From Spirochaetia bacterium (GTDB lineage: Bacteria > Spirochaetota > Spirochaetia > CAKZLE01), in contig OY782041.1 of NCBI GenBank assembly GCA_963677595.1, positions 1,184,001 through 1,248,000 of the forward strand: a DNA stretch of 64,000 bases. Direction: 5' to 3'. Shown here in pieces: positions 1 through 64,000 of this stretch. Numbering within the stretch: position 1 is the stretch's first letter; each line of letters opens with the position of its first letter. Made by a program: the position numbers and the translations under genes. The notes under the pieces were generated by a model. It did no database searches. It was given only the letters and a program-made list of their open reading frames with translations, and was not told the origin of the DNA.

Positions 1-469
1 GAATGATGAGGTATCGAACATCGACTTCCTCGAACTCCGGGCATGTGCCGAGGGGTGTGCAGGAGGGGTATTAAACCCGGGAAACCGGTTCCTGGCCAAG
101 GAACGGCTGGTCCACAGGTCCGGGAGCATGAAGGAGATCACCAGTGCCCAGGAGAGGCTGATCATGGACAAAGCGCCCCACCTCTCCCGCCTCATCAAGC
201 GGGACCGTATCGAGGCGAAGCCTGTCTCACAGCTCGATGATGACATCACGAAGGCACTGGAGAAGATGGAGCGGTATGAGAAGATCCTGAAAGCCCTGCC
301 GGGCATCGACTGCGGTCTCTGCGGCGCACCCTCCTGTTCTGCCCTGGCAGAGGATATCTCAAAGGGGACAGCGGACATGCGGCAATGCGCCGTACTCAGA
401 CTGAGGAACGTCGTGGACAGACAGACGATCAAGAAGATCTGGGGAGATTCACTGAACCCTTCAGACTAG
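1..469 (+). CDS. 5'-truncated [FeFe]-hydrogenase large-subunit C-terminal domain protein with C-terminal Fe-S (PF04060-like) domain
   Basis: Frame open from position 2: NDEVSNIDFLELRACAEGCAGG (ExxACxxGCxGG, H-cluster-like), then LPGIDCGLCGAPSCSALAEDI...C Fe-S motif; start lies upstream of window. Confidence 0.75.
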   Translation, partial: NDEVSNIDFLELRACAEGCAGGVLNPGNRFLAKERLVHRSGSMKEITSAQERLIMDKAPHLSRLIKRDRIEAKPVSQLDDDITKALEKMERYEKILKALPGIDCGLCGAPSCSALAEDISKGTADMRQCAVLRLRNVVDRQTIKKIWGDSLNPSD

Positions 470-471
470 CC

Positions 472-3435
472 CTACAGCGGGAGTTTCTTCCCCTCGAGCA
501 GCACCTCCGGCAGATCCCCACGGTCCTTATCGAGCATATCCTGGCTGCAGAGCAGTACGACAGACGAAAGCTCGTCCATCCTGTTCAGCAGGCGCTTCGC
601 TGCCAGCATGATACTCTGGCCGTCCGCGGCAAGCAGCTGTTCCCGACGCTGCTCCCTCAGTTCGTCTGTCACGCCGTAGATACGTCTCCGGAACCCGATC
701 ATGCTCTTCTCCGATGGGGAGAGCGGCCTGACGTCCTTGCCGACCAGGGCGATCACCGAGAGTTCCACGAGTTCATCGTCTACCGCACCCTCCGCGATCT
801 TCACGAGTCCTGAACGGTAATCAGCGAGCGTCTTCGCAAGCCGCGGGTCACGGTAGGAGGAGAAGGAGGCGATATGCTCCATGATATCGACTGAGGCAGA
901 GGCACCGTAGGCTCCGCCGACCACCCTGATAGAATCCCAGAACAGGCTCGTGCGCAGGATGTGGGTGAGGACTGACTCATGGACCTGCTGGGCTGTACCG
1001 AACGGGGAGGCAGGGATGACCTGTGCCGTGAAGGAGACATGGGCAGGGATGAGGAAGGTCTCCCCGATGAAGGGGCTCTCGTTCTCAGTTTCACCCTCGG
1101 CAGCAGGGATCGCTTCCTCAGAAGATGTGCCCCCTGGGAAGTCCCTGACCATGTTCCCGATCTGTCCCTTGAACGTTTCTACGTACTCTTCCTCGCAGGT
1201 CAGGTTCAGTGTCATCCTGGCCTTTACGATGATATGGTCCCTGATCTCCCCGAGGCTGTCGGCGATCCTGAGCATAGCCTCATCGTCCTTGAGGTCGATC
1301 CCGGTATTGAAGAACCACTGCCCGAACCCTTTCCAGGCATCTTCCTGGGCAGCAGCAGGGCTCATGGCGGCTGCCGCCCGCAGGGATGCATAATGGGAAC
1401 CGGAGGGGATGATGCTCGTGGCGAAGTCACTGCGCTGTTCGAGCAGGATGTCCCGGATCCTCTTCACGTCCTGCAGTTCCGCAGTCAGGAGGATCCTGCT
1501 GACCAGGGAGAGGGCTTCTTCCACATCCTCGGTAAGCATCTTCACCCGGCAGATCAGGAGGCGTTTCGGCAGGTCCGAGACCGCCTCGAGCCTGCAGGAG
1601 AACCCGCCGGTGATCCCCGCCAGCATCCTGGAGACCTCATCATACGAGTGTCCCGGGATCCCGGTCATATAGATGAGGCGGCTGAAGAGGGGGAGCAGCT
1701 CCATGAGCTCTTCCGGGAGCCCGCCTACATCGAAGACCAGGTCGAGGTAGGAGACACCGTTGGTGAACATCACTTGCCGGAAACAGGGTATGGAGTCGAT
1801 CTCATCCTCCACCAACTCGAGCCTGCTGATCTCAAGCGGCAGGTCGTCCCGTATGAGTCTCGGTATCTTCGCAAGATCCTCAGGGGCCTCCTCTGCCTGC
1901 TGGAACTCCTCGAAGAGCCTCTGTTCCTGTGCGAGGGACTTCAGCTCCTTCTTTGACAGCTTCCCCACCATCGCATCTAGCCGCTTCTTCAACTCCTGCT
2001 CGAAGGCCCTGTTATGGTCCTTAGCCGGAGTCACCGTCACGACGGACCGATGGGGGTTTGCCAGGATGTGATCTGTGATCCACTGTTCCAGGTAGCCGGC
2101 GGGCTCCCTGCAGGATGCGATCAGGTCCTTGAGGCGGTGCATGACCGGCTCGAAGACCAGGGTATCCTCAGGGGCGAGCCCATGGAGCCAGCCCCGGACC
2201 AGCCGGGTCATGACCCGCAGTCCCTCCGGGATGCCTCCCCGGATCTCACGCTGCTGGAACTCGATCCGGTGGATTGCCTGGTCGATGAGTTCTCCCGGGA
2301 TCCCTTCTGCGGAGAGTCTCTCAAGCTCGTTCTGTATCAGTGCCTCGAAGGCTTCGCGCTGCTCCGGGTCGGTTCCCCTGATACCCACGGTGAACACGAT
2401 ATTCCTGAAGTCGGAGTCCATCCCGCTGATCGAAGCGATGTCACTGCCGAGTCCCGACTCGATGATCGCCTTGTACAGTGGTGCCCCGGGGTTGCCGAGA
2501 AGGATCTCCACCAGCAGTTCCATCGTCATGACATCCAGGGGGTCCTGGATGGAACAGACGACCGAGTTGATGGTGATCGTAGATTTCCCTTCGGGACTCT
2601 CCTCCTCGAGCAGCGGGCTGGTATACTCATACCGCACCGGCTTGTCCCAGGGTTTCGGGTCTGGAACGGCATGGTTCAGCTTGATAGCCGTGAACTCCTT
2701 GAGGTACCCCTCCTCGAGGAAGAGGAGCTGCTCCTCTACCGGGATGTCCCCGTAGAGGTAGACCTTCCCGTTCGAGGGGTGGTAGAACTCCGCATGGAAG
2801 CCGGTGAACTGCTCATAGGTCAGGTTGACGATCTCCAGGGGATCCCCTCCCGAGTCATACCCGTAGGGCGTGTCGGGAAAGAGCGAGCGGATCGAGTGTT
2901 CTGCGACGATGGAATCATGGTCGGAGTAGGAACCCTTCATCTCGTTGAAGACGATCCCGTCATATGAGAAGTTCCCCTTCTGGTCCTGGGTCACCCTGAT
3001 GCCCTCCTGCTTGAAGGTCCCCTTGCGCAGCAGGGGGAAGAACACCGCATCGGCATAGACGGAGAGGAGGTTGTAGAAATCCTTCTTCACCGGCGAGGCT
3101 GCCGGATAGAGGGTCTTGTCCGGGTAGGTCATGGCATTGAGGAACGTATTGGCACTCCCCTTCATCAGCTCAAGGAAGGGGTCCTTCGTGGGGTATCGCC
3201 GTGATCCCGCGAGTACTGAGTGCTCTATGATGTGGGGCGTCCCGCTGCTGTTCTTGGGCGGTGTCTTGAAGATGAACCCGAAGACGTTCTCCGGATCATC
3301 ATTGGCTATCTTATAGAGCTCCAGGCCAGTCGCGTCATGGCGGAACAGGTACCCTGTTCCATGCTGTTCAGGCAGTTCCTTCTTTGATACCAGGGTGAAA
3401 CCATGCAGATCGTCACCGGTGTTGAGTCCGGACAT
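472..3435 (-). CDS. M16C (insulinase/presequence-protease-like) zinc metallopeptidase
   Basis: HIIEH inverted zincin motif, FLNAMTYPDKT, GIVFNEMKG, RVVGGAYG, SYRDP; GGAGG RBS before ATG 3435. Confidence 0.92.
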   Translation of the reverse strand: MSGLNTGDDLHGFTLVSKKELPEQHGTGYLFRHDATGLELYKIANDDPENVFGFIFKTPPKNSSGTPHIIEHSVLAGSRRYPTKDPFLELMKGSANTFLNAMTYPDKTLYPAASPVKKDFYNLLSVYADAVFFPLLRKGTFKQEGIRVTQDQKGNFSYDGIVFNEMKGSYSDHDSIVAEHSIRSLFPDTPYGYDSGGDPLEIVNLTYEQFTGFHAEFYHPSNGKVYLYGDIPVEEQLLFLEEGYLKEFTAIKLNHAVPDPKPWDKPVRYEYTSPLLEEESPEGKSTITINSVVCSIQDPLDVMTMELLVEILLGNPGAPLYKAIIESGLGSDIASISGMDSDFRNIVFTVGIRGTDPEQREAFEALIQNELERLSAEGIPGELIDQAIHRIEFQQREIRGGIPEGLRVMTRLVRGWLHGLAPEDTLVFEPVMHRLKDLIASCREPAGYLEQWITDHILANPHRSVVTVTPAKDHNRAFEQELKKRLDAMVGKLSKKELKSLAQEQRLFEEFQQAEEAPEDLAKIPRLIRDDLPLEISRLELVEDEIDSIPCFRQVMFTNGVSYLDLVFDVGGLPEELMELLPLFSRLIYMTGIPGHSYDEVSRMLAGITGGFSCRLEAVSDLPKRLLICRVKMLTEDVEEALSLVSRILLTAELQDVKRIRDILLEQRSDFATSIIPSGSHYASLRAAAAMSPAAAQEDAWKGFGQWFFNTGIDLKDDEAMLRIADSLGEIRDHIIVKARMTLNLTCEEEYVETFKGQIGNMVRDFPGGTSSEEAIPAAEGETENESPFIGETFLIPAHVSFTAQVIPASPFGTAQQVHESVLTHILRTSLFWDSIRVVGGAYGASASVDIMEHIASFSSYRDPRLAKTLADYRSGLVKIAEGAVDDELVELSVIALVGKDVRPLSPSEKSMIGFRRRIYGVTDELREQRREQLLAADGQSIMLAAKRLLNRMDELSSVVLLCSQDMLDKDRGDLPEVLLEGKKLPL

Positions 3436-3525
3436 AAAACCTCCTCCCAAGACCAATTCAGCTCAGTATATGCGAGTATACCTGCCTTGTACAGAGGCTG
3501 AAGGGGGAATCGGGTACCGGCGACC

Positions 3526-3555
3526 TTGCGCAAGGGGAAACGGTTCTGGTAGTAT
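3526..3555 (+). promoter_or_regulatory. sigma70-type promoter of epmA (likely leaderless)
   Basis: TTGCGC-N18-TAGTAT with upstream TG; ATG 3563 lies 7 nt after the -10. Confidence 0.45.
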
Positions 3556-3562
3556 GCAGGAC

Positions 3563-4552
3563 ATGGATAGAGAGACCATGCGGGAACGCAGCCGGATGTA
3601 CGGCAGGATACGACAGTTCTTTGACGACCGGGATTACGTGGAGGTGGATACCCCCATCCTCTCGGAGACCCTGATCCCCGAATCGACCATCTCCTGTTTC
3701 GCGACCAGCTTCACGAGCGAGTTCCATCACTCCAGGGACTACTACCTCATACCGTCTCCCGAGATCCATATGAAGCGACTGATCGGTGAAGGCTACGGGA
3801 ACATCTACCAGATCACGAAATGTTTCAGGAATGCCGAGCAGATCGGCAGCCAGCACAACCCGGAGTTCTCCATGCTCGAGTGGTATACGGTAGGCGAAGA
3901 CTCTCATGACGCGATCACGATCACCGAGGAGCTGATACAGGCGGTCTCCACTTCCAACACACCGGAGCACGTGAGGGCCCCCTTCGAACGCATGACGGTC
4001 GCAGAGGCCTTCTTCAGGCATACCGGGATCGATCTGGATACCGTACAGGCCCCTTCTGCGATGCGGGCGGCCCTGAAACATCTCGGCCTTCAGGAGAGCC
4101 GGGTGCCGGAGAGCTGGGAGGATATGTTCAACCGGATCTTCCTTACCCTGGTCGAGCCGAACCTCCCTGCCGACCACCCGGTCGTCCTCACTGAGTACCC
4201 GATACAGATCCGGTGCCTGGCTAAGCCGGTCAAGGGGACTCCCTACCGGGACCGCTGGGAGCTCTATATCGCGGGGGTGGAGCTTGCCAACTGCTACACG
4301 GAGATGACCGACGGCGAGGCGGTGAGGGCCTGCTTCACCGAGGAGTATGCCCGGCTCTCAACCGAGCGGGCCGTGACGGGGGAGACCATCCCCGATATAG
4401 ACGATGCGTATTATTCCATCTTTGACGGATCCTATCCTGAATGTTCCGGGGTCGCGATGGGACTGGACAGGCTTTTCATGGCATTACACTCCATTAAGAC
4501 TATTCAGGGGGTGATTTTATTTCCATTCTCTGATACAATCGGCAGGCGCTAG
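3563..4552 (+). CDS. epmA: EF-P beta-lysine ligase (EpmA/GenX/PoxA)
   Basis: LysRS catalytic-domain-only protein: EVDTPIL, YLIPSPEIHMKRL, FRNAE..HNPEFSMLEWY, GVELAN, SGVAMGLDRL; next to efp. Start 3554 or 3563. Confidence 0.9.
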   Translation: MDRETMRERSRMYGRIRQFFDDRDYVEVDTPILSETLIPESTISCFATSFTSEFHHSRDYYLIPSPEIHMKRLIGEGYGNIYQITKCFRNAEQIGSQHNPEFSMLEWYTVGEDSHDAITITEELIQAVSTSNTPEHVRAPFERMTVAEAFFRHTGIDLDTVQAPSAMRAALKHLGLQESRVPESWEDMFNRIFLTLVEPNLPADHPVVLTEYPIQIRCLAKPVKGTPYRDRWELYIAGVELANCYTEMTDGEAVRACFTEEYARLSTERAVTGETIPDIDDAYYSIFDGSYPECSGVAMGLDRLFMALHSIKTIQGVILFPFSDTIGRR

Positions 4553-4673
4553 GTCTTCTACAGTCAACAAGCAGCAGCGTACACACGAATCTCTCATGGA
4601 CTGCTTTTTTAAGGTCCTGTGCCCCTGCGCGGGTAGAATTCGTTAATATTATAAGGTTTTTAAGAGGTGACTA

Positions 4674-5237
4674 ATGATTAAAGCAGGTCAGATTGAGAAA
4701 GGGATGGCACTCCTCGTGAAGGGACAGCCGTTCATCGTCGTAGAACGTGACTTCGTCAATCCCGGAAAGGGATCCGCATTCGCCAGGGTGAAGATGAAGA
4801 GCCCGACTACCGGACAGGTACTCAGGGAGACGATCAAGACCCAGGATTCAGTCGAGGACATCATGGTGGAGGACAAGGACTGCCAGTATCTCTATAATGA
4901 TGGTGAGTCATACCACTTCATGGATAATGACACCTTCGAGCAGTTCGAGATCCCGATGGCATCGTTCCCCGACTACCAGGTGCTCATGAAGGACGGGGAG
5001 ACCTACCGGGTCACTATGTGGGAGTCGAAACCGCTGAACATCGTCATCCCCTACAAAGTCGTCTATGAGGTAGCCGTAGCTGAGGACGCCATCAAGGGTG
5101 ATACCGTCCAGGGAGCATCCAAGGTCGTCGAGACCGAGACCGGCCTGAAGGTCAAGGTACCGATCTTCATCAAGCAGGGAGAGAAGATCCTCGTGAACAC
5201 CGAGACACGGGAGTATCTTGAACGAGTCAACAACTAG
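4674..5237 (+). CDS. efp: Elongation factor P
   Basis: NPGKGSAF loop with the modifiable Lys, QYLY, FMDNDTFEQ, KGDT, ETGLKVKVPIFIKQGE; GAGGTG RBS. Confidence 0.97.
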   Translation: MIKAGQIEKGMALLVKGQPFIVVERDFVNPGKGSAFARVKMKSPTTGQVLRETIKTQDSVEDIMVEDKDCQYLYNDGESYHFMDNDTFEQFEIPMASFPDYQVLMKDGETYRVTMWESKPLNIVIPYKVVYEVAVAEDAIKGDTVQGASKVVETETGLKVKVPIFIKQGEKILVNTETREYLERVNN

Positions 5238-5240
5238 CAG

Positions 5241-6467
5241 ATGTTAGATACACTTCTGCACAAGGAGGTCCTCTTCCGTACCCACGGGAAGGACCTCTCT
5301 TTTTCCCTGTCGATGGGGCTCTTCAGCAGTAATGACATCGACACGGGATCGATCCTGCTCATCGACGAACTCATCGCACATGCCGATATTGCCGCCATGG
5401 ACCGTGTCCTTGATGCAGGCTGCGGTGTCGGGACCCTCGGGATCACGCTCAAGGCGCTCTATCCAGGCCTTGAGGTGACCGCCACGGACCGGGATGCCCT
5501 GGCCCTCGCCGTGACAGCCCATAACGCGGAGAAGAACGGCACCCCCATCATGACCGCACCGGGCCTCGATACCCTCATCTGGGACGGGGATCACGACGGA
5601 TTCATCGGTAGTGAAGGTTCCTATGACCTGGTCATGACCAACATCCCGGCCAAGGCCGGGGCACCCGTCCTGAAGCGGTTCCTGCAGAACGGGTTGTTCC
5701 AGCTGACAGATACGGGGATCTTCGCCTTCGTCATCGTGGACACCCTTAACAGTTTTGCAGAACAGATGTGCGCAGAACTCTCATGTGAGATCATCCATAA
5801 GCATGACGGACCCCGCCATACCGTCTTCCTTCTCCGTCGAACGGAAGAGACGGTATGCCCGCTTGATACCGGATTCCCCGGAGTCTATGCCAGGTGTACC
5901 GCTGAGTTTTCCGTCGGGAAGAGTTCCTACACCCTGGATACGGCCTACAGCATACCAGGATTCGATACCGTCCCCTATGAGGCAGCTCTCGGCATGGCTA
6001 TGGCAGAGAAGCATGTCGGGACATCCCTGGCTGTATGGAACCCGGGACAGGGCCATGCAGCGGTCGGCCTCCTGAAGGAGGGCGGGGTCAGGGAGGTCTG
6101 CCTGGCAGGCAGGGACCTGCTCGCCCTGCTCATCTCCCGCCACTCTATAGCACGATATGGGAACGGGGCGACGGTATCTATCATACATACACACAGTATA
6201 ACTGAGTTTTTGTCAATATGGCATATGCCGCATTCACAACCGCAGGGATTGCTCGTCATCTTTCCCGACCCTATCCCCCTCGTCCCTTTCAGGTCTCTGG
6301 TAGAGTCCTCGTATCTTGTTGCTGAAAAGAAGGTTAATGCATCCATCATCCTTGCTTCGAAGAGCTCGGTACTCGCTCCCTTTACCAGGGGTCTGCCCGG
6401 TTTCATCCTGAAAGGATCAAAAAAGAAGAACGGGTTTCGGGCAATATTCCTACAGAATCTTTACTAA
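5241..6467 (+). CDS. Class I SAM-dependent methyltransferase, RsmC/MTS-like, two-domain
   Basis: GLFSSNDIDTGSILL, VLDAGCGVGTLG, DRDALAL, MTNIP; C-terminal half is a degenerate copy (WNPGQG, GRDLLAL). Confidence 0.75.
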   Translation: MLDTLLHKEVLFRTHGKDLSFSLSMGLFSSNDIDTGSILLIDELIAHADIAAMDRVLDAGCGVGTLGITLKALYPGLEVTATDRDALALAVTAHNAEKNGTPIMTAPGLDTLIWDGDHDGFIGSEGSYDLVMTNIPAKAGAPVLKRFLQNGLFQLTDTGIFAFVIVDTLNSFAEQMCAELSCEIIHKHDGPRHTVFLLRRTEETVCPLDTGFPGVYARCTAEFSVGKSSYTLDTAYSIPGFDTVPYEAALGMAMAEKHVGTSLAVWNPGQGHAAVGLLKEGGVREVCLAGRDLLALLISRHSIARYGNGATVSIIHTHSITEFLSIWHMPHSQPQGLLVIFPDPIPLVPFRSLVESSYLVAEKKVNASIILASKSSVLAPFTRGLPGFILKGSKKKNGFRAIFLQNLY

Positions 6468-6525
6468 CCGGGCTCTTTGCTTTATCATATTACTAATAAT
6501 TGAAAAGACTTAAGGGAGTTTATCC

Positions 6526-6957
6526 ATGAGAATAACCACCAAGGGGCGATATGCTCTCAGAGCGATCCTCTACCTGATCCACTGCAGCGAAGATAAACCC
6601 GTATCCATCAAGACGCTCTCCGAGCATACTCAGTTATCGCCGGAGTTCCTTGAGCAGATCTTCTTCAGGTTGAGGAAGGCGAATATCATCACCTCGACCC
6701 GGGGACCGGGCGGCGGCTTCCGGTTCGAGAAGGCTGCATCCGAGGTCTCCGTCAATGACATCTTCAATGCAGTCGATGAAGGCTACCATGTAGCACCCTG
6801 CACCGAAGAGGACCCGGAGAAGGCCATCAACTGTGAATATGCCGGGGATTGTGTTGCCTGCGACTTCTGGCAGTATACCAACGACATCTTCATCGAGTAC
6901 TTCTCTACCATCTCCCTGCAGGATGTCCTCGACAAGAACTTCCCCAACCTGAGATAA
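6526..6957 (+). CDS. Rrf2-family transcriptional regulator with C-terminal Cys ligands
   Basis: MRITTKGRYALRA, FLEQIF, STRGPGGGF, C-terminal C..C..C..C. Confidence 0.92.
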   Translation: MRITTKGRYALRAILYLIHCSEDKPVSIKTLSEHTQLSPEFLEQIFFRLRKANIITSTRGPGGGFRFEKAASEVSVNDIFNAVDEGYHVAPCTEEDPEKAINCEYAGDCVACDFWQYTNDIFIEYFSTISLQDVLDKNFPNLR

Positions 6958-6963
6958 CCACCT

Positions 6964-8046
6964 CTACAGGTCAGTATACCAGATCTCCTCGCCATCCATG
7001 CTGCGGAAGAGATATCGATTTCCATCCCTCCTGATCAGGGATGGTTCCTGCAGGGTAACCTTGCCGCCGCCATCCGGCAGGTCGACGGCATACCTTGGCA
7101 TCGCGACCCCGGAGAGCCTCCTCCTCAGTGCTGACTCGATCCTGAAGCCCTCCTCGAGGGAGACCCGAAGATGGGAGGTACCGCTGGCCAGGTCTCCCTG
7201 GAACAGGTAATAGGGGGTGACCCGATGCGATACCAGCAGGTTCATCAGCTCCTCGAGGGTATCGGCATCATCGTTGACTCCCCTGAGGAGCACGGTCTGG
7301 TTATAGAGAAGGATCCCATGGTCCGAGAGTCTCCTCAGGGCAGCCGCACTCTCTGAGTCGAGTTCCCTGGGATGGTTGAACTGAGTCATCAGGAGGACCG
7401 GTGCTCCATCAGCGGTCTTCCCAAGGAGCTTGAGGAGGGAATCAGTCACCCGTGAGGGGAGAACGACCGGGACCCTCGTCCCGATCCGCAGGACCAGATC
7501 CGGTCGTGCCGCACGGAAGATGGCGAACATCCTCTCAAGCTGGCTGTCTTCCATGATCAGGGGATCTCCCCCGCTGATGAGCAGTTCACGGACCTCAGGA
7601 AGCCCCTCGAGCACCCGGGCAGCCTCCTCGATCTCATCGGCAGCCGCGATACCCTGGTGCTTTCCGGTGAACCTTCGCCTGAAACAATGGCGGCAGTACA
7701 TGGCACAGGTATCGGTCGCAAGGAAGACGGCCCTGCTCTGGTAGCGGCGGATGAGTCTCCCTGTCAGCAGATGCTGCTCCTCCGCCAGCGGGTCGGGGGT
7801 CTCGCATTCGAGGGAGATAAACTCCCGTGAAGAGGGGACCGCCTGCAGCCTGATCGGGTCGTCCCTGCCTGCAGCAGGGTCGATCAGCCCGAGGTACCGC
7901 TTGGGGAGGCGGAACCCGAGGGTCTCACGCCCTTCTCCGTTGTCGAACCACTCCTCTTCCTCATCGCTCAGCACCAGGTGTCCCGATATACCGTCACGAT
8001 CTGTCACTGCAGCTTTCAGCTGCTTCTTCCACTCTTCACTCGCCAT
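6964..8046 (-). CDS. epmB: KamA-family lysine 2,3-aminomutase (EpmB-like radical SAM)
   Basis: CAMYCRHCFRR (CxxxCxxC), ISGGDPL, RIGTRVP, QFNHPRE, NQTVLLRGVND, PYYL, GGGK; EF-P context. Confidence 0.85.
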   Translation of the reverse strand: MASEEWKKQLKAAVTDRDGISGHLVLSDEEEEWFDNGEGRETLGFRLPKRYLGLIDPAAGRDDPIRLQAVPSSREFISLECETPDPLAEEQHLLTGRLIRRYQSRAVFLATDTCAMYCRHCFRRRFTGKHQGIAAADEIEEAARVLEGLPEVRELLISGGDPLIMEDSQLERMFAIFRAARPDLVLRIGTRVPVVLPSRVTDSLLKLLGKTADGAPVLLMTQFNHPRELDSESAAALRRLSDHGILLYNQTVLLRGVNDDADTLEELMNLLVSHRVTPYYLFQGDLASGTSHLRVSLEEGFRIESALRRRLSGVAMPRYAVDLPDGGGKVTLQEPSLIRRDGNRYLFRSMDGEEIWYTDL

Positions 8047-8129
8047 GCTCTATCCATACCACACTTGCCCGTGGGATGTCCATGAACTTAAAACTGACGG
8101 AAGCGAAACCCTCTCATAATATTTTCAGG

Positions 8130-8158
8130 TTGACAGGGCGGTTTCCCAGTCGTATGGT
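8130..8158 (+). promoter_or_regulatory. sigma70-type promoter of the MFS gene
   Basis: TTGACA-N17-TATGGT. Confidence 0.55.
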
Positions 8159-8187
8159 TGTAGTGATGTGCTACTGAAAGGAGAGAA

Positions 8188-9489
8188 ATGATGAACGAGA
8201 ACAAGCGATCCGCGACCATGAAGGGGTATTACGGTATAACATTCCTCATCGGTCTCGGTTTCTTCACCATGGGCCTGATGGACCCGCTGTATGACACCTA
8301 CATCCCGATATTCCTCAGCAGGTATATAGACTCGAAGAGCTGGATCGGGATCATCATGACCCTGGACAACGTCTTCGCCATCTGCCTGATCCCGATAGTC
8401 TCTGCGCTGTCAGACCGGACCAGGACACGGATAGGCCGTAGGATGCCGTATATCATAACGACGCTGCCATTGACAGCTGTCGCGTTCGGAGTCATCCCCT
8501 TCACCGCATTGAACACCCTGTGGGCTCTCATCATCTCGATCTTCCTGCTCAATGTCTTCAAGCAGTCAGCACGGGGTCCTGTCGTGGCTCTCATGCCGGA
8601 CATCATCCCCGGCGAGCTCCGCTCCGAGGCGAACGGCGTGATCAATACGATGGGAGGGATCGCCTCCATCGTCGGGACCATCGGTCTCGCACAGCTGATG
8701 AACGTCGCGATCGACCTCCCGGGCAGGGGCCCCACGAAGGAGATCCTCGCCTACCCGGTCGCCGGTATCCTCGTGATCATCTCAACACTCCTCCTCTTCC
8801 TCTTCGTCAGGGAGAAGAAGGAGAAGTATGAGGAGAACAAGGAGGAGAAGGGACCAACCATACGAGAATCCCTGAAGCTGATCTTCGCCTCCACCGACAA
8901 GAGCGCCCTGCTGATCCTCCTCTCCCTGCTCTTCTGGTTCATCGGCTACCAGGGAGTCCTCCCCTTCATCGGGCTCTACTCACGCGATGTCCTGCAGACC
9001 TCGTCAGGGACAGCAGCCCTAGCAGCCGGGATGGTCGGGATCGCCTATGCGATCTTCGCCATCCCCTCAGGGGTCTTCGCCCATAAGCGGGGAAGGAAGA
9101 AGACGATCAGGACCGCCCTGGTCGTGCTCTTCTTCATCCTCCTTGGGGTATTCTTCCATGACCCCGTCACCACGGCACTGGGGTTCAGCATCATGGCCAA
9201 GCAGATCTCCTTCTGGATCCTCATGTTCTTCTTCGGGATGTTCTGGGTCGCCATCATCACCAACTCCTTCCCCATGCTCTGGCAGATGGCCACCTATGAG
9301 GATATGGGGATCTATACCGGCCTCTACTACTTCTTCTCCCAGCTCGCGTCGATCGTGGCACCGCCGATCACCGGGGGGTTCATCGACCTCTTCGGCTTCA
9401 GGGCGATCTTCCTCTTTGCCGGGATCTGCATGCTGGCAGCCTTCTTCATCATGGGAGGGGTCCGTCGGGGAGAGATCTCCGGGGAGTAG
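8188..9489 (+). CDS. MFS transporter (maltose/sugar permease-like)
   Basis: ~12 hydrophobic segments, SDRTRTRIGRRMPY motif, ALMPD..P.ELRSEAN. Confidence 0.85.
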   Translation: MMNENKRSATMKGYYGITFLIGLGFFTMGLMDPLYDTYIPIFLSRYIDSKSWIGIIMTLDNVFAICLIPIVSALSDRTRTRIGRRMPYIITTLPLTAVAFGVIPFTALNTLWALIISIFLLNVFKQSARGPVVALMPDIIPGELRSEANGVINTMGGIASIVGTIGLAQLMNVAIDLPGRGPTKEILAYPVAGILVIISTLLLFLFVREKKEKYEENKEEKGPTIRESLKLIFASTDKSALLILLSLLFWFIGYQGVLPFIGLYSRDVLQTSSGTAALAAGMVGIAYAIFAIPSGVFAHKRGRKKTIRTALVVLFFILLGVFFHDPVTTALGFSIMAKQISFWILMFFFGMFWVAIITNSFPMLWQMATYEDMGIYTGLYYFFSQLASIVAPPITGGFIDLFGFRAIFLFAGICMLAAFFIMGGVRRGEISGE

Positions 9490-9532
9490 GCCCGAAATGA
9501 GTTGTCCTGCCTCTGCAACAGACACCATTTGG

Positions 9533-9562
9533 TTGGCAATTTTGCCGGTTAAAGGGTATACT
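9533..9562 (+). promoter_or_regulatory. sigma70-type promoter of pelD-pelA
   Basis: TTGGCA-N18-TATACT about 20 nt before the ATG. Confidence 0.5.
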
Positions 9563-9582
9563 ACAAGAAACAGGGGCAGGAT

Positions 9583-10869
9583 ATGAAGAAGAAACAGTTC
9601 GGATTGAGCCAGAGCATCATCGACCGCGCACTCAGCTTGTCACGGTTCTCCAACCTCTTCAGTACCTTCGGGGGTATGGTGACGGAGTTCATCCTCCTGT
9701 ATGCGCTCTGCATCATGATCTTCCTGCTGATCCCCGATATACAGTATTCCTTCCTCACCATGAACATCCACCCGCTCCTGTTCGTCTCCTGCTTCATCGG
9801 GATCAGGCACGGGTTCCTGGCAGGACTGCTCTCGGCCCTCCTCTCCTCGATGACCTATTTCTTCTCCTACACGTTCCTGAACCTCGACCCCATCCTCTTC
9901 TTCAGGAGCTACGAGTTCTACAAGTTCCCCCTCATCTTCACGCTCGGGGGCTACCTCTCGGGAAGGATCCATGACTCCAACTCGCGGCAGATGCAGGAGA
10001 TGCGGGATGCCAATGCGGAAGTCCTGCAGGAGTACGATGAGCTGGAAAAGACCTACAAGCGAACGATCCAGATGTACAACGAGCTCAAGGAGCAGATCGT
10101 CGGCGCCGAGTACAGTATCTTCTCCCTCTATGATATCGCATCCTCCCTGCAGACCACCAACCCAGAGAAGGTCTATACCGAGGCGATCGGCCTCCTCTAT
10201 AAGTTCATCAAAGCCCGCGCCCTCTCGATCTACACGATCGAGAACGGGGACTTCATGCGCCTGAAGATCCGGTTCGGCGGCAAGGCACACAAGAACAGCC
10301 GGAAGAAGTATACCGATTCCACCATGTACGACCAGCTCTTCAAGACCAGGAAGGCTGTCAGGTGGGCCGCTGATGCAGGCGAGGATGCACCGATCTTCAG
10401 TGCTCCCATCGTGTCCCAGGAGGAGGTCATCGGCATCATCGATATCGAGGAGATCGAGTTCGAGTACGTGACCGAGTACAGCTTCAGCATCTTCCAGGTC
10501 ATCAGTGAATGGATCGCAAAGGCACTCTCCCAGGCCCTCGACATCGACAAGCAGTTCCAGCTCATGGGCATCGACTACTCGAACATGCTGCAGGTCCCGC
10601 AGTTCGAGCTCCAGCTGAAGGAAGAGCAGGTGAGAAAGGAGAAGTACGGGCTGCCGTTCTGCCAGACCACCTACGACCTCGGCTTCCTCGATTCGGATGA
10701 GATCATCCCGAAGCTGCAGCGGACGCTGCGCAACGTCGACTACCTCTGCTATGACCCGGAGCAGAACCTTGCACGGGTACTCCTGCCGGCTACCGATGAG
10801 GAGAACTACATCATCGTCGAGAAGAGGATCTTCTCTTCACTCGGCTTCAGACTGGATCGGGCCATATGA
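9583..10869 (+). CDS. pelD: PelD-like c-di-GMP receptor (TM helices + coiled coil + GAF + degenerate GGDEF)
   Basis: N-terminal TM helices (HPLLF..IGIRHG..GL), coiled coil, GAF-like segment, C-terminal LRNVD (RxxD I-site) then VLLPAT; pel context. Confidence 0.75.
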   Translation: MKKKQFGLSQSIIDRALSLSRFSNLFSTFGGMVTEFILLYALCIMIFLLIPDIQYSFLTMNIHPLLFVSCFIGIRHGFLAGLLSALLSSMTYFFSYTFLNLDPILFFRSYEFYKFPLIFTLGGYLSGRIHDSNSRQMQEMRDANAEVLQEYDELEKTYKRTIQMYNELKEQIVGAEYSIFSLYDIASSLQTTNPEKVYTEAIGLLYKFIKARALSIYTIENGDFMRLKIRFGGKAHKNSRKKYTDSTMYDQLFKTRKAVRWAADAGEDAPIFSAPIVSQEEVIGIIDIEEIEFEYVTEYSFSIFQVISEWIAKALSQALDIDKQFQLMGIDYSNMLQVPQFELQLKEEQVRKEKYGLPFCQTTYDLGFLDSDEIIPKLQRTLRNVDYLCYDPEQNLARVLLPATDEENYIIVEKRIFSSLGFRLDRAI

Positions 10870-12719
10870 AAAGAACCACCCTCAGGTACCTGCTGGTCAT
10901 CATCATAGTCATCATCACGGCGATCATCCTCCAGTACCTGAAGGTGATCAACTTCATACCACGGGCCTTCTGGATAAGCACGATCACCCGCCAGGAGATG
11001 ACCGAGCGGCAGACCCGGTTCATCAGTTCTGACACGGTGCCGGATAAGTATGACGGGGTGTTCATCATCTATGAGGGGTCAAGGACCCATGAACGAAACA
11101 GCTACTACCACCTGGCCCAGACCTTCAGGAACGCCCATATCCACCATGAGGATTATGATGTGCTGACCGATGATATCGGGGAGATGCTGGAGGATATCCC
11201 TTTGGGGAGCCACATCATCCTGGCGAATGAGATCTCAGAGCAGCTATCAGATGAGGAGATAGCCCTGCTTGAGCAGCTGGTATATGAAGGTGCTCAACTG
11301 AGCATCGTCGTCCGTTCCTTCGATGCCAGGCTCGGGAAGGTCGCGGGGTTCTCCGGCATAACCAGGTACATCGAGACCACAGGGATCAACTTCGAGGAAC
11401 CCATCTTCCCAGGACTCGATGAGACAGTGACCAACCCGAAAGCCTTCCACTCCTCCTCCCTCGAGCTGTCCCTGTCAGAAGGGACTGAGGTCCTGCTCAC
11501 TTCGGATGATGAGACCCCGCTGGCATGGAAACACCCCTACGGCAGCGGTTCCGTGTTCTATGCGAACACGACCATCTTCCAGGACAAGAAGAACCGGGGG
11601 CTGCTGCTGCAGTACCTCCTTGATAATGCAGACTACGGCTTGGCCACGGTATTCAATAAGAAGATCATGAATATCGACGACTTCCCGGCCCCGCTGCCGG
11701 CGGGGAGGGATGCCGATATCTACGCAGAGTACCATCGTGACATCATCAAGTTCTACAAGGACATCTGGTGGCCCGATATGAGGGACCTCGCGGCAAAGTA
11801 TGACCTGGCTTATACCGGGCTGATCATCGGGACCTATAACGATGATACGACACCGCCGTTCAAGGAACTGACTGAAGGGGACCTGGAGAATATCGAGTTC
11901 TTTGCCAGGAAGCTTGATGAGATCGACGGCGAACTGGGGATCCACGGATACAACCACAACTCGCTCATAACGGAAGGCCTCATAGACTTCGAGGATTACA
12001 GTTATAACCCCTGGGCTTCCAAAGAGGACATGGCCGAGGCACTCACCTACCTCAGGTCCGAGATCGAGGCCCTCGTCGGGGAGATAGAATTCAGGACCTA
12101 TGTTCCCCCATCCAACCTGGCGAACAGGCTGTCGGAGGAGGCTGTCCTGGCTGCCTTCCCTGAACTCAAGGTCTTCGGGGGACTCTATACCGGTTCGCAG
12201 AACGAGAAGGAGACCCTGATCCAGGAATTCGGGCCGAACCCCTATTTTGATGGTGTATATGACTTCCCGCGGTTCAGTTCCGGCTACCTGAATGAGAATG
12301 AGATGTGGTCTATCTACAGCGCGATCGCTGAGCTCGGCGTATTCAACCACTTCATCCACCCTGACGACCTGCTTGACCCAGAACGGTCTTTGAACAATTC
12401 ATGGGAGGTCCTATTCAAGAGTCTCAGCGAGACCTTCGCGGAATTGACCGATCGCTTCCCATACCTCGAATCCGTGACTGATTATGAGGCATACCTCGAC
12501 TACCTGAATTATGAGAAGATGGACATCTTCAGCAGAAAAGAGGGTTCCACCATCGATATATGGGTCGAGGATGCACCACTCCCAACCTATGCCTACCTGA
12601 GAGTCGATGCCCCGATCGTCGATACGGACGGGATCACGCTCCATTCGCTTGACCGGGACGGTCTCTACCTCATCGAGATCCGGAAACCGGAATCCTCTGT
12701 GACACTCTTCTCCAAATAG
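10866..12719 (+). CDS. pelA: DUF2194 / PelA(DA)-type polysaccharide deacetylase
   Basis: N-terminal anchor, NIDDFPAP, IWWPDM, ELGIHGYNH, YVPPSN, PRFSSG, HFIHPDD; ATGA overlap with pelD. Confidence 0.82.
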   Translation: MKRTTLRYLLVIIIVIITAIILQYLKVINFIPRAFWISTITRQEMTERQTRFISSDTVPDKYDGVFIIYEGSRTHERNSYYHLAQTFRNAHIHHEDYDVLTDDIGEMLEDIPLGSHIILANEISEQLSDEEIALLEQLVYEGAQLSIVVRSFDARLGKVAGFSGITRYIETTGINFEEPIFPGLDETVTNPKAFHSSSLELSLSEGTEVLLTSDDETPLAWKHPYGSGSVFYANTTIFQDKKNRGLLLQYLLDNADYGLATVFNKKIMNIDDFPAPLPAGRDADIYAEYHRDIIKFYKDIWWPDMRDLAAKYDLAYTGLIIGTYNDDTTPPFKELTEGDLENIEFFARKLDEIDGELGIHGYNHNSLITEGLIDFEDYSYNPWASKEDMAEALTYLRSEIEALVGEIEFRTYVPPSNLANRLSEEAVLAAFPELKVFGGLYTGSQNEKETLIQEFGPNPYFDGVYDFPRFSSGYLNENEMWSIYSAIAELGVFNHFIHPDDLLDPERSLNNSWEVLFKSLSETFAELTDRFPYLESVTDYEAYLDYLNYEKMDIFSRKEGSTIDIWVEDAPLPTYAYLRVDAPIVDTDGITLHSLDRDGLYLIEIRKPESSVTLFSK

Positions 12720-12735
12720 GGACGGATGGTGCGCA

Positions 12736-15348
12736 TCAGGTATTGCGTTCATCCTCCTTCTTGAGATAGTTCGATATCATATCCTGCAGGGAGACATGTT
12801 CATCATGTTCTTCGTCCTCTTCCTCTTCCTCTGCATCCAGCACGATTCCGGTGAAGGTCCTGATGAACTGGTCATCCGACTCCTCCGCTTCGGGCTCCTC
12901 ACTGATGAGTTCGGAGGGTATATCTCTAAGCTCATCCCCGTATTCAGCCAGGAGGGACCCGAGCATTGGCATATCTTCCTCCTCAGCCTCGAGGAGCTCG
13001 AGCGGCGTAGGTGCGGTCTCTTCCTGCTCAGTCCCCTCAGGAGCGGGTTCAGCAGCGGACTCCTTGCCCTTGAGGATGTCTTCCAGGACATCATGCAGTT
13101 CGGAGACGGTCTCCTCCCTTGAGACAGGCTCCTCGGTGAGCAGGTGATCGAGGATGTCGCCGATCTGGTCCGGTTCCTCCTCGGCAGGCTCTGTCACCTC
13201 AGGAGCGGGTTCAGCAGCGGCCTCCTTGCCCTTGAGGATGTCTTCCAGGACATCATGCAGTTCGGAGACGGTCTCCTCCCTTGAGACAGGCTCCTCGGTG
13301 AGCAGGTGGTCGAGGATCTCCCCGATCTGGTCCGGTTCCTCTTCGGCAGGCTCTTTCACCTCAGGAGCGGGTTCAGCAGGGGTCTCCTTGCCCTTGAGGA
13401 TCTCTTCCAGGACATCATGCAGTTCGGAGACGTTCTCCTCCCTTGAGACAGACTCCTCGGCGAGCAGGTGGTCGAGGATCTCTCTGAGATGGTCCGGCTT
13501 CTCTTCGGCGGGCTCCTCGAGGATCTCGGTGAGCGTCTCCTTCAGGTGCTCTTCAGTCTCCTGGCGCTTCCTCTTCCTGACCCGGTGCCGTTTCTCCTCC
13601 TTCTCAAGGATCTCCAGCGGTGTGACGATCTCCTCGTCCGCAGGGACCGGCTCCTTCATCTCAGGCTCTGCAGGAGCTTCCGTCTCCGTCTCAGCTTCAG
13701 GGGCTTCCTTGATCAGCCCTGCATCAGCTCCCCCGAAGAGGTTAGCCAGCAGCTGTGCGTCCTTCTCCGATTCCAGCTGGGTACGGTCCTGTACCCCGAA
13801 CAGCTCCTCTTCGGCGTCGGGCAGATTCTCACCACGCTCGATCGCGTCCTTCCGCTTCTTCTCAAGCAGGAGCCGGTCCAGGGCATCCTGGTCCGTCATC
13901 CGTTTGTCGATCCACTCCTCCAGCTTCTCGAAGGTCTTGCTCTTGGTCTTGGTATGCACCGGCTGGGTCCGGTAGGTGTGGCTGATCACATCACGATACC
14001 CCATGATCATCAGGTAGAGCCCGAAGAGCATGGTCACGAAACTTGCCAGGAAGAACCCGAACCCGTAGAAGTTCTCCCCCCAGGAGAGGGAGAGGAGCGT
14101 GAATATGACGTTCGTGACCAGGAAGACCACCATGAGCAGGAGGGTCTTGTTACGTTCACCGATGTAGAGGAGGACCTGCATGAAGATGAGGATGAAGGAG
14201 TTGCAGAAGGCTCCCAGGGCATAGATCATGAAGATCTGCCGGGAGCTCTCCGGAACGTTGAGCAGCGGGAAGAGCGAGCGGGAAAGGACGATGATGATGA
14301 TCGTGATGAACAGCTGGATCTCGAAGGTCTGCAGGATGTTCTTGTTCAGGGAGCTCCACATCCGCTCAGCGAAGACCTTCAGCTCAGAGAAGGGGCCATT
14401 CCTCAGGACCGCCAGGAAGAACTCCCGGCACTTCACCGAGAAGTCGGTCTCGATGAGCACCATGAAGAGCATGGTCGAGGGAAGGATCGAAAGATAGGAG
14501 TAGAAGGTGGCGATGTCATAGAAGGGGGCATACCGGAAGGTCCCGAAGAGCTCGATACTGATCGGGGAGAACCACATGATGATGTTATCGATCCAGATTG
14601 CCATGGTATAGATGACGCCGATCGGCCAGAGACTCGGCTCGCTGTGGAAGTAGCGGATGAAATGGAGGACCTTCCCGTTATCCTCCTTCATCTCTGAGAG
14701 CAGCGCGATCAGGAGGAACATCGTGAAGAACACGATCCCCCCGAGGTAGGCCAGCAGGAGGTTCGTCGACCCGCTGAACTCGGAGAACTGCATCGGGTTG
14801 TTCGCGAGGATGAGGATGAGGATGAAGGTGACGAAGGTCCCGAGGATGTTGGACATCGTGACCAGCTTGAAGTTCTTCAGGGTCGACTGGTAGACGATGA
14901 GCATCCAGAGGACTGAGAGTACCACCATCAGGGCGACCGAGAGGTAGAGGAACTCTATCGGGATCTCACTGTTCCGGTAGAACCAGATCCCGAAGGTAAG
15001 CGCGATCAGCGAGACCAGGGCAGAGGAACCCCAGAAGGAAGGTTTTATGTACTCATACTCCTCCTTGTAGATCCTGTCCGCAAGGAACCGGGTGATGACC
15101 ATCTGGAACGGTGCGGTCAGGATCTGCGAGAAGAGGGTGCTGTAGATGATCGCCGAGATGAGCAGTTCCCGTTCGACGAAGGGGAGGTTCCACCTCCTGG
15201 AGAAGGCGAGGATCAGGTTGATGGTGACGATACTGATGATCCAGGGGCCTGCCGAGACGATGGCTGTATGGAACCAGGCATGTACCCGTGTCGAGTAGGC
15301 ATCATCACTCTTGATCATCTTCCTCAGGGAGAAGCCTATACCTGCCAT
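12736..15348 (-). CDS. pelG: Pel exopolysaccharide transporter PelG with long acidic repeat-containing C-terminal extension
   Basis: MAGIGFSLRK start, AGPW, TRFLADRIY, WIDNIIMW, YDIATFYSYLSILP, ETDF, YGFGF; core ends near YRTQP (~13960), then ~400 aa Glu-rich tail. Confidence 0.9.
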   Translation of the reverse strand: MAGIGFSLRKMIKSDDAYSTRVHAWFHTAIVSAGPWIISIVTINLILAFSRRWNLPFVERELLISAIIYSTLFSQILTAPFQMVITRFLADRIYKEEYEYIKPSFWGSSALVSLIALTFGIWFYRNSEIPIEFLYLSVALMVVLSVLWMLIVYQSTLKNFKLVTMSNILGTFVTFILILILANNPMQFSEFSGSTNLLLAYLGGIVFFTMFLLIALLSEMKEDNGKVLHFIRYFHSEPSLWPIGVIYTMAIWIDNIIMWFSPISIELFGTFRYAPFYDIATFYSYLSILPSTMLFMVLIETDFSVKCREFFLAVLRNGPFSELKVFAERMWSSLNKNILQTFEIQLFITIIIIVLSRSLFPLLNVPESSRQIFMIYALGAFCNSFILIFMQVLLYIGERNKTLLLMVVFLVTNVIFTLLSLSWGENFYGFGFFLASFVTMLFGLYLMIMGYRDVISHTYRTQPVHTKTKSKTFEKLEEWIDKRMTDQDALDRLLLEKKRKDAIERGENLPDAEEELFGVQDRTQLESEKDAQLLANLFGGADAGLIKEAPEAETETEAPAEPEMKEPVPADEEIVTPLEILEKEEKRHRVRKRKRQETEEHLKETLTEILEEPAEEKPDHLREILDHLLAEESVSREENVSELHDVLEEILKGKETPAEPAPEVKEPAEEEPDQIGEILDHLLTEEPVSREETVSELHDVLEDILKGKEAAAEPAPEVTEPAEEEPDQIGDILDHLLTEEPVSREETVSELHDVLEDILKGKESAAEPAPEGTEQEETAPTPLELLEAEEEDMPMLGSLLAEYGDELRDIPSELISEEPEAEESDDQFIRTFTGIVLDAEEEEEDEEHDEHVSLQDMISNYLKKEDERNT
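13012..13497 (-). repeat. Three in-frame tandem 162-bp (54-aa) repeats inside the pelG tail
   Basis: tcttccaggacatcatgcagttcggagacg recurs at 13079, 13241 and 13403; unit PDQIGEILDHLLTEEPVSREETVSELHDVLEDILKGKEAAAEPAPEVTEPAEEE. Confidence 0.95.
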
Positions 15349-15349
15349 G

Positions 15350-16921
15350 TCAGTTCAGCTCCTCTACATGCAGGCCGATCTGCACATCCTTGCCCTGGGA
15401 ACTCTGGAGGGAGATCCGGTAGATCTCATCATAGGCCTCGAAGACTGCCTGCCTGCTGTAGATGACCCTGGTGCGTTCGAGGCCGTTGAGTCCGTACTGC
15501 TTCCCCATCTCCCGGTCCTCATAGAGCTGGATGATCGCATCTGCCGTCTCTCTCGGGGAGACCGGCTTGGTGATGATGCCCCCGTGGCCGAACCCGTCAC
15601 CGACCCCCTCGACCAGGTCCCGGCAGGAGCCGACATCGGAGGAGACCACCGGGGTCGCACAGGCATACGACTCGAGGATGACCAGCGGCTGGGCCTCGGA
15701 GATCGAGGTCAGGACGATGACGTCAAGGATCGGCATGTACTCCTTGATGTTCACCCGCCCCGTGAAGATGATCTGCTCCTCGAGTCCCAGTTCCTTGACC
15801 AGGTCCCGGCACTCCCTCGCATACTCCTCCTCCTCATCATCCGGCCCGATGACATAGAGCAGCGTATCCTGGTACTTGGCATAGACGTAACTGAAAGCCT
15901 TGATCAGCGTCTTCACATCCTTGATGGGGACCACCCGGAGGATCGCCCCGATGTTATAGGTCTCATGCGGGTCCTTATGTCTCGGGAACCCCTCGATATC
16001 GACACCGTTGGGGATGACATAGGCCCGTTCCGGGTCGACACCGAGTTCCTGCTGTATCCCGCTGTTGTGGGCGAAGAGGGCTATCGCTATATCGCAGGTC
16101 TGGTAGGCCCCCCGGGAGAGAAAATAGAAGTAATCGATCCAGAGCTTCTTGTAGGGACCCTTTACCCAGTCGACCTTGAGTATTTCCTCCTCACGTTCCC
16201 GCGCATAGATACCGTGCTCGGTGAGGACGAACGGTTTGCCGTAGGTGAACTTCCCGATCAGCCCGATCAGCCCGGCATACCCCGTGGAGATCGCATGGTA
16301 AACATCGGCATCAGGCAGCGGCTGCTGCATGATGGAGATCAGGGTAGCCAACATGGAACGGAAGGTCCAGAAGAAGAGGTTGAATCCCTCATCCGGGTAA
16401 TTGGCCTCATAGAGCTCGACCAGGCTGTCAAAGAAGTGCCTGCTCATGAGGTAGTCGATCGTATTGCCGATCTTCGCCGGATCGCAGACCAGACGGGTGA
16501 TCAGCTCCCAGTCGATGGTGGAATCGAAGAAGGTGAACTTGCGCAGCTGCTCCTTCTCCTCCCGGGACAGGCGCATCCCGCGCTTCATCGTCTGGTCGAG
16601 GTTCAGGAAATCATACATGTAGATCGTCCTGAACTCGATGACATTCTCGGGGAAGGTATACTTCAGCTCCTTGACCTGGTCTTCGGAAGCCATGATGGTG
16701 AGTATCTTGAACCGGTAGTCCTTCATGATGTTCAGCAGCTGGTTCACCCAGGAGGAGACCCCCCCTGCGATATAGGGGTAGGCGCCTTCCAGGATCAGAC
16801 AGATAGTCTTCCCGTCCGGCTCGAGGGACGCACCATGGCGGCCCCAGTCCCGGGGACGCCGGCTGTCGAGTTCACCCCTAAAGAGTTTGACCTGCTGCTT
16901 CTTCGCTCGTCTCAGTTTCAT
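15350..16921 (-). CDS. pelF: GT4 glycosyltransferase PelF
   Basis: ICLILEGAYPYIAGGVSSW, HAISTGYAGL, LTEHGIYAREREEEI, RVVPIKDVKTLI, LTSISEAQPLVILE; exact start uncertain. Confidence 0.93.
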   Translation of the reverse strand: MKLRRAKKQQVKLFRGELDSRRPRDWGRHGASLEPDGKTICLILEGAYPYIAGGVSSWVNQLLNIMKDYRFKILTIMASEDQVKELKYTFPENVIEFRTIYMYDFLNLDQTMKRGMRLSREEKEQLRKFTFFDSTIDWELITRLVCDPAKIGNTIDYLMSRHFFDSLVELYEANYPDEGFNLFFWTFRSMLATLISIMQQPLPDADVYHAISTGYAGLIGLIGKFTYGKPFVLTEHGIYAREREEEILKVDWVKGPYKKLWIDYFYFLSRGAYQTCDIAIALFAHNSGIQQELGVDPERAYVIPNGVDIEGFPRHKDPHETYNIGAILRVVPIKDVKTLIKAFSYVYAKYQDTLLYVIGPDDEEEEYARECRDLVKELGLEEQIIFTGRVNIKEYMPILDVIVLTSISEAQPLVILESYACATPVVSSDVGSCRDLVEGVGDGFGHGGIITKPVSPRETADAIIQLYEDREMGKQYGLNGLERTRVIYSRQAVFEAYDEIYRISLQSSQGKDVQIGLHVEELN

Positions 16922-17966
16922 CCTGTATCCAAAATGCCAGGCGTTCAGACTGCTCCTTCGTGAGTTTGCTGCCCATCCTGCTTATGATCCTCGCCAGGTT
17001 CTTGACCTGGGGAAGATCACCCTGCTTGTAGAAACAGCTCATCAGCGTGAACTGTATGCCAACGTCCTCTGGATTGTTCTTCGCGACCTCCTTGAGGAGC
17101 TCACAGGTCTCATCCGCCCTTCCCTGCTCCATATAACTGTAGGCCAGGTGCTTCACGATCGAGAGATCGGAACCGAAGGTCTGCACCTGCAGCTCAAGGA
17201 TTTCGATGACCTTCTTTCGGTAGATCGGGATGATGTCATCATCGAGCAGCCCGGAATCGACATAGTTCTCATAGAGGGTGATCAGGTTCTCGAGGTTCTC
17301 CTTCGTCAGGTCCTCGGCAGCCTTGTCCCTGCCGTCCCTGATAGCCTGCTCGAACCGATTCTCCAGGTAGTTCAGGGTCGTCGCCGTATAATGGACGACC
17401 TCCGGGTCCTCATCCTCCAGCCCCTGCTTGAGTGTCCTGCAGTTCTGCACGACATCGGCGGAGAGCAGGTCTACGATCACTCCCTTCTTGTTGATCGCAT
17501 CGGAATAGGTGAAGACCCCGGACATATCCATGAGCTTCGCCACCTGTGCGAAATCGACGGTCTCCTTCTGCTCGTACTTCATCTCGGCCTCTTCGGCATA
17601 TGCGTGCTTGAACTCCTGCTGGACGAGCTTCATGCCGACGAAATAGAGGACGATATAAGAGATGCTGTAGATCAGCCCCCCCATTCCGGGGATGACGAGG
17701 AAGAGGACGGGGGAGATGTTCCGCGTCTGCGGGGAGGAGCGCTTGCGGATGACCAGGATCCCGCCGAAGAGGGCGGCATGGACCAGGAGCAGCACGGCGA
17801 TGCTTGAGTCGACCTGCTGCACGAAGGTGAAGTAGTAGTAGAAGATGATGAGCATGAGGTCGACGAGCCCGATGCATACGATGATCAGGGGATAGATCCA
17901 GGGGTTGCTCGTATAGGTGAAGTAGAGTTTCTGTATCTCATCCCGGTTCATCGCAGTGTCGGCCAT
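16878..17966 (-). CDS. pelE: PelE-like membrane protein with HEAT/TPR repeats
   Basis: N-terminal TM helices, GLEDEDPEVVHYTATTL, YVDSGLLD, C-terminal TPR-like helices; first gene of pelE-F-G. Confidence 0.72.
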   Translation of the reverse strand: MADTAMNRDEIQKLYFTYTSNPWIYPLIIVCIGLVDLMLIIFYYYFTFVQQVDSSIAVLLLVHAALFGGILVIRKRSSPQTRNISPVLFLVIPGMGGLIYSISYIVLYFVGMKLVQQEFKHAYAEEAEMKYEQKETVDFAQVAKLMDMSGVFTYSDAINKKGVIVDLLSADVVQNCRTLKQGLEDEDPEVVHYTATTLNYLENRFEQAIRDGRDKAAEDLTKENLENLITLYENYVDSGLLDDDIIPIYRKKVIEILELQVQTFGSDLSIVKHLAYSYMEQGRADETCELLKEVAKNNPEDVGIQFTLMSCFYKQGDLPQVKNLARIISRMGSKLTKEQSERLAFWIQDETETSEEAAGQTL

Positions 17967-18002
17967 ACGTACCCCTCTGTGTATTCATCTCCCGTTGTAA
18001 TG

Positions 18003-18031
18003 ACTATACCATACAACACTACGGTGAGCAA
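18003..18031 (-). promoter_or_regulatory. sigma70-type promoter of pelE-F-G
   Basis: Minus strand TTGCTC-N17-TATAGT with extended TG. Confidence 0.45.
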
Positions 18032-18077
18032 TCAATTGACTCTTTTCATCTTCCCCGGAATGGGGTAGAATCCCTCC

Positions 18078-18581
18078 ATGGACTACTCGATACGGTATGC
18101 TGAGATCAGGGATGCAGAAGCCCTCAGGGATCTCTATAACCACTATATACGGACCTCTATCGCCACCTTCGACCTGAAGGAGAAGACGACAGAGGAACGC
18201 GTCTCGTGGATCATTGACCATGACCCGTCCAGCCGCCACAAGCTCATCGTAGGCGAGGAGGCAGGGACCGGGGCGATCGTCGGGTTCAGCGCCAGCAGCT
18301 CCTTCAGGCCGAAGGCAGCCTATGACACATCGGTCGAGACCAGCATCTATGTACACCCTGAGTACTACGGGCACAAGATCGGCTTCACCCTCTACTCACG
18401 GCTCTTCGAGCTCCTCGCGCAAGAGGATGTGCATCGGGCATATGCCTGCCTCGCAGTCCCCAACGAACCCTCCCTGAAGCTCCACAAGCGGCTCGGGTTC
18501 ATCGAGGTCGGGTACTTCACCGAGTCAGGCTATAAGCTCGGGGCCTTTCGCGATATCCAGTGGCTTGAGAAACGTCTTTGA
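18078..18581 (+). CDS. GNAT N-acetyltransferase (phosphinothricin acetyltransferase/YncA-like)
   Basis: YNHYIRTSIATFD, FRPKAAYDTSVETSIYV, PNEPSLKLHKRLGF, GYKLG. Confidence 0.92.
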   Translation: MDYSIRYAEIRDAEALRDLYNHYIRTSIATFDLKEKTTEERVSWIIDHDPSSRHKLIVGEEAGTGAIVGFSASSSFRPKAAYDTSVETSIYVHPEYYGHKIGFTLYSRLFELLAQEDVHRAYACLAVPNEPSLKLHKRLGFIEVGYFTESGYKLGAFRDIQWLEKRL

Positions 18582-18669
18582 CTTTTTCTTGACATAACCG
18601 CCCCTGTTACGTAGTCTGTAAAACATAGTATACATACGGCTTTCACACATGAGGGGAAAGGGTACACAT

Positions 18670-18822
18670 ATGGGAACACATGAGATCATCGGGGTCGTGA
18701 CGACTATCGTATCGGCGATCGTCATCATCATCCTTGCAGCCACCAGTATTTCACGGGTCAATCAGATAGACAGGAACAACTATTCGAACATCCGCCAGCT
18801 CTACAAGAGGTCCCCTAGATGA
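18670..18822 (+). CDS. Small single-pass membrane protein (50 aa), not in ORF track
   Basis: MGTHEIIGVVTTIVSAIVIIILAATSISRVNQIDRNNYSNIRQLYKRSPR*; purine-rich RBS; TGA overlaps the permease ATG (ATGA). Confidence 0.65.
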   Translation: MGTHEIIGVVTTIVSAIVIIILAATSISRVNQIDRNNYSNIRQLYKRSPR

Positions 18823-21086
18823 GCGGCCCGCAGCATGAGATCAAGACCGAGTTATCACGGGAACTGACCCTCTTCCAGCTGACCATGATGGGCCTCGGGA
18901 TGATGATCGGGGCAGGGGTGTTCCTCGGGATCGGGAATGCCATCTACCATTCCGGGCCTGGGGGTGTCATGCTCACCTTCGGCCTCAACGGGGTCCTTGC
19001 CCTCTTCACCGCCATGTCCTATGCCGAGCTCAGTTCGGCCATCCCGCGGGCAGGTGGCGCATTCAACTTCGCCCGGCTCGCATTCGGGAACGGGACGAGC
19101 TTCATCGCCGGATGGATGGAGTGGTTCGCCTCGAGCATCGCCGGCAGCATGTATGCCATCACCTTCTCCATCTACACCCTCCGGTATTTCGAGACCCTCG
19201 GCTGGCTTCCCCCAGAGGTCTCGGCACTCCTGACGAAACCGGTGGCAGTCGTCGTTGCCCTCCTCTTCCTCTATATCAACTTCAGGGGGGTGTCAGAGAC
19301 GGGGAAGATCGGGGCGATCATGACCCTCGGGCAGACCCTGTTCCTGGTCTTCATCGCAGCAGCCGGGGTGTTCGTCGCGATCAAGGACCCCTCCAGGCTG
19401 GCAAACTTCACCCCCTACCTCCCCAACGGGTGGGGTAAACTCCTGGTCACCATGGGCTTCACCTATGTGGCCTTCGAGGGCTATGAGGTCATAGCCCAGG
19501 CAGGGGATGAGGCAATCGAGCCGAGGAAGAACCTCCCGAAGGCGATGATCCTCTCAGTCACGATCGCGGCCCTCACCTACATCGGTGTCTCCTTCGCCGC
19601 CGTGGTCGCCATCAAGGCAGGCTCGGAGGGGATCGAGATCCCCTGGGTCTGGATCGGTTCGTTCGGGGAGAAGGGGTTCGGCGAGGCTGTCGCCCGCCTG
19701 ATCCCGGCAGGGAACATCCTGCTTACCATCGCCGTCATATTCGCCTCGACCTCGGCACTGAATTCCACGATCTTCTCTGCCACACGGGCCTCCTATGCCC
19801 TCGGCAGGGACCAGATGCTGCCTCCCTTCTTCGCGAAGATCTCGGCGAAGCGGAAGACTCCGGTCGGAGCCCTCGTCTGCACGGCAGGCATCATCATCGT
19901 CGTGGCGGCGTTCCTGCCGACCATGGATGTCGCATCCTCGGCAAGCATCATGTTCCTCTTCCTCTTCTTCCTCGTCAACCTCTGCGTGATCAGGGTCAGG
20001 AACAACATGGGAGATGAGTTGAAGTACGGGTTCATCACCCCGCTCTTCCCCCTCTTCCCGATCCTGGCGGTCATCATGCAGGCAGTACTTGCGGTCTGGC
20101 TGGTCCATATGAGCCTGATCGCCTGGATAGTAGGACCTGCATGGATCCTCGCAGGGATCGTCTTCTACCAGGTCTACGCGAAGCACCATATCACGCTCAC
20201 CGAGGATGACATACACGTCCTCTACGAGGAGACCCCGCCGCAGACCCAGGAGCGGCGCTTCATCGAGCGTATCATGATCCCGATCGCCAACCCGAACAAT
20301 GTCCCGAAGCTCGTGGACATGGCCCAGAAGCTGAGTTCCGATGAGGAGAATACTACCATCGAACTGCTCCATATGGTCTCCGTACCGGACCAGCTGGCAC
20401 TGGCTGAGGCAGACCGGTACATGGCTGACGGACAGGAGGGGCTGCTCGCGGCATCCCAGCTGCTGGAGAAGTTCGTGACCTCGTCAACCATCAGGTACTG
20501 CAGGAACATCGCACGGGGTATCATCTCCACAGCTAAGGAGAACCGGGCGACCATGATCGTCATGGGCTGGCACGGAAGGCACCAGAACAGCCTCTTCACC
20601 ATCGGGAGCACCCTCGACCCCGTCATCTGCCGGGCACCCTGCAACGTGATCATCACCAAGGATGATATCACGAAGCGGACCTATACGAAGATTCTCGTAC
20701 CGCTCTTCGGGAACGTCAATGACGCATTGGCCATGAAGACGGCTGAGTACCTCCTGCCGAAGGAGGGAGGGGTGATCACGGCCCTCTACTTCAATGCTGC
20801 CAGGATGCGGCCGGGTCATATCCACAACATCCTCCACAGGATCATTGACAACCCGGGCATCAGGATCGAGGAGCAAGCCTCGAACAGCAGGCACCGTGAG
20901 CAGGACAAGACGATCCTCGAGGCTACTGCCGGCCATGACCTGATGATCCTCGGCATCAAGGAACCGAGGATGCACCGGCTCGGGCGACCCTCATCCTCCG
21001 AGCGGATCGCACGGAGCTGCAGATCCCCCTTCCTCCTCGTGAAGGCGAACAACCCGATCAGGCGGCTGACGAAACGCTGGCTGTAG
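18819..21086 (+). CDS. APC-family amino acid permease fused to two universal-stress-protein domains
   Basis: GMMIGAGVF, YAELSSAIPRAGG, FEGYE, ~12 TM; C-terminal IMIPIANP...IVMGWHG...PCNV and ILVP...LMILG USP motifs. Confidence 0.9.
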   Translation: MSGPQHEIKTELSRELTLFQLTMMGLGMMIGAGVFLGIGNAIYHSGPGGVMLTFGLNGVLALFTAMSYAELSSAIPRAGGAFNFARLAFGNGTSFIAGWMEWFASSIAGSMYAITFSIYTLRYFETLGWLPPEVSALLTKPVAVVVALLFLYINFRGVSETGKIGAIMTLGQTLFLVFIAAAGVFVAIKDPSRLANFTPYLPNGWGKLLVTMGFTYVAFEGYEVIAQAGDEAIEPRKNLPKAMILSVTIAALTYIGVSFAAVVAIKAGSEGIEIPWVWIGSFGEKGFGEAVARLIPAGNILLTIAVIFASTSALNSTIFSATRASYALGRDQMLPPFFAKISAKRKTPVGALVCTAGIIIVVAAFLPTMDVASSASIMFLFLFFLVNLCVIRVRNNMGDELKYGFITPLFPLFPILAVIMQAVLAVWLVHMSLIAWIVGPAWILAGIVFYQVYAKHHITLTEDDIHVLYEETPPQTQERRFIERIMIPIANPNNVPKLVDMAQKLSSDEENTTIELLHMVSVPDQLALAEADRYMADGQEGLLAASQLLEKFVTSSTIRYCRNIARGIISTAKENRATMIVMGWHGRHQNSLFTIGSTLDPVICRAPCNVIITKDDITKRTYTKILVPLFGNVNDALAMKTAEYLLPKEGGVITALYFNAARMRPGHIHNILHRIIDNPGIRIEEQASNSRHREQDKTILEATAGHDLMILGIKEPRMHRLGRPSSSERIARSCRSPFLLVKANNPIRRLTKRWL

Positions 21087-21108
21087 CTGTATGGCACTGG
21101 ATAAACCA

Positions 21109-21140
21109 AGGGGTCGACTCATACCAGTCGACCCCTCTTT
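21109..21140. terminator. Hairpin terminator between convergent genes
   Basis: AGGGGTCGACT-catacc-AGTCGACCCCT followed by CTTT. Confidence 0.75.
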
Positions 21141-21160
21141 GATCTCTATTACTTTCCTTA

Positions 21161-21769
21161 TTACCTGTTCAGCATGATCTTGACACCCACCTCATCAGTG
21201 AGGAATGCGATCTGGCTCATCCGGTCGGCATCGGCCTGCCCTGCTGAGAAATCAGCATAGGGTCCGGTGAGGACCTCGAAGGAACCACCCTCCTCGACCA
21301 CCTCGGTGGTGATCTCAAGCTCCTGCAGCTGTGAAGAGAGGGCATCGGCAGCTGCCTGGGAGTCCTCGGTTCCCAACAGGACCCAGTAGAAAGCATCCGG
21401 TTGGGCAGCACCAGCTTCTGGTTGGGCAGCCGGTTCCGGCTCCGGTGCCGGCGCTGGTTCCGGCCCTGCAGCAGTCGTACTCGAAGCGGCGGGCTTCACG
21501 ACTTCCGCAGGTTTCGCGGTCTCCGCGACCGCAGGTGTTTCTTCAGCCGCAGTGTCATCGCCCGGAGGCTCGGCAGCCTCTGTTCCATCAGGTACAGCTG
21601 GTGCGGCAGCAGCTGCCGCGGGGGTCTCAATCGGTTCGTCCGCTGCCTGGACAGCAGAGGCCTGCCGGTCTCCCATCATCTCCAGGTAGGCGATAGCACC
21701 GCCGGAGAGGACAGCGAACAGCAGGGTGAGGACGAACAGGAACCAAAGGAATTTACTTCTCGCCATCAT
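21161..21769 (-). CDS. SPOR-domain membrane-anchored protein with Ala/Pro/Glu linker
   Basis: N-terminal TM, low-complexity linker, C-terminal YWVLLG...FEVLTGPY...A SPOR-like domain; downstream of polA-coaE. Confidence 0.7.
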   Translation of the reverse strand: MMARSKFLWFLFVLTLLFAVLSGGAIAYLEMMGDRQASAVQAADEPIETPAAAAAAPAVPDGTEAAEPPGDDTAAEETPAVAETAKPAEVVKPAASSTTAAGPEPAPAPEPEPAAQPEAGAAQPDAFYWVLLGTEDSQAAADALSSQLQELEITTEVVEEGGSFEVLTGPYADFSAGQADADRMSQIAFLTDEVGVKIMLNR

Positions 21770-22377
21770 CAATCTCCTAGCTCAATTCCCCGATCCCGGT
21801 AGAAAGCCGCTAACTGTCTCCTCAGGATCGAGTCTCCATGATTGTTCATTATAACATACAAAGGCTTCCCGTCGAAAAAGTATTTGGGGGCGATACTCCG
21901 CTGGACCCTGTTCCTCCGTATGAAATCAAGGACCGGCATACCCCTGGAACTCGTAGCCCTGATGAACCTGATGAGAGTCGATGCCTGTACATAGAGGACT
22001 GCGTCACAGGCAAGGTTGAGGCGCATCTTATGCAGGATAGCAGCATTGAGCACCGTTCCCATCGGGTAGCGGTCCGTGTCGCGGCCCTCGATCAGTTCAT
22101 GGCACATCCGCACCATCTCCGGGTGGAGCACCGATTCCAGGAATGCCAGGTTGGCAGGGTCGTTGAAGACCCGTTCGGCGAGCTTCCTCCTGCTGATCCT
22201 CCCGCCGGGCTCCTTGCGGATTCCCTCCCCGAAGAACTCCAGCAGGGGTTCACTCGCATGCTTGAGCGCAGCATGGCCGAGGTGGTCCACATCGATCACA
22301 TCCCAGCCCTGCTGCGACATGATCCCGCCTACCCGGTTCTTCCCCGTGCAGAACTTGCCAGTCAGCCCTACGATCAT
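21769..22377 (-). CDS. coaE: Dephospho-CoA kinase
   Basis: MIVGLTGKFCTGK, IDVDHLGH, LESVLHP; follows polA. Confidence 0.88.
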   Translation of the reverse strand: MIVGLTGKFCTGKNRVGGIMSQQGWDVIDVDHLGHAALKHASEPLLEFFGEGIRKEPGGRISRRKLAERVFNDPANLAFLESVLHPEMVRMCHELIEGRDTDRYPMGTVLNAAILHKMRLNLACDAVLYVQASTLIRFIRATSSRGMPVLDFIRRNRVQRSIAPKYFFDGKPLYVIMNNHGDSILRRQLAAFYRDRGIELGD

Positions 22378-25091
22378 CAGTGCATGTCTCCCCAGCTCTC
22401 CCCGAACTCAATGCTGACCCGCAGCGGGACAGAGAGGGTCATGACCTGCTCCATACAGCCCCTCACCAGCTTCTCCATGAGCTCCGTCTCCTCTTCGGGG
22501 ACCTCGAAGATCAATTCATCATGCACCTGCAGGATCATCCTCGAACGGACTCCCTGCCCCTTCATCTCCCTGCTCACAGCGATCATGGCGCTCTTCATGA
22601 TGTCAGCAGCAGTACCCTGGATGGGGGTGTTCACCGCGATCCGCTCCGCCCCGGCCTTCTCGGTCCTGTTCCTGCTCCTGATCCCGGGGATCGCCCGCTC
22701 ATGGCCGCTCAGCGTCTTCACGACCCCGGTTGCCTCGGCATCCTCGACGACCCGTTCCATGAACTTCCTGATACCGGAATACCGGGAGAAGTAGGCCTTG
22801 ATGAACTCATCCGCCTGCTTCCTCGGGATGTCGAGCTCCCGTGAGAGGCGGAAGGCCGACATGCCGTACATGACCCCGAAGTTGATCGTCTTCGCGATCC
22901 TCCGCTGCTCATCAGTCACCTCCTGTGAGGGCACATCGAAGATGAGGGACCCGGTATACCGGTGTACATCGGTGCCTGAACGGAAGGCCTCCTTGAGACC
23001 GGCATCATCAGCAAAATGGGCGAGCACCACCAGTTCGATCTGGGAGTAGTCCGCGGACATGAACCGGTACCCCTCGGAGGGGATGAAGGCTGAACGGATC
23101 CGCCGGCCGTCCTCGCTCCTGATCGGGATGTTCTGCAGGTTCGGGTTCTTGCTCGACAGCCTGCCGGTCGCCGTGCCCGTCTGGACGAGGCTGGTGTGGA
23201 TCCTCTTCGTGCGGGGGTCGATCATGGTCGGGAGGGAGTCGACATAGGTGTTCTTCAGCTTCACGAGACCCCGGTGCTCCAGGATCCAGGAGGGCACCAC
23301 ATCGACCTTGGCCAGCTCCTCCAGCACCGAGGTGTCGGTAGAGTACCCGGTCTTCGTCTTCTTGATCGGGGTAAGCCCCCGCTCATCGAAGAGGATCGCC
23401 TGCAGCTGCTTGGGGGAGTTCATGTTGAAGGTCTTCCCGCACTCCTCGAACACGAGCTGCTCGATGGAACGGATCCGCTCTTCGAGCTCCTTCCCGAAGG
23501 TACTCAGGTTCTCAGGCAGCAGGTACATCCCCTGGAACTCCATATCGGCGATGATGCGCAGCAGCGGCATCTCCATGGAGAAGAAGAGCCCGTCGAGTCC
23601 CCGTGCTCGGAGGGCCTCCGAGAGCACCACATAGAGCCGGTAGGTGATGTCGGCATCCTCAGCGGCGTACTCCGACGCGGTCGAGAGGTCGATCTCCGGG
23701 AAGAGGGAGCCCTTCGGCACGATATCGGAGAACTTGGTGGTCTTGTAGCCGAGATAGGCCTCGGCAAGTCGGTCCATGTTGTAGGTGTTCGCACTCGAGT
23801 CGAGCATCCAGGCGGCGATCATCGTATCGAAGTAGAGGTTGGCGATCTCGATACCCCACCGCCGGAGCACGGTGAAGTCATACTTGATGTTCTGCCCGAT
23901 CACCTGCACCGCAGGATCCTCTAAGAGTGGCCGCAGCATGGCCTTGACCTCATCAGCATCAAGGATCTCCTTACTTCCTGCGACCAGCGGGATGTACCAG
24001 GCTTCCTTCTCGGCATAGCTGACGGAGAACCCCACCGGGACGGCAACCATCGAGTCGATGTCATCCGTCTCGATATCGAAGGCGACCAGCCGGCTGTCCC
24101 GGGCCTTCATGAGCACCTTCCTGAGGGTATCGCTGTCGGTGACCGTCTGAAGCTTCCCCTCACCTGAGAGGGATCGCTTCGCAGTCTCCTTGGTCCGGTC
24201 GGTCGCTCCGACCTCCCCGCGGTCCCCGCCGGCCAGGGTCACCAGGGCCTTGGACCCGATCTTCTGGAAGTGCGGGATCATCTTCGTGTAGTCGCACTGG
24301 GAAGCCAGGAGGTCCTCGATCCCATACTCGATCTCCGCTTCATCATCGAGGACGACCAGCCGCTTGCTCAGCAGCGCAGTCTCGTGATGCTCGAGCAGTT
24401 TCTTCCTGACCGAGGGAGAGGTCTCCCCGACATGCTCATAGACACCCTCCAGGGTCCCATAGGCAGTGAGCAGCTTGACGGCCCCCTTCGGCCCGATACC
24501 CCTGACTCCCGGCACATTGTCCGAGCTGTCCCCGATGAGGGAGAGGTAGTCCACGATCTGTTCAGGCCAGATCCCGAACTCCTCGAACACGGTATCCCGG
24601 TCATACGGGGCCATCTCCCCCTTCTTCGGGCGGATCGCTGAGATACTCCCACCCACGAGCTGCAGCAGGTCCTTGTCGCTGGAGACGATGACGCTGTGCA
24701 GCTGCCGGCGTTCTGCCTTCCGCGCGATCGTGGCAATCAGGTCATCCGCCTCGAACCCGTTCTTCCGGAGGACGGGGACGCCCGCGGCGAGGAGGATCTC
24801 CTCGATCATGGGTATCTGGGCCCGCAGGTCGTCAGGGGTCTTCTCCCGGTTCGCCTTGTACTCACCGTAGAGCTCATGGCGAAAGGTCGGTCCGATCGAG
24901 TCCATCGTCACCACCAGGTGTGACGGCTGCTCGTTCTTTAAGATCGAGAAGAACATCCGGAAGAACCCGAACACTGCGGAGATGTTCTCCCCGTCCTTGT
25001 TCGTCATCGGCCGGTTCATGAAGGCGAAGTATGCCCGGTAGATGAGGCCGTAGCCGTCCATGATCAGTACGCGTTTCTCAGAATCCATCAT
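22377..25091 (-). CDS. polA: DNA polymerase I
   Basis: 5'-3' exonuclease DGYGLIYRAY/EADD/GDSSDNVPGV; 3'-5' exonuclease FDIET; polymerase motifs DYSQIEL, AKTINFG, QVHDE. Confidence 0.98.
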   Translation of the reverse strand: MMDSEKRVLIMDGYGLIYRAYFAFMNRPMTNKDGENISAVFGFFRMFFSILKNEQPSHLVVTMDSIGPTFRHELYGEYKANREKTPDDLRAQIPMIEEILLAAGVPVLRKNGFEADDLIATIARKAERRQLHSVIVSSDKDLLQLVGGSISAIRPKKGEMAPYDRDTVFEEFGIWPEQIVDYLSLIGDSSDNVPGVRGIGPKGAVKLLTAYGTLEGVYEHVGETSPSVRKKLLEHHETALLSKRLVVLDDEAEIEYGIEDLLASQCDYTKMIPHFQKIGSKALVTLAGGDRGEVGATDRTKETAKRSLSGEGKLQTVTDSDTLRKVLMKARDSRLVAFDIETDDIDSMVAVPVGFSVSYAEKEAWYIPLVAGSKEILDADEVKAMLRPLLEDPAVQVIGQNIKYDFTVLRRWGIEIANLYFDTMIAAWMLDSSANTYNMDRLAEAYLGYKTTKFSDIVPKGSLFPEIDLSTASEYAAEDADITYRLYVVLSEALRARGLDGLFFSMEMPLLRIIADMEFQGMYLLPENLSTFGKELEERIRSIEQLVFEECGKTFNMNSPKQLQAILFDERGLTPIKKTKTGYSTDTSVLEELAKVDVVPSWILEHRGLVKLKNTYVDSLPTMIDPRTKRIHTSLVQTGTATGRLSSKNPNLQNIPIRSEDGRRIRSAFIPSEGYRFMSADYSQIELVVLAHFADDAGLKEAFRSGTDVHRYTGSLIFDVPSQEVTDEQRRIAKTINFGVMYGMSAFRLSRELDIPRKQADEFIKAYFSRYSGIRKFMERVVEDAEATGVVKTLSGHERAIPGIRSRNRTEKAGAERIAVNTPIQGTAADIMKSAMIAVSREMKGQGVRSRMILQVHDELIFEVPEEETELMEKLVRGCMEQVMTLSVPLRVSIEFGESWGDMH

Positions 25092-25855
25092 TCCTCCCAG
25101 GGTATTTCGATATGCATGCCGTCGTAAGCCGGGGAGATCCCTTCGGGAAGCTCCCGCTCAAGCGCTGCATGTTCCAGGTTGTGGCACATATGGGTCAGGT
25201 ACGCCCCTCCCGGGGCGATCCTCCGTATGGCACCCACCGCCTCCCTCACCGAGTAGTGGGTCGGGTGCGGTTCATGCCTGAGTGCCCCGATGATCAGCAC
25301 ATCGAGGCCGGCAAGCAGCGGGTAACTCGATTCCGGGATACCGCTGCAGTCGGTCAGGTAGGCGAAGCTGCCGAACCGGTACCCGTAGATGAGCCTCTTC
25401 CCGTGGTAGATGGGTACGGGGATGATCGGCAGCCCGTCGATGACGATCCCCTCATCACCGAGTGTCCGGAGGTCAAGCGAGGGGACCCCTCCGCCGGGGA
25501 TCTCCGATGCGAAGATGTAGGAGAACCGGGTGCGGATCTGCCCCAGCACGTCCTCAGCCCCGTAGACCGGCAGGGGCTCATCCCGGGAGAAGACCCGCAG
25601 GTCATCGATCCCGAAGAGGTGGTCAGCATGGTCGTGGGTGTAGAAGACCGCATCGAGCGATGTGACCGCCTCCCGGATCGCCTGGAGCCTGAACTCCTGC
25701 CCGGTATCGACGACGAATCGGTGATCTCCGTGCTCGATCATGACCGAGGACCGGGTCCTCGTGTTCCTCGGGTCTGCAGAGGTGCAGACCGAACATCGGC
25801 AGCCGATGACCGGGATACCGTGCGACGTCCCCGTTCCCAGGCAGGTCACTCTCAT
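25088..25855 (-). CDS. MBL-fold metallo-hydrolase (PhnP-like)
   Basis: LGTGTSHGIPVIGCRCSVC, THDHADH, AYLTD, HPTH, THMCH. Confidence 0.9.
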   Translation of the reverse strand: MRVTCLGTGTSHGIPVIGCRCSVCTSADPRNTRTRSSVMIEHGDHRFVVDTGQEFRLQAIREAVTSLDAVFYTHDHADHLFGIDDLRVFSRDEPLPVYGAEDVLGQIRTRFSYIFASEIPGGGVPSLDLRTLGDEGIVIDGLPIIPVPIYHGKRLIYGYRFGSFAYLTDCSGIPESSYPLLAGLDVLIIGALRHEPHPTHYSVREAVGAIRRIAPGGAYLTHMCHNLEHAALERELPEGISPAYDGMHIEIPWEE

Positions 25856-25857
25856 GG

Positions 25858-26364
25858 CTATTGGCTGACCAGGTCCTTGAGGACAGTCTCGAGCCCGTCG
25901 AAACCGCTCTGGAGATACTGCCTGATGATGCTCATGGCATCCTCGAAATCGACATCGGTCATGACGGTATGGAGTTGGTTCTTCAGGATGTTCGTATCGA
26001 GTTCCCCGAAGTCGACGGTCCCCTCAAGGGTATCGACGAAGGCCTCGACGGCGTTCGCCCCGGACTTGATCGCCTGGCTCGAGGCCTCGATCAGATCCTC
26101 TTTGCTGATCTGGTTGAGCACGTACTCGATCTCGTCGGCTGTGGCCCCGGACCGCTCATAGCTGTTCTTAATATTGTAGAGGAGCTCGTTCAGCCGCTCT
26201 TCCTGCTCGGCCTTGCTCATTGTATAGTTCGTGGTGTCCCAGCTGATGGTGAAGAGTCTCTCAGACAGCTCAGGCATGAAGAAATAGATGAAGCTCACGA
26301 TCACCACGGCTATAGTGAGAAGTGTGACAAATTTCGCAAACAGCGTAGTTCTCTTCTTCGCCAT
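25858..26364 (-). CDS. Hypothetical membrane-anchored helical protein
   Basis: Basic N-terminus, one TM helix, acidic helical body; AAGGAG RBS; 2 nt from the next gene. Confidence 0.7.
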   Translation of the reverse strand: MAKKRTTLFAKFVTLLTIAVVIVSFIYFFMPELSERLFTISWDTTNYTMSKAEQEERLNELLYNIKNSYERSGATADEIEYVLNQISKEDLIEASSQAIKSGANAVEAFVDTLEGTVDFGELDTNILKNQLHTVMTDVDFEDAMSIIRQYLQSGFDGLETVLKDLVSQ

Positions 26365-26406
26365 ACGTACTCCTTGTGCTCAGAATACTCATAATTCAGG
26401 CGGAGT

Positions 26407-27315
26407 TCAACAGTATGCGGTACGTATCGCCATCAACACGGAATAATACCTGGTGATCTCAGGATCCGACCTGGAATTGAGTACGATCGGGGCTTTCAAG
26501 CCCACGAGGATACCGGCAGACCGAGTCCCGGGGGTGAAGGAGAAAAGCTTCAGGACCGCATTGGCAGCATCCAGGCTGGGACAGACGAGGAGGTCGGCAT
26601 CACCTGCGACCCTCGAATCCATCCCCTTGATCTTCGCAGCCTCTTCCGACAGCGCGATATCGATGGCCATCGGCCCTTCGACCACCGCATCGGAGAAGAG
26701 TCCCGTCTCCCGGTGCTCGGCAGTGATGGAGGCTGCATCGACGGTGGAGAGGATCTTCTCGCTGACCGTCTCCACCGGGGTGATGAGGGCGATCTTTGGG
26801 GTCTTGAGCCCCAGTCTCCGCATGACCTGGAGGCTGTTGCTGATGATGACCTTCTTCTTCCCTGCATCCGGGTAGATGTTCACCGCGGCATCGGTGATGA
26901 AGAGGGGCTTCCGCATGTAGGGGACCTCGAAGAGCCCGAGATGGCTGAGCAGCACACCGGGTTCGATCAGGCCGGCTTCCTTATTCAGGATCGCCCTGGC
27001 GAACTCGGAGGTATGGACGAGCCCCTTCATGAGGATATGGGCCCTGCCTGAAGCCACGGCAGCGACTGCCTGGTCGCAGGCTTCCTGGTGGTCGGGGCAA
27101 TGGAAGATGCAGTCGGGATCTGCCCACAGGCCGACGAGCCTGCAAAGACGGAGGATACGCTCCCGGTCACCGAAGAGCAGCGGCTTGATCTTCCTGACCC
27201 GGTTCGCATGCCGTATCGCATCGAGGGTAGCCTCGTGGTCGGCACCGGCCACCGCAATCGAGAAACTCTCGCCCTTGATCCCCTTGATATCGATCAGGTC
27301 ATCGAATGCACTCAT
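26407..27315 (-). CDS. ptb: Phosphate butyryl/acyltransferase
   Basis: IAVAGA, ILMKGLVHT, ITDAAVN.YPD, VEGPMAIDIA, SRVAGDAD, PIVLNSRSD; ATG 27315 with AGGAG. Confidence 0.88.
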   Translation of the reverse strand: MSAFDDLIDIKGIKGESFSIAVAGADHEATLDAIRHANRVRKIKPLLFGDRERILRLCRLVGLWADPDCIFHCPDHQEACDQAVAAVASGRAHILMKGLVHTSEFARAILNKEAGLIEPGVLLSHLGLFEVPYMRKPLFITDAAVNIYPDAGKKKVIISNSLQVMRRLGLKTPKIALITPVETVSEKILSTVDAASITAEHRETGLFSDAVVEGPMAIDIALSEEAAKIKGMDSRVAGDADLLVCPSLDAANAVLKLFSFTPGTRSAGILVGLKAPIVLNSRSDPEITRYYSVLMAIRTAYC

Positions 27316-28383
27316 AACTCCTTGCCTCCCGTTCTCCGTTATAGACTGCCAGGGCATTCTCTGCAAGGGAGAACATCTCACGCTCCCCGGGAATGACATG
27401 GACCGGGGCGATGAACGAGACCCTTGCCTTGAGCTGCTCCACGATGAGGTCGCTGTGCGCCAGCCCCCCGGTAAGGACCACGGCATCCACATCACCGAGC
27501 AGGACTGCCGCGAGGGAGCTGATCTCCTTCGAGACCTGGTAGATCATGGCACGCAGGTAGAATGCGGAATCCCCATCCCCGGTGAGGGCATGCTCACAGA
27601 TTGCCCTCACATCACTCGTCCCGAGGTAGGCAGCCAGCCCGCCGTTCCCGCAGATGCGCTTCTGCAGCCCCTCAGAGGAGAAGGTGCCGGATAGGGCAAG
27701 CCTGACCAGGTCGCCTGCCGGCAGAGTCCCCGACCGCTCCGGGCTGAACGGGCCCTCCCCGTCGAGTGCGTTGTTCACGTCAATGATCCTGCCGTCCTCA
27801 TGGGCCCCTATCGAGATGCCGCCCCCGAGGTGGGCCACGATGAGCCGTGAGGAGCCATAGGGCTTGCCGAGCTCCCTGCAGACCTCCCGTGCGGCGATCT
27901 TCTGGTTCAATGCATGGAAGATGCTCCGGCGTTCGATCTCCGGTATCCCCGAGACCCTCGCCTCGCCGATCAGTTCATCCACCACGACCGGGTCGGCGAT
28001 GTATGCCCTGCAGCCGGCCATGCCGGCTGCCCTGTGAGCCAGGGGTGCTCCCAGGTTGCTGGAATGCTCCCCGTACCGGGCGTTCGCGAGGTCAGTGAGC
28101 ATGTCTTCCGTGATGTTGTAGACCCCGCCGGCCACGGGGTGAAGCAGGCCTCCCCGCCCCATGATGATGGAGAACCCGTTGATGGGGTAGCCAGCCTCCC
28201 CGAGCCACTCCTGCAGCAGGGAGAACCGGTAGTCGAGCTGGGCGTGGACGGTGGGGAAGGCGGAGAGCTCATCCCGGTCATGTTCGATGACACGGGAGGT
28301 CCTCTCCTCCAGCCCCTCATACACTGCGATCTTGGTGGTTGTGGACCCCGGATTGATCACCAGGGTCAACGGTTCCTGTGGCA

Positions 28384-28387
<4 letters not shown>
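27299..28387 (-). CDS. buk: Butyrate (branched-chain acid) kinase
   Basis: LVINPGSTTTKIAVY, GRGGLL, HSSNLG, ADPVVVDE, HALNQK, HLGGGIS, GEGPFSPERSG. Confidence 0.95.
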
Positions 28388-29816
<1,429 letters not shown>

Positions 29817-29820
<4 letters not shown>

Positions 29821-30881
29821 CTTGCACCTCCTGCCTGCAGGTCGTCCTGGACCTTGCCCACGATCTCCTCGACCGTCGGGACGACCCCGCCAAGCCAGCA
29901 GTACCGCAGCAATCTCTGGGAATCCTCGATCGCGAGCTGGATGTCATCAGCCATCATCCCCTCGTTCATCTCCACGGAGATGAACCTGCGTGAAGCATCA
30001 GCTGCCAGTTCAGCCAGCCGTCGGGACGGGAAGGGATAGAGGGTCTTCGGCCTGAAAAGACCGGCCTTGATCCCCTGTTTCCTGAGCCGGTTCACGGCAC
30101 TCATGCTGATCCTCGAGCAGATCCCGAATGCCACGAGGATGACTTCAGCATCCTCTACCGAGAACTCCTCATACTCGACGCAGGTCTCCTTGATCTCCCG
30201 GTATTTACTCTGGAGCTTCTCGTTGTGCTCCTGCTGGAGCTTCGAGTCCATGAGGATTGAGGAGATCAGGTTCTCCCGGCTCTCGGCATCCCCGTACACG
30301 GCCCAGTCATGCCGCTCCCCGACCGTGACTTCCCCCTTGATGTCGATGGCTTCCATCATCTGTCCGACATAGGCATCACTGAGGATGATGACGGTGATCC
30401 GGAACCGGTCTGCCAGGTCGAATGCCTTCCTGGTGAACTCATACATCTCAAGGGCGGAGTTCGGTGCCAGAACGATGGAGTGGTAGTTCCCGTGACCGCC
30501 GCCCTTGACCACCATGTTGTAGTCGCTCTGCTCGGGCCAGATGTTCCCCAGCCCGGGACCTGCACGCTGCACATCTACCACGACACAGGGGAGTTCAGCA
30601 CCGGCGATGTAGGAGAGCCCCTCCCCCATGAGGGAGATCCCGGGACCGGAAGAGGCGGTCATCACCCGTGCACCGGCCGAGGCGGCCCCGTAGAGCATAT
30701 TGATCGCACTGACCTCAGACTCTGCCTGCAGGAAGACCCTGCCGGAACCGGTGAAGTACTGGGCCGCAGCATGGGCGACCTCGCTTGCCGGGGTGATCGG
30801 GTACCCGAAGAAATGGGTAGCCCCGCCCATGAGTGCCCCGTGAATGATAGCTTCATTACCCTTCATCAGCTGCTTGCTCAT
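29817..30881 (-). CDS. vorB: 2-oxoisovalerate:ferredoxin oxidoreductase alpha subunit
   Basis: LMKGNEA, GYPITP, QAESE, TASSGPG, RAGPGLGNI, GGGHG. Confidence 0.88.
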
Positions 30882-31108
30882 CGCTCACCTCCTTCAGGCT
30901 CATCCTTAAAGACGGTGATAGCCCCTGGTTCGGGGCAGGAGAAGAAGCAGAGCCCGCAGGCCGTGCAGGTATCATAGCCATGGAAGACCGCATACTGGTA
31001 GCCGAGCCTGTTTATCTGAGTCCCGATCATCAGGCAGTGATTCGGGCACGTGTTGACACACACGCGGCAGCCTTTGCATTCATCGGCTGCAATCCTGACA
31101 TAGTTCAT
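30878..31108 (-). CDS. vorC: 2x[4Fe-4S] ferredoxin-like delta subunit
   Basis: CKGCRVCVNTCP and CTACGLCFFSCP. Confidence 0.88.
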   Translation of the reverse strand: MNYVRIAADECKGCRVCVNTCPNHCLMIGTQINRLGYQYAVFHGYDTCTACGLCFFSCPEPGAITVFKDEPEGGER

Positions 31109-31110
31109 AG

Positions 31111-31644
31111 TCAATCTCCAAAGATCTCAAACGCACCAACACCGAAGTAGTTGATCGCACTTATCGAATCGACAACCTCCAGGGGGATGTCGACAATATC
31201 TAAATGGTGACCGGGGCAGTCCAGGCGGGCACAGACATGGACCCTGTTCTCGCTGCCGGGCAGGTAGAGCATGATCCCCTCTGTCGAGTCACAGCCGGGT
31301 TCCCTGCAGGGAAAGGCCTCCATGAGGGATTCCCCGCAGTAGGGACAGTATGCCGTGACCATCTCAGCATCACTGAGACGGGACGGCAGGAAGCTGTACA
31401 GCTTCGCATGGGAGCCCCAGAAGGCATCCACGAAGACCGTACCGGTCTGTCCGCCGATCGTGACATGCAGTTTTATGGAAGGTTCGCCATGGATCCTGAC
31501 ACTGTCAACCATGAGATTATGGCCATGTCTGCAGAAAATGGATTCAACGATGAGGTATTCGAAATTACCACGCCGCTCAAGCCGGAATCCGGGCGGAACC
31601 GTCTGTCTGAGCTCGTGAGGAATATGTGTGATCTTCAACTCCAT
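31111..31644 (-). CDS. Cys/His-rich hypothetical (putative metal-binding) protein
   Basis: CRHGH, WGSH, CPYC, CREPGC, CARLDCPGH; AGGAG RBS; stop adjoins vorC. Confidence 0.75.
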   Translation of the reverse strand: MELKITHIPHELRQTVPPGFRLERRGNFEYLIVESIFCRHGHNLMVDSVRIHGEPSIKLHVTIGGQTGTVFVDAFWGSHAKLYSFLPSRLSDAEMVTAYCPYCGESLMEAFPCREPGCDSTEGIMLYLPGSENRVHVCARLDCPGHHLDIVDIPLEVVDSISAINYFGVGAFEIFGD

Positions 31645-31703
31645 ACGTACTCCTGAGGTCTTGTACTTGGAGGTAAAGAACGTTCTTATTAACTACCATC
31701 TAC

Positions 31704-31732
31704 ATAGTACCGCTGCTCTACGTTTATGTCAA
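31704..31732 (-). promoter_or_regulatory. sigma70-type promoter of the vor-buk-ptb operon
   Basis: Minus strand TTGACA-N17-TACTAT. Confidence 0.6.
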
Positions 31733-31830
31733 ACATACAATCTGGAAAGTTATGGATGTTCTCGCCGAAATTCATCGATTTCTCACGAATCCATCATACA
31801 CCCTTAGCAGGGGGCCGGTATCCTCTGACC

Positions 31831-32865
31831 ATGGACAGAAAGATCATCGGCATTGCCTGTAACGGCGAGGGGTTCGGGCATGCCGCACGGGCGGCAGCCC
31901 TCTATCCCCACCTCCAGGAACACCATGACGTCATATTCTTCGCACCGCAGACGATCGCACCATTCATCAGGCAGCATGTGGAGGAAGCGGCTGTGGTCGA
32001 TATTCCCCATTTCGGCTTCGTGAAGAAGGACCACGCCATCGATTATCCCTCCACGGCAAAAGAGAACCTGAAGAAGATCATCGAGAGCCTCCCGCGGTTC
32101 AATGAACTCGCCAGGGGGCTGAAGGAACTGGGGGTGAAGGCCCTCATCAGTGACTTCGAGCCGGTCACCGCCCATGCTGCGAATAGGGCAGGCATCCCGG
32201 TGATCAACCTCAACCATCCGGGAGTCGTGCTCAAGTACCTCGACCTCTCGGTCGATGCGCTCCTGGCCAAGGCTGTGGCATCACTCATGATGCCCCCGGC
32301 GGGGGAGCACCTCCTCTGCTCCTTCTATGACGGCGATATCGGGCCGATCCTCCGCCGTGAGCTCAGGGAGGCTGAACCGGTCCGGGGAGACCATATCCTG
32401 GTCTACACGAAATCCGATTCGAGGGAGGCGGTGCACACAGCCCTGGGGAACTACCCTGCCCTCGAGTTCCGCTGCTTCCCGGATCCCGGTGCCTCCTACG
32501 ATGAAGCCCTCATAACCTGCAGGGCCGTGATCGCACCAGCCGGCCACCAGGCGTTGTCGGAAGCACTCTGCCTGGGGAAAGCAGTACTGGCATTCCCCCA
32601 GATCGGGCAGTTCGAACAGCGGCTGAATGCCGTCATGCTCGAGCGAAGCGGATGGGGCCTCGCAGGCGATATCATGGACATCAAGGGGTCGATAGACCGG
32701 TTCCTCAGCTGCCTCGATGAGTTCCCCCGGCCGTCAGACCGGAAGGTGACCTTCACCCTGCATGATGATACCCAGGAGGCTGCACGGAAGCTGCTCGCGT
32801 TCATAGACGGACATGCCGGCATGCGCAAACCCTACATCCCAAAGCTCAGGTTACTGCCCGCATAG
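31831..32865 (+). CDS. GT-B glycosyltransferase (MJ1255-like family)
   Basis: GEGFGHAAR, LISDFEP, AGHQALSEAL.LGK, GQFEQRLNA. Confidence 0.82.
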   Translation: MDRKIIGIACNGEGFGHAARAAALYPHLQEHHDVIFFAPQTIAPFIRQHVEEAAVVDIPHFGFVKKDHAIDYPSTAKENLKKIIESLPRFNELARGLKELGVKALISDFEPVTAHAANRAGIPVINLNHPGVVLKYLDLSVDALLAKAVASLMMPPAGEHLLCSFYDGDIGPILRRELREAEPVRGDHILVYTKSDSREAVHTALGNYPALEFRCFPDPGASYDEALITCRAVIAPAGHQALSEALCLGKAVLAFPQIGQFEQRLNAVMLERSGWGLAGDIMDIKGSIDRFLSCLDEFPRPSDRKVTFTLHDDTQEAARKLLAFIDGHAGMRKPYIPKLRLLPA

Positions 32866-32937
32866 TGTAAAACTTCAAAGAATACCTTGGAATATTCCTC
32901 CCCGATATAGTACACTGAAAGACAGCAGGAGTATTCA

Positions 32938-33396
32938 ATGAATAAAACATTATGCCTTGTATCTGGAATCTCCCCCGACAAGATAGAGAAAGGGTTGGCC
33001 AGTGCAGAGAAACACATTCAGTCTGATACTGCGGAACTGTCGGTCTTTGTTGAGTTCATCACCGAATCGATGCTTGATGTATCAGTCAGGAATGTCACTG
33101 AGAATTTCTGGAGGAATCCCAAGACCCTGGAAGAATCCCTCATCCTCACACCACCGGACCTCCTTCACCGCAGGGGACGGTTCGTGATCATCCAGTCCTT
33201 CATCCGGGACCATGTGTTCGCGATCATGCGGGGGATCAAGAGCGCCTCCTCCAGGCCTGGTGACATCATATTCGCCATGCTCACGGACACCGCGGCGAAC
33301 TGGACGGTCCAGGAATACCTCGACCACCTGAAGGAGGAGCATGAGTACATGAAGACCCACTCCCCCGAGAATGACCCCGATATGAGGAGGATGTGA
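32938..33396 (+). CDS. DUF3783-like protein
   Basis: C-terminal IIFAMLTDTAANWTVQEYLDHLKEEHEYMK. Confidence 0.65.
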   Translation: MNKTLCLVSGISPDKIEKGLASAEKHIQSDTAELSVFVEFITESMLDVSVRNVTENFWRNPKTLEESLILTPPDLLHRRGRFVIIQSFIRDHVFAIMRGIKSASSRPGDIIFAMLTDTAANWTVQEYLDHLKEEHEYMKTHSPENDPDMRRM

Positions 33397-33474
33397 TCCA
33401 CATTTCCCTTTTTTCTCACTCTTCCCCTAAACAGACTGACCTGCAGCCTGTATAGTAGAGGTAGGAGAGCATGC

Positions 33475-33876
33475 ATGTATAAATCAATCCAACGACTGAG
33501 GCTGTCAAAGAGCGACCGGATCCTCGTGCTTCATGCACCGAGATCCTTCGAGGAGTTCGAACAGTACTTCAGCACTGTGATCGACCGTGAGATCAGGGGC
33601 AGGGCCTATCCCTGCGCATTCTACTTCGCACGGGACCTCTCAGTCATCTCGGAGGAGGTCACGCAGGTCCTGCGTGCTACCGCGTTCGATGCACTCTTCT
33701 GGTTCTGCTTCCCGAAGAAGGGAGACAAGAACCATCCCCGGCTCACCAGGGAATCGATCGGCGAATTCTTCTCACAGCACGGCCTTGAGCCTGTAGCCCA
33801 GCGAACCATAGATGAGGAATGGACGGCTCTGAGGATCCGCCCATCGGAACTCGTATCACACAGGAGGAAGAAATGA
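33475..33876 (+). CDS. Hypothetical protein (DUF3052-like)
   Basis: LFWFCFPKK...LTRE...V....IDEEWTALR pattern; AGGAG RBS. Confidence 0.6.
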   Translation: MYKSIQRLRLSKSDRILVLHAPRSFEEFEQYFSTVIDREIRGRAYPCAFYFARDLSVISEEVTQVLRATAFDALFWFCFPKKGDKNHPRLTRESIGEFFSQHGLEPVAQRTIDEEWTALRIRPSELVSHRRKK

Positions 33877-34223
33877 GTAAGAAAGTAGCTATCTTTGCAT
33901 TCAACGGAGAGATGATGTGTTTTGCCCATGCGCTGCTCAATGCACTGGACCTCTACCAGAAAGGGTATGATACTATGCTCATCATCGAGGGGGCAGCGAC
34001 GAAGCTCCTGGCAGATTTCGAGAAGGGCGACTCCCCATTCACGGGGAAGTTCCACGAATGCATTGAGCACGGCCTGATCGCAGGCGTCTGTGCTGCATGT
34101 TCTTCCACCATGGGGACAATGGAGGCTGCCAAGCGGCTGAAGCTTACCCTCCTCGGGGACATGCTCGGCCACCCGAGTATCGAGGAGTACATCGACTCAG
34201 GCTATGAGATCATAACAATCTAG
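33873..34223 (+). CDS. DsrE-family protein
   Basis: AFNGEMMCFAHALLNALD, IIEGAAT, VCAACS, GHPS...GYEIIT; ATGA overlap. Confidence 0.8.
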   Translation: MSKKVAIFAFNGEMMCFAHALLNALDLYQKGYDTMLIIEGAATKLLADFEKGDSPFTGKFHECIEHGLIAGVCAACSSTMGTMEAAKRLKLTLLGDMLGHPSIEEYIDSGYEIITI

Positions 34224-34239
34224 AAAAAAATATCCATAC

Positions 34240-34253
34240 GTAACCTGTGTTAC
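34240..34253 (+). promoter_or_regulatory. Candidate HcpR (CRP/FNR-family) binding site upstream of hcp
   Basis: Palindrome GTAAC-ctgt-GTTAC; TACTCT -10 candidate at 34276. Confidence 0.6.
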
Positions 34254-34337
34254 CGATTTATCGTTCCCGGTAGGATACTCTACCTCCATAAACGAACACG
34301 TTCCATTACGATGTAATGGCTATAGAGGAGAGATACT

Positions 34338-35969
34338 ATGTTTTGTTACCAATGTCAGGAAGCGGCTAAAGGGACCGGATGCACCATCAAGGGCGTATGC
34401 GGGAAGACGGATGCGACTTCGAACATGCAGGACCTGCTGATGTTCGTCCTCAAGGGTATCGCTTGGTATAAAGAATCTTCAGATAAGGAGATCAGCGTCC
34501 CCGGTCTTGACCGGTTCTACACACAGGCGATCTTTGCGACCATCACCAACGCGAACTTCGACCAGGCATATTTCGAGAAGCAGATCGCACTCAGTCTCGA
34601 GTTCAGGAATGCCGTTGCGACTGCAGCAGGTGATACCGTACCGGAGGAAAGACCGGATGCAGCCGTATGGGCACCAGCCTCTGCTTCAGAGTATGAGATC
34701 AAGGCAGCCACTGTCGGGGTCCTGGCAACCGAGAACGAGGATGTCCGTTCCTTACGGGAACTGCTCACCTACGGCATCAAGGGTATGGCAGCCTACAGCG
34801 AGCATGCTGACAACCTCGGCTACGAGGATGCGGAAGTCATCGCGTTCATGTACAAGGGGCTTGCGGCAACCCTCGATGACAGCCTCAGTGCCGATGACCT
34901 CGTTGCCCTCGTGCTCGAATGCGGGAAGAACGGTGTATCTGTCATGGCCCTGCTCGACAAGGCCAATACTGAGAGCTACGGCAACCCCGTGATCTCTGAG
35001 GTCTCGATCGAGGCTTCCGACCGACCAGGGATCCTGATCTCAGGCCATGACCTGAAGGACCTCGAGGAGCTGCTCGAGCAGACCCAGGGTACCGGGATCG
35101 ATGTCTACACCCACGGTGAGATGCTCCCTGCCCACTACTACCCGAAATTCAAGAAATACGAGAACCTGAAGGCTAACTACGGGAACGCCTGGTGGAAGCA
35201 GACCACAGAGTTCGAGTCCTTTGGCGGACCGATCCTCTTCACCACCAACTGTATCGTACCCCCGAAGGATTCCTACAAGGAGCGAGTCTACACCACGGGA
35301 GCTTCCGGCTTCCCAGGCTGCGTCCACATCCCGGAGCGGGTCAACGGGCAGCCCAAGGACTTCTCACAGATCATCGAGCATGCGAAGCAGTGTGCAGCAC
35401 CTGAGAATATCGAGAACGGGTCGATCGTCGGCGGTTTCGCCCATGATCAGGTCTTCCAGCTCGCCGACGCGGTCGTCGATGCAGTCAAGACCGGCGCGAT
35501 CAAGCAGTTCTTCGTCATGGCAGGCTGTGACGGACGCATGAAGAGCAGGTCCTACTACGAGGAGTTCGCAGAGGAACTCCCGAAGGATACGGTGATCCTC
35601 ACCGCGGGCTGCGCGAAATACCGGTACAACAAGCTTCCCCTCGGCGACATCGGCGGGATCCCGAGAGTACTCGATGCCGGTCAGTGCAACGACTCCTACT
35701 CGCTCGCCCTCATCGCCCTGAAGCTCAAGGAGGTCTTCGAGCTCAACGACGTGAACGAGCTGCCGATCTCCTATAATATCGCATGGTATGAGCAGAAGGC
35801 CGTCATCGTACTGCTTGCCCTCCTCTACCTCGGGGTCAAGAACATCCACCTCGGGCCGACCCTGCCGGCATTCCTCTCACCGAACGTTGCCAACGTCCTG
35901 GTCGAGAACTTCGGCATCGCCGGGATCGGGACTGTCGAGGACGACATCAAACTCTTCCTTGGGGCATGA
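34338..35969 (+). CDS. hcp: Hybrid cluster protein (hydroxylamine reductase)
   Basis: MFCYQCQE...GC...[42 protein letters not shown]. Confidence 0.98.
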
Positions 35970-35971
35970 TC

Positions 35972-36007
35972 CAATACCCGCATATAGGATATGCTGGTAT
36001 TGTCTTT
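35972..36007 (+). terminator. Terminator hairpin after hcp
   Basis: CAATACC-c-GCATAT-agg-ATATGC-t-GGTATTG then TCTTT. Confidence 0.55.
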
Positions 36008-36073
36008 GGAGGTTTTTGATACAATACTGCCAGTATTCAATCATGGGAGAAGGGTATCAAAAACTTCATATTT

Positions 36074-36277
36074 CTAATAATGGGGGGGCCTCTCATGAGG
36101 CATGGAGTCCTCCCCCGCTAACTCTATGAGGTCCTCGAGCTTCTGGGTCAGTTTCCTGATCTGGAGCTCGAGTTCCTCTATCTTCTTTCCCTGGTCGATC
36201 ACGACCTCATTCAGTGTCCTTACCGTATCTTCCTGATACGACATGGCCATCTCCAGGGTATCTATTCGCTCTTCCAT
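36074..36277 (-). CDS. slyX: SlyX family protein
   Basis: MEERIDTLE...YQE..LN.VV..Q and C-terminal ERPPHY; GAGGTG RBS. Confidence 0.9.
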   Translation of the reverse strand: MEERIDTLEMAMSYQEDTVRTLNEVVIDQGKKIEELELQIRKLTQKLEDLIELAGEDSMPHERPPHY

Positions 36278-36327
36278 CGATATCACCTCACTTCTACCGT
36301 ATCCTACCATACTGTCCCGGTTTATGC

Positions 36328-36398
36328 TTGACCTTTTCAGGGGAATCCCATATGTTTGGTATTCAATATTTTGATTTTGAACTATTTGATTCCAAACA
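36328..36398 (+). promoter_or_regulatory. Promoter and likely MarR operator array
   Basis: TTGACC-N17-TATGTT followed by AT-rich repeated TTTG..T.AA units bracketed by TGTTTGG...CCAAACA. Confidence 0.5.
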
Positions 36399-36409
36399 GG
36401 ACCACACGT

Positions 36410-36862
36410 ATGATACAGACAGCCTTCCAGCAGTTCTCCGAACTCTTTCCCCGGACCCTCCACTCGATCCTGCGGGATTTCGATTCACCCACGGGGGAGA
36501 CCCTCGGGCTCAACAGGACCCAGATCCATACCCTGATGAAGATCCAGAAATACGGGACGATCAGCATGGGCAGTCTCTGCCACCACATCGGGATCACCAA
36601 AGGGGCGATGACCGCGATCATCGACACCCTGCTCGACAGCGGGTATGTGGCCCGAGACCGGGCAGCGGATGACCGACGCAAGGTCCTCGTCAAGCTGACG
36701 GATATCGGCGAGTCCATCGCCGCTGCCTGCAGGCGTGAGATCGAGGATTCGTTCGAGGCGAGGCTCGACAGCCTCTCGGCTGAGGAGCAGGAAGCCTTCC
36801 GCCAGTCGATCGAGACCCTCGGCACGATCATCTCGAAGATGGAGAACACACGACATGAATAA
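36410..36862 (+). CDS. MarR-family transcriptional regulator
   Basis: wHTH: ITKGAMTAIIDTL..GYV.R....DRRKVLVKLTD.G. Confidence 0.92.
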   Translation: MIQTAFQQFSELFPRTLHSILRDFDSPTGETLGLNRTQIHTLMKIQKYGTISMGSLCHHIGITKGAMTAIIDTLLDSGYVARDRAADDRRKVLVKLTDIGESIAAACRREIEDSFEARLDSLSAEEQEAFRQSIETLGTIISKMENTRHE

Positions 36863-38255
36863 GAACAGACCTTCGACCGGACTCGGCAGGGACTTCATGG
36901 GCAGCCAGCCCATCGGGAGCCTGCTCGCACGGCTCTCGATACCTGCCATGGTAGGCATGATCATGAATGCGCTCTACAACCTGGTAGACACGATCTTCGT
37001 CGGACAGGGGGTCGGTCCCCTCGCCATCGCGGCACTGAGCATCGTCTTCCCCATCCAGATGATCACCGGGGGGTTCGCCATGACCTTCGGGGTCGGGGCC
37101 GCCTCGATCGTCTCGAGGAAGCTCGGAGAACGGGAGGAGGATGAGGCTGCCGGTGCGGCAGGGACGGCCCTGACGGCGACGATCATCACCTCGCTGCTCC
37201 TCATGGTCATCGGGTTCATCTTCATGCCTGCGATCCTGCTCGCCTTCGGGTCCACCCATGATATCCTGCAGTACGCCGAGGAGTACATGGGGGTCATCCT
37301 AACAGGATTCGTATTCATCTCCATCTCCATGTGCACGAACAACCTCGTACGGGCGGAGGGGCAGGCCAAGTTCGCCATGATGATCATGGTCACGGGGACC
37401 GGGCTCAACATCGTCCTTGACCCCGTCTTCATCTTCGTCTTCGGGATGGGGATCAGGGGGGCTGCAATCGCGACGGTGATCAGCCAGCTTGCCAGCGCGA
37501 CCCTCGCGCTCTCCTTCTTCTTCAGGAAGAAGAGTTCCCTCCCGCTCAGGCGCAGCTCATTCCTTATCTCGCTGCCGGTACTGAAGGAGATCGTCGCACT
37601 TGGTATCCCCACCTTCGTACGCCAGGCCGGGGGCAGCCTGCTCACCATGTCCGTCAACAATATGCTCAGGATCTACGGTGACGGGATGACGATCGCTGCC
37701 TTCGGCATGATCAACCGCCTGCTGATGTTCTTCCTCATGCCAGTCTTTGGCATCGTCCAGGGCTTCCAGCCCATTGCAGGCTACAACTACGGGGCCAAGC
37801 AGTTCGCCCGTGTGAAGCAGGTCCTCTACCTCTCGATCGCAGTCGCCACGGCGATGGGCACCATCGCGGCGATCGTGCTCGAGACGATCCCATCGGTGCT
37901 GATCTCCATGTTCACCAGCGACCGGGAGCTCATAGCCCTGACGGCTCCCGCCCTGCGGATCGTCATGGCAGCAGTCCCGTTCATCGGTATCCAGGCGATC
38001 GGGTCGACCTTCTTCCAGAGCATCGGGAAATCGGCACCGGCCCTCTTCCTGGGCTTGAGCCGGCAGTTCATCTTCCTCATCCCGCTGGTGCTGCTGCTCC
38101 CGCGGCTCTTCGGCCTGACTGGTGTGTGGGCATCCTTCCCGATCGCAGACACCCTCTCGACGATCGTGACGACCATCTGGCTCATCTACGAGGTGCGGAA
38201 CCTGGGCAGGATCCACTTCGAGTCCCTCAACCCGGTGGAGAAGTACCCGGTATGA
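36855..38255 (+). CDS. MATE efflux transporter (MepA-like)
   Basis: SIPAMVGM..ALYNLVDTIFVG, RAEG, NIVLDPVFIF..GMGIRGAAIAT, QPIAGYNYGA. Confidence 0.93.
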   Translation: MNKNRPSTGLGRDFMGSQPIGSLLARLSIPAMVGMIMNALYNLVDTIFVGQGVGPLAIAALSIVFPIQMITGGFAMTFGVGAASIVSRKLGEREEDEAAGAAGTALTATIITSLLLMVIGFIFMPAILLAFGSTHDILQYAEEYMGVILTGFVFISISMCTNNLVRAEGQAKFAMMIMVTGTGLNIVLDPVFIFVFGMGIRGAAIATVISQLASATLALSFFFRKKSSLPLRRSSFLISLPVLKEIVALGIPTFVRQAGGSLLTMSVNNMLRIYGDGMTIAAFGMINRLLMFFLMPVFGIVQGFQPIAGYNYGAKQFARVKQVLYLSIAVATAMGTIAAIVLETIPSVLISMFTSDRELIALTAPALRIVMAAVPFIGIQAIGSTFFQSIGKSAPALFLGLSRQFIFLIPLVLLLPRLFGLTGVWASFPIADTLSTIVTTIWLIYEVRNLGRIHFESLNPVEKYPV

Positions 38256-38262
38256 GCGAAAT

Positions 38263-38288
38263 GAAGGCCGTCCTCTCGGACGGCCTTC
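38263..38288. terminator. GC-rich hairpin between convergent MATE and fabV
   Basis: GAAGGCCGTCC-tctc-GGACGGCCTTC. Confidence 0.7.
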
Positions 38289-38353
38289 CTGGTTGGTAGT
38301 TAAAAAGTTCTTCTGAAGATCACACAGTACCTACGGGCCCTGTGTCACCATTC

Positions 38354-39565
38354 CTAATCGATCTCCCTCGGATCACACTCCTCAGAATAATCGATATCTG
38401 TACATCCAAATCCGTGTATCTGTTCGTACTCCTTACGGAACCCCTCGAGATCTGCTACCTGCTGAAGATTCTCCGGGGTGATTGTCCCCCAGGCTGCAGA
38501 GACCTGCTCCTGCACATCTTCCCGCATCTCCCAGTCGTCGAGACGTATTCTCTTCGCGTCATCTACCGGTACCCCTTCGGGCAGGTAGAGCCGTTCAGTC
38601 AGTAATCGATACATCTGTTCGATGCATCCCTCATGCAGGTCCATATCCTTCATGATCCTATAGAGGATCGTGATGTACAACGGTACTACGGGGATGACTG
38701 AGCTTGCCCTCGTCACCAGCGCCTTGTTCACTGATACGTAGGCAGCCCCGCCCAGGTCCGACAGGATCCCGGTAAGGTCGGCGGCTGTCGCCTCCAGATC
38801 CTCTTTCGCCCGGCCGATGGTCCCCTCACGGTAGATGGGGAAGGTAATCTCCGGCCCGATATAGGAGTAGGCGACGGTCTTGCAGCCGTCTGCGAGGAGG
38901 TCCCGCTTCTTCAGGGCCTCGATCCAGAGCCGCCAGTCCTCACCGCCCATGACCTTGATGGTATCGGCGATCTGTGCATCATCCGCAGGTTCCACCTCCG
39001 CTGTCGAGATCACCTCCTTGAAGGGGTCGATACTCAGGGCGGAATAGGTCTGCCCGATCGGCTTGATCACGGACCGGTAGGTCTCCCCCGTGTCAGGGTC
39101 GACACGCAGGGGGGAAGCCAGGCTGTAGACCACCAGGTCGACCTTCCCATAGGACTGTTCGAGGAGGTCCATGGTCTGGTCCTTGACCTCATGGGAGAAG
39201 GCATCACCCATGACGGAATCGGCCTTCAAGCCCCTTGCATGGGCTTCACGCTCGAAGGCGATGGTGTTGTACCAACCCGGGGTCGCTGTCTTCTTCTCTG
39301 AGGGTTCCCGCTCGAAGGAGACGTTCACCGTGGAGGCATCAGAGAGGACACTCGCGGCGATCCGTGTCGCAAGCCCGTAGCCTGTCGAACCGCCGATCAC
39401 CAGCACGTTCTTCGGATAATCCAGCGTACGGTCTGAGCTGTACTTCCCGAATGCACCGGAAGCCGCCTTCTGCGCCCACTCGAACTGTTCGGCCGTGCAC
39501 TGCGCGCAGCCCTTGGGGTGGGCAGTCAGGCTGACCCCCCGTAATATCTTCTGTTTAATGATCAT
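38354..39565 (-). CDS. fabV: Enoyl-ACP reductase FabV / trans-2-enoyl-CoA reductase
   Basis: AHPKGC, VLVIGGSTGYGLA, GWYN, GDAFS, VYSLASP, VMGGEDW, Y..GTIG.AK. Confidence 0.93.
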   Translation of the reverse strand: MIIKQKILRGVSLTAHPKGCAQCTAEQFEWAQKAASGAFGKYSSDRTLDYPKNVLVIGGSTGYGLATRIAASVLSDASTVNVSFEREPSEKKTATPGWYNTIAFEREAHARGLKADSVMGDAFSHEVKDQTMDLLEQSYGKVDLVVYSLASPLRVDPDTGETYRSVIKPIGQTYSALSIDPFKEVISTAEVEPADDAQIADTIKVMGGEDWRLWIEALKKRDLLADGCKTVAYSYIGPEITFPIYREGTIGRAKEDLEATAADLTGILSDLGGAAYVSVNKALVTRASSVIPVVPLYITILYRIMKDMDLHEGCIEQMYRLLTERLYLPEGVPVDDAKRIRLDDWEMREDVQEQVSAAWGTITPENLQQVADLEGFRKEYEQIHGFGCTDIDYSEECDPREID

Positions 39566-39578
39566 GCTCACTCTCTCC

Positions 39579-39989
39579 CTAGTTTACCAGACACATCCAG
39601 GAGGCCTCTGCTGCCACCTCATCGCCAATCTTCACGACCCCGCTCTGCCTGATCATCCGTGCCGATGCACGGTTGTTGGTGATCTCGATCCGTGCCGTCT
39701 CACCGGGACGCACCTGACGGCGGAACTTCGCCTTCTCGATCGTTGCCAGGAAGAACAGTCCGTCCTTCAGGACCCCGGCCTCTTTCAGGCCGGCACCCCC
39801 GCACTGCGCCATCATCTCGACGAGCAGCACGCCCGGGACGACCGGGTACTCGGGGAAGTGTCCCTGAAAGAAGATATCGGTCTCCTTGAACTCATGGTAC
39901 CCGATGATCTGTTCTGCGTTCGCCTCGATGAGGTCATCGACGAACACGAAGGGGTCCCTGTGCGGTAATAATTTCTCGATGTCTGCCAT
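39579..39989 (-). CDS. fabZ: 3-hydroxyacyl-ACP dehydratase
   Basis: LPHRDPF.FVD, FFQGHFP..PVVPGVLLVEMMAQ, KFRRQVRPG. Confidence 0.95.
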   Translation of the reverse strand: MADIEKLLPHRDPFVFVDDLIEANAEQIIGYHEFKETDIFFQGHFPEYPVVPGVLLVEMMAQCGGAGLKEAGVLKDGLFFLATIEKAKFRRQVRPGETARIEITNNRASARMIRQSGVVKIGDEVAAEASWMCLVN

Positions 39990-40003
39990 ATGTCCAGTTC
40001 CCC

Positions 40004-41260
40004 CTACCCGTTGTACCGGCCGACGACGATCGCACCGTTGTGGCCGCCGAAGCCGAGCGACTCGGAGAGCGCATAGTCGATCTTCCCCTCGACGCCCTTG
40101 TTCGGGACGTAGTCGAGGTCACATTCAGGATCCGGCGTCTCCAGGTTGATCGTGGGCGGGAAGAACCCGTCCCTGATCGCCAGCAGGGAGATGATCGCCT
40201 CGACCCCGCCTGCAGCCCCTACCATATGGGAGGTCATCGACTTGGTCGATGATACCTTGAGCTTGTAGGCATGTTCGCCGAACGCCCGCTTGATCGCCTT
40301 GGTCTCCATCGGGTCATTGACCGGTGTGGAGGTCCCGTGTGCGTTGATGTAGTCGATATCCTCAGGCTTGAGCCCGGCTTCCGTCACCGCTGCCAGCATA
40401 GCCCGTGCGGCACCGTCACCATCAGGGTCCGGCGCGGTCAGGTGGTAAGCATCACAGGTCATGCCGTACCCGAGCACCTCACCGTAGATCTTCGCCCCCC
40501 GTGCCTTGGCATGCTCGAGTTCCTCGAGCACCAGGATCCCGGCTCCCTCGCCGATGATGAACCCGTCCCGGTTCTTGTCGAAGGGACGGCAAGCCTTCTC
40601 AGGAGTATCGTTATAGCCTGTGGAGAGTGCCTGTATCTTGCAGAAACCGGCGACGCCGACCCGGGTGATCGCCCCTTCAGCCCCTCCGGTGACCGCGGTA
40701 TCTACGGTCCCGTACCTGATGGCCTGGAATGCGGCACCTATCGCATCGGTACCTGACGAGCAGGCAGTCACGATCGTGCTGCAGGGCCCCTTCAGACCGA
40801 ACCTGATCGCGATGTTCCCGGCACCCTCATTGGCTATGAGCTTGGGGATCGTCATCGGGGGCATGCCCCTCGGCCCCTTCTCCAGGAGCTTCTCGACGCC
40901 CTGCTCGGCGATCTCGAACCCGCCGATGCCGTTACCGAGGAAGACCCCGGTCCGGTAGGGGTCGTACTTCCTGTCCTCCAGGTCGTCGAGCCCCGCGTCT
41001 TCCATCGCCTTGATGGCGCCGTACATAGCGTAGACGGTGAAATCGGCCATCCCGCGCATCTCTTTTCGGTCCATGACGGTCGAGGGATCGAAATCCTTCA
41101 CCTCGCCGGCGACCTTGGACGTGTAGTCAGTGGTATCGAACTTCGTCATCGGTCCGATCCCTGACTTCCCTGCCCTGATGTTATTCCACAGTTCCTCGAC
41201 AGTATGCCCCAACGGTGTTACGACACCCATCCCGGAAACCACTACTCGTCTCTTTTCCAT
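40004..41260 (-). CDS. fabF: 3-oxoacyl-ACP synthase II
   Basis: RRVVVSGMG, TACSSG, NAHGTST..ND, STKSMT.H, GFGGHN. Confidence 0.97.
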   Translation of the reverse strand: MEKRRVVVSGMGVVTPLGHTVEELWNNIRAGKSGIGPMTKFDTTDYTSKVAGEVKDFDPSTVMDRKEMRGMADFTVYAMYGAIKAMEDAGLDDLEDRKYDPYRTGVFLGNGIGGFEIAEQGVEKLLEKGPRGMPPMTIPKLIANEGAGNIAIRFGLKGPCSTIVTACSSGTDAIGAAFQAIRYGTVDTAVTGGAEGAITRVGVAGFCKIQALSTGYNDTPEKACRPFDKNRDGFIIGEGAGILVLEELEHAKARGAKIYGEVLGYGMTCDAYHLTAPDPDGDGAARAMLAAVTEAGLKPEDIDYINAHGTSTPVNDPMETKAIKRAFGEHAYKLKVSSTKSMTSHMVGAAGGVEAIISLLAIRDGFFPPTINLETPDPECDLDYVPNKGVEGKIDYALSESLGFGGHNGAIVVGRYNG

Positions 41261-41321
41261 ACTAACCAATCTCCAACTAAAATAAGGTATCTATCTCTGA
41301 AGCCCGGCACGAGTGCCGGTG

Positions 41322-42047
41322 CTACATCGTCATCCCGCCATCGACCGCCAGGACCTGGCCGGTGATGTAGGAAGCTCTGTCTGATGCGAGGAAGATCACG
41401 GCGTCCGCGACGTCACTGGTCTCCCCTAAGCGTGCCAGGGGGATCTGCCCCGAGAGGCTCTCTTTGACCTCATCCGACAGGACATCGGTCATATCGGTCT
41501 TGATGAAGCCCGGTGCAATGACATTGACCCGCACGGACCGGGAGGAGAACTCCCGTGCCAGGCTCTTGGAGAACCCGATGAGCCCGGCCTTCGATGCCGC
41601 ATAGTTCGCCTGGCCGGCATTACCCATGAGGCCGACCACCGATGATATATTGATGATCACCCCGCTCCTGGCCTTAGCCATCGAACGGACGACGTTCCTG
41701 CAGGCGATGAAGGCGCCGGTCAGGTTGACCTTGAGGACCTCCTCGAAGGCTTCCGTCTTCATCCTCATCATCATGCCGTCCCGGGTTATCCCGGCATTGT
41801 TCACCAGGACATCGACCTTCCCGGCCTCTGCAAGGACCTGCTTGAAGGCAGCTTCTATCGACTGCTCATCGGACATGTCCGTCTGGATCCAGGAAGCCTG
41901 CAGCCCGGCATGGTCCGCTGCCTGCGACCTGCTGAGGTAATAGACCGAAGCCCCCTGTTCGACCGCCTTCTTCACGATCTCATGGCCGATCCCCTTGGAC
42001 CCGCCGGTAACCACTACTACTCGTTCTTTCAGTTCCTGACCCATCAC
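41322..42047 (-). CDS. fabG: 3-oxoacyl-ACP reductase
   Basis: TGGSKGIG, NNAGITRD, GQANYAASK, ITGQVLAVDGG. Confidence 0.96.
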   Translation of the reverse strand: MMGQELKERVVVVTGGSKGIGHEIVKKAVEQGASVYYLSRSQAADHAGLQASWIQTDMSDEQSIEAAFKQVLAEAGKVDVLVNNAGITRDGMMMRMKTEAFEEVLKVNLTGAFIACRNVVRSMAKARSGVIINISSVVGLMGNAGQANYAASKAGLIGFSKSLAREFSSRSVRVNVIAPGFIKTDMTDVLSDEVKESLSGQIPLARLGETSDVADAVIFLASDRASYITGQVLAVDGGMTM

Positions 42048-43004
42048 CTACTTCTCCTGTGCTGCACTGATCTCATCGATGCCGTCCCAGGTACCGACCG
42101 GCATGCATGCATGCGCCGACGGCCCGGCTTTCCAGAAGCCGGCAAGTACCTTGCCGGGTCCCATCTCGTAACAGCCGTCGATCCCGTCGCCGGTCTGCCT
42201 GACGATATCATCTACTATCTTCGTCCATCGCACCGGCGAAGTCAACTGTTCAGCGAGGGCCTGCTTCGCAGCCTCGGCTGTCAGGACCATCGAGCCCGAC
42301 ACATTCGCATAGACCGCCTTGGCCGGGTCTGAGAAGTCGAAGCCTTCGAGGAATGTACTGAACCGGTCAGCTGCTCCCTGCATCAGCGGTGTATGGAACG
42401 GTCCCGAGACCTTGAGGGGGATGACCCTCCGTGCCCCGGCCTCCTTGAGCAGCGGTGTGACGGCACTGATGGCCTCAGTCACCCCGGCAAGCACGACCTG
42501 GCTGACGCTGTTGTCGTTCGCGATGTAGAGATGCTCGAGCGATGCTGAGGAGAGTACGTCCGCCACCGCGTCGAACCCCTGCCCGATGACTGCCGCCATA
42601 CCGAGGTCCCCGATGGTGGAGGCGACCTTCCCGGCCTCCTCGCCCATGATCTTCCCCCGCATGCTGGCGATCCTGAAGAGGCTTTCCGCATCCATGATCC
42701 CCGCAGCATGATAGGCTGTGAGCTCGCCGAGGCTGAACCCGGCGAAGATGTCGCAGGCAAAGCCCCGTTCCTGCATCAGTGCATGCACTGCCGCATTCAC
42801 GAGCGTGATCGAGATCTGGGTGTATTCTGTCTGCTTGAGCTGTTCCTCGTCCCCTGAGAAGAGGACTTCTGCCATATCGAACCCGCTTGCCTCCGATGCC
42901 AGGTCGAAGAGTGCCCGCACCGATGCGGACTGTTCATACAGGTCCTTCCCCATCCCGGGGTACTGTGCTCCCTGCCCGGGAAACAATCCTATCCGTGTTA
43001 CCAT
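42048..43004 (-). CDS. fabD: Malonyl-CoA:ACP transacylase
   Basis: FPGQGAQ..GMG, GFSLGE, VSGPFHTPLM, PVRW, EMGPG. Confidence 0.96.
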   Translation of the reverse strand: MVTRIGLFPGQGAQYPGMGKDLYEQSASVRALFDLASEASGFDMAEVLFSGDEEQLKQTEYTQISITLVNAAVHALMQERGFACDIFAGFSLGELTAYHAAGIMDAESLFRIASMRGKIMGEEAGKVASTIGDLGMAAVIGQGFDAVADVLSSASLEHLYIANDNSVSQVVLAGVTEAISAVTPLLKEAGARRVIPLKVSGPFHTPLMQGAADRFSTFLEGFDFSDPAKAVYANVSGSMVLTAEAAKQALAEQLTSPVRWTKIVDDIVRQTGDGIDGCYEMGPGKVLAGFWKAGPSAHACMPVGTWDGIDEISAAQEK

Positions 43005-44002
43005 ACGATCATCGACCCCCCTGAGGTCAGGCCGGCACCGAATCCCACGATGATGATCCGGTCACCCTTCTTCAGCCCGCCCGACTCCTCAAGGTTCCTG
43101 AGGGCGATCGGGATCGATGCTGCAGATGTATTGGCGAAATCCTCGATATTCACGAAGACCTTCTCTTTCGGTATCTTCAGCCGTTTCGCGGCTGCCTGGA
43201 TGATCCGGTCATTCGCCTGGTGGGGGATGATCATGTCGATATCATCGATGGTCAGCCCGTTGCGTTCCATGAGGTCCTTCGTCATAGCCCCAAGCTGCTT
43301 CACGGCGAAGTTGTAGACCTTCCGCCCGTCCATGGTGATGGTCACGTCCTTGATATCGACGCCGTCCTCCCGGATGGGGGACCGGGACCCGCCGCGATTG
43401 ACCATGAGGTACTCATAGCCGGAACCGTCAGCCTGCAGGATGGTATCCTGCACCCCGCGCTCGGTCGGCTCATCCTTCCGTGACACGATGGCACAGCCGG
43501 CCCCGTCACCGAAGAGCACGCAGGTGTTCCGGTCGTTCCAGTCGACGATGCTCGAGAGCTTCTCCGCCCCGATCATCAGCACGTTGGTCATGGCCCCTGA
43601 GAGGATCATTCCCCGTGCCACCTCGATCCCGTAGATGAACCCGGTACAGCCGGCAACGACATCCATCGCCGGGATGTTCTTCAGCCCGAGCTTCTCCTGG
43701 ACGATGCATGCGGTAGACGGGAACCCCACATGGTCCGGGGTCGCCGTCGCGATGATGATCCCGTCGATATCATCGAGGGTCAGGTCGCTTCGATCTATGG
43801 CATCCAGGGCAGCCTTGACCGCAAGGTCCGAGGTCGCCTGTCCGTCCGCAGCCAGGTGTCTGGCACCGATCCCGGTATGGGACCTGATCCATTCATCACT
43901 GGTGTCTACCGTCTGGGCAAGCTCATCATTGGTGACTCGCCGTGGGGGTACGAACGACCCCACTGCCTCGATAGTTATATGTGGTATGGTCTTTTGCTCC
44001 AT
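42998..44002 (-). CDS. fabH: 3-oxoacyl-ACP synthase III
   Basis: VDTSDEWI..TGI, AGCTGF, LFGDGAG, PHQAN, NTSAASIP, GFGAGL. Confidence 0.96.
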   Translation of the reverse strand: MEQKTIPHITIEAVGSFVPPRRVTNDELAQTVDTSDEWIRSHTGIGARHLAADGQATSDLAVKAALDAIDRSDLTLDDIDGIIIATATPDHVGFPSTACIVQEKLGLKNIPAMDVVAGCTGFIYGIEVARGMILSGAMTNVLMIGAEKLSSIVDWNDRNTCVLFGDGAGCAIVSRKDEPTERGVQDTILQADGSGYEYLMVNRGGSRSPIREDGVDIKDVTITMDGRKVYNFAVKQLGAMTKDLMERNGLTIDDIDMIIPHQANDRIIQAAAKRLKIPKEKVFVNIEDFANTSAASIPIALRNLEESGGLKKGDRIIIVGFGAGLTSGGSMIVW

Positions 44003-44044
44003 GTTCACTCCTGTCAATAGAAAGGTTATTTGGTTTATTTTTTA

Positions 44045-44096
44045 CAAATATTTGATTTTTGTCAATATTGACAGCGAAATATAATATCGTTAATAT
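44045..44096. promoter_or_regulatory. Divergent fabH/accB promoter region with palindromes
   Basis: CAAATATTTG (44045-54) and TGTCAATATTGACA (44060-73); + strand TTGACA-N17-TAATAT. Confidence 0.55.
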
Positions 44097-44147
44097 CTGA
44101 AGATGGACAGCAGTATCTGCATCCAAGAACCAACCAGGAGGAATACC

Positions 44148-44603
44148 ATGGAAATTGATTATATATCGTCACTTATCGACCTGTTCGAGAATTCATCCCT
44201 CACAGAGCTCCAGATCTCTGAGGACAACAAAGAGATCACGCTCAAGCGGGAGAAAGAGGTCCACATCCAGGCCGGCGCACCGGTCATGGCAGCAGCACCT
44301 GCAGCCGCACCAGCAGCTGCAGCTGCCCCGGCAGGGGAGCCTGCACTCCCCCAGGAACCTGACACGATCATCATCCCGTCCCCCATCGTCGGTACGTTCT
44401 ACCGGACGCCGGCACCGGATGCCCCCCCGTTCATCGAGGTCGGCGATACAGTGAATACGGGGGACGCCCTCTGCATCATCGAGGCGATGAAGATGATGAA
44501 CCGGCTCGAGGCCGAGTTCCCTTGTGAGATCGTGGCGATCCACGCGACCCATGGGAAGCTCGTCGAGTACGGGGCTGCCCTCATCGAGGTGAAGCGGATA
44601 TGA
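44148..44603 (+). CDS. accB: Acetyl-CoA carboxylase biotin carboxyl carrier protein
   Basis: Ala/Pro linker, SPIVGTFY, EAMKMMN biotinylation motif. Confidence 0.96.
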   Translation: MEIDYISSLIDLFENSSLTELQISEDNKEITLKREKEVHIQAGAPVMAAAPAAAPAAAAAPAGEPALPQEPDTIIIPSPIVGTFYRTPAPDAPPFIEVGDTVNTGDALCIIEAMKMMNRLEAEFPCEIVAIHATHGKLVEYGAALIEVKRI

Positions 44604-45919
44604 TCTCTTCCATACTGATTGCGAACAGGGGGGAGATAGCGGTACGGATCATCCGGTGCTGCAGGGATCTCGGCATCCGGTCAGTGGCGATCTATTCTGA
44701 GCCCGATGCGGACTCACTCCATGTGAAGATGGCTGACGAGTCCGTCTGCATCGGGCCGGCAGCCTCTGCGGCTAGTTATCTCAACACCCAGAACATCATA
44801 GCGGCAGCCTGCGGCAGGGGCTGCGATGCCATCCACCCGGGAGTCGGCTTCCTCTCAGAGAACGCCGACTTCGCCTCTGAGGTCAAGCAGGCAGGCCTGA
44901 TCTTCATAGGGCCTGAGGCTGAGACCATCAACCGTGTCGGGGACAAGGTCCAGGCGAGGAAGACCGCGCAGGATGCGGGACTCCCGCTGACACCGGGTTC
45001 CCCGGGGCCGGTAGAATCTGTCGAGGCCGCCCTTGCCGTTGCCTCCGATATCGGGTACCCGGTGATCATCAAGGCAGCAGCCGGCGGCGGCGGCAGGGGG
45101 ATGCGAATAGTCGACGCTCCTGAAGAGATGAGCGAGTCGTACGCCATCGCCTCCCATGAGGCCCTCTCGTTCTTCTCCAACGGGTCGATCTATATCGAGA
45201 AGTACCTCAGGAACCCGCGGCATGTCGAGGTGCAGCTCATCGCAGACACCCACGGTAACGTCGTCCACCTCGGTGAACGGGACTGCTCGGTTCAGAAGAA
45301 CCACCAGAAGCTGATCGAGGAGAGCCCGTCCACGGTCTTATCCTCCTCACAGCGTGATAAGATGTGCCGGGATGCCGTACGGCTCTTCAAGAAGCTCCAT
45401 TACCATGGGGCCGGCACGGTGGAGTTCCTCGTCTACGAGGGCAAGCACTACTTCATGGAGGTCAACGCAAGGGTCCAGGTGGAGCACCCGGTATCGGAGA
45501 CGATCTCGGGAGTCGACATCATCGCCGACCAGATCAGGGTCGCATCGGGAGAGGCGCTCAAGTACTCCCAGAAGCAGATCAACCTCACCGGCTATGCCAT
45601 GGAGTGCAGGATCAACGCGAAGACCCCCGGTCCTATCGCGTCCTTCAACCCGCCGCTCGGCCCGGGAGTGCGGGTCGACACCCACCTCTACTCAGGAGGG
45701 TCGATCAGCCCCTATTATGACCCGCTCGCGGCAAAGATCATCATCCATGCCGATGACAGGAAAGCAGGCATCACCATGATGCTCAGGGCCCTTCGGGAAC
45801 TGGAGATCGAAGGGATCACCACGAACCTGGATGAACAGCAGACCATCCTGACCTCTAAGCTGTTCAGGTCGGGTACGTTCGGAACCGATATCTATTCCAG
45901 GATTTTTCAGGAGAAGTAG
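44600..45919 (+). CDS. accC: Biotin carboxylase
   Basis: ANRGEIA, HPG.GFLSENA, GGGGRG, ERDCS.Q, FMEVNAR.QVEH. Confidence 0.96.
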   Translation: MISSILIANRGEIAVRIIRCCRDLGIRSVAIYSEPDADSLHVKMADESVCIGPAASAASYLNTQNIIAAACGRGCDAIHPGVGFLSENADFASEVKQAGLIFIGPEAETINRVGDKVQARKTAQDAGLPLTPGSPGPVESVEAALAVASDIGYPVIIKAAAGGGGRGMRIVDAPEEMSESYAIASHEALSFFSNGSIYIEKYLRNPRHVEVQLIADTHGNVVHLGERDCSVQKNHQKLIEESPSTVLSSSQRDKMCRDAVRLFKKLHYHGAGTVEFLVYEGKHYFMEVNARVQVEHPVSETISGVDIIADQIRVASGEALKYSQKQINLTGYAMECRINAKTPGPIASFNPPLGPGVRVDTHLYSGGSISPYYDPLAAKIIIHADDRKAGITMMLRALRELEIEGITTNLDEQQTILTSKLFRSGTFGTDIYSRIFQEK

Positions 45920-46750
45920 ATGGTAGATTCTAACAAAGGGCACTACCAGACGGTAGGCGACCTCGATATGAAACAGATCGTTGACTGCCCGTCGTGCAAA
46001 TCAGCACTGCGCAGGAACAAGCTCGAGGAGGCGCTCTATGTCTGCCCGGAATGCGGGTACCATTTCCGCCTCACACCCCCGGAACGCATACAGCAGCTTG
46101 CCGACCCGGAGAGCTTCCAGGAGTTCGCGGCGAACCTCACCTCGCAGAACCCGATAGAGCTCTCTGGCTATGAGTCGAAGCTGTCCCAGAACCAGAGGAA
46201 ATCAGACCTGAAGGATGCCGTGGTCGTAGGAACCTGCACGATAGAGGAGAACCCGGCGATCCTCGGCATCATGTCCTTCCAGTTCATGGGAGGCTCCATG
46301 GGGTCGGTCGTGGGTGAGAAGATCACCCAGGCGATCCTCCAGGGCGCCGACACCAACACCCCGGTCATCCTCTTCACCGCCTCCGGCGGGGCGAGGATGC
46401 AGGAGGGGATCTTCTCCCTCATGCAGATGGCGAAGACCTCCGCTGCCGCGGCACTCCTCGAGGAGACCGGCACCCCGCTCTTCATCGTGATCACCCACCC
46501 CACAACGGGCGGTGTGACTGCATCCTTCGCGATGCTGGGAGACGTCATCATCGCGGAACCCGGGGCCCTGATCGGGTTCGCGGGACCGAGAGTCATCGAG
46601 GGAACCATCGGGGAGAAGCTCCCCAAAGGGTTCCAGACAGCTGAGTTCCAGCTGGAGAAGGGATTCCTTGATGCCATCGTCCACAGGAAGGATTTGAGGT
46701 CGACCCTCTCCTACCTCCTGCGGATCCACAGCAAGACGAGGGGGAACTAA
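45920..46750 (+). CDS. accD: ACC carboxyltransferase beta subunit
   Basis: CPSC...CPEC zinc finger, FMGGSMGSVVGEK, SGGARMQEG, PTTGGV. Confidence 0.96.
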   Translation: MVDSNKGHYQTVGDLDMKQIVDCPSCKSALRRNKLEEALYVCPECGYHFRLTPPERIQQLADPESFQEFAANLTSQNPIELSGYESKLSQNQRKSDLKDAVVVGTCTIEENPAILGIMSFQFMGGSMGSVVGEKITQAILQGADTNTPVILFTASGGARMQEGIFSLMQMAKTSAAAALLEETGTPLFIVITHPTTGGVTASFAMLGDVIIAEPGALIGFAGPRVIEGTIGEKLPKGFQTAEFQLEKGFLDAIVHRKDLRSTLSYLLRIHSKTRGN

Positions 46751-46753
46751 GAG

Positions 46754-47752
46754 ATGAGTGAGAAACATGAGAATATAAACGAGCTCCTCGGGAAGCTGGA
46801 GAAGATCGCCAGAGAGGAGAAGCTCGACCTTGCGAAGGAGATCACCGACCTGAAAGCACGGCTGGTACCTATCGAGAAGAACCGGGAGATGAAACCCTCG
46901 ACCGCATGGGACCGCGTCTGCCTCGCACGTCACGTAGAGCGGCCGGGAGCCCTGGAATACATCAGGATGATCTGCGATGAGTTCATGGAGCTGCACGGGG
47001 ACCGGTACTACGGGGACGACCCCGCCCTGATCGGCGGGATCGGGACCATCGACGGTCAGCCGATCACCTTCATCGGGAACCAGAAGGGTTCCAACCTGAA
47101 GGAGAACATCGCACGCAACCACGGGATGGGACATCCCGAAGGATACCGCAAGGCCCTGCGCCTGGCAAAACAGGCCGAGAAGTTCAACCGTCCGGTCGTC
47201 ACCTTCATCGACACCTCAGGCGCCTACCCGGGGCTGGAGGCTGAACAGCGGGGGATAGGCGAGGCCATCGCACGGAACCTGAAAGATTTCTCGGTCCTGA
47301 AGGTGCCCGTCCTCTGCTTCATCATCGGGGAAGGCGGTTCCGGGGGTGCATTGGGCATCGGGGTGGGCGACAAGCTCTACATGCTGGAGAATGCCGTCTA
47401 CTCGGTCATCTCCCCCGAGGGATTCGCATCGATCCTCCTGCGGGATGCTTCCAAGGCTGAGCAGGCAGCGAACACCATGAAGATCACCGCCACTGACCTG
47501 AAATCGTTCGGGATCATCCACGACATCATCGAGGAACCGACCGGCGGGGCCCACAAGGACCCGCAGCTCGTCGCCTCGAGGATCAGGGACGTGATCTCCC
47601 GGGACCTGCAGGTACTATGCACCAAGCAGCCGGACCGGCTCGTACGCTACCGGATCAAGAAGATCCGCGGCATCGGCCACTTCAACGGCCCGGCAGGATC
47701 CTGGTGGGAGCAGCTGCTGAACATCTACCCGCTGACGCGGGCACTGCGCTGA
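46754..47752 (+). CDS. accA: ACC carboxyltransferase alpha subunit
   Basis: ELHGDR..GDD, PEGYRKA, DT.GAYPG..AE.RG, GEGGSGGAL, YSVISPEG. Confidence 0.96.
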   Translation: MSEKHENINELLGKLEKIAREEKLDLAKEITDLKARLVPIEKNREMKPSTAWDRVCLARHVERPGALEYIRMICDEFMELHGDRYYGDDPALIGGIGTIDGQPITFIGNQKGSNLKENIARNHGMGHPEGYRKALRLAKQAEKFNRPVVTFIDTSGAYPGLEAEQRGIGEAIARNLKDFSVLKVPVLCFIIGEGGSGGALGIGVGDKLYMLENAVYSVISPEGFASILLRDASKAEQAANTMKITATDLKSFGIIHDIIEEPTGGAHKDPQLVASRIRDVISRDLQVLCTKQPDRLVRYRIKKIRGIGHFNGPAGSWWEQLLNIYPLTRALR

Positions 47753-47758
47753 CATGAC

Positions 47759-47790
47759 GAAGCCCGGGAATCTCTCCCGGGCTTCTCTAT
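47759..47790. terminator. Hairpin terminator between accA and glycerate kinase
   Basis: GAAGCCCGGGA-atctc-TCCCGGGCTTC. Confidence 0.75.
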
Positions 47791-47814
47791 TGGATGGTAT
47801 CGGGCTCTCGGGTG

Positions 47815-48963
47815 CTATCTCTCGCCGACCCGTGCACCGACCGACATCAGCCTCGCGACCCGCTCACCGGTCTCCACGAGCAGTTCCCTGCTCCGGTCCA
47901 TCGCCTCCTTGAGCGGCATGGCCTTGTTCACGGTACTGATGACCACGTCGATCCCTACTTCGTAGACGTCCTCGAACTTGTCCCCGATATCCCCGACGAT
48001 CGCCACGACCGGTATATCCTTCACCTGTTTCGTCCAGCTCGCGATCCCTGCAGGGACCTTCCCGAAGACGGTCTGGAAGTCGAGCTTCCCCTCCCCGGTG
48101 ATCACCACATCGGCATCCTTCACGATCTCGTCGAACCGCACGATCGAGAGGACCGCGTCGATCCCGGGCTTGAGCTCGGCTCCGAGGAACCCGACAAGAC
48201 CGCCGCCGAGGCCGCCGGCTGCCCCGCTTCCCGGGATGTCGGCGACATCGCAGGTAAGCTGGTCCTTCACCAGCCGGGCGCAGTGAGCGAGGGCGGCATC
48301 GAGCTGCTCCACCATCTCCGGTGTCGCCCCCTTCTGGGGCCCGTAGGTGGCAGATGCCCCGTTCGGCCCGCATAATGGGTTGGTGACGTCACAGGCGACA
48401 GTGATATGGGCATTGGGGATCCTCGCATCGAGCCCCGATATATCGATGGTCTCGATAGACTGGAGCGCCCCGCCCCCGTAGCCGATCTCGTTCCCGGCCT
48501 TGTCCCGGAAGCTCACGCCCAGGGCTTGGGCCATCCCTACACCGAAGTCATTGGTGGCACTGCCACCGATCCCGATGAGGATCTCGGTACAGCCGGCATC
48601 GAGGGCTGCCTTGATCAGTTCACCCGTCCCGTAGGTCGTGGTATACAACGGGTTTCGCTTCTCTTCCGGGACCAGGGGGAGACCGGAGGCTTCCGCCATC
48701 TCGATCACAGCCTTGCCGCCGGGCAGGATCCCGATCATGGCATCGACCGGCTCCCCGGTCGGCCCGGTCACGGAGAAGACCTTCCGCTCCCCGTGGGAGA
48801 CCTGGAGGACCGCCTCAGTGGTCCCCTCACCCCCGTCCGCCACCGGGACGATCACATACTCCGCATCGGGGTAGATCTTCACCATCCCCTCCTCGATCGC
48901 CCTGCAGACCCGCTCTGCCGTATTGCTTCCCTTGAATGAATCAGTCGCTATCACACATTTCAT
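47815..48963 (-). CDS. glxK: Glycerate kinase (GlxK/GarK family)
   Basis: DSFKGS, ADGGEGT, EMAEASG, GGSATND, GAAGG, TGEG; AAGGAGG RBS before ATG 48963. Confidence 0.94.
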   Translation of the reverse strand: MKCVIATDSFKGSNTAERVCRAIEEGMVKIYPDAEYVIVPVADGGEGTTEAVLQVSHGERKVFSVTGPTGEPVDAMIGILPGGKAVIEMAEASGLPLVPEEKRNPLYTTTYGTGELIKAALDAGCTEILIGIGGSATNDFGVGMAQALGVSFRDKAGNEIGYGGGALQSIETIDISGLDARIPNAHITVACDVTNPLCGPNGASATYGPQKGATPEMVEQLDAALAHCARLVKDQLTCDVADIPGSGAAGGLGGGLVGFLGAELKPGIDAVLSIVRFDEIVKDADVVITGEGKLDFQTVFGKVPAGIASWTKQVKDIPVVAIVGDIGDKFEDVYEVGIDVVISTVNKAMPLKEAMDRSRELLVETGERVARLMSVGARVGER

Positions 48964-49000
48964 CTCATTCCTCCTTATCTTCGTACCTGCAGCCGGATCC

Positions 49001-49696
49001 TCATACACTCACGGCATACTCTTCTATATCATCTATCGCATTGGAGAGGTGGACCCTCATCGCCTCAGCTGCCGCTGCCGCATCATGGTCCCTGACAGCC
49101 TCCAGTATTGCCCCGTGCTCTGCCACCGTACGGGAGAGACGCCCCGGGGTGTTGAGGCTCGCGATCCATCCCTCATTGAGACTCTCCGCCATGGTCCCCA
49201 TCAGGACCGACAGGGTCCTGTTATGGGCCATCTCCGAGATCGCAAGGTGGAATGCACTGTCACGGGTGATCGCTTCGGGGGTGTTCCCCTCCTCGACCTG
49301 GGTGCAGAAATCATGGAAAGCCTCCTCTAGCTTGAGGAGCCCCTCCCCGTCTACCTTCCTGGCGGCCATAGCCGCAGCATAGGGTTCGAGCTGGAGCCTG
49401 ATCTCAAAATGTTCCTTCAGCAGCCCCACATTACTTACGACCCATTCGATGAGGGAGGAGGCATGTTCGGGTCGGTCGGTGAGGAAGATCCCCTTCCCCT
49501 GGTGGACCTCCACGAACCCGGAAGCCTCCAGCATGCGTACAGCCTCCCTGATGGAGGACCTGCTGACCCCCAGCCGCTTCGAGAGCTGGTTCTCGCTGTA
49601 GAGCTTGTCACCCGGCTTCAGCCCCTCTTCAGAGATGATCTGCTGTATTGCCTCGCGGACGGTCTCCGAGAGCCGTCCTTTCTTATCTGACTGCAT
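49001..49696 (-). CDS. FadR/GntR-family regulator
   Basis: LKPGDKL.SE..L...LGVSRSSIREA...G.G; FCD domain (D..FH, EH..I..A). Confidence 0.93.
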   Translation of the reverse strand: MQSDKKGRLSETVREAIQQIISEEGLKPGDKLYSENQLSKRLGVSRSSIREAVRMLEASGFVEVHQGKGIFLTDRPEHASSLIEWVVSNVGLLKEHFEIRLQLEPYAAAMAARKVDGEGLLKLEEAFHDFCTQVEEGNTPEAITRDSAFHLAISEMAHNRTLSVLMGTMAESLNEGWIASLNTPGRLSRTVAEHGAILEAVRDHDAAAAAEAMRVHLSNAIDDIEEYAVSV

Positions 49697-49701
49697 GGGG
49701 T

Positions 49702-49746
49702 ATCATACCATGGGGTTGCTTGTCTGACAAGTGCTTGTCTGACAAG
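49702..49746 (-). promoter_or_regulatory. FadR promoter with two tandem palindromic operators
   Basis: CTTGTCTGACAAG at 49719-31 and 49734-46; minus strand TTGTCA-N17-TATGAT, ATG 5 nt later. Confidence 0.8.
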
Positions 49747-49750
49747 TTTT

Positions 49751-50587
49751 CTAATCCCAGCCTATCACGGTCCCTGAACCGCACTCCACCGGGGAGATCC
49801 CGAGGGAACGCACGAATTCCAGCGTCCGGTCCCCGGAGCAGTGGGCGATACCCAGAAGGGAGAGCCCAAGCTCCTTCAGGTAGAAGCCCACATGGGAGAT
49901 CCTGTCGTCGGAAGCATCCTTGAGATGGGTCCCGCCGATGACCCCGTAGATCGGCTGGTCGAAGGTGGTCCTGACGCTCTCGATCATGTTCACGATGCCG
50001 GGATGGGAGCAGCCTGCCACCAGGAGCAGGCCTTTGGATGTCTCTGCTACCAGCATGATCTCATCGGTGAATGGATCAGGGATGATCGAGCCGTCGGGAT
50101 CCCTCCTGACGAACCGGTCAGGGATCGTCTCGAGGGGATCGACCCTCGGGAAGTCGGTGCACAGCCACAGACCCGAACCATCCCCGTAGAGGGGATGGGG
50201 GGAGTCCCCGACTGTGTGGACGCTCCAGCCTGCCTCGACCAGGTCGTGATTCGTGAAGTTCGGTCCCTTGTAATCGAGGTCCCCGGATTCCCGGGCATAC
50301 TTGGGCAGGAAGAAGTCCGGCCCGATGTAGATATCGGGGGAGGGCACGAGCCCGAACAGGTTCGGCAGGCCGTTCGCATGGTCATAATGGGCATGGCTGA
50401 GGATGACGGTATCGACCGTATCCAGGGGGAGGCCCATCCCCGCTGCATTCTGGAGGAATGCAGCACTCTGGCCCGTGTCGAAGAGGATCCTATGCCCTCC
50501 CGTCTCGATAAGGAATGACAACCCGTGTTCGACAGCCAGCCCATGGGTACTGGAGTTCTCGACGAGGACCGTGATCTTCCCTTTCAT
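49751..50587 (-). CDS. MBL-fold metallo-hydrolase (MJ0301/AF_0781-like)
   Basis: EHGLS, LFDTG, SHAHYDH, GCSHPG, GGTHL, HCSG. Confidence 0.85.
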   Translation of the reverse strand: MKGKITVLVENSSTHGLAVEHGLSFLIETGGHRILFDTGQSAAFLQNAAGMGLPLDTVDTVILSHAHYDHANGLPNLFGLVPSPDIYIGPDFFLPKYARESGDLDYKGPNFTNHDLVEAGWSVHTVGDSPHPLYGDGSGLWLCTDFPRVDPLETIPDRFVRRDPDGSIIPDPFTDEIMLVAETSKGLLLVAGCSHPGIVNMIESVRTTFDQPIYGVIGGTHLKDASDDRISHVGFYLKELGLSLLGIAHCSGDRTLEFVRSLGISPVECGSGTVIGWD

Positions 50588-50892
50588 ACTGCCTCCTGGA
50601 CCTTTTCAAGCGTATGCCAACAGCCTATCACAGGAGCCCGGAGATGAAAAGCTATCGCAGCCAAACTCCCCGATTCCTTAGGTTCTGTCGTCCCCACGAC
50701 GCCTTTGCACCTTGACAACCTATGCTATAATCATATAAAGAGAGAGGGTAGAAATCAAAAGAATAAGATTTCTTCCATTTTGTTAGAAGTTTTTGGGTAA
50801 TACAATTATGTATAGAAAGAACTTCAGAAGGTGATCTTTTTAAGATACAGGTATGAAATGATTACCTCGAGATACCACAAAAAGGATGTTGC

Positions 50893-51450
50893 ATGTCTTC
50901 ACTTACAATTCCTCCCCTGAAAGACGACCTCGTACGTGTCCTCATCGACGCTGACACGATCCAGAGGAAAGTCGCTGAACTAGCCCGCCGGATCTCTGAA
51001 GATTTCAAGGAAGCAGACAAGCTGGTTGTCGTCGGTGTCCTCAAAGGTTCGTTCATCTTTGCCGCAGACCTCTGCAGGCAGCTCTCGATCGACCACAGCG
51101 TTGACTTCATTGCCTTGTCGAGCTATGGTGCCACGTCAAAGGCTACCGGGAACGTCCGCATGATCATGGATGTACGGGAGAACCTCGCCGGCCAGCATGT
51201 GCTCATCGTCGAGGACATCCTCGACAGCGGCTATACCCTCGATTACCTCAAACGGAACTTCGAGACGCGGCAGCCGGCATCGCTCAAGACCATCGCGCTG
51301 CTCAACAAGCAGGACCGAAGGGTCGTCGACGTCGAGCTCGACTACAAGGGGTTCGACATCCCCGATGTCTGGGTGGTGGGCTACGGTCTCGATTATGCCG
51401 AGAAATACAGGACTCTGCCCTATATCGCAGAGATGACACCGGTCGTATAG
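50893..51450 (+). CDS. hpt: Hypoxanthine phosphoribosyltransferase
   Basis: VLKGSFIF.ADL, SSYG, VLIVEDILDSGYTL, VVGYGLDY...YR.LP. Confidence 0.95.
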   Translation: MSSLTIPPLKDDLVRVLIDADTIQRKVAELARRISEDFKEADKLVVVGVLKGSFIFAADLCRQLSIDHSVDFIALSSYGATSKATGNVRMIMDVRENLAGQHVLIVEDILDSGYTLDYLKRNFETRQPASLKTIALLNKQDRRVVDVELDYKGFDIPDVWVVGYGLDYAEKYRTLPYIAEMTPVV

Positions 51451-51460
51451 AGGAGTTCAC

Positions 51461-51994
51461 ATGGCAGACGACAAATACTATGTTACCTATAACACGATCC
51501 ACAAGGCAGTGAAGCGGCTTGCGAAGCAGGTCCTGGAGTCGGGGTTCGATCCCGACGTGATCGTCGCGATCGGTTCCGGCGGGTTCATCCCGGCGAGGAT
51601 GATCAAGACGTTCATCAACCGGCCGATCTTCGCCGTCGGGATCTCCTACTACGGCATCGGCAACCAGCATATGGAGATGCCGCAGAAGATCCAGTGGATC
51701 GACGAGGTCGAGCAGAAGCTCGAGGGTAAGAAGATCCTCCTGATCGACGAGGTCGATGATACCCGGGCCACCTTGAGCTACTGCGTGGGTGAGCTGCTCA
51801 GGCACAAGCCTGAGGAGATCGCCGTCCTGGTGATCCACAACAAGAAGAAACCGAAGGATGCGGAATTCCCGAAAGAAGTGAAACGATATTTCCCGGCGAT
51901 CGAACTCGAAGATCGATGGATCAAGTATCCCTGGGATGCCGAAGATATTGACGAACATGATCAATGCGAGAAAGAGATGAAGGAGAATGAATAA
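51461..51994 (+). CDS. Second purine phosphoribosyltransferase (xanthine/guanine-type, fungal Hpt1/Xpt1-like)
   Basis: PDVIVAIGSGGFIPAR, QWID, ILLIDEVDDTRATL, HNKKKPK, WIKYPW. Confidence 0.82.
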   Translation: MADDKYYVTYNTIHKAVKRLAKQVLESGFDPDVIVAIGSGGFIPARMIKTFINRPIFAVGISYYGIGNQHMEMPQKIQWIDEVEQKLEGKKILLIDEVDDTRATLSYCVGELLRHKPEEIAVLVIHNKKKPKDAEFPKEVKRYFPAIELEDRWIKYPWDAEDIDEHDQCEKEMKENE

Positions 51995-53265
51995 TGAGTG
52001 TAGATGCCATTGTCGGTGCTCAATGGGGAGATGAAGGGAAAGGTAGGATCGTAGACTACCTCGCGCAGGATTGCGATATGGTGATCCGCTATCAGGGTGG
52101 AGATAACGCAGGCCATACCGTGATCAACGAGTACGGGAAGTTCGCACTCCATATCCTGCCGTCCGGGATCTTCAACCCGAAGACACTCTGCCTTGTCGGG
52201 GCAGGGACCGTCGTGAACTTCAACACCATGGAAGAGGAACTGAAGTCGGTCGAGGCTGCCGGCATTGATACTGACAACCTCTTCGTCGATAAAAGAGCCC
52301 ACCTGATCATGCCCTTCCACTGCATGCTCGACGGAGCTGAGGAAGCTAACCGGAACAAGAAGTGGGCAGTAGGCACCACGAAGCGTGGGATCGGGCCCGT
52401 CTACTCAGACAAGGCATCCCGCGTCGGGATCCGGGCAGTAGACATCCTCGACCCGGAACGACTGAAGGTCAGGCTCGAGATGCTCATGCCGAAGAAGAAC
52501 CGTGAGCTCGAGTACTACGGCCTCGATACCATCTCGGTCGATGAGATGATGGAGCTCTGCGCCTCCTGGAGGGAGAAGTTCGGAAAGCGAATCATCGACT
52601 CGGTACCCGTCCTCAGGGATGCGGTGAAAGCCGGGAAGAACGTCCTCTTCGAGGGGCAGCTCGGGATCATGAGGGACCTCGACTGGGGCATCTACCCCTA
52701 CACCACCTCCTCTAACCCGACTGCCGGCGGTACCTGCTCGGGAGCCGGTATCTCCCCGAAGCGGATCGACAACATCTACGGGGTGGTGAAAGCCTACTCG
52801 ACATCAGTCGGCGGCGGCCCCTTCCCGGTAGAGCTCTTCGATGCTGACGGGGAGAAGCTCCGAGAGATCGGCGGGGAGTTCGGTGCAACGACCGGCCGAC
52901 CGCGACGCTGCGGGTGGTTCGACGGTGTTGCCGCCGCATACTCCTGCTGGATCAACGGGTTCACCCATATCGCCGTGACCAAGCTCGATGTCCTCGACCA
53001 CTTCGATACGATCAAGATCTGCACCGGCTACAAGGTCGGCGATGAGGTCATCGACTATGTCCCCGAGACTGCCCTGCAGGATATCGCGGAGCCGGTCTAT
53101 GAGGAGTGGGCAGGCTGGAAATGCGACACGACAGGCCTCAGGACCTGGGAAGAGCTCCCGCAGGAGGCGAAAGCCTACCTCAAGCGGCTCGAGGAGCTGA
53201 CCGGGGCACCGATGAAGTTCATCTCCGTCGGTCCTGAACGCGACCAGATCATCGTGATCGACTAG
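51994..53265 (+). CDS. purA: Adenylosuccinate synthetase
   Basis: QWGDEGKG, GGDNAGHT, GTTKRGIGP, FEGQLG, GATTGRPRRCGW, TKLDVL. Confidence 0.97.
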   Translation: MSVDAIVGAQWGDEGKGRIVDYLAQDCDMVIRYQGGDNAGHTVINEYGKFALHILPSGIFNPKTLCLVGAGTVVNFNTMEEELKSVEAAGIDTDNLFVDKRAHLIMPFHCMLDGAEEANRNKKWAVGTTKRGIGPVYSDKASRVGIRAVDILDPERLKVRLEMLMPKKNRELEYYGLDTISVDEMMELCASWREKFGKRIIDSVPVLRDAVKAGKNVLFEGQLGIMRDLDWGIYPYTTSSNPTAGGTCSGAGISPKRIDNIYGVVKAYSTSVGGGPFPVELFDADGEKLREIGGEFGATTGRPRRCGWFDGVAAAYSCWINGFTHIAVTKLDVLDHFDTIKICTGYKVGDEVIDYVPETALQDIAEPVYEEWAGWKCDTTGLRTWEELPQEAKAYLKRLEELTGAPMKFISVGPERDQIIVID

Positions 53266-53276
53266 AAGGAGCCTCA

Positions 53277-54683
53277 ATGGGACAGCATACATACGGGCAT
53301 GAGACGTTCATCTCCCCCTTCACCTGGCGATACGGGACAGAGCAGATGCGTCACATCTGGTCCGAGACCCATAAACGAACCCTGCTGCGTTCCTTCTGGA
53401 TCGCCCTCGCACGGGCTGAGATGAAAGCCGGGATCGTCACTGAGGAACAGGTACAGGACCTCGAGTCAAAACGCGTTGCCATCGACATCGACCGGGCATC
53501 TGAGATCGAGGCGGAGATCCACCATGACCTCATGGCCGAGATCAAGACCTATGCGGAGCAGTGCCCGGTGGGTGGAAGCATCATACACCTCGGGGCTACC
53601 AGCATGGATGCCCTCGACAACATGGATGCCATCCGCCTTGCCGAGTCACTCGACCTCATCATCGGGAAGGCAGCCGAACTCCTCAGCCTGCTGAGGGAGG
53701 CTATCATCGAGCAGGCCGACAGGCCCTGCATGGCCTTCACCCATATTCAGCCGGCAGAGCCGACGACCATCGGCTACCGCCTGGCACAGTACGGGCAGGA
53801 CATCCTCGCAGACCTGGAGTACCTGAGACAGGTCCGAGCCTCAGTACGCGGTAAGGGACTCAAGGGTGCGGTAGGCACCAGTGCCTCCTATACCGAGCTG
53901 CTCAAGGGTAATGAGATGTCGGCACGGGAACTTGAGACGCTCGTCATGGAGGAGCTTGGAATCAAGCCGTTCACGGCAGCGACCCAGGTCTACCCGAGGA
54001 AGCAGGACTGGGTGATCTCCAATGCCCTTGCGGGGCTTGCAGGCTCACTCTACAAGTTCGCCTTCGACCTGAGGATCCTGCAGACCCCGCCGATCGGTGA
54101 GTGGGCGGAACCCTTCGGTTCCAAGCAGGTAGGATCATCCGCCATGCCGTTCAAGCGCAACCCGATCCGGTCTGAGAAGATCGACTCACTCGCACGGTTC
54201 ATCGCCCACCTTCCTGCTACCTTCTGGCATAACGCATCGCATACGCTCCTCGAGCGTACCCTCGATGACTCAGCGAACAGGCGAGAGGCGTTCCCCGCTG
54301 CATTCCTCGCGCTGGATGAGATCCTGAAGACTGCCCTCCAGGTAGTGAAGGGGATTCAGTTCAGGGATGTCGCCATCGACCGGAACCTCTCAGTCTACGG
54401 GGCCTTCTCCGCGACCGAACGGCTGCTCATGGAGCTCGGACGACGGGGAGGAGACCGCCAGGAGATGCATGAGGTGATCCGGGAACACTCCCTGGCTGCC
54501 TGGGACGACCTGCAGCGGGGGAATGAGATCCACCTTGCCGAGTCCCTTACGCATGACCCGAGGGTGACCGAGTTCATCAGCCCTGAGGAGGCTATGACCT
54601 TCCTCGATGCCTCCGTCTATGTCGGGGATGCTCCGGGACGGGCACGGGAGATCGCCGGGGAGATCGAAGCCGCATTGGCGTGA
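53277..54683 (+). CDS. purB: Adenylosuccinate lyase
   Basis: HDLMA, IHLGATS, FTHIQPA, GSSAMPFKRNP, ERTLDDSA. Confidence 0.96.
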   Translation: MGQHTYGHETFISPFTWRYGTEQMRHIWSETHKRTLLRSFWIALARAEMKAGIVTEEQVQDLESKRVAIDIDRASEIEAEIHHDLMAEIKTYAEQCPVGGSIIHLGATSMDALDNMDAIRLAESLDLIIGKAAELLSLLREAIIEQADRPCMAFTHIQPAEPTTIGYRLAQYGQDILADLEYLRQVRASVRGKGLKGAVGTSASYTELLKGNEMSARELETLVMEELGIKPFTAATQVYPRKQDWVISNALAGLAGSLYKFAFDLRILQTPPIGEWAEPFGSKQVGSSAMPFKRNPIRSEKIDSLARFIAHLPATFWHNASHTLLERTLDDSANRREAFPAAFLALDEILKTALQVVKGIQFRDVAIDRNLSVYGAFSATERLLMELGRRGGDRQEMHEVIREHSLAAWDDLQRGNEIHLAESLTHDPRVTEFISPEEAMTFLDASVYVGDAPGRAREIAGEIEAALA

Positions 54684-54705
54684 CCCCTCACGACGGCATA
54701 GTACG

Positions 54706-54740
54706 ATCCCGCGGGGGTTCCTTCCCCTGCGGGATTTTTC
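54706..54740 (+). terminator. Rho-independent terminator after purB
   Basis: ATCCCGCGGGGG-loop-CCCCTGCGGGAT followed by a T run. Confidence 0.8.
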
Positions 54741-54795
54741 TATTTTCACAGGGTATCATATCGTATATACTTGTAGCATAAGAGGTACGACAGCC

Positions 54796-57700
54796 ATGGC
54801 AAAACGGTATCCGGCATTATGCCTGTTCAGCATATTGATCCTGCTCAGCTCCTGTACGACATCAGGGAAGGCGGGGACTCCTGACCTCCCCGAAGAGCCG
54901 AAGGCGGCAGAGGCCCCTGTGAGCATCATCGTCACACCGGAACCCGTGAAAGAGGCCATAGAGCCGGAGACAGAGCCGGTGGTTGAGCCAGAACCTGAAC
55001 CTGAGCCCGTCGTCGATATCATCGTCACCCCGGCGAAGATCGAGCCGGTGATCGAGGAACCGGAACCCGAGCCCGAACTGATCATAGAGCCTGAACCGGA
55101 ACCGATCCCGGAACCGGAACCTCCACAGGTCCCAGCGAACCTCATGGAGGCGATCGAAGCTAATGACCTTGCCCTGGCTGAAGGATTCATCCTGCAGGAT
55201 TCAGGGCTCCTCTCGGCACGGGATGCAGCCGGGAACACCCCCCTCCATACCGCAGCCGGGCTCGGTGAGACGAGTATGGTCAGCCTGCTCCTCAAGCACG
55301 GGGCAGATCCCTCGATCCCCAACGACGCGGGACAGCTCCCGATCCATATCGCCGCAGGGATCTCCTTCGAGCTCGCCCACAACCTCTTAGGGAACGGGAG
55401 CCTCCTCTTCCGCGTGGACGACTCGGGCAGCAGCGCTCTCGACCTGGCCTTCGATGCAGGGCCGAAGGGGGTCAGCAGCCTGCTCGGGGAGCAGTTCGTG
55501 AACTCCCTCGACCTGCAGGGGAACACCCCCCTCCAGTATGCCGCGCAGCGAGGAGACCTCGCCGTAGTCAACGAGCTCATCGAGTACGGGGCTGACCTGA
55601 ACCTGTCCAACTCCCAGGGGGAGACCCCCCTCGATATCGCATTCACACGGACCGACAGCGATATACACGTAGAGATCGCCCGGGTCCTCATCCAGAACTA
55701 TGCGCAGATCCCGAACGACCAGGAGTTCTACTATGCCTACCAGACGCTTTCCAACGATGATGTGAACATCAGGTTCGAAGGGGGGACAACTCCCCTGCAC
55801 TTCGCCGCCGCATACCACCACCCGGCACTGCTCCGTGCATTCATCGCGGAACACGGGTACCTCGAGGCGCGGGATGAGGAGGAGAACACCCCGCTCCATA
55901 TCGCGGTGGTGAACGGGTTCTTTGACATCACGAAGCTCCTCGTCGCTGCCGGGGCTGACCTCGATTCGCGCGATGCCATGAACAACAGCCCCCTCCACCT
56001 TGCCGTCACGTCGAACACGGATACAGGGATCGCTGAGTACCTGCTGGACAGCGGTGCAGAAGTAGACAGTCGGAACAGCTTCGGGGAGACCCCGCTGCAC
56101 AATGCGGTCTCCTCGGCGATCGATCCCACGTTCGTGAGCCTCCTGCTCTCCTACGGCGCACAACCGGACAGCCGGAACACCTCAGGGAACACCCCCCTCA
56201 TGGGGGCCCTTGCCGAAGATAACCAGGCAGCAGCAGAACTGCTCCTTGACGAGGGCACCGATATCTACGCGAGCAACTTCCATGAGATCAGCCCCATCAT
56301 CCGGGCCCTGGTCAAGGGACCGGAGACCGTCTCCTGGTTCTACCGGGACTATATGAACGGGACTGCCGACGGGGAGGGGAACTCCCCGCTCCATATCGCG
56401 GTCATCACCGGCGCTTCGACCGAGGCCATCGCCCTGGTCATCGCTTCCGGGGCCGATCTCGACAAGAGGAACCTCCAGGGGGAGACCCCCATGCACCTCT
56501 CTGTCAGCTGCGGGTATCCCGAGGCTGCCAGACTGCTCACCCAATCAGGGGCAGACCCCTTCATCAACAACAACCGGGGCAAGTCCCCGCTCGTCCTCGC
56601 CTACGCCGAGGGGATCGACTTCACCGGCTACATCATCAACGAACAGAACCTTCAGGGAAGCGACACGGACGGGAACACCCCGCTCCACCTCGCGGCACTC
56701 TGGGACTACCCTGAGGCAGTCTCCTTCCTGATCGACCACGGGGCAGCAGTCAATGCCCGGAACGACCAGGGGCTGACCCCGCTGCACTATGCCGTGAAGA
56801 ACAACAGTGTGGAGATCTGCAGGATCCTCCAGGCACGGGAAGCGAAGATCGATGCCCGGGATAATTACGGGAACACGCCGCTCCATACAGCGATCTCCTG
56901 GGGTTCTTCCCAGTGCGCCAAGTTCCTCCTGCTGCTCAAGGCGAACGTGGAACTGCGCAACCTCAGCGGGAACACCCCCATGCATACAGCGGTCCTGCAC
57001 CAGGACTCCCTGGGGATCAACATGCTCTACCAGTACGGGGCATCGCTCGAGTCCCGGGACAATACCGGGATGACGCCGCTGCTGCTCTCTACACGGAAGA
57101 ACTTCTGGACGATCTCCGAGCTGCTCATCGAGCTCGGGGCAGACTACAACACCCGTGACGACCGGGGCAACACGCCGCTCCATGAGGCGGTACGCAACAA
57201 GAACCAGCGTACCTGCGGGCTCCTCGCAGGCAAGGGCGCCGATATCTACGCAGAGAACAGCTATGGGGATACCCCCCTCATGATCGCCTTCAAGGCAGGG
57301 GTGGAAGTCGTCGACTGGTTCATCACCGGCCCGATGGTCTTCGACCGGGATGACGAGGGGAACACCCCGCTCCATACCGCTATCCAGTTGAATGCCTCGG
57401 CAGAGGTCATCCACAGCCTGATCGACAAGGGCGCGGACATCAACAGCAGGAACAACAGGATCAACACCCCGCTCCATAACGCCTTCCTCTCCAATAACAA
57501 GACGGCAGTCATGGTGCTCGTGGAAGCGGGGGCTGACCTCTTCAGCAGGAACGGGGACGGCAAGACCCCGCTCACCCTCTCTTTTGCCATGGGGCTCGAT
57601 GCACTCTCCTGGATCGTATCCATCGACAACATCAACTCGACCGACCAGTACGGGAACTCCTGCCTCCATGCAGCAGCCCAGTACGGTTCAATGGAAGCTG

Positions 57701-57831
57701 TGGAGTATATGCTGAACCTCGGTGGGGACCCGACGGTGATGAACCTCGCAGGTGATACGCCTGCCGAGACAGCCCTGAAGAACGGGCACCTTGACATCAT
57801 GAACCGTTTACGTGTATTTGATAGGGAATGA
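54796..57831 (+). CDS. Ankyrin-repeat lipoprotein with Pro/Glu-rich linker
   Basis: Signal MAKRYPALCLFSILILLSSC (lipobox), EP-rich stalk, >20 G.TPLH.A repeats. Confidence 0.92.
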   Translation: MAKRYPALCLFSILILLSSCTTSGKAGTPDLPEEPKAAEAPVSIIVTPEPVKEAIEPETEPVVEPEPEPEPVVDIIVTPAKIEPVIEEPEPEPELIIEPEPEPIPEPEPPQVPANLMEAIEANDLALAEGFILQDSGLLSARDAAGNTPLHTAAGLGETSMVSLLLKHGADPSIPNDAGQLPIHIAAGISFELAHNLLGNGSLLFRVDDSGSSALDLAFDAGPKGVSSLLGEQFVNSLDLQGNTPLQYAAQRGDLAVVNELIEYGADLNLSNSQGETPLDIAFTRTDSDIHVEIARVLIQNYAQIPNDQEFYYAYQTLSNDDVNIRFEGGTTPLHFAAAYHHPALLRAFIAEHGYLEARDEEENTPLHIAVVNGFFDITKLLVAAGADLDSRDAMNNSPLHLAVTSNTDTGIAEYLLDSGAEVDSRNSFGETPLHNAVSSAIDPTFVSLLLSYGAQPDSRNTSGNTPLMGALAEDNQAAAELLLDEGTDIYASNFHEISPIIRALVKGPETVSWFYRDYMNGTADGEGNSPLHIAVITGASTEAIALVIASGADLDKRNLQGETPMHLSVSCGYPEAARLLTQSGADPFINNNRGKSPLVLAYAEGIDFTGYIINEQNLQGSDTDGNTPLHLAALWDYPEAVSFLIDHGAAVNARNDQGLTPLHYAVKNNSVEICRILQAREAKIDARDNYGNTPLHTAISWGSSQCAKFLLLLKANVELRNLSGNTPMHTAVLHQDSLGINMLYQYGASLESRDNTGMTPLLLSTRKNFWTISELLIELGADYNTRDDRGNTPLHEAVRNKNQRTCGLLAGKGADIYAENSYGDTPLMIAFKAGVEVVDWFITGPMVFDRDDEGNTPLHTAIQLNASAEVIHSLIDKGADINSRNNRINTPLHNAFLSNNKTAVMVLVEAGADLFSRNGDGKTPLTLSFAMGLDALSWIVSIDNINSTDQYGNSCLHAAAQYGSMEAVEYMLNLGGDPTVMNLAGDTPAETALKNGHLDIMNRLRVFDRE

Positions 57832-58490
57832 ACTACACAGGATTGATCTTCGACCTTGACGGGACCCTCTATGATGCGAAGCATTTCGGCAAGCGGCTGG
57901 TCATCGGTAACATACGGCTCTATGAGAACCTCACAGCATTGAGGAACGTCCTGAAGCCGCTGCCGGGCAAGGCCTTTGCCAGCGGTTCAGCCTATAAGAT
58001 GTTCCTCTTCGAGGGTATGGCCCATGACCTGAATACCCGCTTCCCGGACAGACCGCCGGTCAATGCCGCGACCATGGGACACTGGTACCACCATGAGTAC
58101 TATCCTGCCGTGCTGGGACTGCTCCAGAAGCGCTATGAGAGCGAAGCAGTCACACAGGACCTCCTCAGGTCAGTCTCGAGACGCATACCGGTCTCCCTCT
58201 GCTCAGACATCGGTGTCATCGATGAGCGTCTTCGGGCGGTGGGACTCACCCCTGCCACCTTCGCCTACCGCCTCTCCACCGATGAGACCGGTATCGTTCG
58301 CCCTGCGGCTAAGACCTATACCCGCTTAGCCGGCCTGATGGGGACACGGCCAGAGAAGACCCTGGTCATCGGGGACTCGGATGAGGTGGATGGTGAGAGC
58401 GCACGGAGTGCCGGGATGGACTTCTTCAGGATCGTGCCGGATGATTTCAAGGGGAGCTGGAATCGCCTGAAGAACCTGCTTTCCCCCTAG
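57828..58490 (+). CDS. HAD-superfamily hydrolase
   Basis: IFDLDGTLY, VIGDS..VDG..A..AGM; ATGA overlap with the ankyrin gene. Confidence 0.88.
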   Translation: MNYTGLIFDLDGTLYDAKHFGKRLVIGNIRLYENLTALRNVLKPLPGKAFASGSAYKMFLFEGMAHDLNTRFPDRPPVNAATMGHWYHHEYYPAVLGLLQKRYESEAVTQDLLRSVSRRIPVSLCSDIGVIDERLRAVGLTPATFAYRLSTDETGIVRPAAKTYTRLAGLMGTRPEKTLVIGDSDEVDGESARSAGMDFFRIVPDDFKGSWNRLKNLLSP

Positions 58491-59080
58491 AAATGGATGA
58501 GCCCGAAGAGGCTCACACCACCCTTGATCAGGTAATAGTAGACCACCATCCTCGGTATACGGGCCAAACAGCCGATCAATACCTCATACCACGGGACTTC
58601 CAGCAGCCCGGCGATCCAGCAGATGGTCGAGAAGGGGACCGGGGTGAACCCGGCTATGGCAACCGCCCATCCCCCGTAATGGTGCAGGAGGGCCTTCCCC
58701 TGGTCATGGTAGTTGCGCGTCAGGTTATGTATGATCGACAGCCGGTCTAACCTGCCGGCGATCAGGTACCCGAGGAACCCGCCTGCCATGGAGGCAAGGG
58801 ACATGACAGCAAGCAGGGAGAGCACCGGCAGTGACTGTGCCAGCGGGTAGACGATGTCGACGGTAGCCGGCACGATGAGCAGGTCGACGAGGAAGCAGTA
58901 GATCCCGATCCCGAGCAGGCCGTACTTCCTGCTCAGCACCTCGCCGGCAGCATGCAGGTGGTCACGCACCAGCAGGGCCAGCAGGCCGTATACCAGCAGG
59001 CCGATGACTGCGAACATGAGTGTCTTGAGTATGATGTGCCTCAAGTCAGGTTTCTCGTGCAGCTCAGGCTCTTCCTTCAA
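58487..59080 (-). CDS. YqaA/VTT-domain (DedA-like) membrane protein
   Basis: Several TM helices, ASMAGG..GY..., YG.WAV..AGFTPVPF...AG, R..R; TTG start after AGGAGG. Confidence 0.75.
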   Translation of the reverse strand: MKEEPELHEKPDLRHIILKTLMFAVIGLLVYGLLALLVRDHLHAAGEVLSRKYGLLGIGIYCFLVDLLIVPATVDIVYPLAQSLPVLSLLAVMSLASMAGGFLGYLIAGRLDRLSIIHNLTRNYHDQGKALLHHYGGWAVAIAGFTPVPFSTICWIAGLLEVPWYEVLIGCLARIPRMVVYYYLIKGGVSLFGLIHF

Positions 59081-59774
59081 GGTATGCCCTCCTCTCAGGT
59101 TCAGGGAACTTCTCGATCGCATACCGAAGCATCGTCCTCGGCATGTCATGATAGTGTTCGGCAAGGAACGCCCTCTCAAGTTCCCCATCACGATTGCCGA
59201 CCTCACGGAGCATCCAGCCCACCGCCTTGTGTATCAGGTCATGGGGATGGTGCAGGAGGATCTCCGCCAGGGACAGGGTATCGGAGTGATCATGGTTTCG
59301 TATGAAGTGCATCGTCGTGATGATCGCCATGCGCTTACTCCAGATACTCTCCTCTCTCACCAGTTCGAACAGGATCCTGCGATCACGCTCCAGCAGCCAG
59401 GGACCCAGGATCTTATAGCAGGTCACATCCACCAGGTCCCAATTGTTTATATACACCCTGCTCGCAAGGTAATAGTCTACCAGTACTTCCTGTCTTTCTG
59501 CACTGCGTTCCTTCTCGAACTGTATGACTAGTATTAGTAATGCAGTCATACGATACTCATGGACCCCGGATCGCAGAAGCCTGTCAAGGTCCTCGGGGGT
59601 ACTGTCCCGATAGAACCGCTTCGCGATCGCACGCTGTTTCGGCATCGTGACACCAAGGAAGTGGTCACCTTCCCCATACTCTCCCGGCCCGGTCTTGAAG
59701 AACCGCTGCAGTACTGCCGCTTTCTCTCTGTCGGCTTCGGCCTGGAGCGCAGCTTCGATCCGGTCCGCGGTCAT
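59064..59774 (-). CDS. alkD: DNA alkylation repair protein (AlkD-like)
   Basis: FFKTGPGEYGEGD.FLGV, HEYR, NNWDLVD, HDLIHKAVGWMLRE, MPRTMLRYAIE. Confidence 0.85.
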   Translation of the reverse strand: MTADRIEAALQAEADREKAAVLQRFFKTGPGEYGEGDHFLGVTMPKQRAIAKRFYRDSTPEDLDRLLRSGVHEYRMTALLILVIQFEKERSAERQEVLVDYYLASRVYINNWDLVDVTCYKILGPWLLERDRRILFELVREESIWSKRMAIITTMHFIRNHDHSDTLSLAEILLHHPHDLIHKAVGWMLREVGNRDGELERAFLAEHYHDMPRTMLRYAIEKFPEPERRAYLEGRA

Positions 59775-60976
59775 GAGGGTATCACCAGCTTCCTGAACGC
59801 AGCGAGGAACGCATCTTTCCCTTCTGGACGATCTCCGATCCCCTGCCAGACAGGCGGCCTGCCGCCGCCTTTCGCCCCTATGAGGGGGAAGAGCTCGTTC
59901 CTGACGGTGGGAAAATCGATCCCGGCAGAACCGCCTGCAGCAATCAGCCACTGCAGCTTCCCGTCCACATTCTCCTGGACCATGCAGAGATAATAGTCTT
60001 TCCCTTCCGGGAGGTTCTTCGAGATGGTCCTCAGGATACCGGCAGGCCTGTCTGAGAGATCCACAGCTATGACTAGTTTATTATTATGAGTCATACCAGA
60101 GAAGAACTCCTGTGCTATGAGTTGGAGGGCAAGTTCCTTCTCCAAGGCGGTCACCTGTGCCTGCAGGTCCTTCACCTGCTCGCTCTTCTGCCTCGCCGCC
60201 CTCGTGATGTCCTGCAGCTTGGCGGAGAACAGTGTACCGAGCTCCCCGGCGACCCTGTTCTTCTCCCGATAATCGCGGTAGGCACGTTCCCCGATCTTGA
60301 AGACGAGCCGCAGCCGGCCGCGGATAGTCTCGGTGCCGATGCACGAGATCAGGCCGACCTCCCCGGTCCGTTCGGTATGAAGTCCCCCGCATGCCACGAC
60401 ATCACACTCCTCGATGGTGACGAGTCGGATCTTCCCCGACACCTTCGGGGCCCTGCGCAGGGAAGCCGCATCTAATTCATGATCCATCTTCTCATCCGCA
60501 TGGATGGGAAGGTTCCTGGTGATGACCGCATTGGAGAGTAGTTCGATCTGTTCGATCTCCTCAGGACGTATCTCCTCCCGCGCGATCTCGATGGTCGTGT
60601 ACTCCTCACCCTGATGCACCGAGACCGTATCGATCGAGAGGGCGTCATACATGACTCCCGAGATGATATGCTGTCCGGTATGCTGCTGCATGTAATCATA
60701 GCGGTGTTCCCAGTCGAGTGAGCACTCGAGGGTATCACCTGCATCGTATTTCGGCTTCTCCCCCGTGATATGGAGGATGTCCCCGTCATGCTTGATGGTA
60801 TCTACCACCTCAGAGGTCCCGATCATTCCACGGTCCCCTGGCTGCCCTCCTCCTTCAGGATAACACAGCGTCTCTTCAAGCCTGGTTCCCCACTGGTTCT
60901 TATAGGGCTCGACGGAAGCGACGGTCGCGCTCCATGTAGTATCATAGGTCCGTTCGTAGTAGCTCTTCTTTGTCAT
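59771..60976 (-). CDS. AlaX-type alanyl-tRNA editing protein with DHHA1 domain
   Basis: YPEGGGQPGD, MQQHTGQH, CGGLH...TGEVG, KGGG. Confidence 0.9.
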   Translation of the reverse strand: MTKKSYYERTYDTTWSATVASVEPYKNQWGTRLEETLCYPEGGGQPGDRGMIGTSEVVDTIKHDGDILHITGEKPKYDAGDTLECSLDWEHRYDYMQQHTGQHIISGVMYDALSIDTVSVHQGEEYTTIEIAREEIRPEEIEQIELLSNAVITRNLPIHADEKMDHELDAASLRRAPKVSGKIRLVTIEECDVVACGGLHTERTGEVGLISCIGTETIRGRLRLVFKIGERAYRDYREKNRVAGELGTLFSAKLQDITRAARQKSEQVKDLQAQVTALEKELALQLIAQEFFSGMTHNNKLVIAVDLSDRPAGILRTISKNLPEGKDYYLCMVQENVDGKLQWLIAAGGSAGIDFPTVRNELFPLIGAKGGGRPPVWQGIGDRPEGKDAFLAAFRKLVIPS

Positions 60977-61538
60977 TCCTTGCCTCATGTAAATCTTCTA
61001 TCCTGTTGATGTTCTTCATCCACCAGCCCTCGACGTCAATGGTCTGAGTCTCCATCCTCCCGGTGATCTGCACGATGCGGAGATCACTAGAGTCCATGGC
61101 TTCCCTGAAGAATGGAAGTGCGGAAGCTGCGTACCGTCCGGGGAAGGGATGCCGTTCCCCATGATGGGAGACCAGCAGTGCATCCCCATAGGGCTCTTCG
61201 TACGAAGTCAGCCGCTCCAGCAGGTCCTCCGGATGCCAGATGGTGTCACAGCTGAGAATCAGCAGTTCCGGGCAGGGGGCGAGGTATTCCATCGCCGTTA
61301 TGATCCCTGCGACCGGGGTCGAGGAGGAACAGGTATCGGCGATCGACTCCACGCCCGGGAAGGCATAGAGTCCCGGCTCCTTGGAGACGATCAGGACCCT
61401 GCCGGTGACGACACGGGCAAGCTCCACGATATGCTCGATGAGCTGTACCTGCCCGATACGGGCCAGCGCCTTGTTGGAACCGAATCTCCTGCTGCCACCG
61501 CCTGCCAGTATGACTGCCGGCATCGTTTCTCCACCCAT
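60942..61538 (-). CDS. mobA: Molybdenum cofactor guanylyltransferase
   Basis: VILAGG.SRRFG.NKA, LSCD, HP..G.Y, NIN...D; start 61538 or 61523. Confidence 0.82.
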   Translation of the reverse strand: MGGETMPAVILAGGGSRRFGSNKALARIGQVQLIEHIVELARVVTGRVLIVSKEPGLYAFPGVESIADTCSSSTPVAGIITAMEYLAPCPELLILSCDTIWHPEDLLERLTSYEEPYGDALLVSHHGERHPFPGRYAASALPFFREAMDSSDLRIVQITGRMETQTIDVEGWWMKNINRIEDLHEARNDKEELLRTDL

Positions 61539-61658
61539 ACCTGTATTGTACGCATATGTCCGGCTGTCAGCAAGAAGAATCATGGAGTTCAACGTAGACG
61601 ATACGCATAAAAACGGCTATCTTATAGGTGGACTCAGAACAAGGAGATCGAAACACGT

Positions 61659-62249
61659 ATGGCACGGATAAAATCAGCACTTGAACTCGCCATGGAGCGA
61701 ATAGAAGATATAGAGAGCGACCCTGAACAGATCAGGAAGGACAGGCTCACCCAGCAGGGAAAGAGACTCGCGGGTTCATTCCTCTTCTCACACGATAAGA
61801 CCATCGAGGAGACGCAGGCAGACCTCAAGGCAGTTCCCGACGCGGATGTCGATCTCGTGAGACAGGCGATGACCGATACTGCCCTCGCAAACCTCAGCCT
61901 GCCCCAGGATGAGAACTACGTCGACGGCCTCGGAAAGATCAAGGCCCTGCTCACGCTCCTCTCAAGCGGCGGGGAAGACCTCATGGGCCTCTTCGTGCAG
62001 ACTGACAACCTCTACAACCAGTACCTGACCATGAAGGAACAGACCTATGACCAGCTCGTGGAGCAGTTCAAGCCAAGGCTCGAGCAGAAGCGGAAGATGA
62101 TCCAGCAGCAGACAGGCCAGAACATCGAGATCCAGCCGGAGATGGACAAGGACTTCATGCAGATGGCGAACCAGACCTTCAAGCGGATGGATGATCAGTT
62201 CACTCAGGTCCTCGGCCAGCTGAAGGACGCGATCCGGGAGACGCTGTAG
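61659..62249 (+). CDS. Conserved hypothetical helical protein (DUF6657-like)
   Basis: MARIKSALELAMER N-terminus, NLSLP, coiled-coil C-terminus. Confidence 0.75.
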   Translation: MARIKSALELAMERIEDIESDPEQIRKDRLTQQGKRLAGSFLFSHDKTIEETQADLKAVPDADVDLVRQAMTDTALANLSLPQDENYVDGLGKIKALLTLLSSGGEDLMGLFVQTDNLYNQYLTMKEQTYDQLVEQFKPRLEQKRKMIQQQTGQNIEIQPEMDKDFMQMANQTFKRMDDQFTQVLGQLKDAIRETL

Positions 62250-62376
62250 TCCAGAGAACCATTCTACCTGCTTTCATTTGGGCTGCAGCTGAACTGCATG
62301 TTCCGTATAAAGCAGGTATTCCCTCCCCTTCATATGACACAAGTTCCTCAAGTAAAAAATAATTTCATACTGCCTC

Positions 62377-62430
62377 TTGACAATCTCCCCATATGGGTCT
62401 ACAGTATTACTGTACTACTTAGTTAGTACA
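62377..62430 (+). promoter_or_regulatory. sigma70 promoter plus YtrA-type GntR operator
   Basis: TTGACA-N17-TACAGT, then palindrome TGTACTA-N6-TAGTACA (62411-62430). Confidence 0.7.
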
Positions 62431-62453
62431 CTAGATCATTAAAGGAGTGATGT

Positions 62454-63287
62454 ATGATCACGATAAACAACCTTTCCTTTTCCTATGGCAGAAAGCCATT
62501 GTTTACCGGTCTGCAACTAGATGTCCCTCCAGGGAATATATATGGGCTGCTTGGTATGAACGGGGCCGGGAAGACAACACTGCTGAAGCTGATCGCGGGA
62601 CAGTTGTTCCGCAGTTCAGGTGAGACCTCAGTCCTCGGGTACGACCCGGTGAAGCGGCACCCGGACATGCTTGCCGACATCTTCTACCTTCCGGAGGAGT
62701 TCTATTTGCCGAACATGAACACGGCGACCTTCCTCAAGCTGAACGTCCCCTTCTACCCAAAGTTCGACCAGGCTGCGTTCGACCGGTACATCTCGGAATT
62801 CGCCCTCGATATCAACCAGAAGATCAGCGACTACTCGTACGGACAGAAGAAGAAGTTCCTGCTCTCCTTCGGGCTCGCATCGAACACCTCGCTGCTGATC
62901 CTCGATGAGCCGACGAACGGACTCGACATACCGTCCAAGACCCAGTTCAGGAGGACGGTAGCCTCTGCCCTCACCGAGGAGCGGTCCTTCATCATCTCGA
63001 CCCACCAGGTCCGGGACATGGAGAACCTGATCAACCCGGTCATCATCCTCCATAACGGGGTCATCGTCCTGAACGAGAGCCTGGAAGCCGTATCAGAGCA
63101 CGTTTCCATCTCACTCGAGGTGGAGGAACCCCTCGATGCTGACGTCATCTACACCGAGAAGGTCCCGGGAGGCTACTCGGTGGTCAGGAAGAACCCTGAG
63201 GGGGACTTCGAGTCAGCACTCGACCTTGAGACCCTGTTCAATGCGGTGATCGCATCTCCCGCTTCATTCAAAGGAGGACTGTCATGA
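62454..63287 (+). CDS. ABC-2 type transporter ATP-binding protein
   Basis: Walker A GMNGAGKTT, signature YSYGQ, Walker B ILDEP, STH. Confidence 0.95.
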   Translation: MITINNLSFSYGRKPLFTGLQLDVPPGNIYGLLGMNGAGKTTLLKLIAGQLFRSSGETSVLGYDPVKRHPDMLADIFYLPEEFYLPNMNTATFLKLNVPFYPKFDQAAFDRYISEFALDINQKISDYSYGQKKKFLLSFGLASNTSLLILDEPTNGLDIPSKTQFRRTVASALTEERSFIISTHQVRDMENLINPVIILHNGVIVLNESLEAVSEHVSISLEVEEPLDADVIYTEKVPGGYSVVRKNPEGDFESALDLETLFNAVIASPASFKGGLS

Positions 63288-64000
63288 GACATATACCGCT
63301 GTTACTTAAGAAACAATTCTACGAGGACAGGAAGGGCCTGATCATCTATGCCGCTGTCATATTATGCGTCATGATCATCCCCAACCTCATCGCCGGGTTC
63401 ATCGGCCAGCTCGGGTTGAACTCGTTCTCCGAGGACTATCGCTCCCTCTTCGGGAACTTCCTCTATATCGGCGGGTTCATCATGGTCAGCATGGCCTTCT
63501 CCGAAGGCATGTACAGTAAGGTCAAACAGCATGCCTGGCTGATGACTCCTGCCCATGCCCATGAGAAGCTCATCGCGAAGGAGCTCTCCTATGCCGCAAT
63601 CTACCCGCTGGCACTCATGCTCTTCATGTTCATCTCTTCAACAATCGTCGCCGGGCTCGACAGGCTCTTCTTCGGGGTCACCCATGAGATCTTCAACCTT
63701 GCAGACCCTGCAGTATGGAAGATGGTACTCTACTACCTGGTCGGCCAGTCGATCTTCATACTGGGTGCGACCTACTTCAAGAAGGCCCACTTCATCAAGA
63801 CAGTCCTGGCTATCCTGCTGTTCTTGGTCGTCTTCGGGCTCCTTGCCATGCTCTTCGCCAGGATCATCTATGCCCCCTATGCCAAGGTCATGTTCCACGG
63901 CAACATCAACCTGAGCTTCAATGAGACTACCCTCATGCTCAGTGACCGTCTCCAGAACCTGTTCAACTTCTTGGAAGTCACCGGCAAGGTGTTCTTCTGG
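63284..64000 (+). CDS. ABC-2 type permease, 3'-truncated
   Basis: ATGA overlap; MRHIPLLLKKQFYEDRKGLIIY..., WLMTPA..HEK, multiple TM helices; open to window end. Confidence 0.8.
   Translation, partial: MRHIPLLLKKQFYEDRKGLIIYAAVILCVMIIPNLIAGFIGQLGLNSFSEDYRSLFGNFLYIGGFIMVSMAFSEGMYSKVKQHAWLMTPAHAHEKLIAKELSYAAIYPLALMLFMFISSTIVAGLDRLFFGVTHEIFNLADPAVWKMVLYYLVGQSIFILGATYFKKAHFIKTVLAILLFLVVFGLLAMLFARIIYAPYAKVMFHGNINLSFNETTLMLSDRLQNLFNFLEVTGKVFFW

Follow-up and report, generated by a model that had tools for sequence, protein, structure and literature searches.

How did a Pel polysaccharide locus of the Gram-positive type come to lie in a flagellum-less member of the Spirochaetia, split into two halves that meet tail to tail, and what could it do in a cell with an outer membrane? 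The locus consists of pelD, pelA (DUF2194), pelE, pelF, and pelG, and lies within a 64,000-nt stretch of DNA, hereafter the window. We consider it probable that these genes encode a complete Gram-positive-type inner-membrane Pel machine, likely controlled by c-di-GMP and producing a partly deacetylated alpha-1,4-GalNAc polymer, that the split most likely goes back to an old inversion that has been tolerated, and that an unlinked outer-membrane route would deliver the polymer to an aggregation or biofilm coat. The features of the locus, in window coordinates, are as follows.

9533..9562, + strand: predicted sigma70-like promoter of pelD-pelA (−35 at 9533-9538, 18-bp spacer, −10 at 9557-9562)
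9583-10869, + strand: pelD, open reading frame of 428 aa
10866-12719, + strand: pelA, open reading frame of 617 aa
12718..12759, + strand: stem-loop spanning the convergent stop codons, without a U-tract; possible transcription barrier
12736-15348, − strand: pelG, open reading frame of 870 aa
13026..13515, − strand: three tandem 162-bp (54-aa) repeats in the PelG tail (TRF period 162, 3.0 copies, 93% matches)
15350-16921, − strand: pelF, open reading frame of 523 aa
16878-17966, − strand: pelE, open reading frame of 362 aa
18003..18031, − strand: predicted extended −10 sigma70-like promoter of pelE-F-G (−35 at 18031-18026, 17-bp spacer, −10 at 18008-18003)

The host had been proposed to be a spirochaete, and the polA tree agrees, placing the host family (f1) and its sister family (f20) in one clade (99/99). 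Ten genomes of both families were compared, nine of them pelG-positive. The 'Bacteroidetes' label on two close homologs, P0009 and P0182, was taken as wrong, P0182 falling inside f20 in the polA tree; another close homolog, P0044, is labelled 'Brocadiales'. The outer-membrane marker BamA (Omp85) was found above cut-off, in five of five genomes tested, which rules out a host without an outer membrane; the host is thus not the monoderm in which the Gram-positive system is at home. The host genome search returned no LpxC, and flagellin had no match in f1 or f20. The host genome also contains 34 GGDEF matches and a GalE-like gene (39% identity, E 1e-66), its assembly contamination is 6.28%, and the codon usage of the locus genes is native (58th-99th percentile).

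The preliminary description had named all five genes correctly: DUF2194, PelG, DUF3492, and NCBIfam PelF were recognized by profile, PelD by its fold, and PelE by topology, position, and likeness to its neighbours. The predicted PelD model (pLDDT 81.9) has the class I arrangement of membrane helices, coiled coil, GAF, and degenerate GGDEF domain with RxxD, as in the Gram-positive system, and its top eight Foldseek matches are all P. aeruginosa PelD (best E 1.5e-9). Pfam PelD_GGDEF did not match it and a sequence search against the PDB gave nothing useful; B. cereus PelD is likewise reported to be missed by sequence searches. PelD is a predicted c-di-GMP receptor with an intact I-site (R383-x-x-D386 and R415), R383 and D386 being invariant in 23/23 aligned rows and R415 present in at least 90%, at a spacing equal to that of R363/D366/R395 in B. 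cereus PelD. PelA matched DUF2194 (E 3.5e-101) and PDB 9ZAU (E 1e-88), carries one hydrophobic helix (residues 10-28) as an N-terminal membrane anchor, and is a predicted CE26-type deacetylase in which D271/D272, H360/H364, R469, and H498 are all intact. This PelA_DA form (anchor; DD, HxxxH, R, and H; no hydrolase domain) was found in the window and in f1, but not in the four f20 genomes. The fused hydrolase-deacetylase of the Gram-negative system is absent, PelA being DUF2194 alone and the GH114 gene lying apart.

PelF is a GT4 glycosyltransferase (NCBIfam NF038011, 376.8 bits against a cut-off of 100, E 1.9e-112; DUF3492, E 2e-76) encoded next to PelG, in which residues 1-459 form the predicted inner-membrane exporter (Pfam PelG, E 4.5e-117) and a 400-aa acidic, low-complexity tail (33% D+E) is added. 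PelE had no family match above cut-off; it has three hydrophobic N-terminal helices, a C-terminal TPR match below cut-off (E 1.7e-4), and a resemblance to the gene that precedes pelF in Fusobacteriota (E 4.9e-12), by which, with its position, it was assigned as pelE-like. A predicted PelE-PelD complex scored 0.23, against a mark of 0.32, and was given no weight for or against their association. In genome G003, pelE is split into two pieces.

By analogy to P. aeruginosa and to B. cereus, c-di-GMP would bind the PelD I-site, PelD, PelE, PelF, and PelG would assemble into a complex (for PelDEFG, see PMC13254593), PelF would polymerize UDP-GalNAc, PelG would carry the chain across the inner membrane, and the membrane-anchored PelA_DA would deacetylate it, here in the periplasm. 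The weakest step is the last, in which the polymer most likely would cross the outer membrane by an unlinked, unrecognized route and form an aggregation or biofilm coat. A GH114 lipoprotein, whose gene is unlinked to the pel locus, may trim the polymer in the host genus, although only one of five relatives searched had that gene.

The reference for such a system is pelDEA_DAFG of Bacillus cereus ATCC 10987 (PMC7112168 and PMC13254593; PDB 9ZAU). The Gram-positive-type architecture first suggested for the window holds, as both loci have the same five genes and no pelB or pelC, a class I PelD whose RxxD and second Arg are spaced alike, a DUF2194/CE26 deacetylase that is anchored in the membrane and lacks a hydrolase domain, and separate GH114-type hydrolase and GalE-like genes. 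However, the spirochaete has an outer membrane and its accessory genes are unlinked, the single co-directional D-E-A-F-G operon is replaced by D-A on the + strand and an inverted E-F-G on the − strand under two promoters, PelG bears the acidic tail, and PelA is degenerate in f20. With P. aeruginosa pelABCDEFG (PelD, PDB 4DN0/4ETZ; PelBC, PDB 9H80) the locus shares the PelD fold and I-site, PelF, PelG, and a PelE-like scaffold, but neither PelB, PelC, nor the fused PelA. For the Fusobacteriota, pelF/pelG are noted in PMC9848294, PMC12826042, and the table of PMC7112194: in Cetobacterium somerae (NZ_CP092520.1) and Fusobacterium vincentii (NZ_CP084075.1), Gram-positive-type genes lie in an outer-membrane host, pelA directly follows pelD, and PelG belongs to the same clade and has an extended C-terminus. 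These loci are nevertheless co-directional (D-A-E-F-G), hold a hydrolase and a small beta-barrel gene (the Fusobacterium copy matches OMP_b-brl), and their PelG extension is of a repeat type unrelated to the tail found here.

Among spirochaetes Pel is no rarity: of 401 genomes, 93 carried pelG, and 73 of these also had a TPR/beta-barrel exporter of their own. This extends Pel, among the most widespread biofilm polymers, to the Spirochaetia, in which, as had been surmised, a literature search yielded no report of it, the main Spirochaetia locus included. The main locus (e.g., L025, L028, and L044) has pelD-E-F-G of the same class, in some cases with a DUF2194 deacetylase, but its PelG forms a separate clade (100/100) and it carries a protein of about 1,250 aa with TPR and beta-barrel, resembling PgaA, BcsC, and PelB, that is absent here. 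The PelG tree contains at least three independent spirochaete lineages. The PelG of the window falls into a group (97/98) with Clostridium, Gottschalkia, Fusobacteriota, and Mcinerneyibacterium, and its monophyly with the main spirochaete PelG was rejected (p-AU 0.0015). The PelD, PelA, and PelF trees agree with this broad placement, PelA being sister to Fusobacteriota-type PelA (0.986), and the five genes share one history. Judged from these trees, the oddity of the f1/f20 lineage is that it acquired a Gram-positive-type system instead of the main spirochaete one, and that it has BamA yet shows no known Pel exporter. Another flagellum-less family, f12, has two loci, also of the Gram-positive type and without the TPR-barrel.

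The convergent layout occupies one shared site in all nine pelG-positive genomes of f1 and f20; in the tenth, G004, the site is empty, an MFS gene directly adjoins a GNAT gene, and all five pel genes are absent, so that the set has been gained or lost as one and the locus is not essential. The ancestor of these two flagellum-less families would have acquired the locus as a unit, in the order D-A-E-F-G, from the Clostridia/Fusobacteriota branch, and E-F-G, which now has its own promoter, would then have inverted. One old inversion of pelEFG in a Fusobacteria-like locus is most simply what the layout suggests. Of the PelG relatives with long loci, the nearest ones show D-E-F-G without an adjacent pelA, and the precursor is thus drawn from Fusobacteriota only, donor gene order being read from Fusobacteriota records and metagenome loci. 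A contig scan with a single PelF query returned two loci, both from Campylobacterota.

The search for an exporter speaks against the preferred reading. Other outer-membrane bacteria with a Gram-positive-type system usually hold one within the locus. Here, profiles for the proteobacterial PelB barrel and PelC, for the Fusobacteriota barrel, and for the spirochaete TPR-barrel had no match at E<1 in the 19,040 six-frame ORFs, and PF24604, which also misses the spirochaete TPR-barrel exporter itself, had no match in the host. The TPR-barrel was present in 0/9 f1/f20 carriers, versus 73/84 other pelG genomes. Many predicted outer-membrane barrels in the host genome (a heuristic list) could serve, none of them tied to Pel. 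A cell with two membranes, a Gram-positive-type synthase, and no known exporter amounts to a natural experiment on the need for PelB and PelC.

The sister family offers a second one. In all four f20 genomes the catalytic residues are missing from pelA, whose rate of evolution exceeds that of the remaining four genes, while pelD, pelE, pelF, and pelG are conserved in f1 and f20; one of the four (G056) has a second DUF2194 gene with intact motifs, but this is partial and on a short contig. Any Pel in B. cereus requires the catalytic residues of PelA_DA, and deacetylation is proposed to gate Pel synthesis (both from PMC13254593). The standard mechanism therefore cannot hold unchanged across the lineage, and the pair of families, with active and degenerate PelA_DA, bears on the gating proposal.

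The polymer might instead be made but not exported, serving as a periplasmic structural or osmotic layer of the envelope in a flagellum-less lineage with a reduced wall-building set. This is unlikely, though it accounts for BamA-bearing genomes without a recognized exporter, for the missing TPR-barrel in carriers, for the barrel-less Gram-positive-type loci of f12, and for the dead f20 deacetylase, as a retained polymer would not need cationic charge; a single transpeptidase in each of G000, G001, and G024, versus three to four in two flagellated relatives, and the missing flagellin fit as well. However, barrels diverge past recognition, as the failure of PF24604 on the spirochaete exporter illustrates, and G004 lives without the locus. 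To our knowledge, there is no case of a Pel retained in the periplasm, which also counts against this explanation. A bolder version, which we rate a shade lower still, has the Gram-positive Pel synthase repurposed in these wall-reduced spirochaetes, its GalNAc polymer staying periplasmic, with no exporter, and f20 dispensing with deacetylation and using the dead PelA as a binding or scaffold subunit.

Export by an unlinked route remains our preferred reading, and it leaves the split to be weighed. ATGA coupling of pelD and pelA (a 4-bp overlap) and the tail-to-tail meeting, with 16 bp (12720-12735) between the pelA and pelG stop codons, were as first described. So was a promoter for each half, as a prediction: the pelD motif matches the consensus at 10/12 positions and recurs in 5/5 pel-carrying genomes of the host family, and the −10 hexamer, preceding TG, and TTGC-start −35 of the pelE motif are kept in the same five. 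The same form of either motif was not recognizable in f20. The consensus scan, which is at chance level (five sites versus 4.9 in shuffles), lists only the pelD promoter, the other having been read from the sequence.

The short gap, with the antisense overlap imagined for it, proved less telling. In the host genome, 229 of 471 convergent pairs lie within 16 bp (rough gene calls; median gap 20 bp), and the pelA/pelG gap ranges from −4 to 144 bp across relatives; a gap this ordinary gives the antisense idea no special support. An 81-nt stretch at the junction folds at −25.1 kcal/mol (z −2.46 on the + strand, −1.46 on the −), the terminator scan made no call there, and the stem-loop sequence is not kept in relatives. 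Convergence is nonetheless uncommon in pel loci elsewhere, as had been anticipated: in the main Spirochaetia loci examined, pelA is either absent, co-directional, or divergent and never convergent, and the loci of Cetobacterium and Fusobacterium are co-directional.

It is improbable that the split is adaptive, as the preliminary description had it, with receptor and deacetylase tuned apart from synthase and exporter and the converging transcripts interfering or annealing. The conserved promoter motifs in the host family, a layout fixed across two families, the faster evolution and f20 decay of pelA, and the U-tract-less stem-loop would all suit it. Against it stand the commonness of such gaps in the host and the drift of gap and hairpin among relatives; moreover, PelD is an obligatory partner of PelE, PelF, and PelG in known systems, and its gene lies on the wrong side of the split for the halves to be controlled separately; one inversion can become fixed without selection. 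The convergent layout alone is of little weight. The idea that the layout arose as an inversion during assembly, or that the locus is a decaying relic, is scarcely credible: the contamination, the tandem repeat near the junction, and the two-piece pelE of G003 might hint at it, but the same junction recurs in eight other genomes and two metagenome contigs, which refutes an assembly inversion, as does an independently assembled 1,552-bp contig (40 differences) bridging 11367-12924, and all five frames are open with their motifs intact.

The pel locus and its flanks comprise the following features (window positions):

4674-9489, left flank: efp, methyltransferase, Rrf2 regulator, KamA-type radical SAM, MFS
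9583-10869, + strand: pelD
10866-12719, + strand: pelA, DUF2194 deacetylase, ATGA overlap with pelD
12736-15348, - strand: pelG
12739-13938: acidic 400-aa PelG tail with three 54-aa repeats
15350-16921, - strand: pelF
16878-17966, - strand: pelE, called from its topology and position and from its similarity to Fusobacteriota PelE
18078-25091, right flank: GNAT, APC permease with Usp domain, SPOR, coaE, polA

The reading frames, their strands, the ATGA overlap, and the 16-bp spacing of the pelA and pelG stop codons were found exactly as in the preliminary description. Its gene identities were also borne out: in profile searches PelG, PelF, and DUF2194 scored above curated cut-offs. PelD gave a weak GAF match alone by sequence, but the top eight structural matches of its predicted structure were all P. 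aeruginosa PelD. R383 and D386 were unchanged in 23 of 23 aligned homologs, R415 nearly so, and their spacing was that of the B. cereus PelD residues on which c-di-GMP binding depends, according to the accessible part of PMC7112168. PelA matched PDB 9ZAU (E 1e-88) and retained the residues described as catalytic in the accessible text of PMC13254593. Codon usage of the pel genes was fully native. Judged from its genes, the system would work like B. cereus pel, with c-di-GMP control and a polymer product as predictions; however, the locus departs from B. cereus pel in operon order and in lacking a monoderm host, and this PelA type is treated as monoderm-specific in the accessible part of PMC7890745. 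PelG tails ranged from about 100 aa (basic, sister family f20) to the 400 aa of the window, where a short motif near the end was common to other tails of the host family, f1.

The pelD-pelA pair faced pelG-pelF-pelE in all nine pelG-positive genomes among the ten of f1 and f20, and on two metagenome contigs; MFS or GNAT neighbours were mostly shared. An independent contig also spanned the pelA-pelG junction and, together with the nine genomes, dismisses an assembly inversion. Among 37 loci with DUF2194 pelA and pelG, a sample whose metagenome part was the best 80 of more than 540 loci, the convergent arrangement occurred in 11, every one of them of the f1/f20 type; the rest were co-directional (25) or divergent (1). 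The convergent layout is thus real, lineage-specific, and not common among the pel loci sampled. We found no paper on a split or convergent pel operon, although figures in the supplements of PMC7112168, accessible in part, may show other orders. The flanking genes in the window are conserved housekeeping genes. In one relative (G004, 89% complete), MFS adjoined GNAT on one contig with nothing in between; as this genome was not firmly placed on the polA tree, the empty site may reflect loss or a pre-insertion state. The pelE gene was split in two frames in the relative G003 (L021:10058-11140) but whole in the near-identical locus L055, whose pelG was split (L055:10001-11700) but whole in G003; both breaks are probably sequencing errors.

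Each half had been proposed to carry its own promoter. Both motifs recurred in all five pel-carrying f1 genomes, which favours this proposal, but the sigma70 consensus scan returned 5 sites against 4.9 expected, so that the scan alone proves no promoter. The suggestion that the 16-bp gap and antisense overlap were special did not hold: 229 of 471 convergent pairs in the host genome were at most 16 bp apart (median 20 bp; rough calls of 3,443 genes), and the gap varied from -4 to 144 bp across the nine genomes, the 256 bp of L055 being set aside because of its broken frame. A stem-loop across the junction (z -2.46) had no U-tract and was not conserved. Some 3' transcript overlap is plausible, though ordinary for this genome.

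A spirochaete host was confirmed by polA, whose named neighbours were all Spirochaetia or Spirochaetota, bar one "Bacteroidetes" bin that sat within f20. In the 34-row polA tree, f1 and f20 formed one clade (99/99) with family f12 as its sister (98/97). No flagellin was found in the host, the nine other f1/f20 genomes, or two f12 genomes, and it was present in 18 of 19 other genomes of the same search. The f1/f20 hosts resemble Sphaerochaeta, which the accessible part of PMC3372971 describes as flagellum-less and rich in clostridial genes; f12 is presumably the Sphaerochaeta family. BamA was detected in five of five genomes tested and LpxC in none of the five; the host, G001, and G024 had one transpeptidase each. 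The host had 34 GGDEF matches. Its single contig had an identical gene called near both ends (7971-9374 and 4321466-4322869), which suggests an untrimmed circular overlap.

The PelG tree (45 rows chosen from 126) grouped f1/f20 together (100/100), within a clade containing Clostridium, Gottschalkia, Mcinerneyibacterium, Fusobacteriota, and both f12 loci (97/98), nested in a larger group including Paenibacillus (100/99). Joining f1/f20 with the main spirochaete PelG clade was rejected (p-AU 0.0015, simple model). FastTree trees of PelD, PelA, and PelF gave the same broad placement, the exact sister being weakly supported except for PelA with Fusobacteriota. These phylogenies indicate a Gram-positive-type ancestry. 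Cetobacterium and Fusobacterium records showed co-directional D-A-E-F-G (pelD, pelA, pelE, pelF, pelG), one inversion away from the window order, and such an inversion probably turned E-F-G around. Among relatives with long loci, those nearest in PelG carry D-E-F-G with pelA not adjacent, so this precursor order is one that we infer. The pel loci of two f12 genomes are clostridial-type and separately acquired, and DUF2194 was not found in f12 (0 of 49):

L033:8537-17766: GH114, CotH, VTC, DUF4956, pelD-E-F-G
L034:6674-10564: clostridial-type pel

The convergence matters less than the lack of a known exporter and the dead deacetylase of the sister family f20. Of 401 Spirochaetia genomes, 93 had a PelG above the cut-off (six weaker matches dropped), and most of these also encoded a TPR protein of about 1,250 aa whose C-terminal part was a predicted beta-barrel (pLDDT 88.4), structurally most like PgaA, BcsC, and PelB. 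A profile built from 19 such sequences matched 82 of the 401 genomes, or 74 without eight short, weak matches; 73 of the 74 were pelG-positive, and none was among the nine f1/f20 pel carriers. Loci with this or another barrel were:

L022-L030, L040-L048, L052 (e.g., L025:2977-14836, L044:5567-17564): class-wide Spirochaetia type
L053:11409-14430, L054:11418-14684: Fusobacteriota PelG with long C-terminal repeat extension, then beta-barrel gene of about 310 aa

The class-wide type (73 of 401 genomes) combined pelD-E-F-G with this protein, in which a beta domain at the N-terminus precedes the TPRs and the barrel. An HDOD gene was often present, a DUF2194 deacetylase occurred in some members but not all, and no PelC was seen in these loci. 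No paper on this type was found, and it may merit separate study. Fusobacteriota loci instead carry the small barrel, a candidate non-PelB exporter. By profile search, known Pel exporters are absent from the host genome: four exporter types gave no match at E<1, and the PelD profile did recover pelD. The predicted polymer could leave through an unlinked, divergent barrel. Our search, mostly outside subscription journals, found no relevant paper on Pel in spirochaetes, in line with the earlier impression that it was uncharacterised there; the 12 of 18 PMC7112194 supplements searched held no spirochaete names and listed Fusobacterium pelF/pelG.

The full-length PelA of all four f20 genomes and of L059 had lost the DD, HxxxH, and MT5 residues, both catalytic and metal-binding; of the 35 DUF2194 proteins with at least 500 aa, the remaining 30 kept DD and HxxxH. 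The degenerate genes were:

L019:10160-12025
L036:10026-11879
L037:8001-9869
L038:12908-14752
L059

PelD, PelE, PelF, and PelG of f20 were still conserved, including RxxD. Catalytic mutants of B. cereus PelA made no Pel according to the accessible part of PMC13254593, and that of PMC12345266 describes S. intermedius Pel as possibly mostly GalNAc. One further gene was unlinked to pel:

L139, host C1:2111799-2112821: GH114 protein with lipoprotein-like N-terminus

It adjoined pyruvate dehydrogenase genes, was not found in four other relatives searched, was also present in G001, and is a candidate Pel-trimming enzyme.
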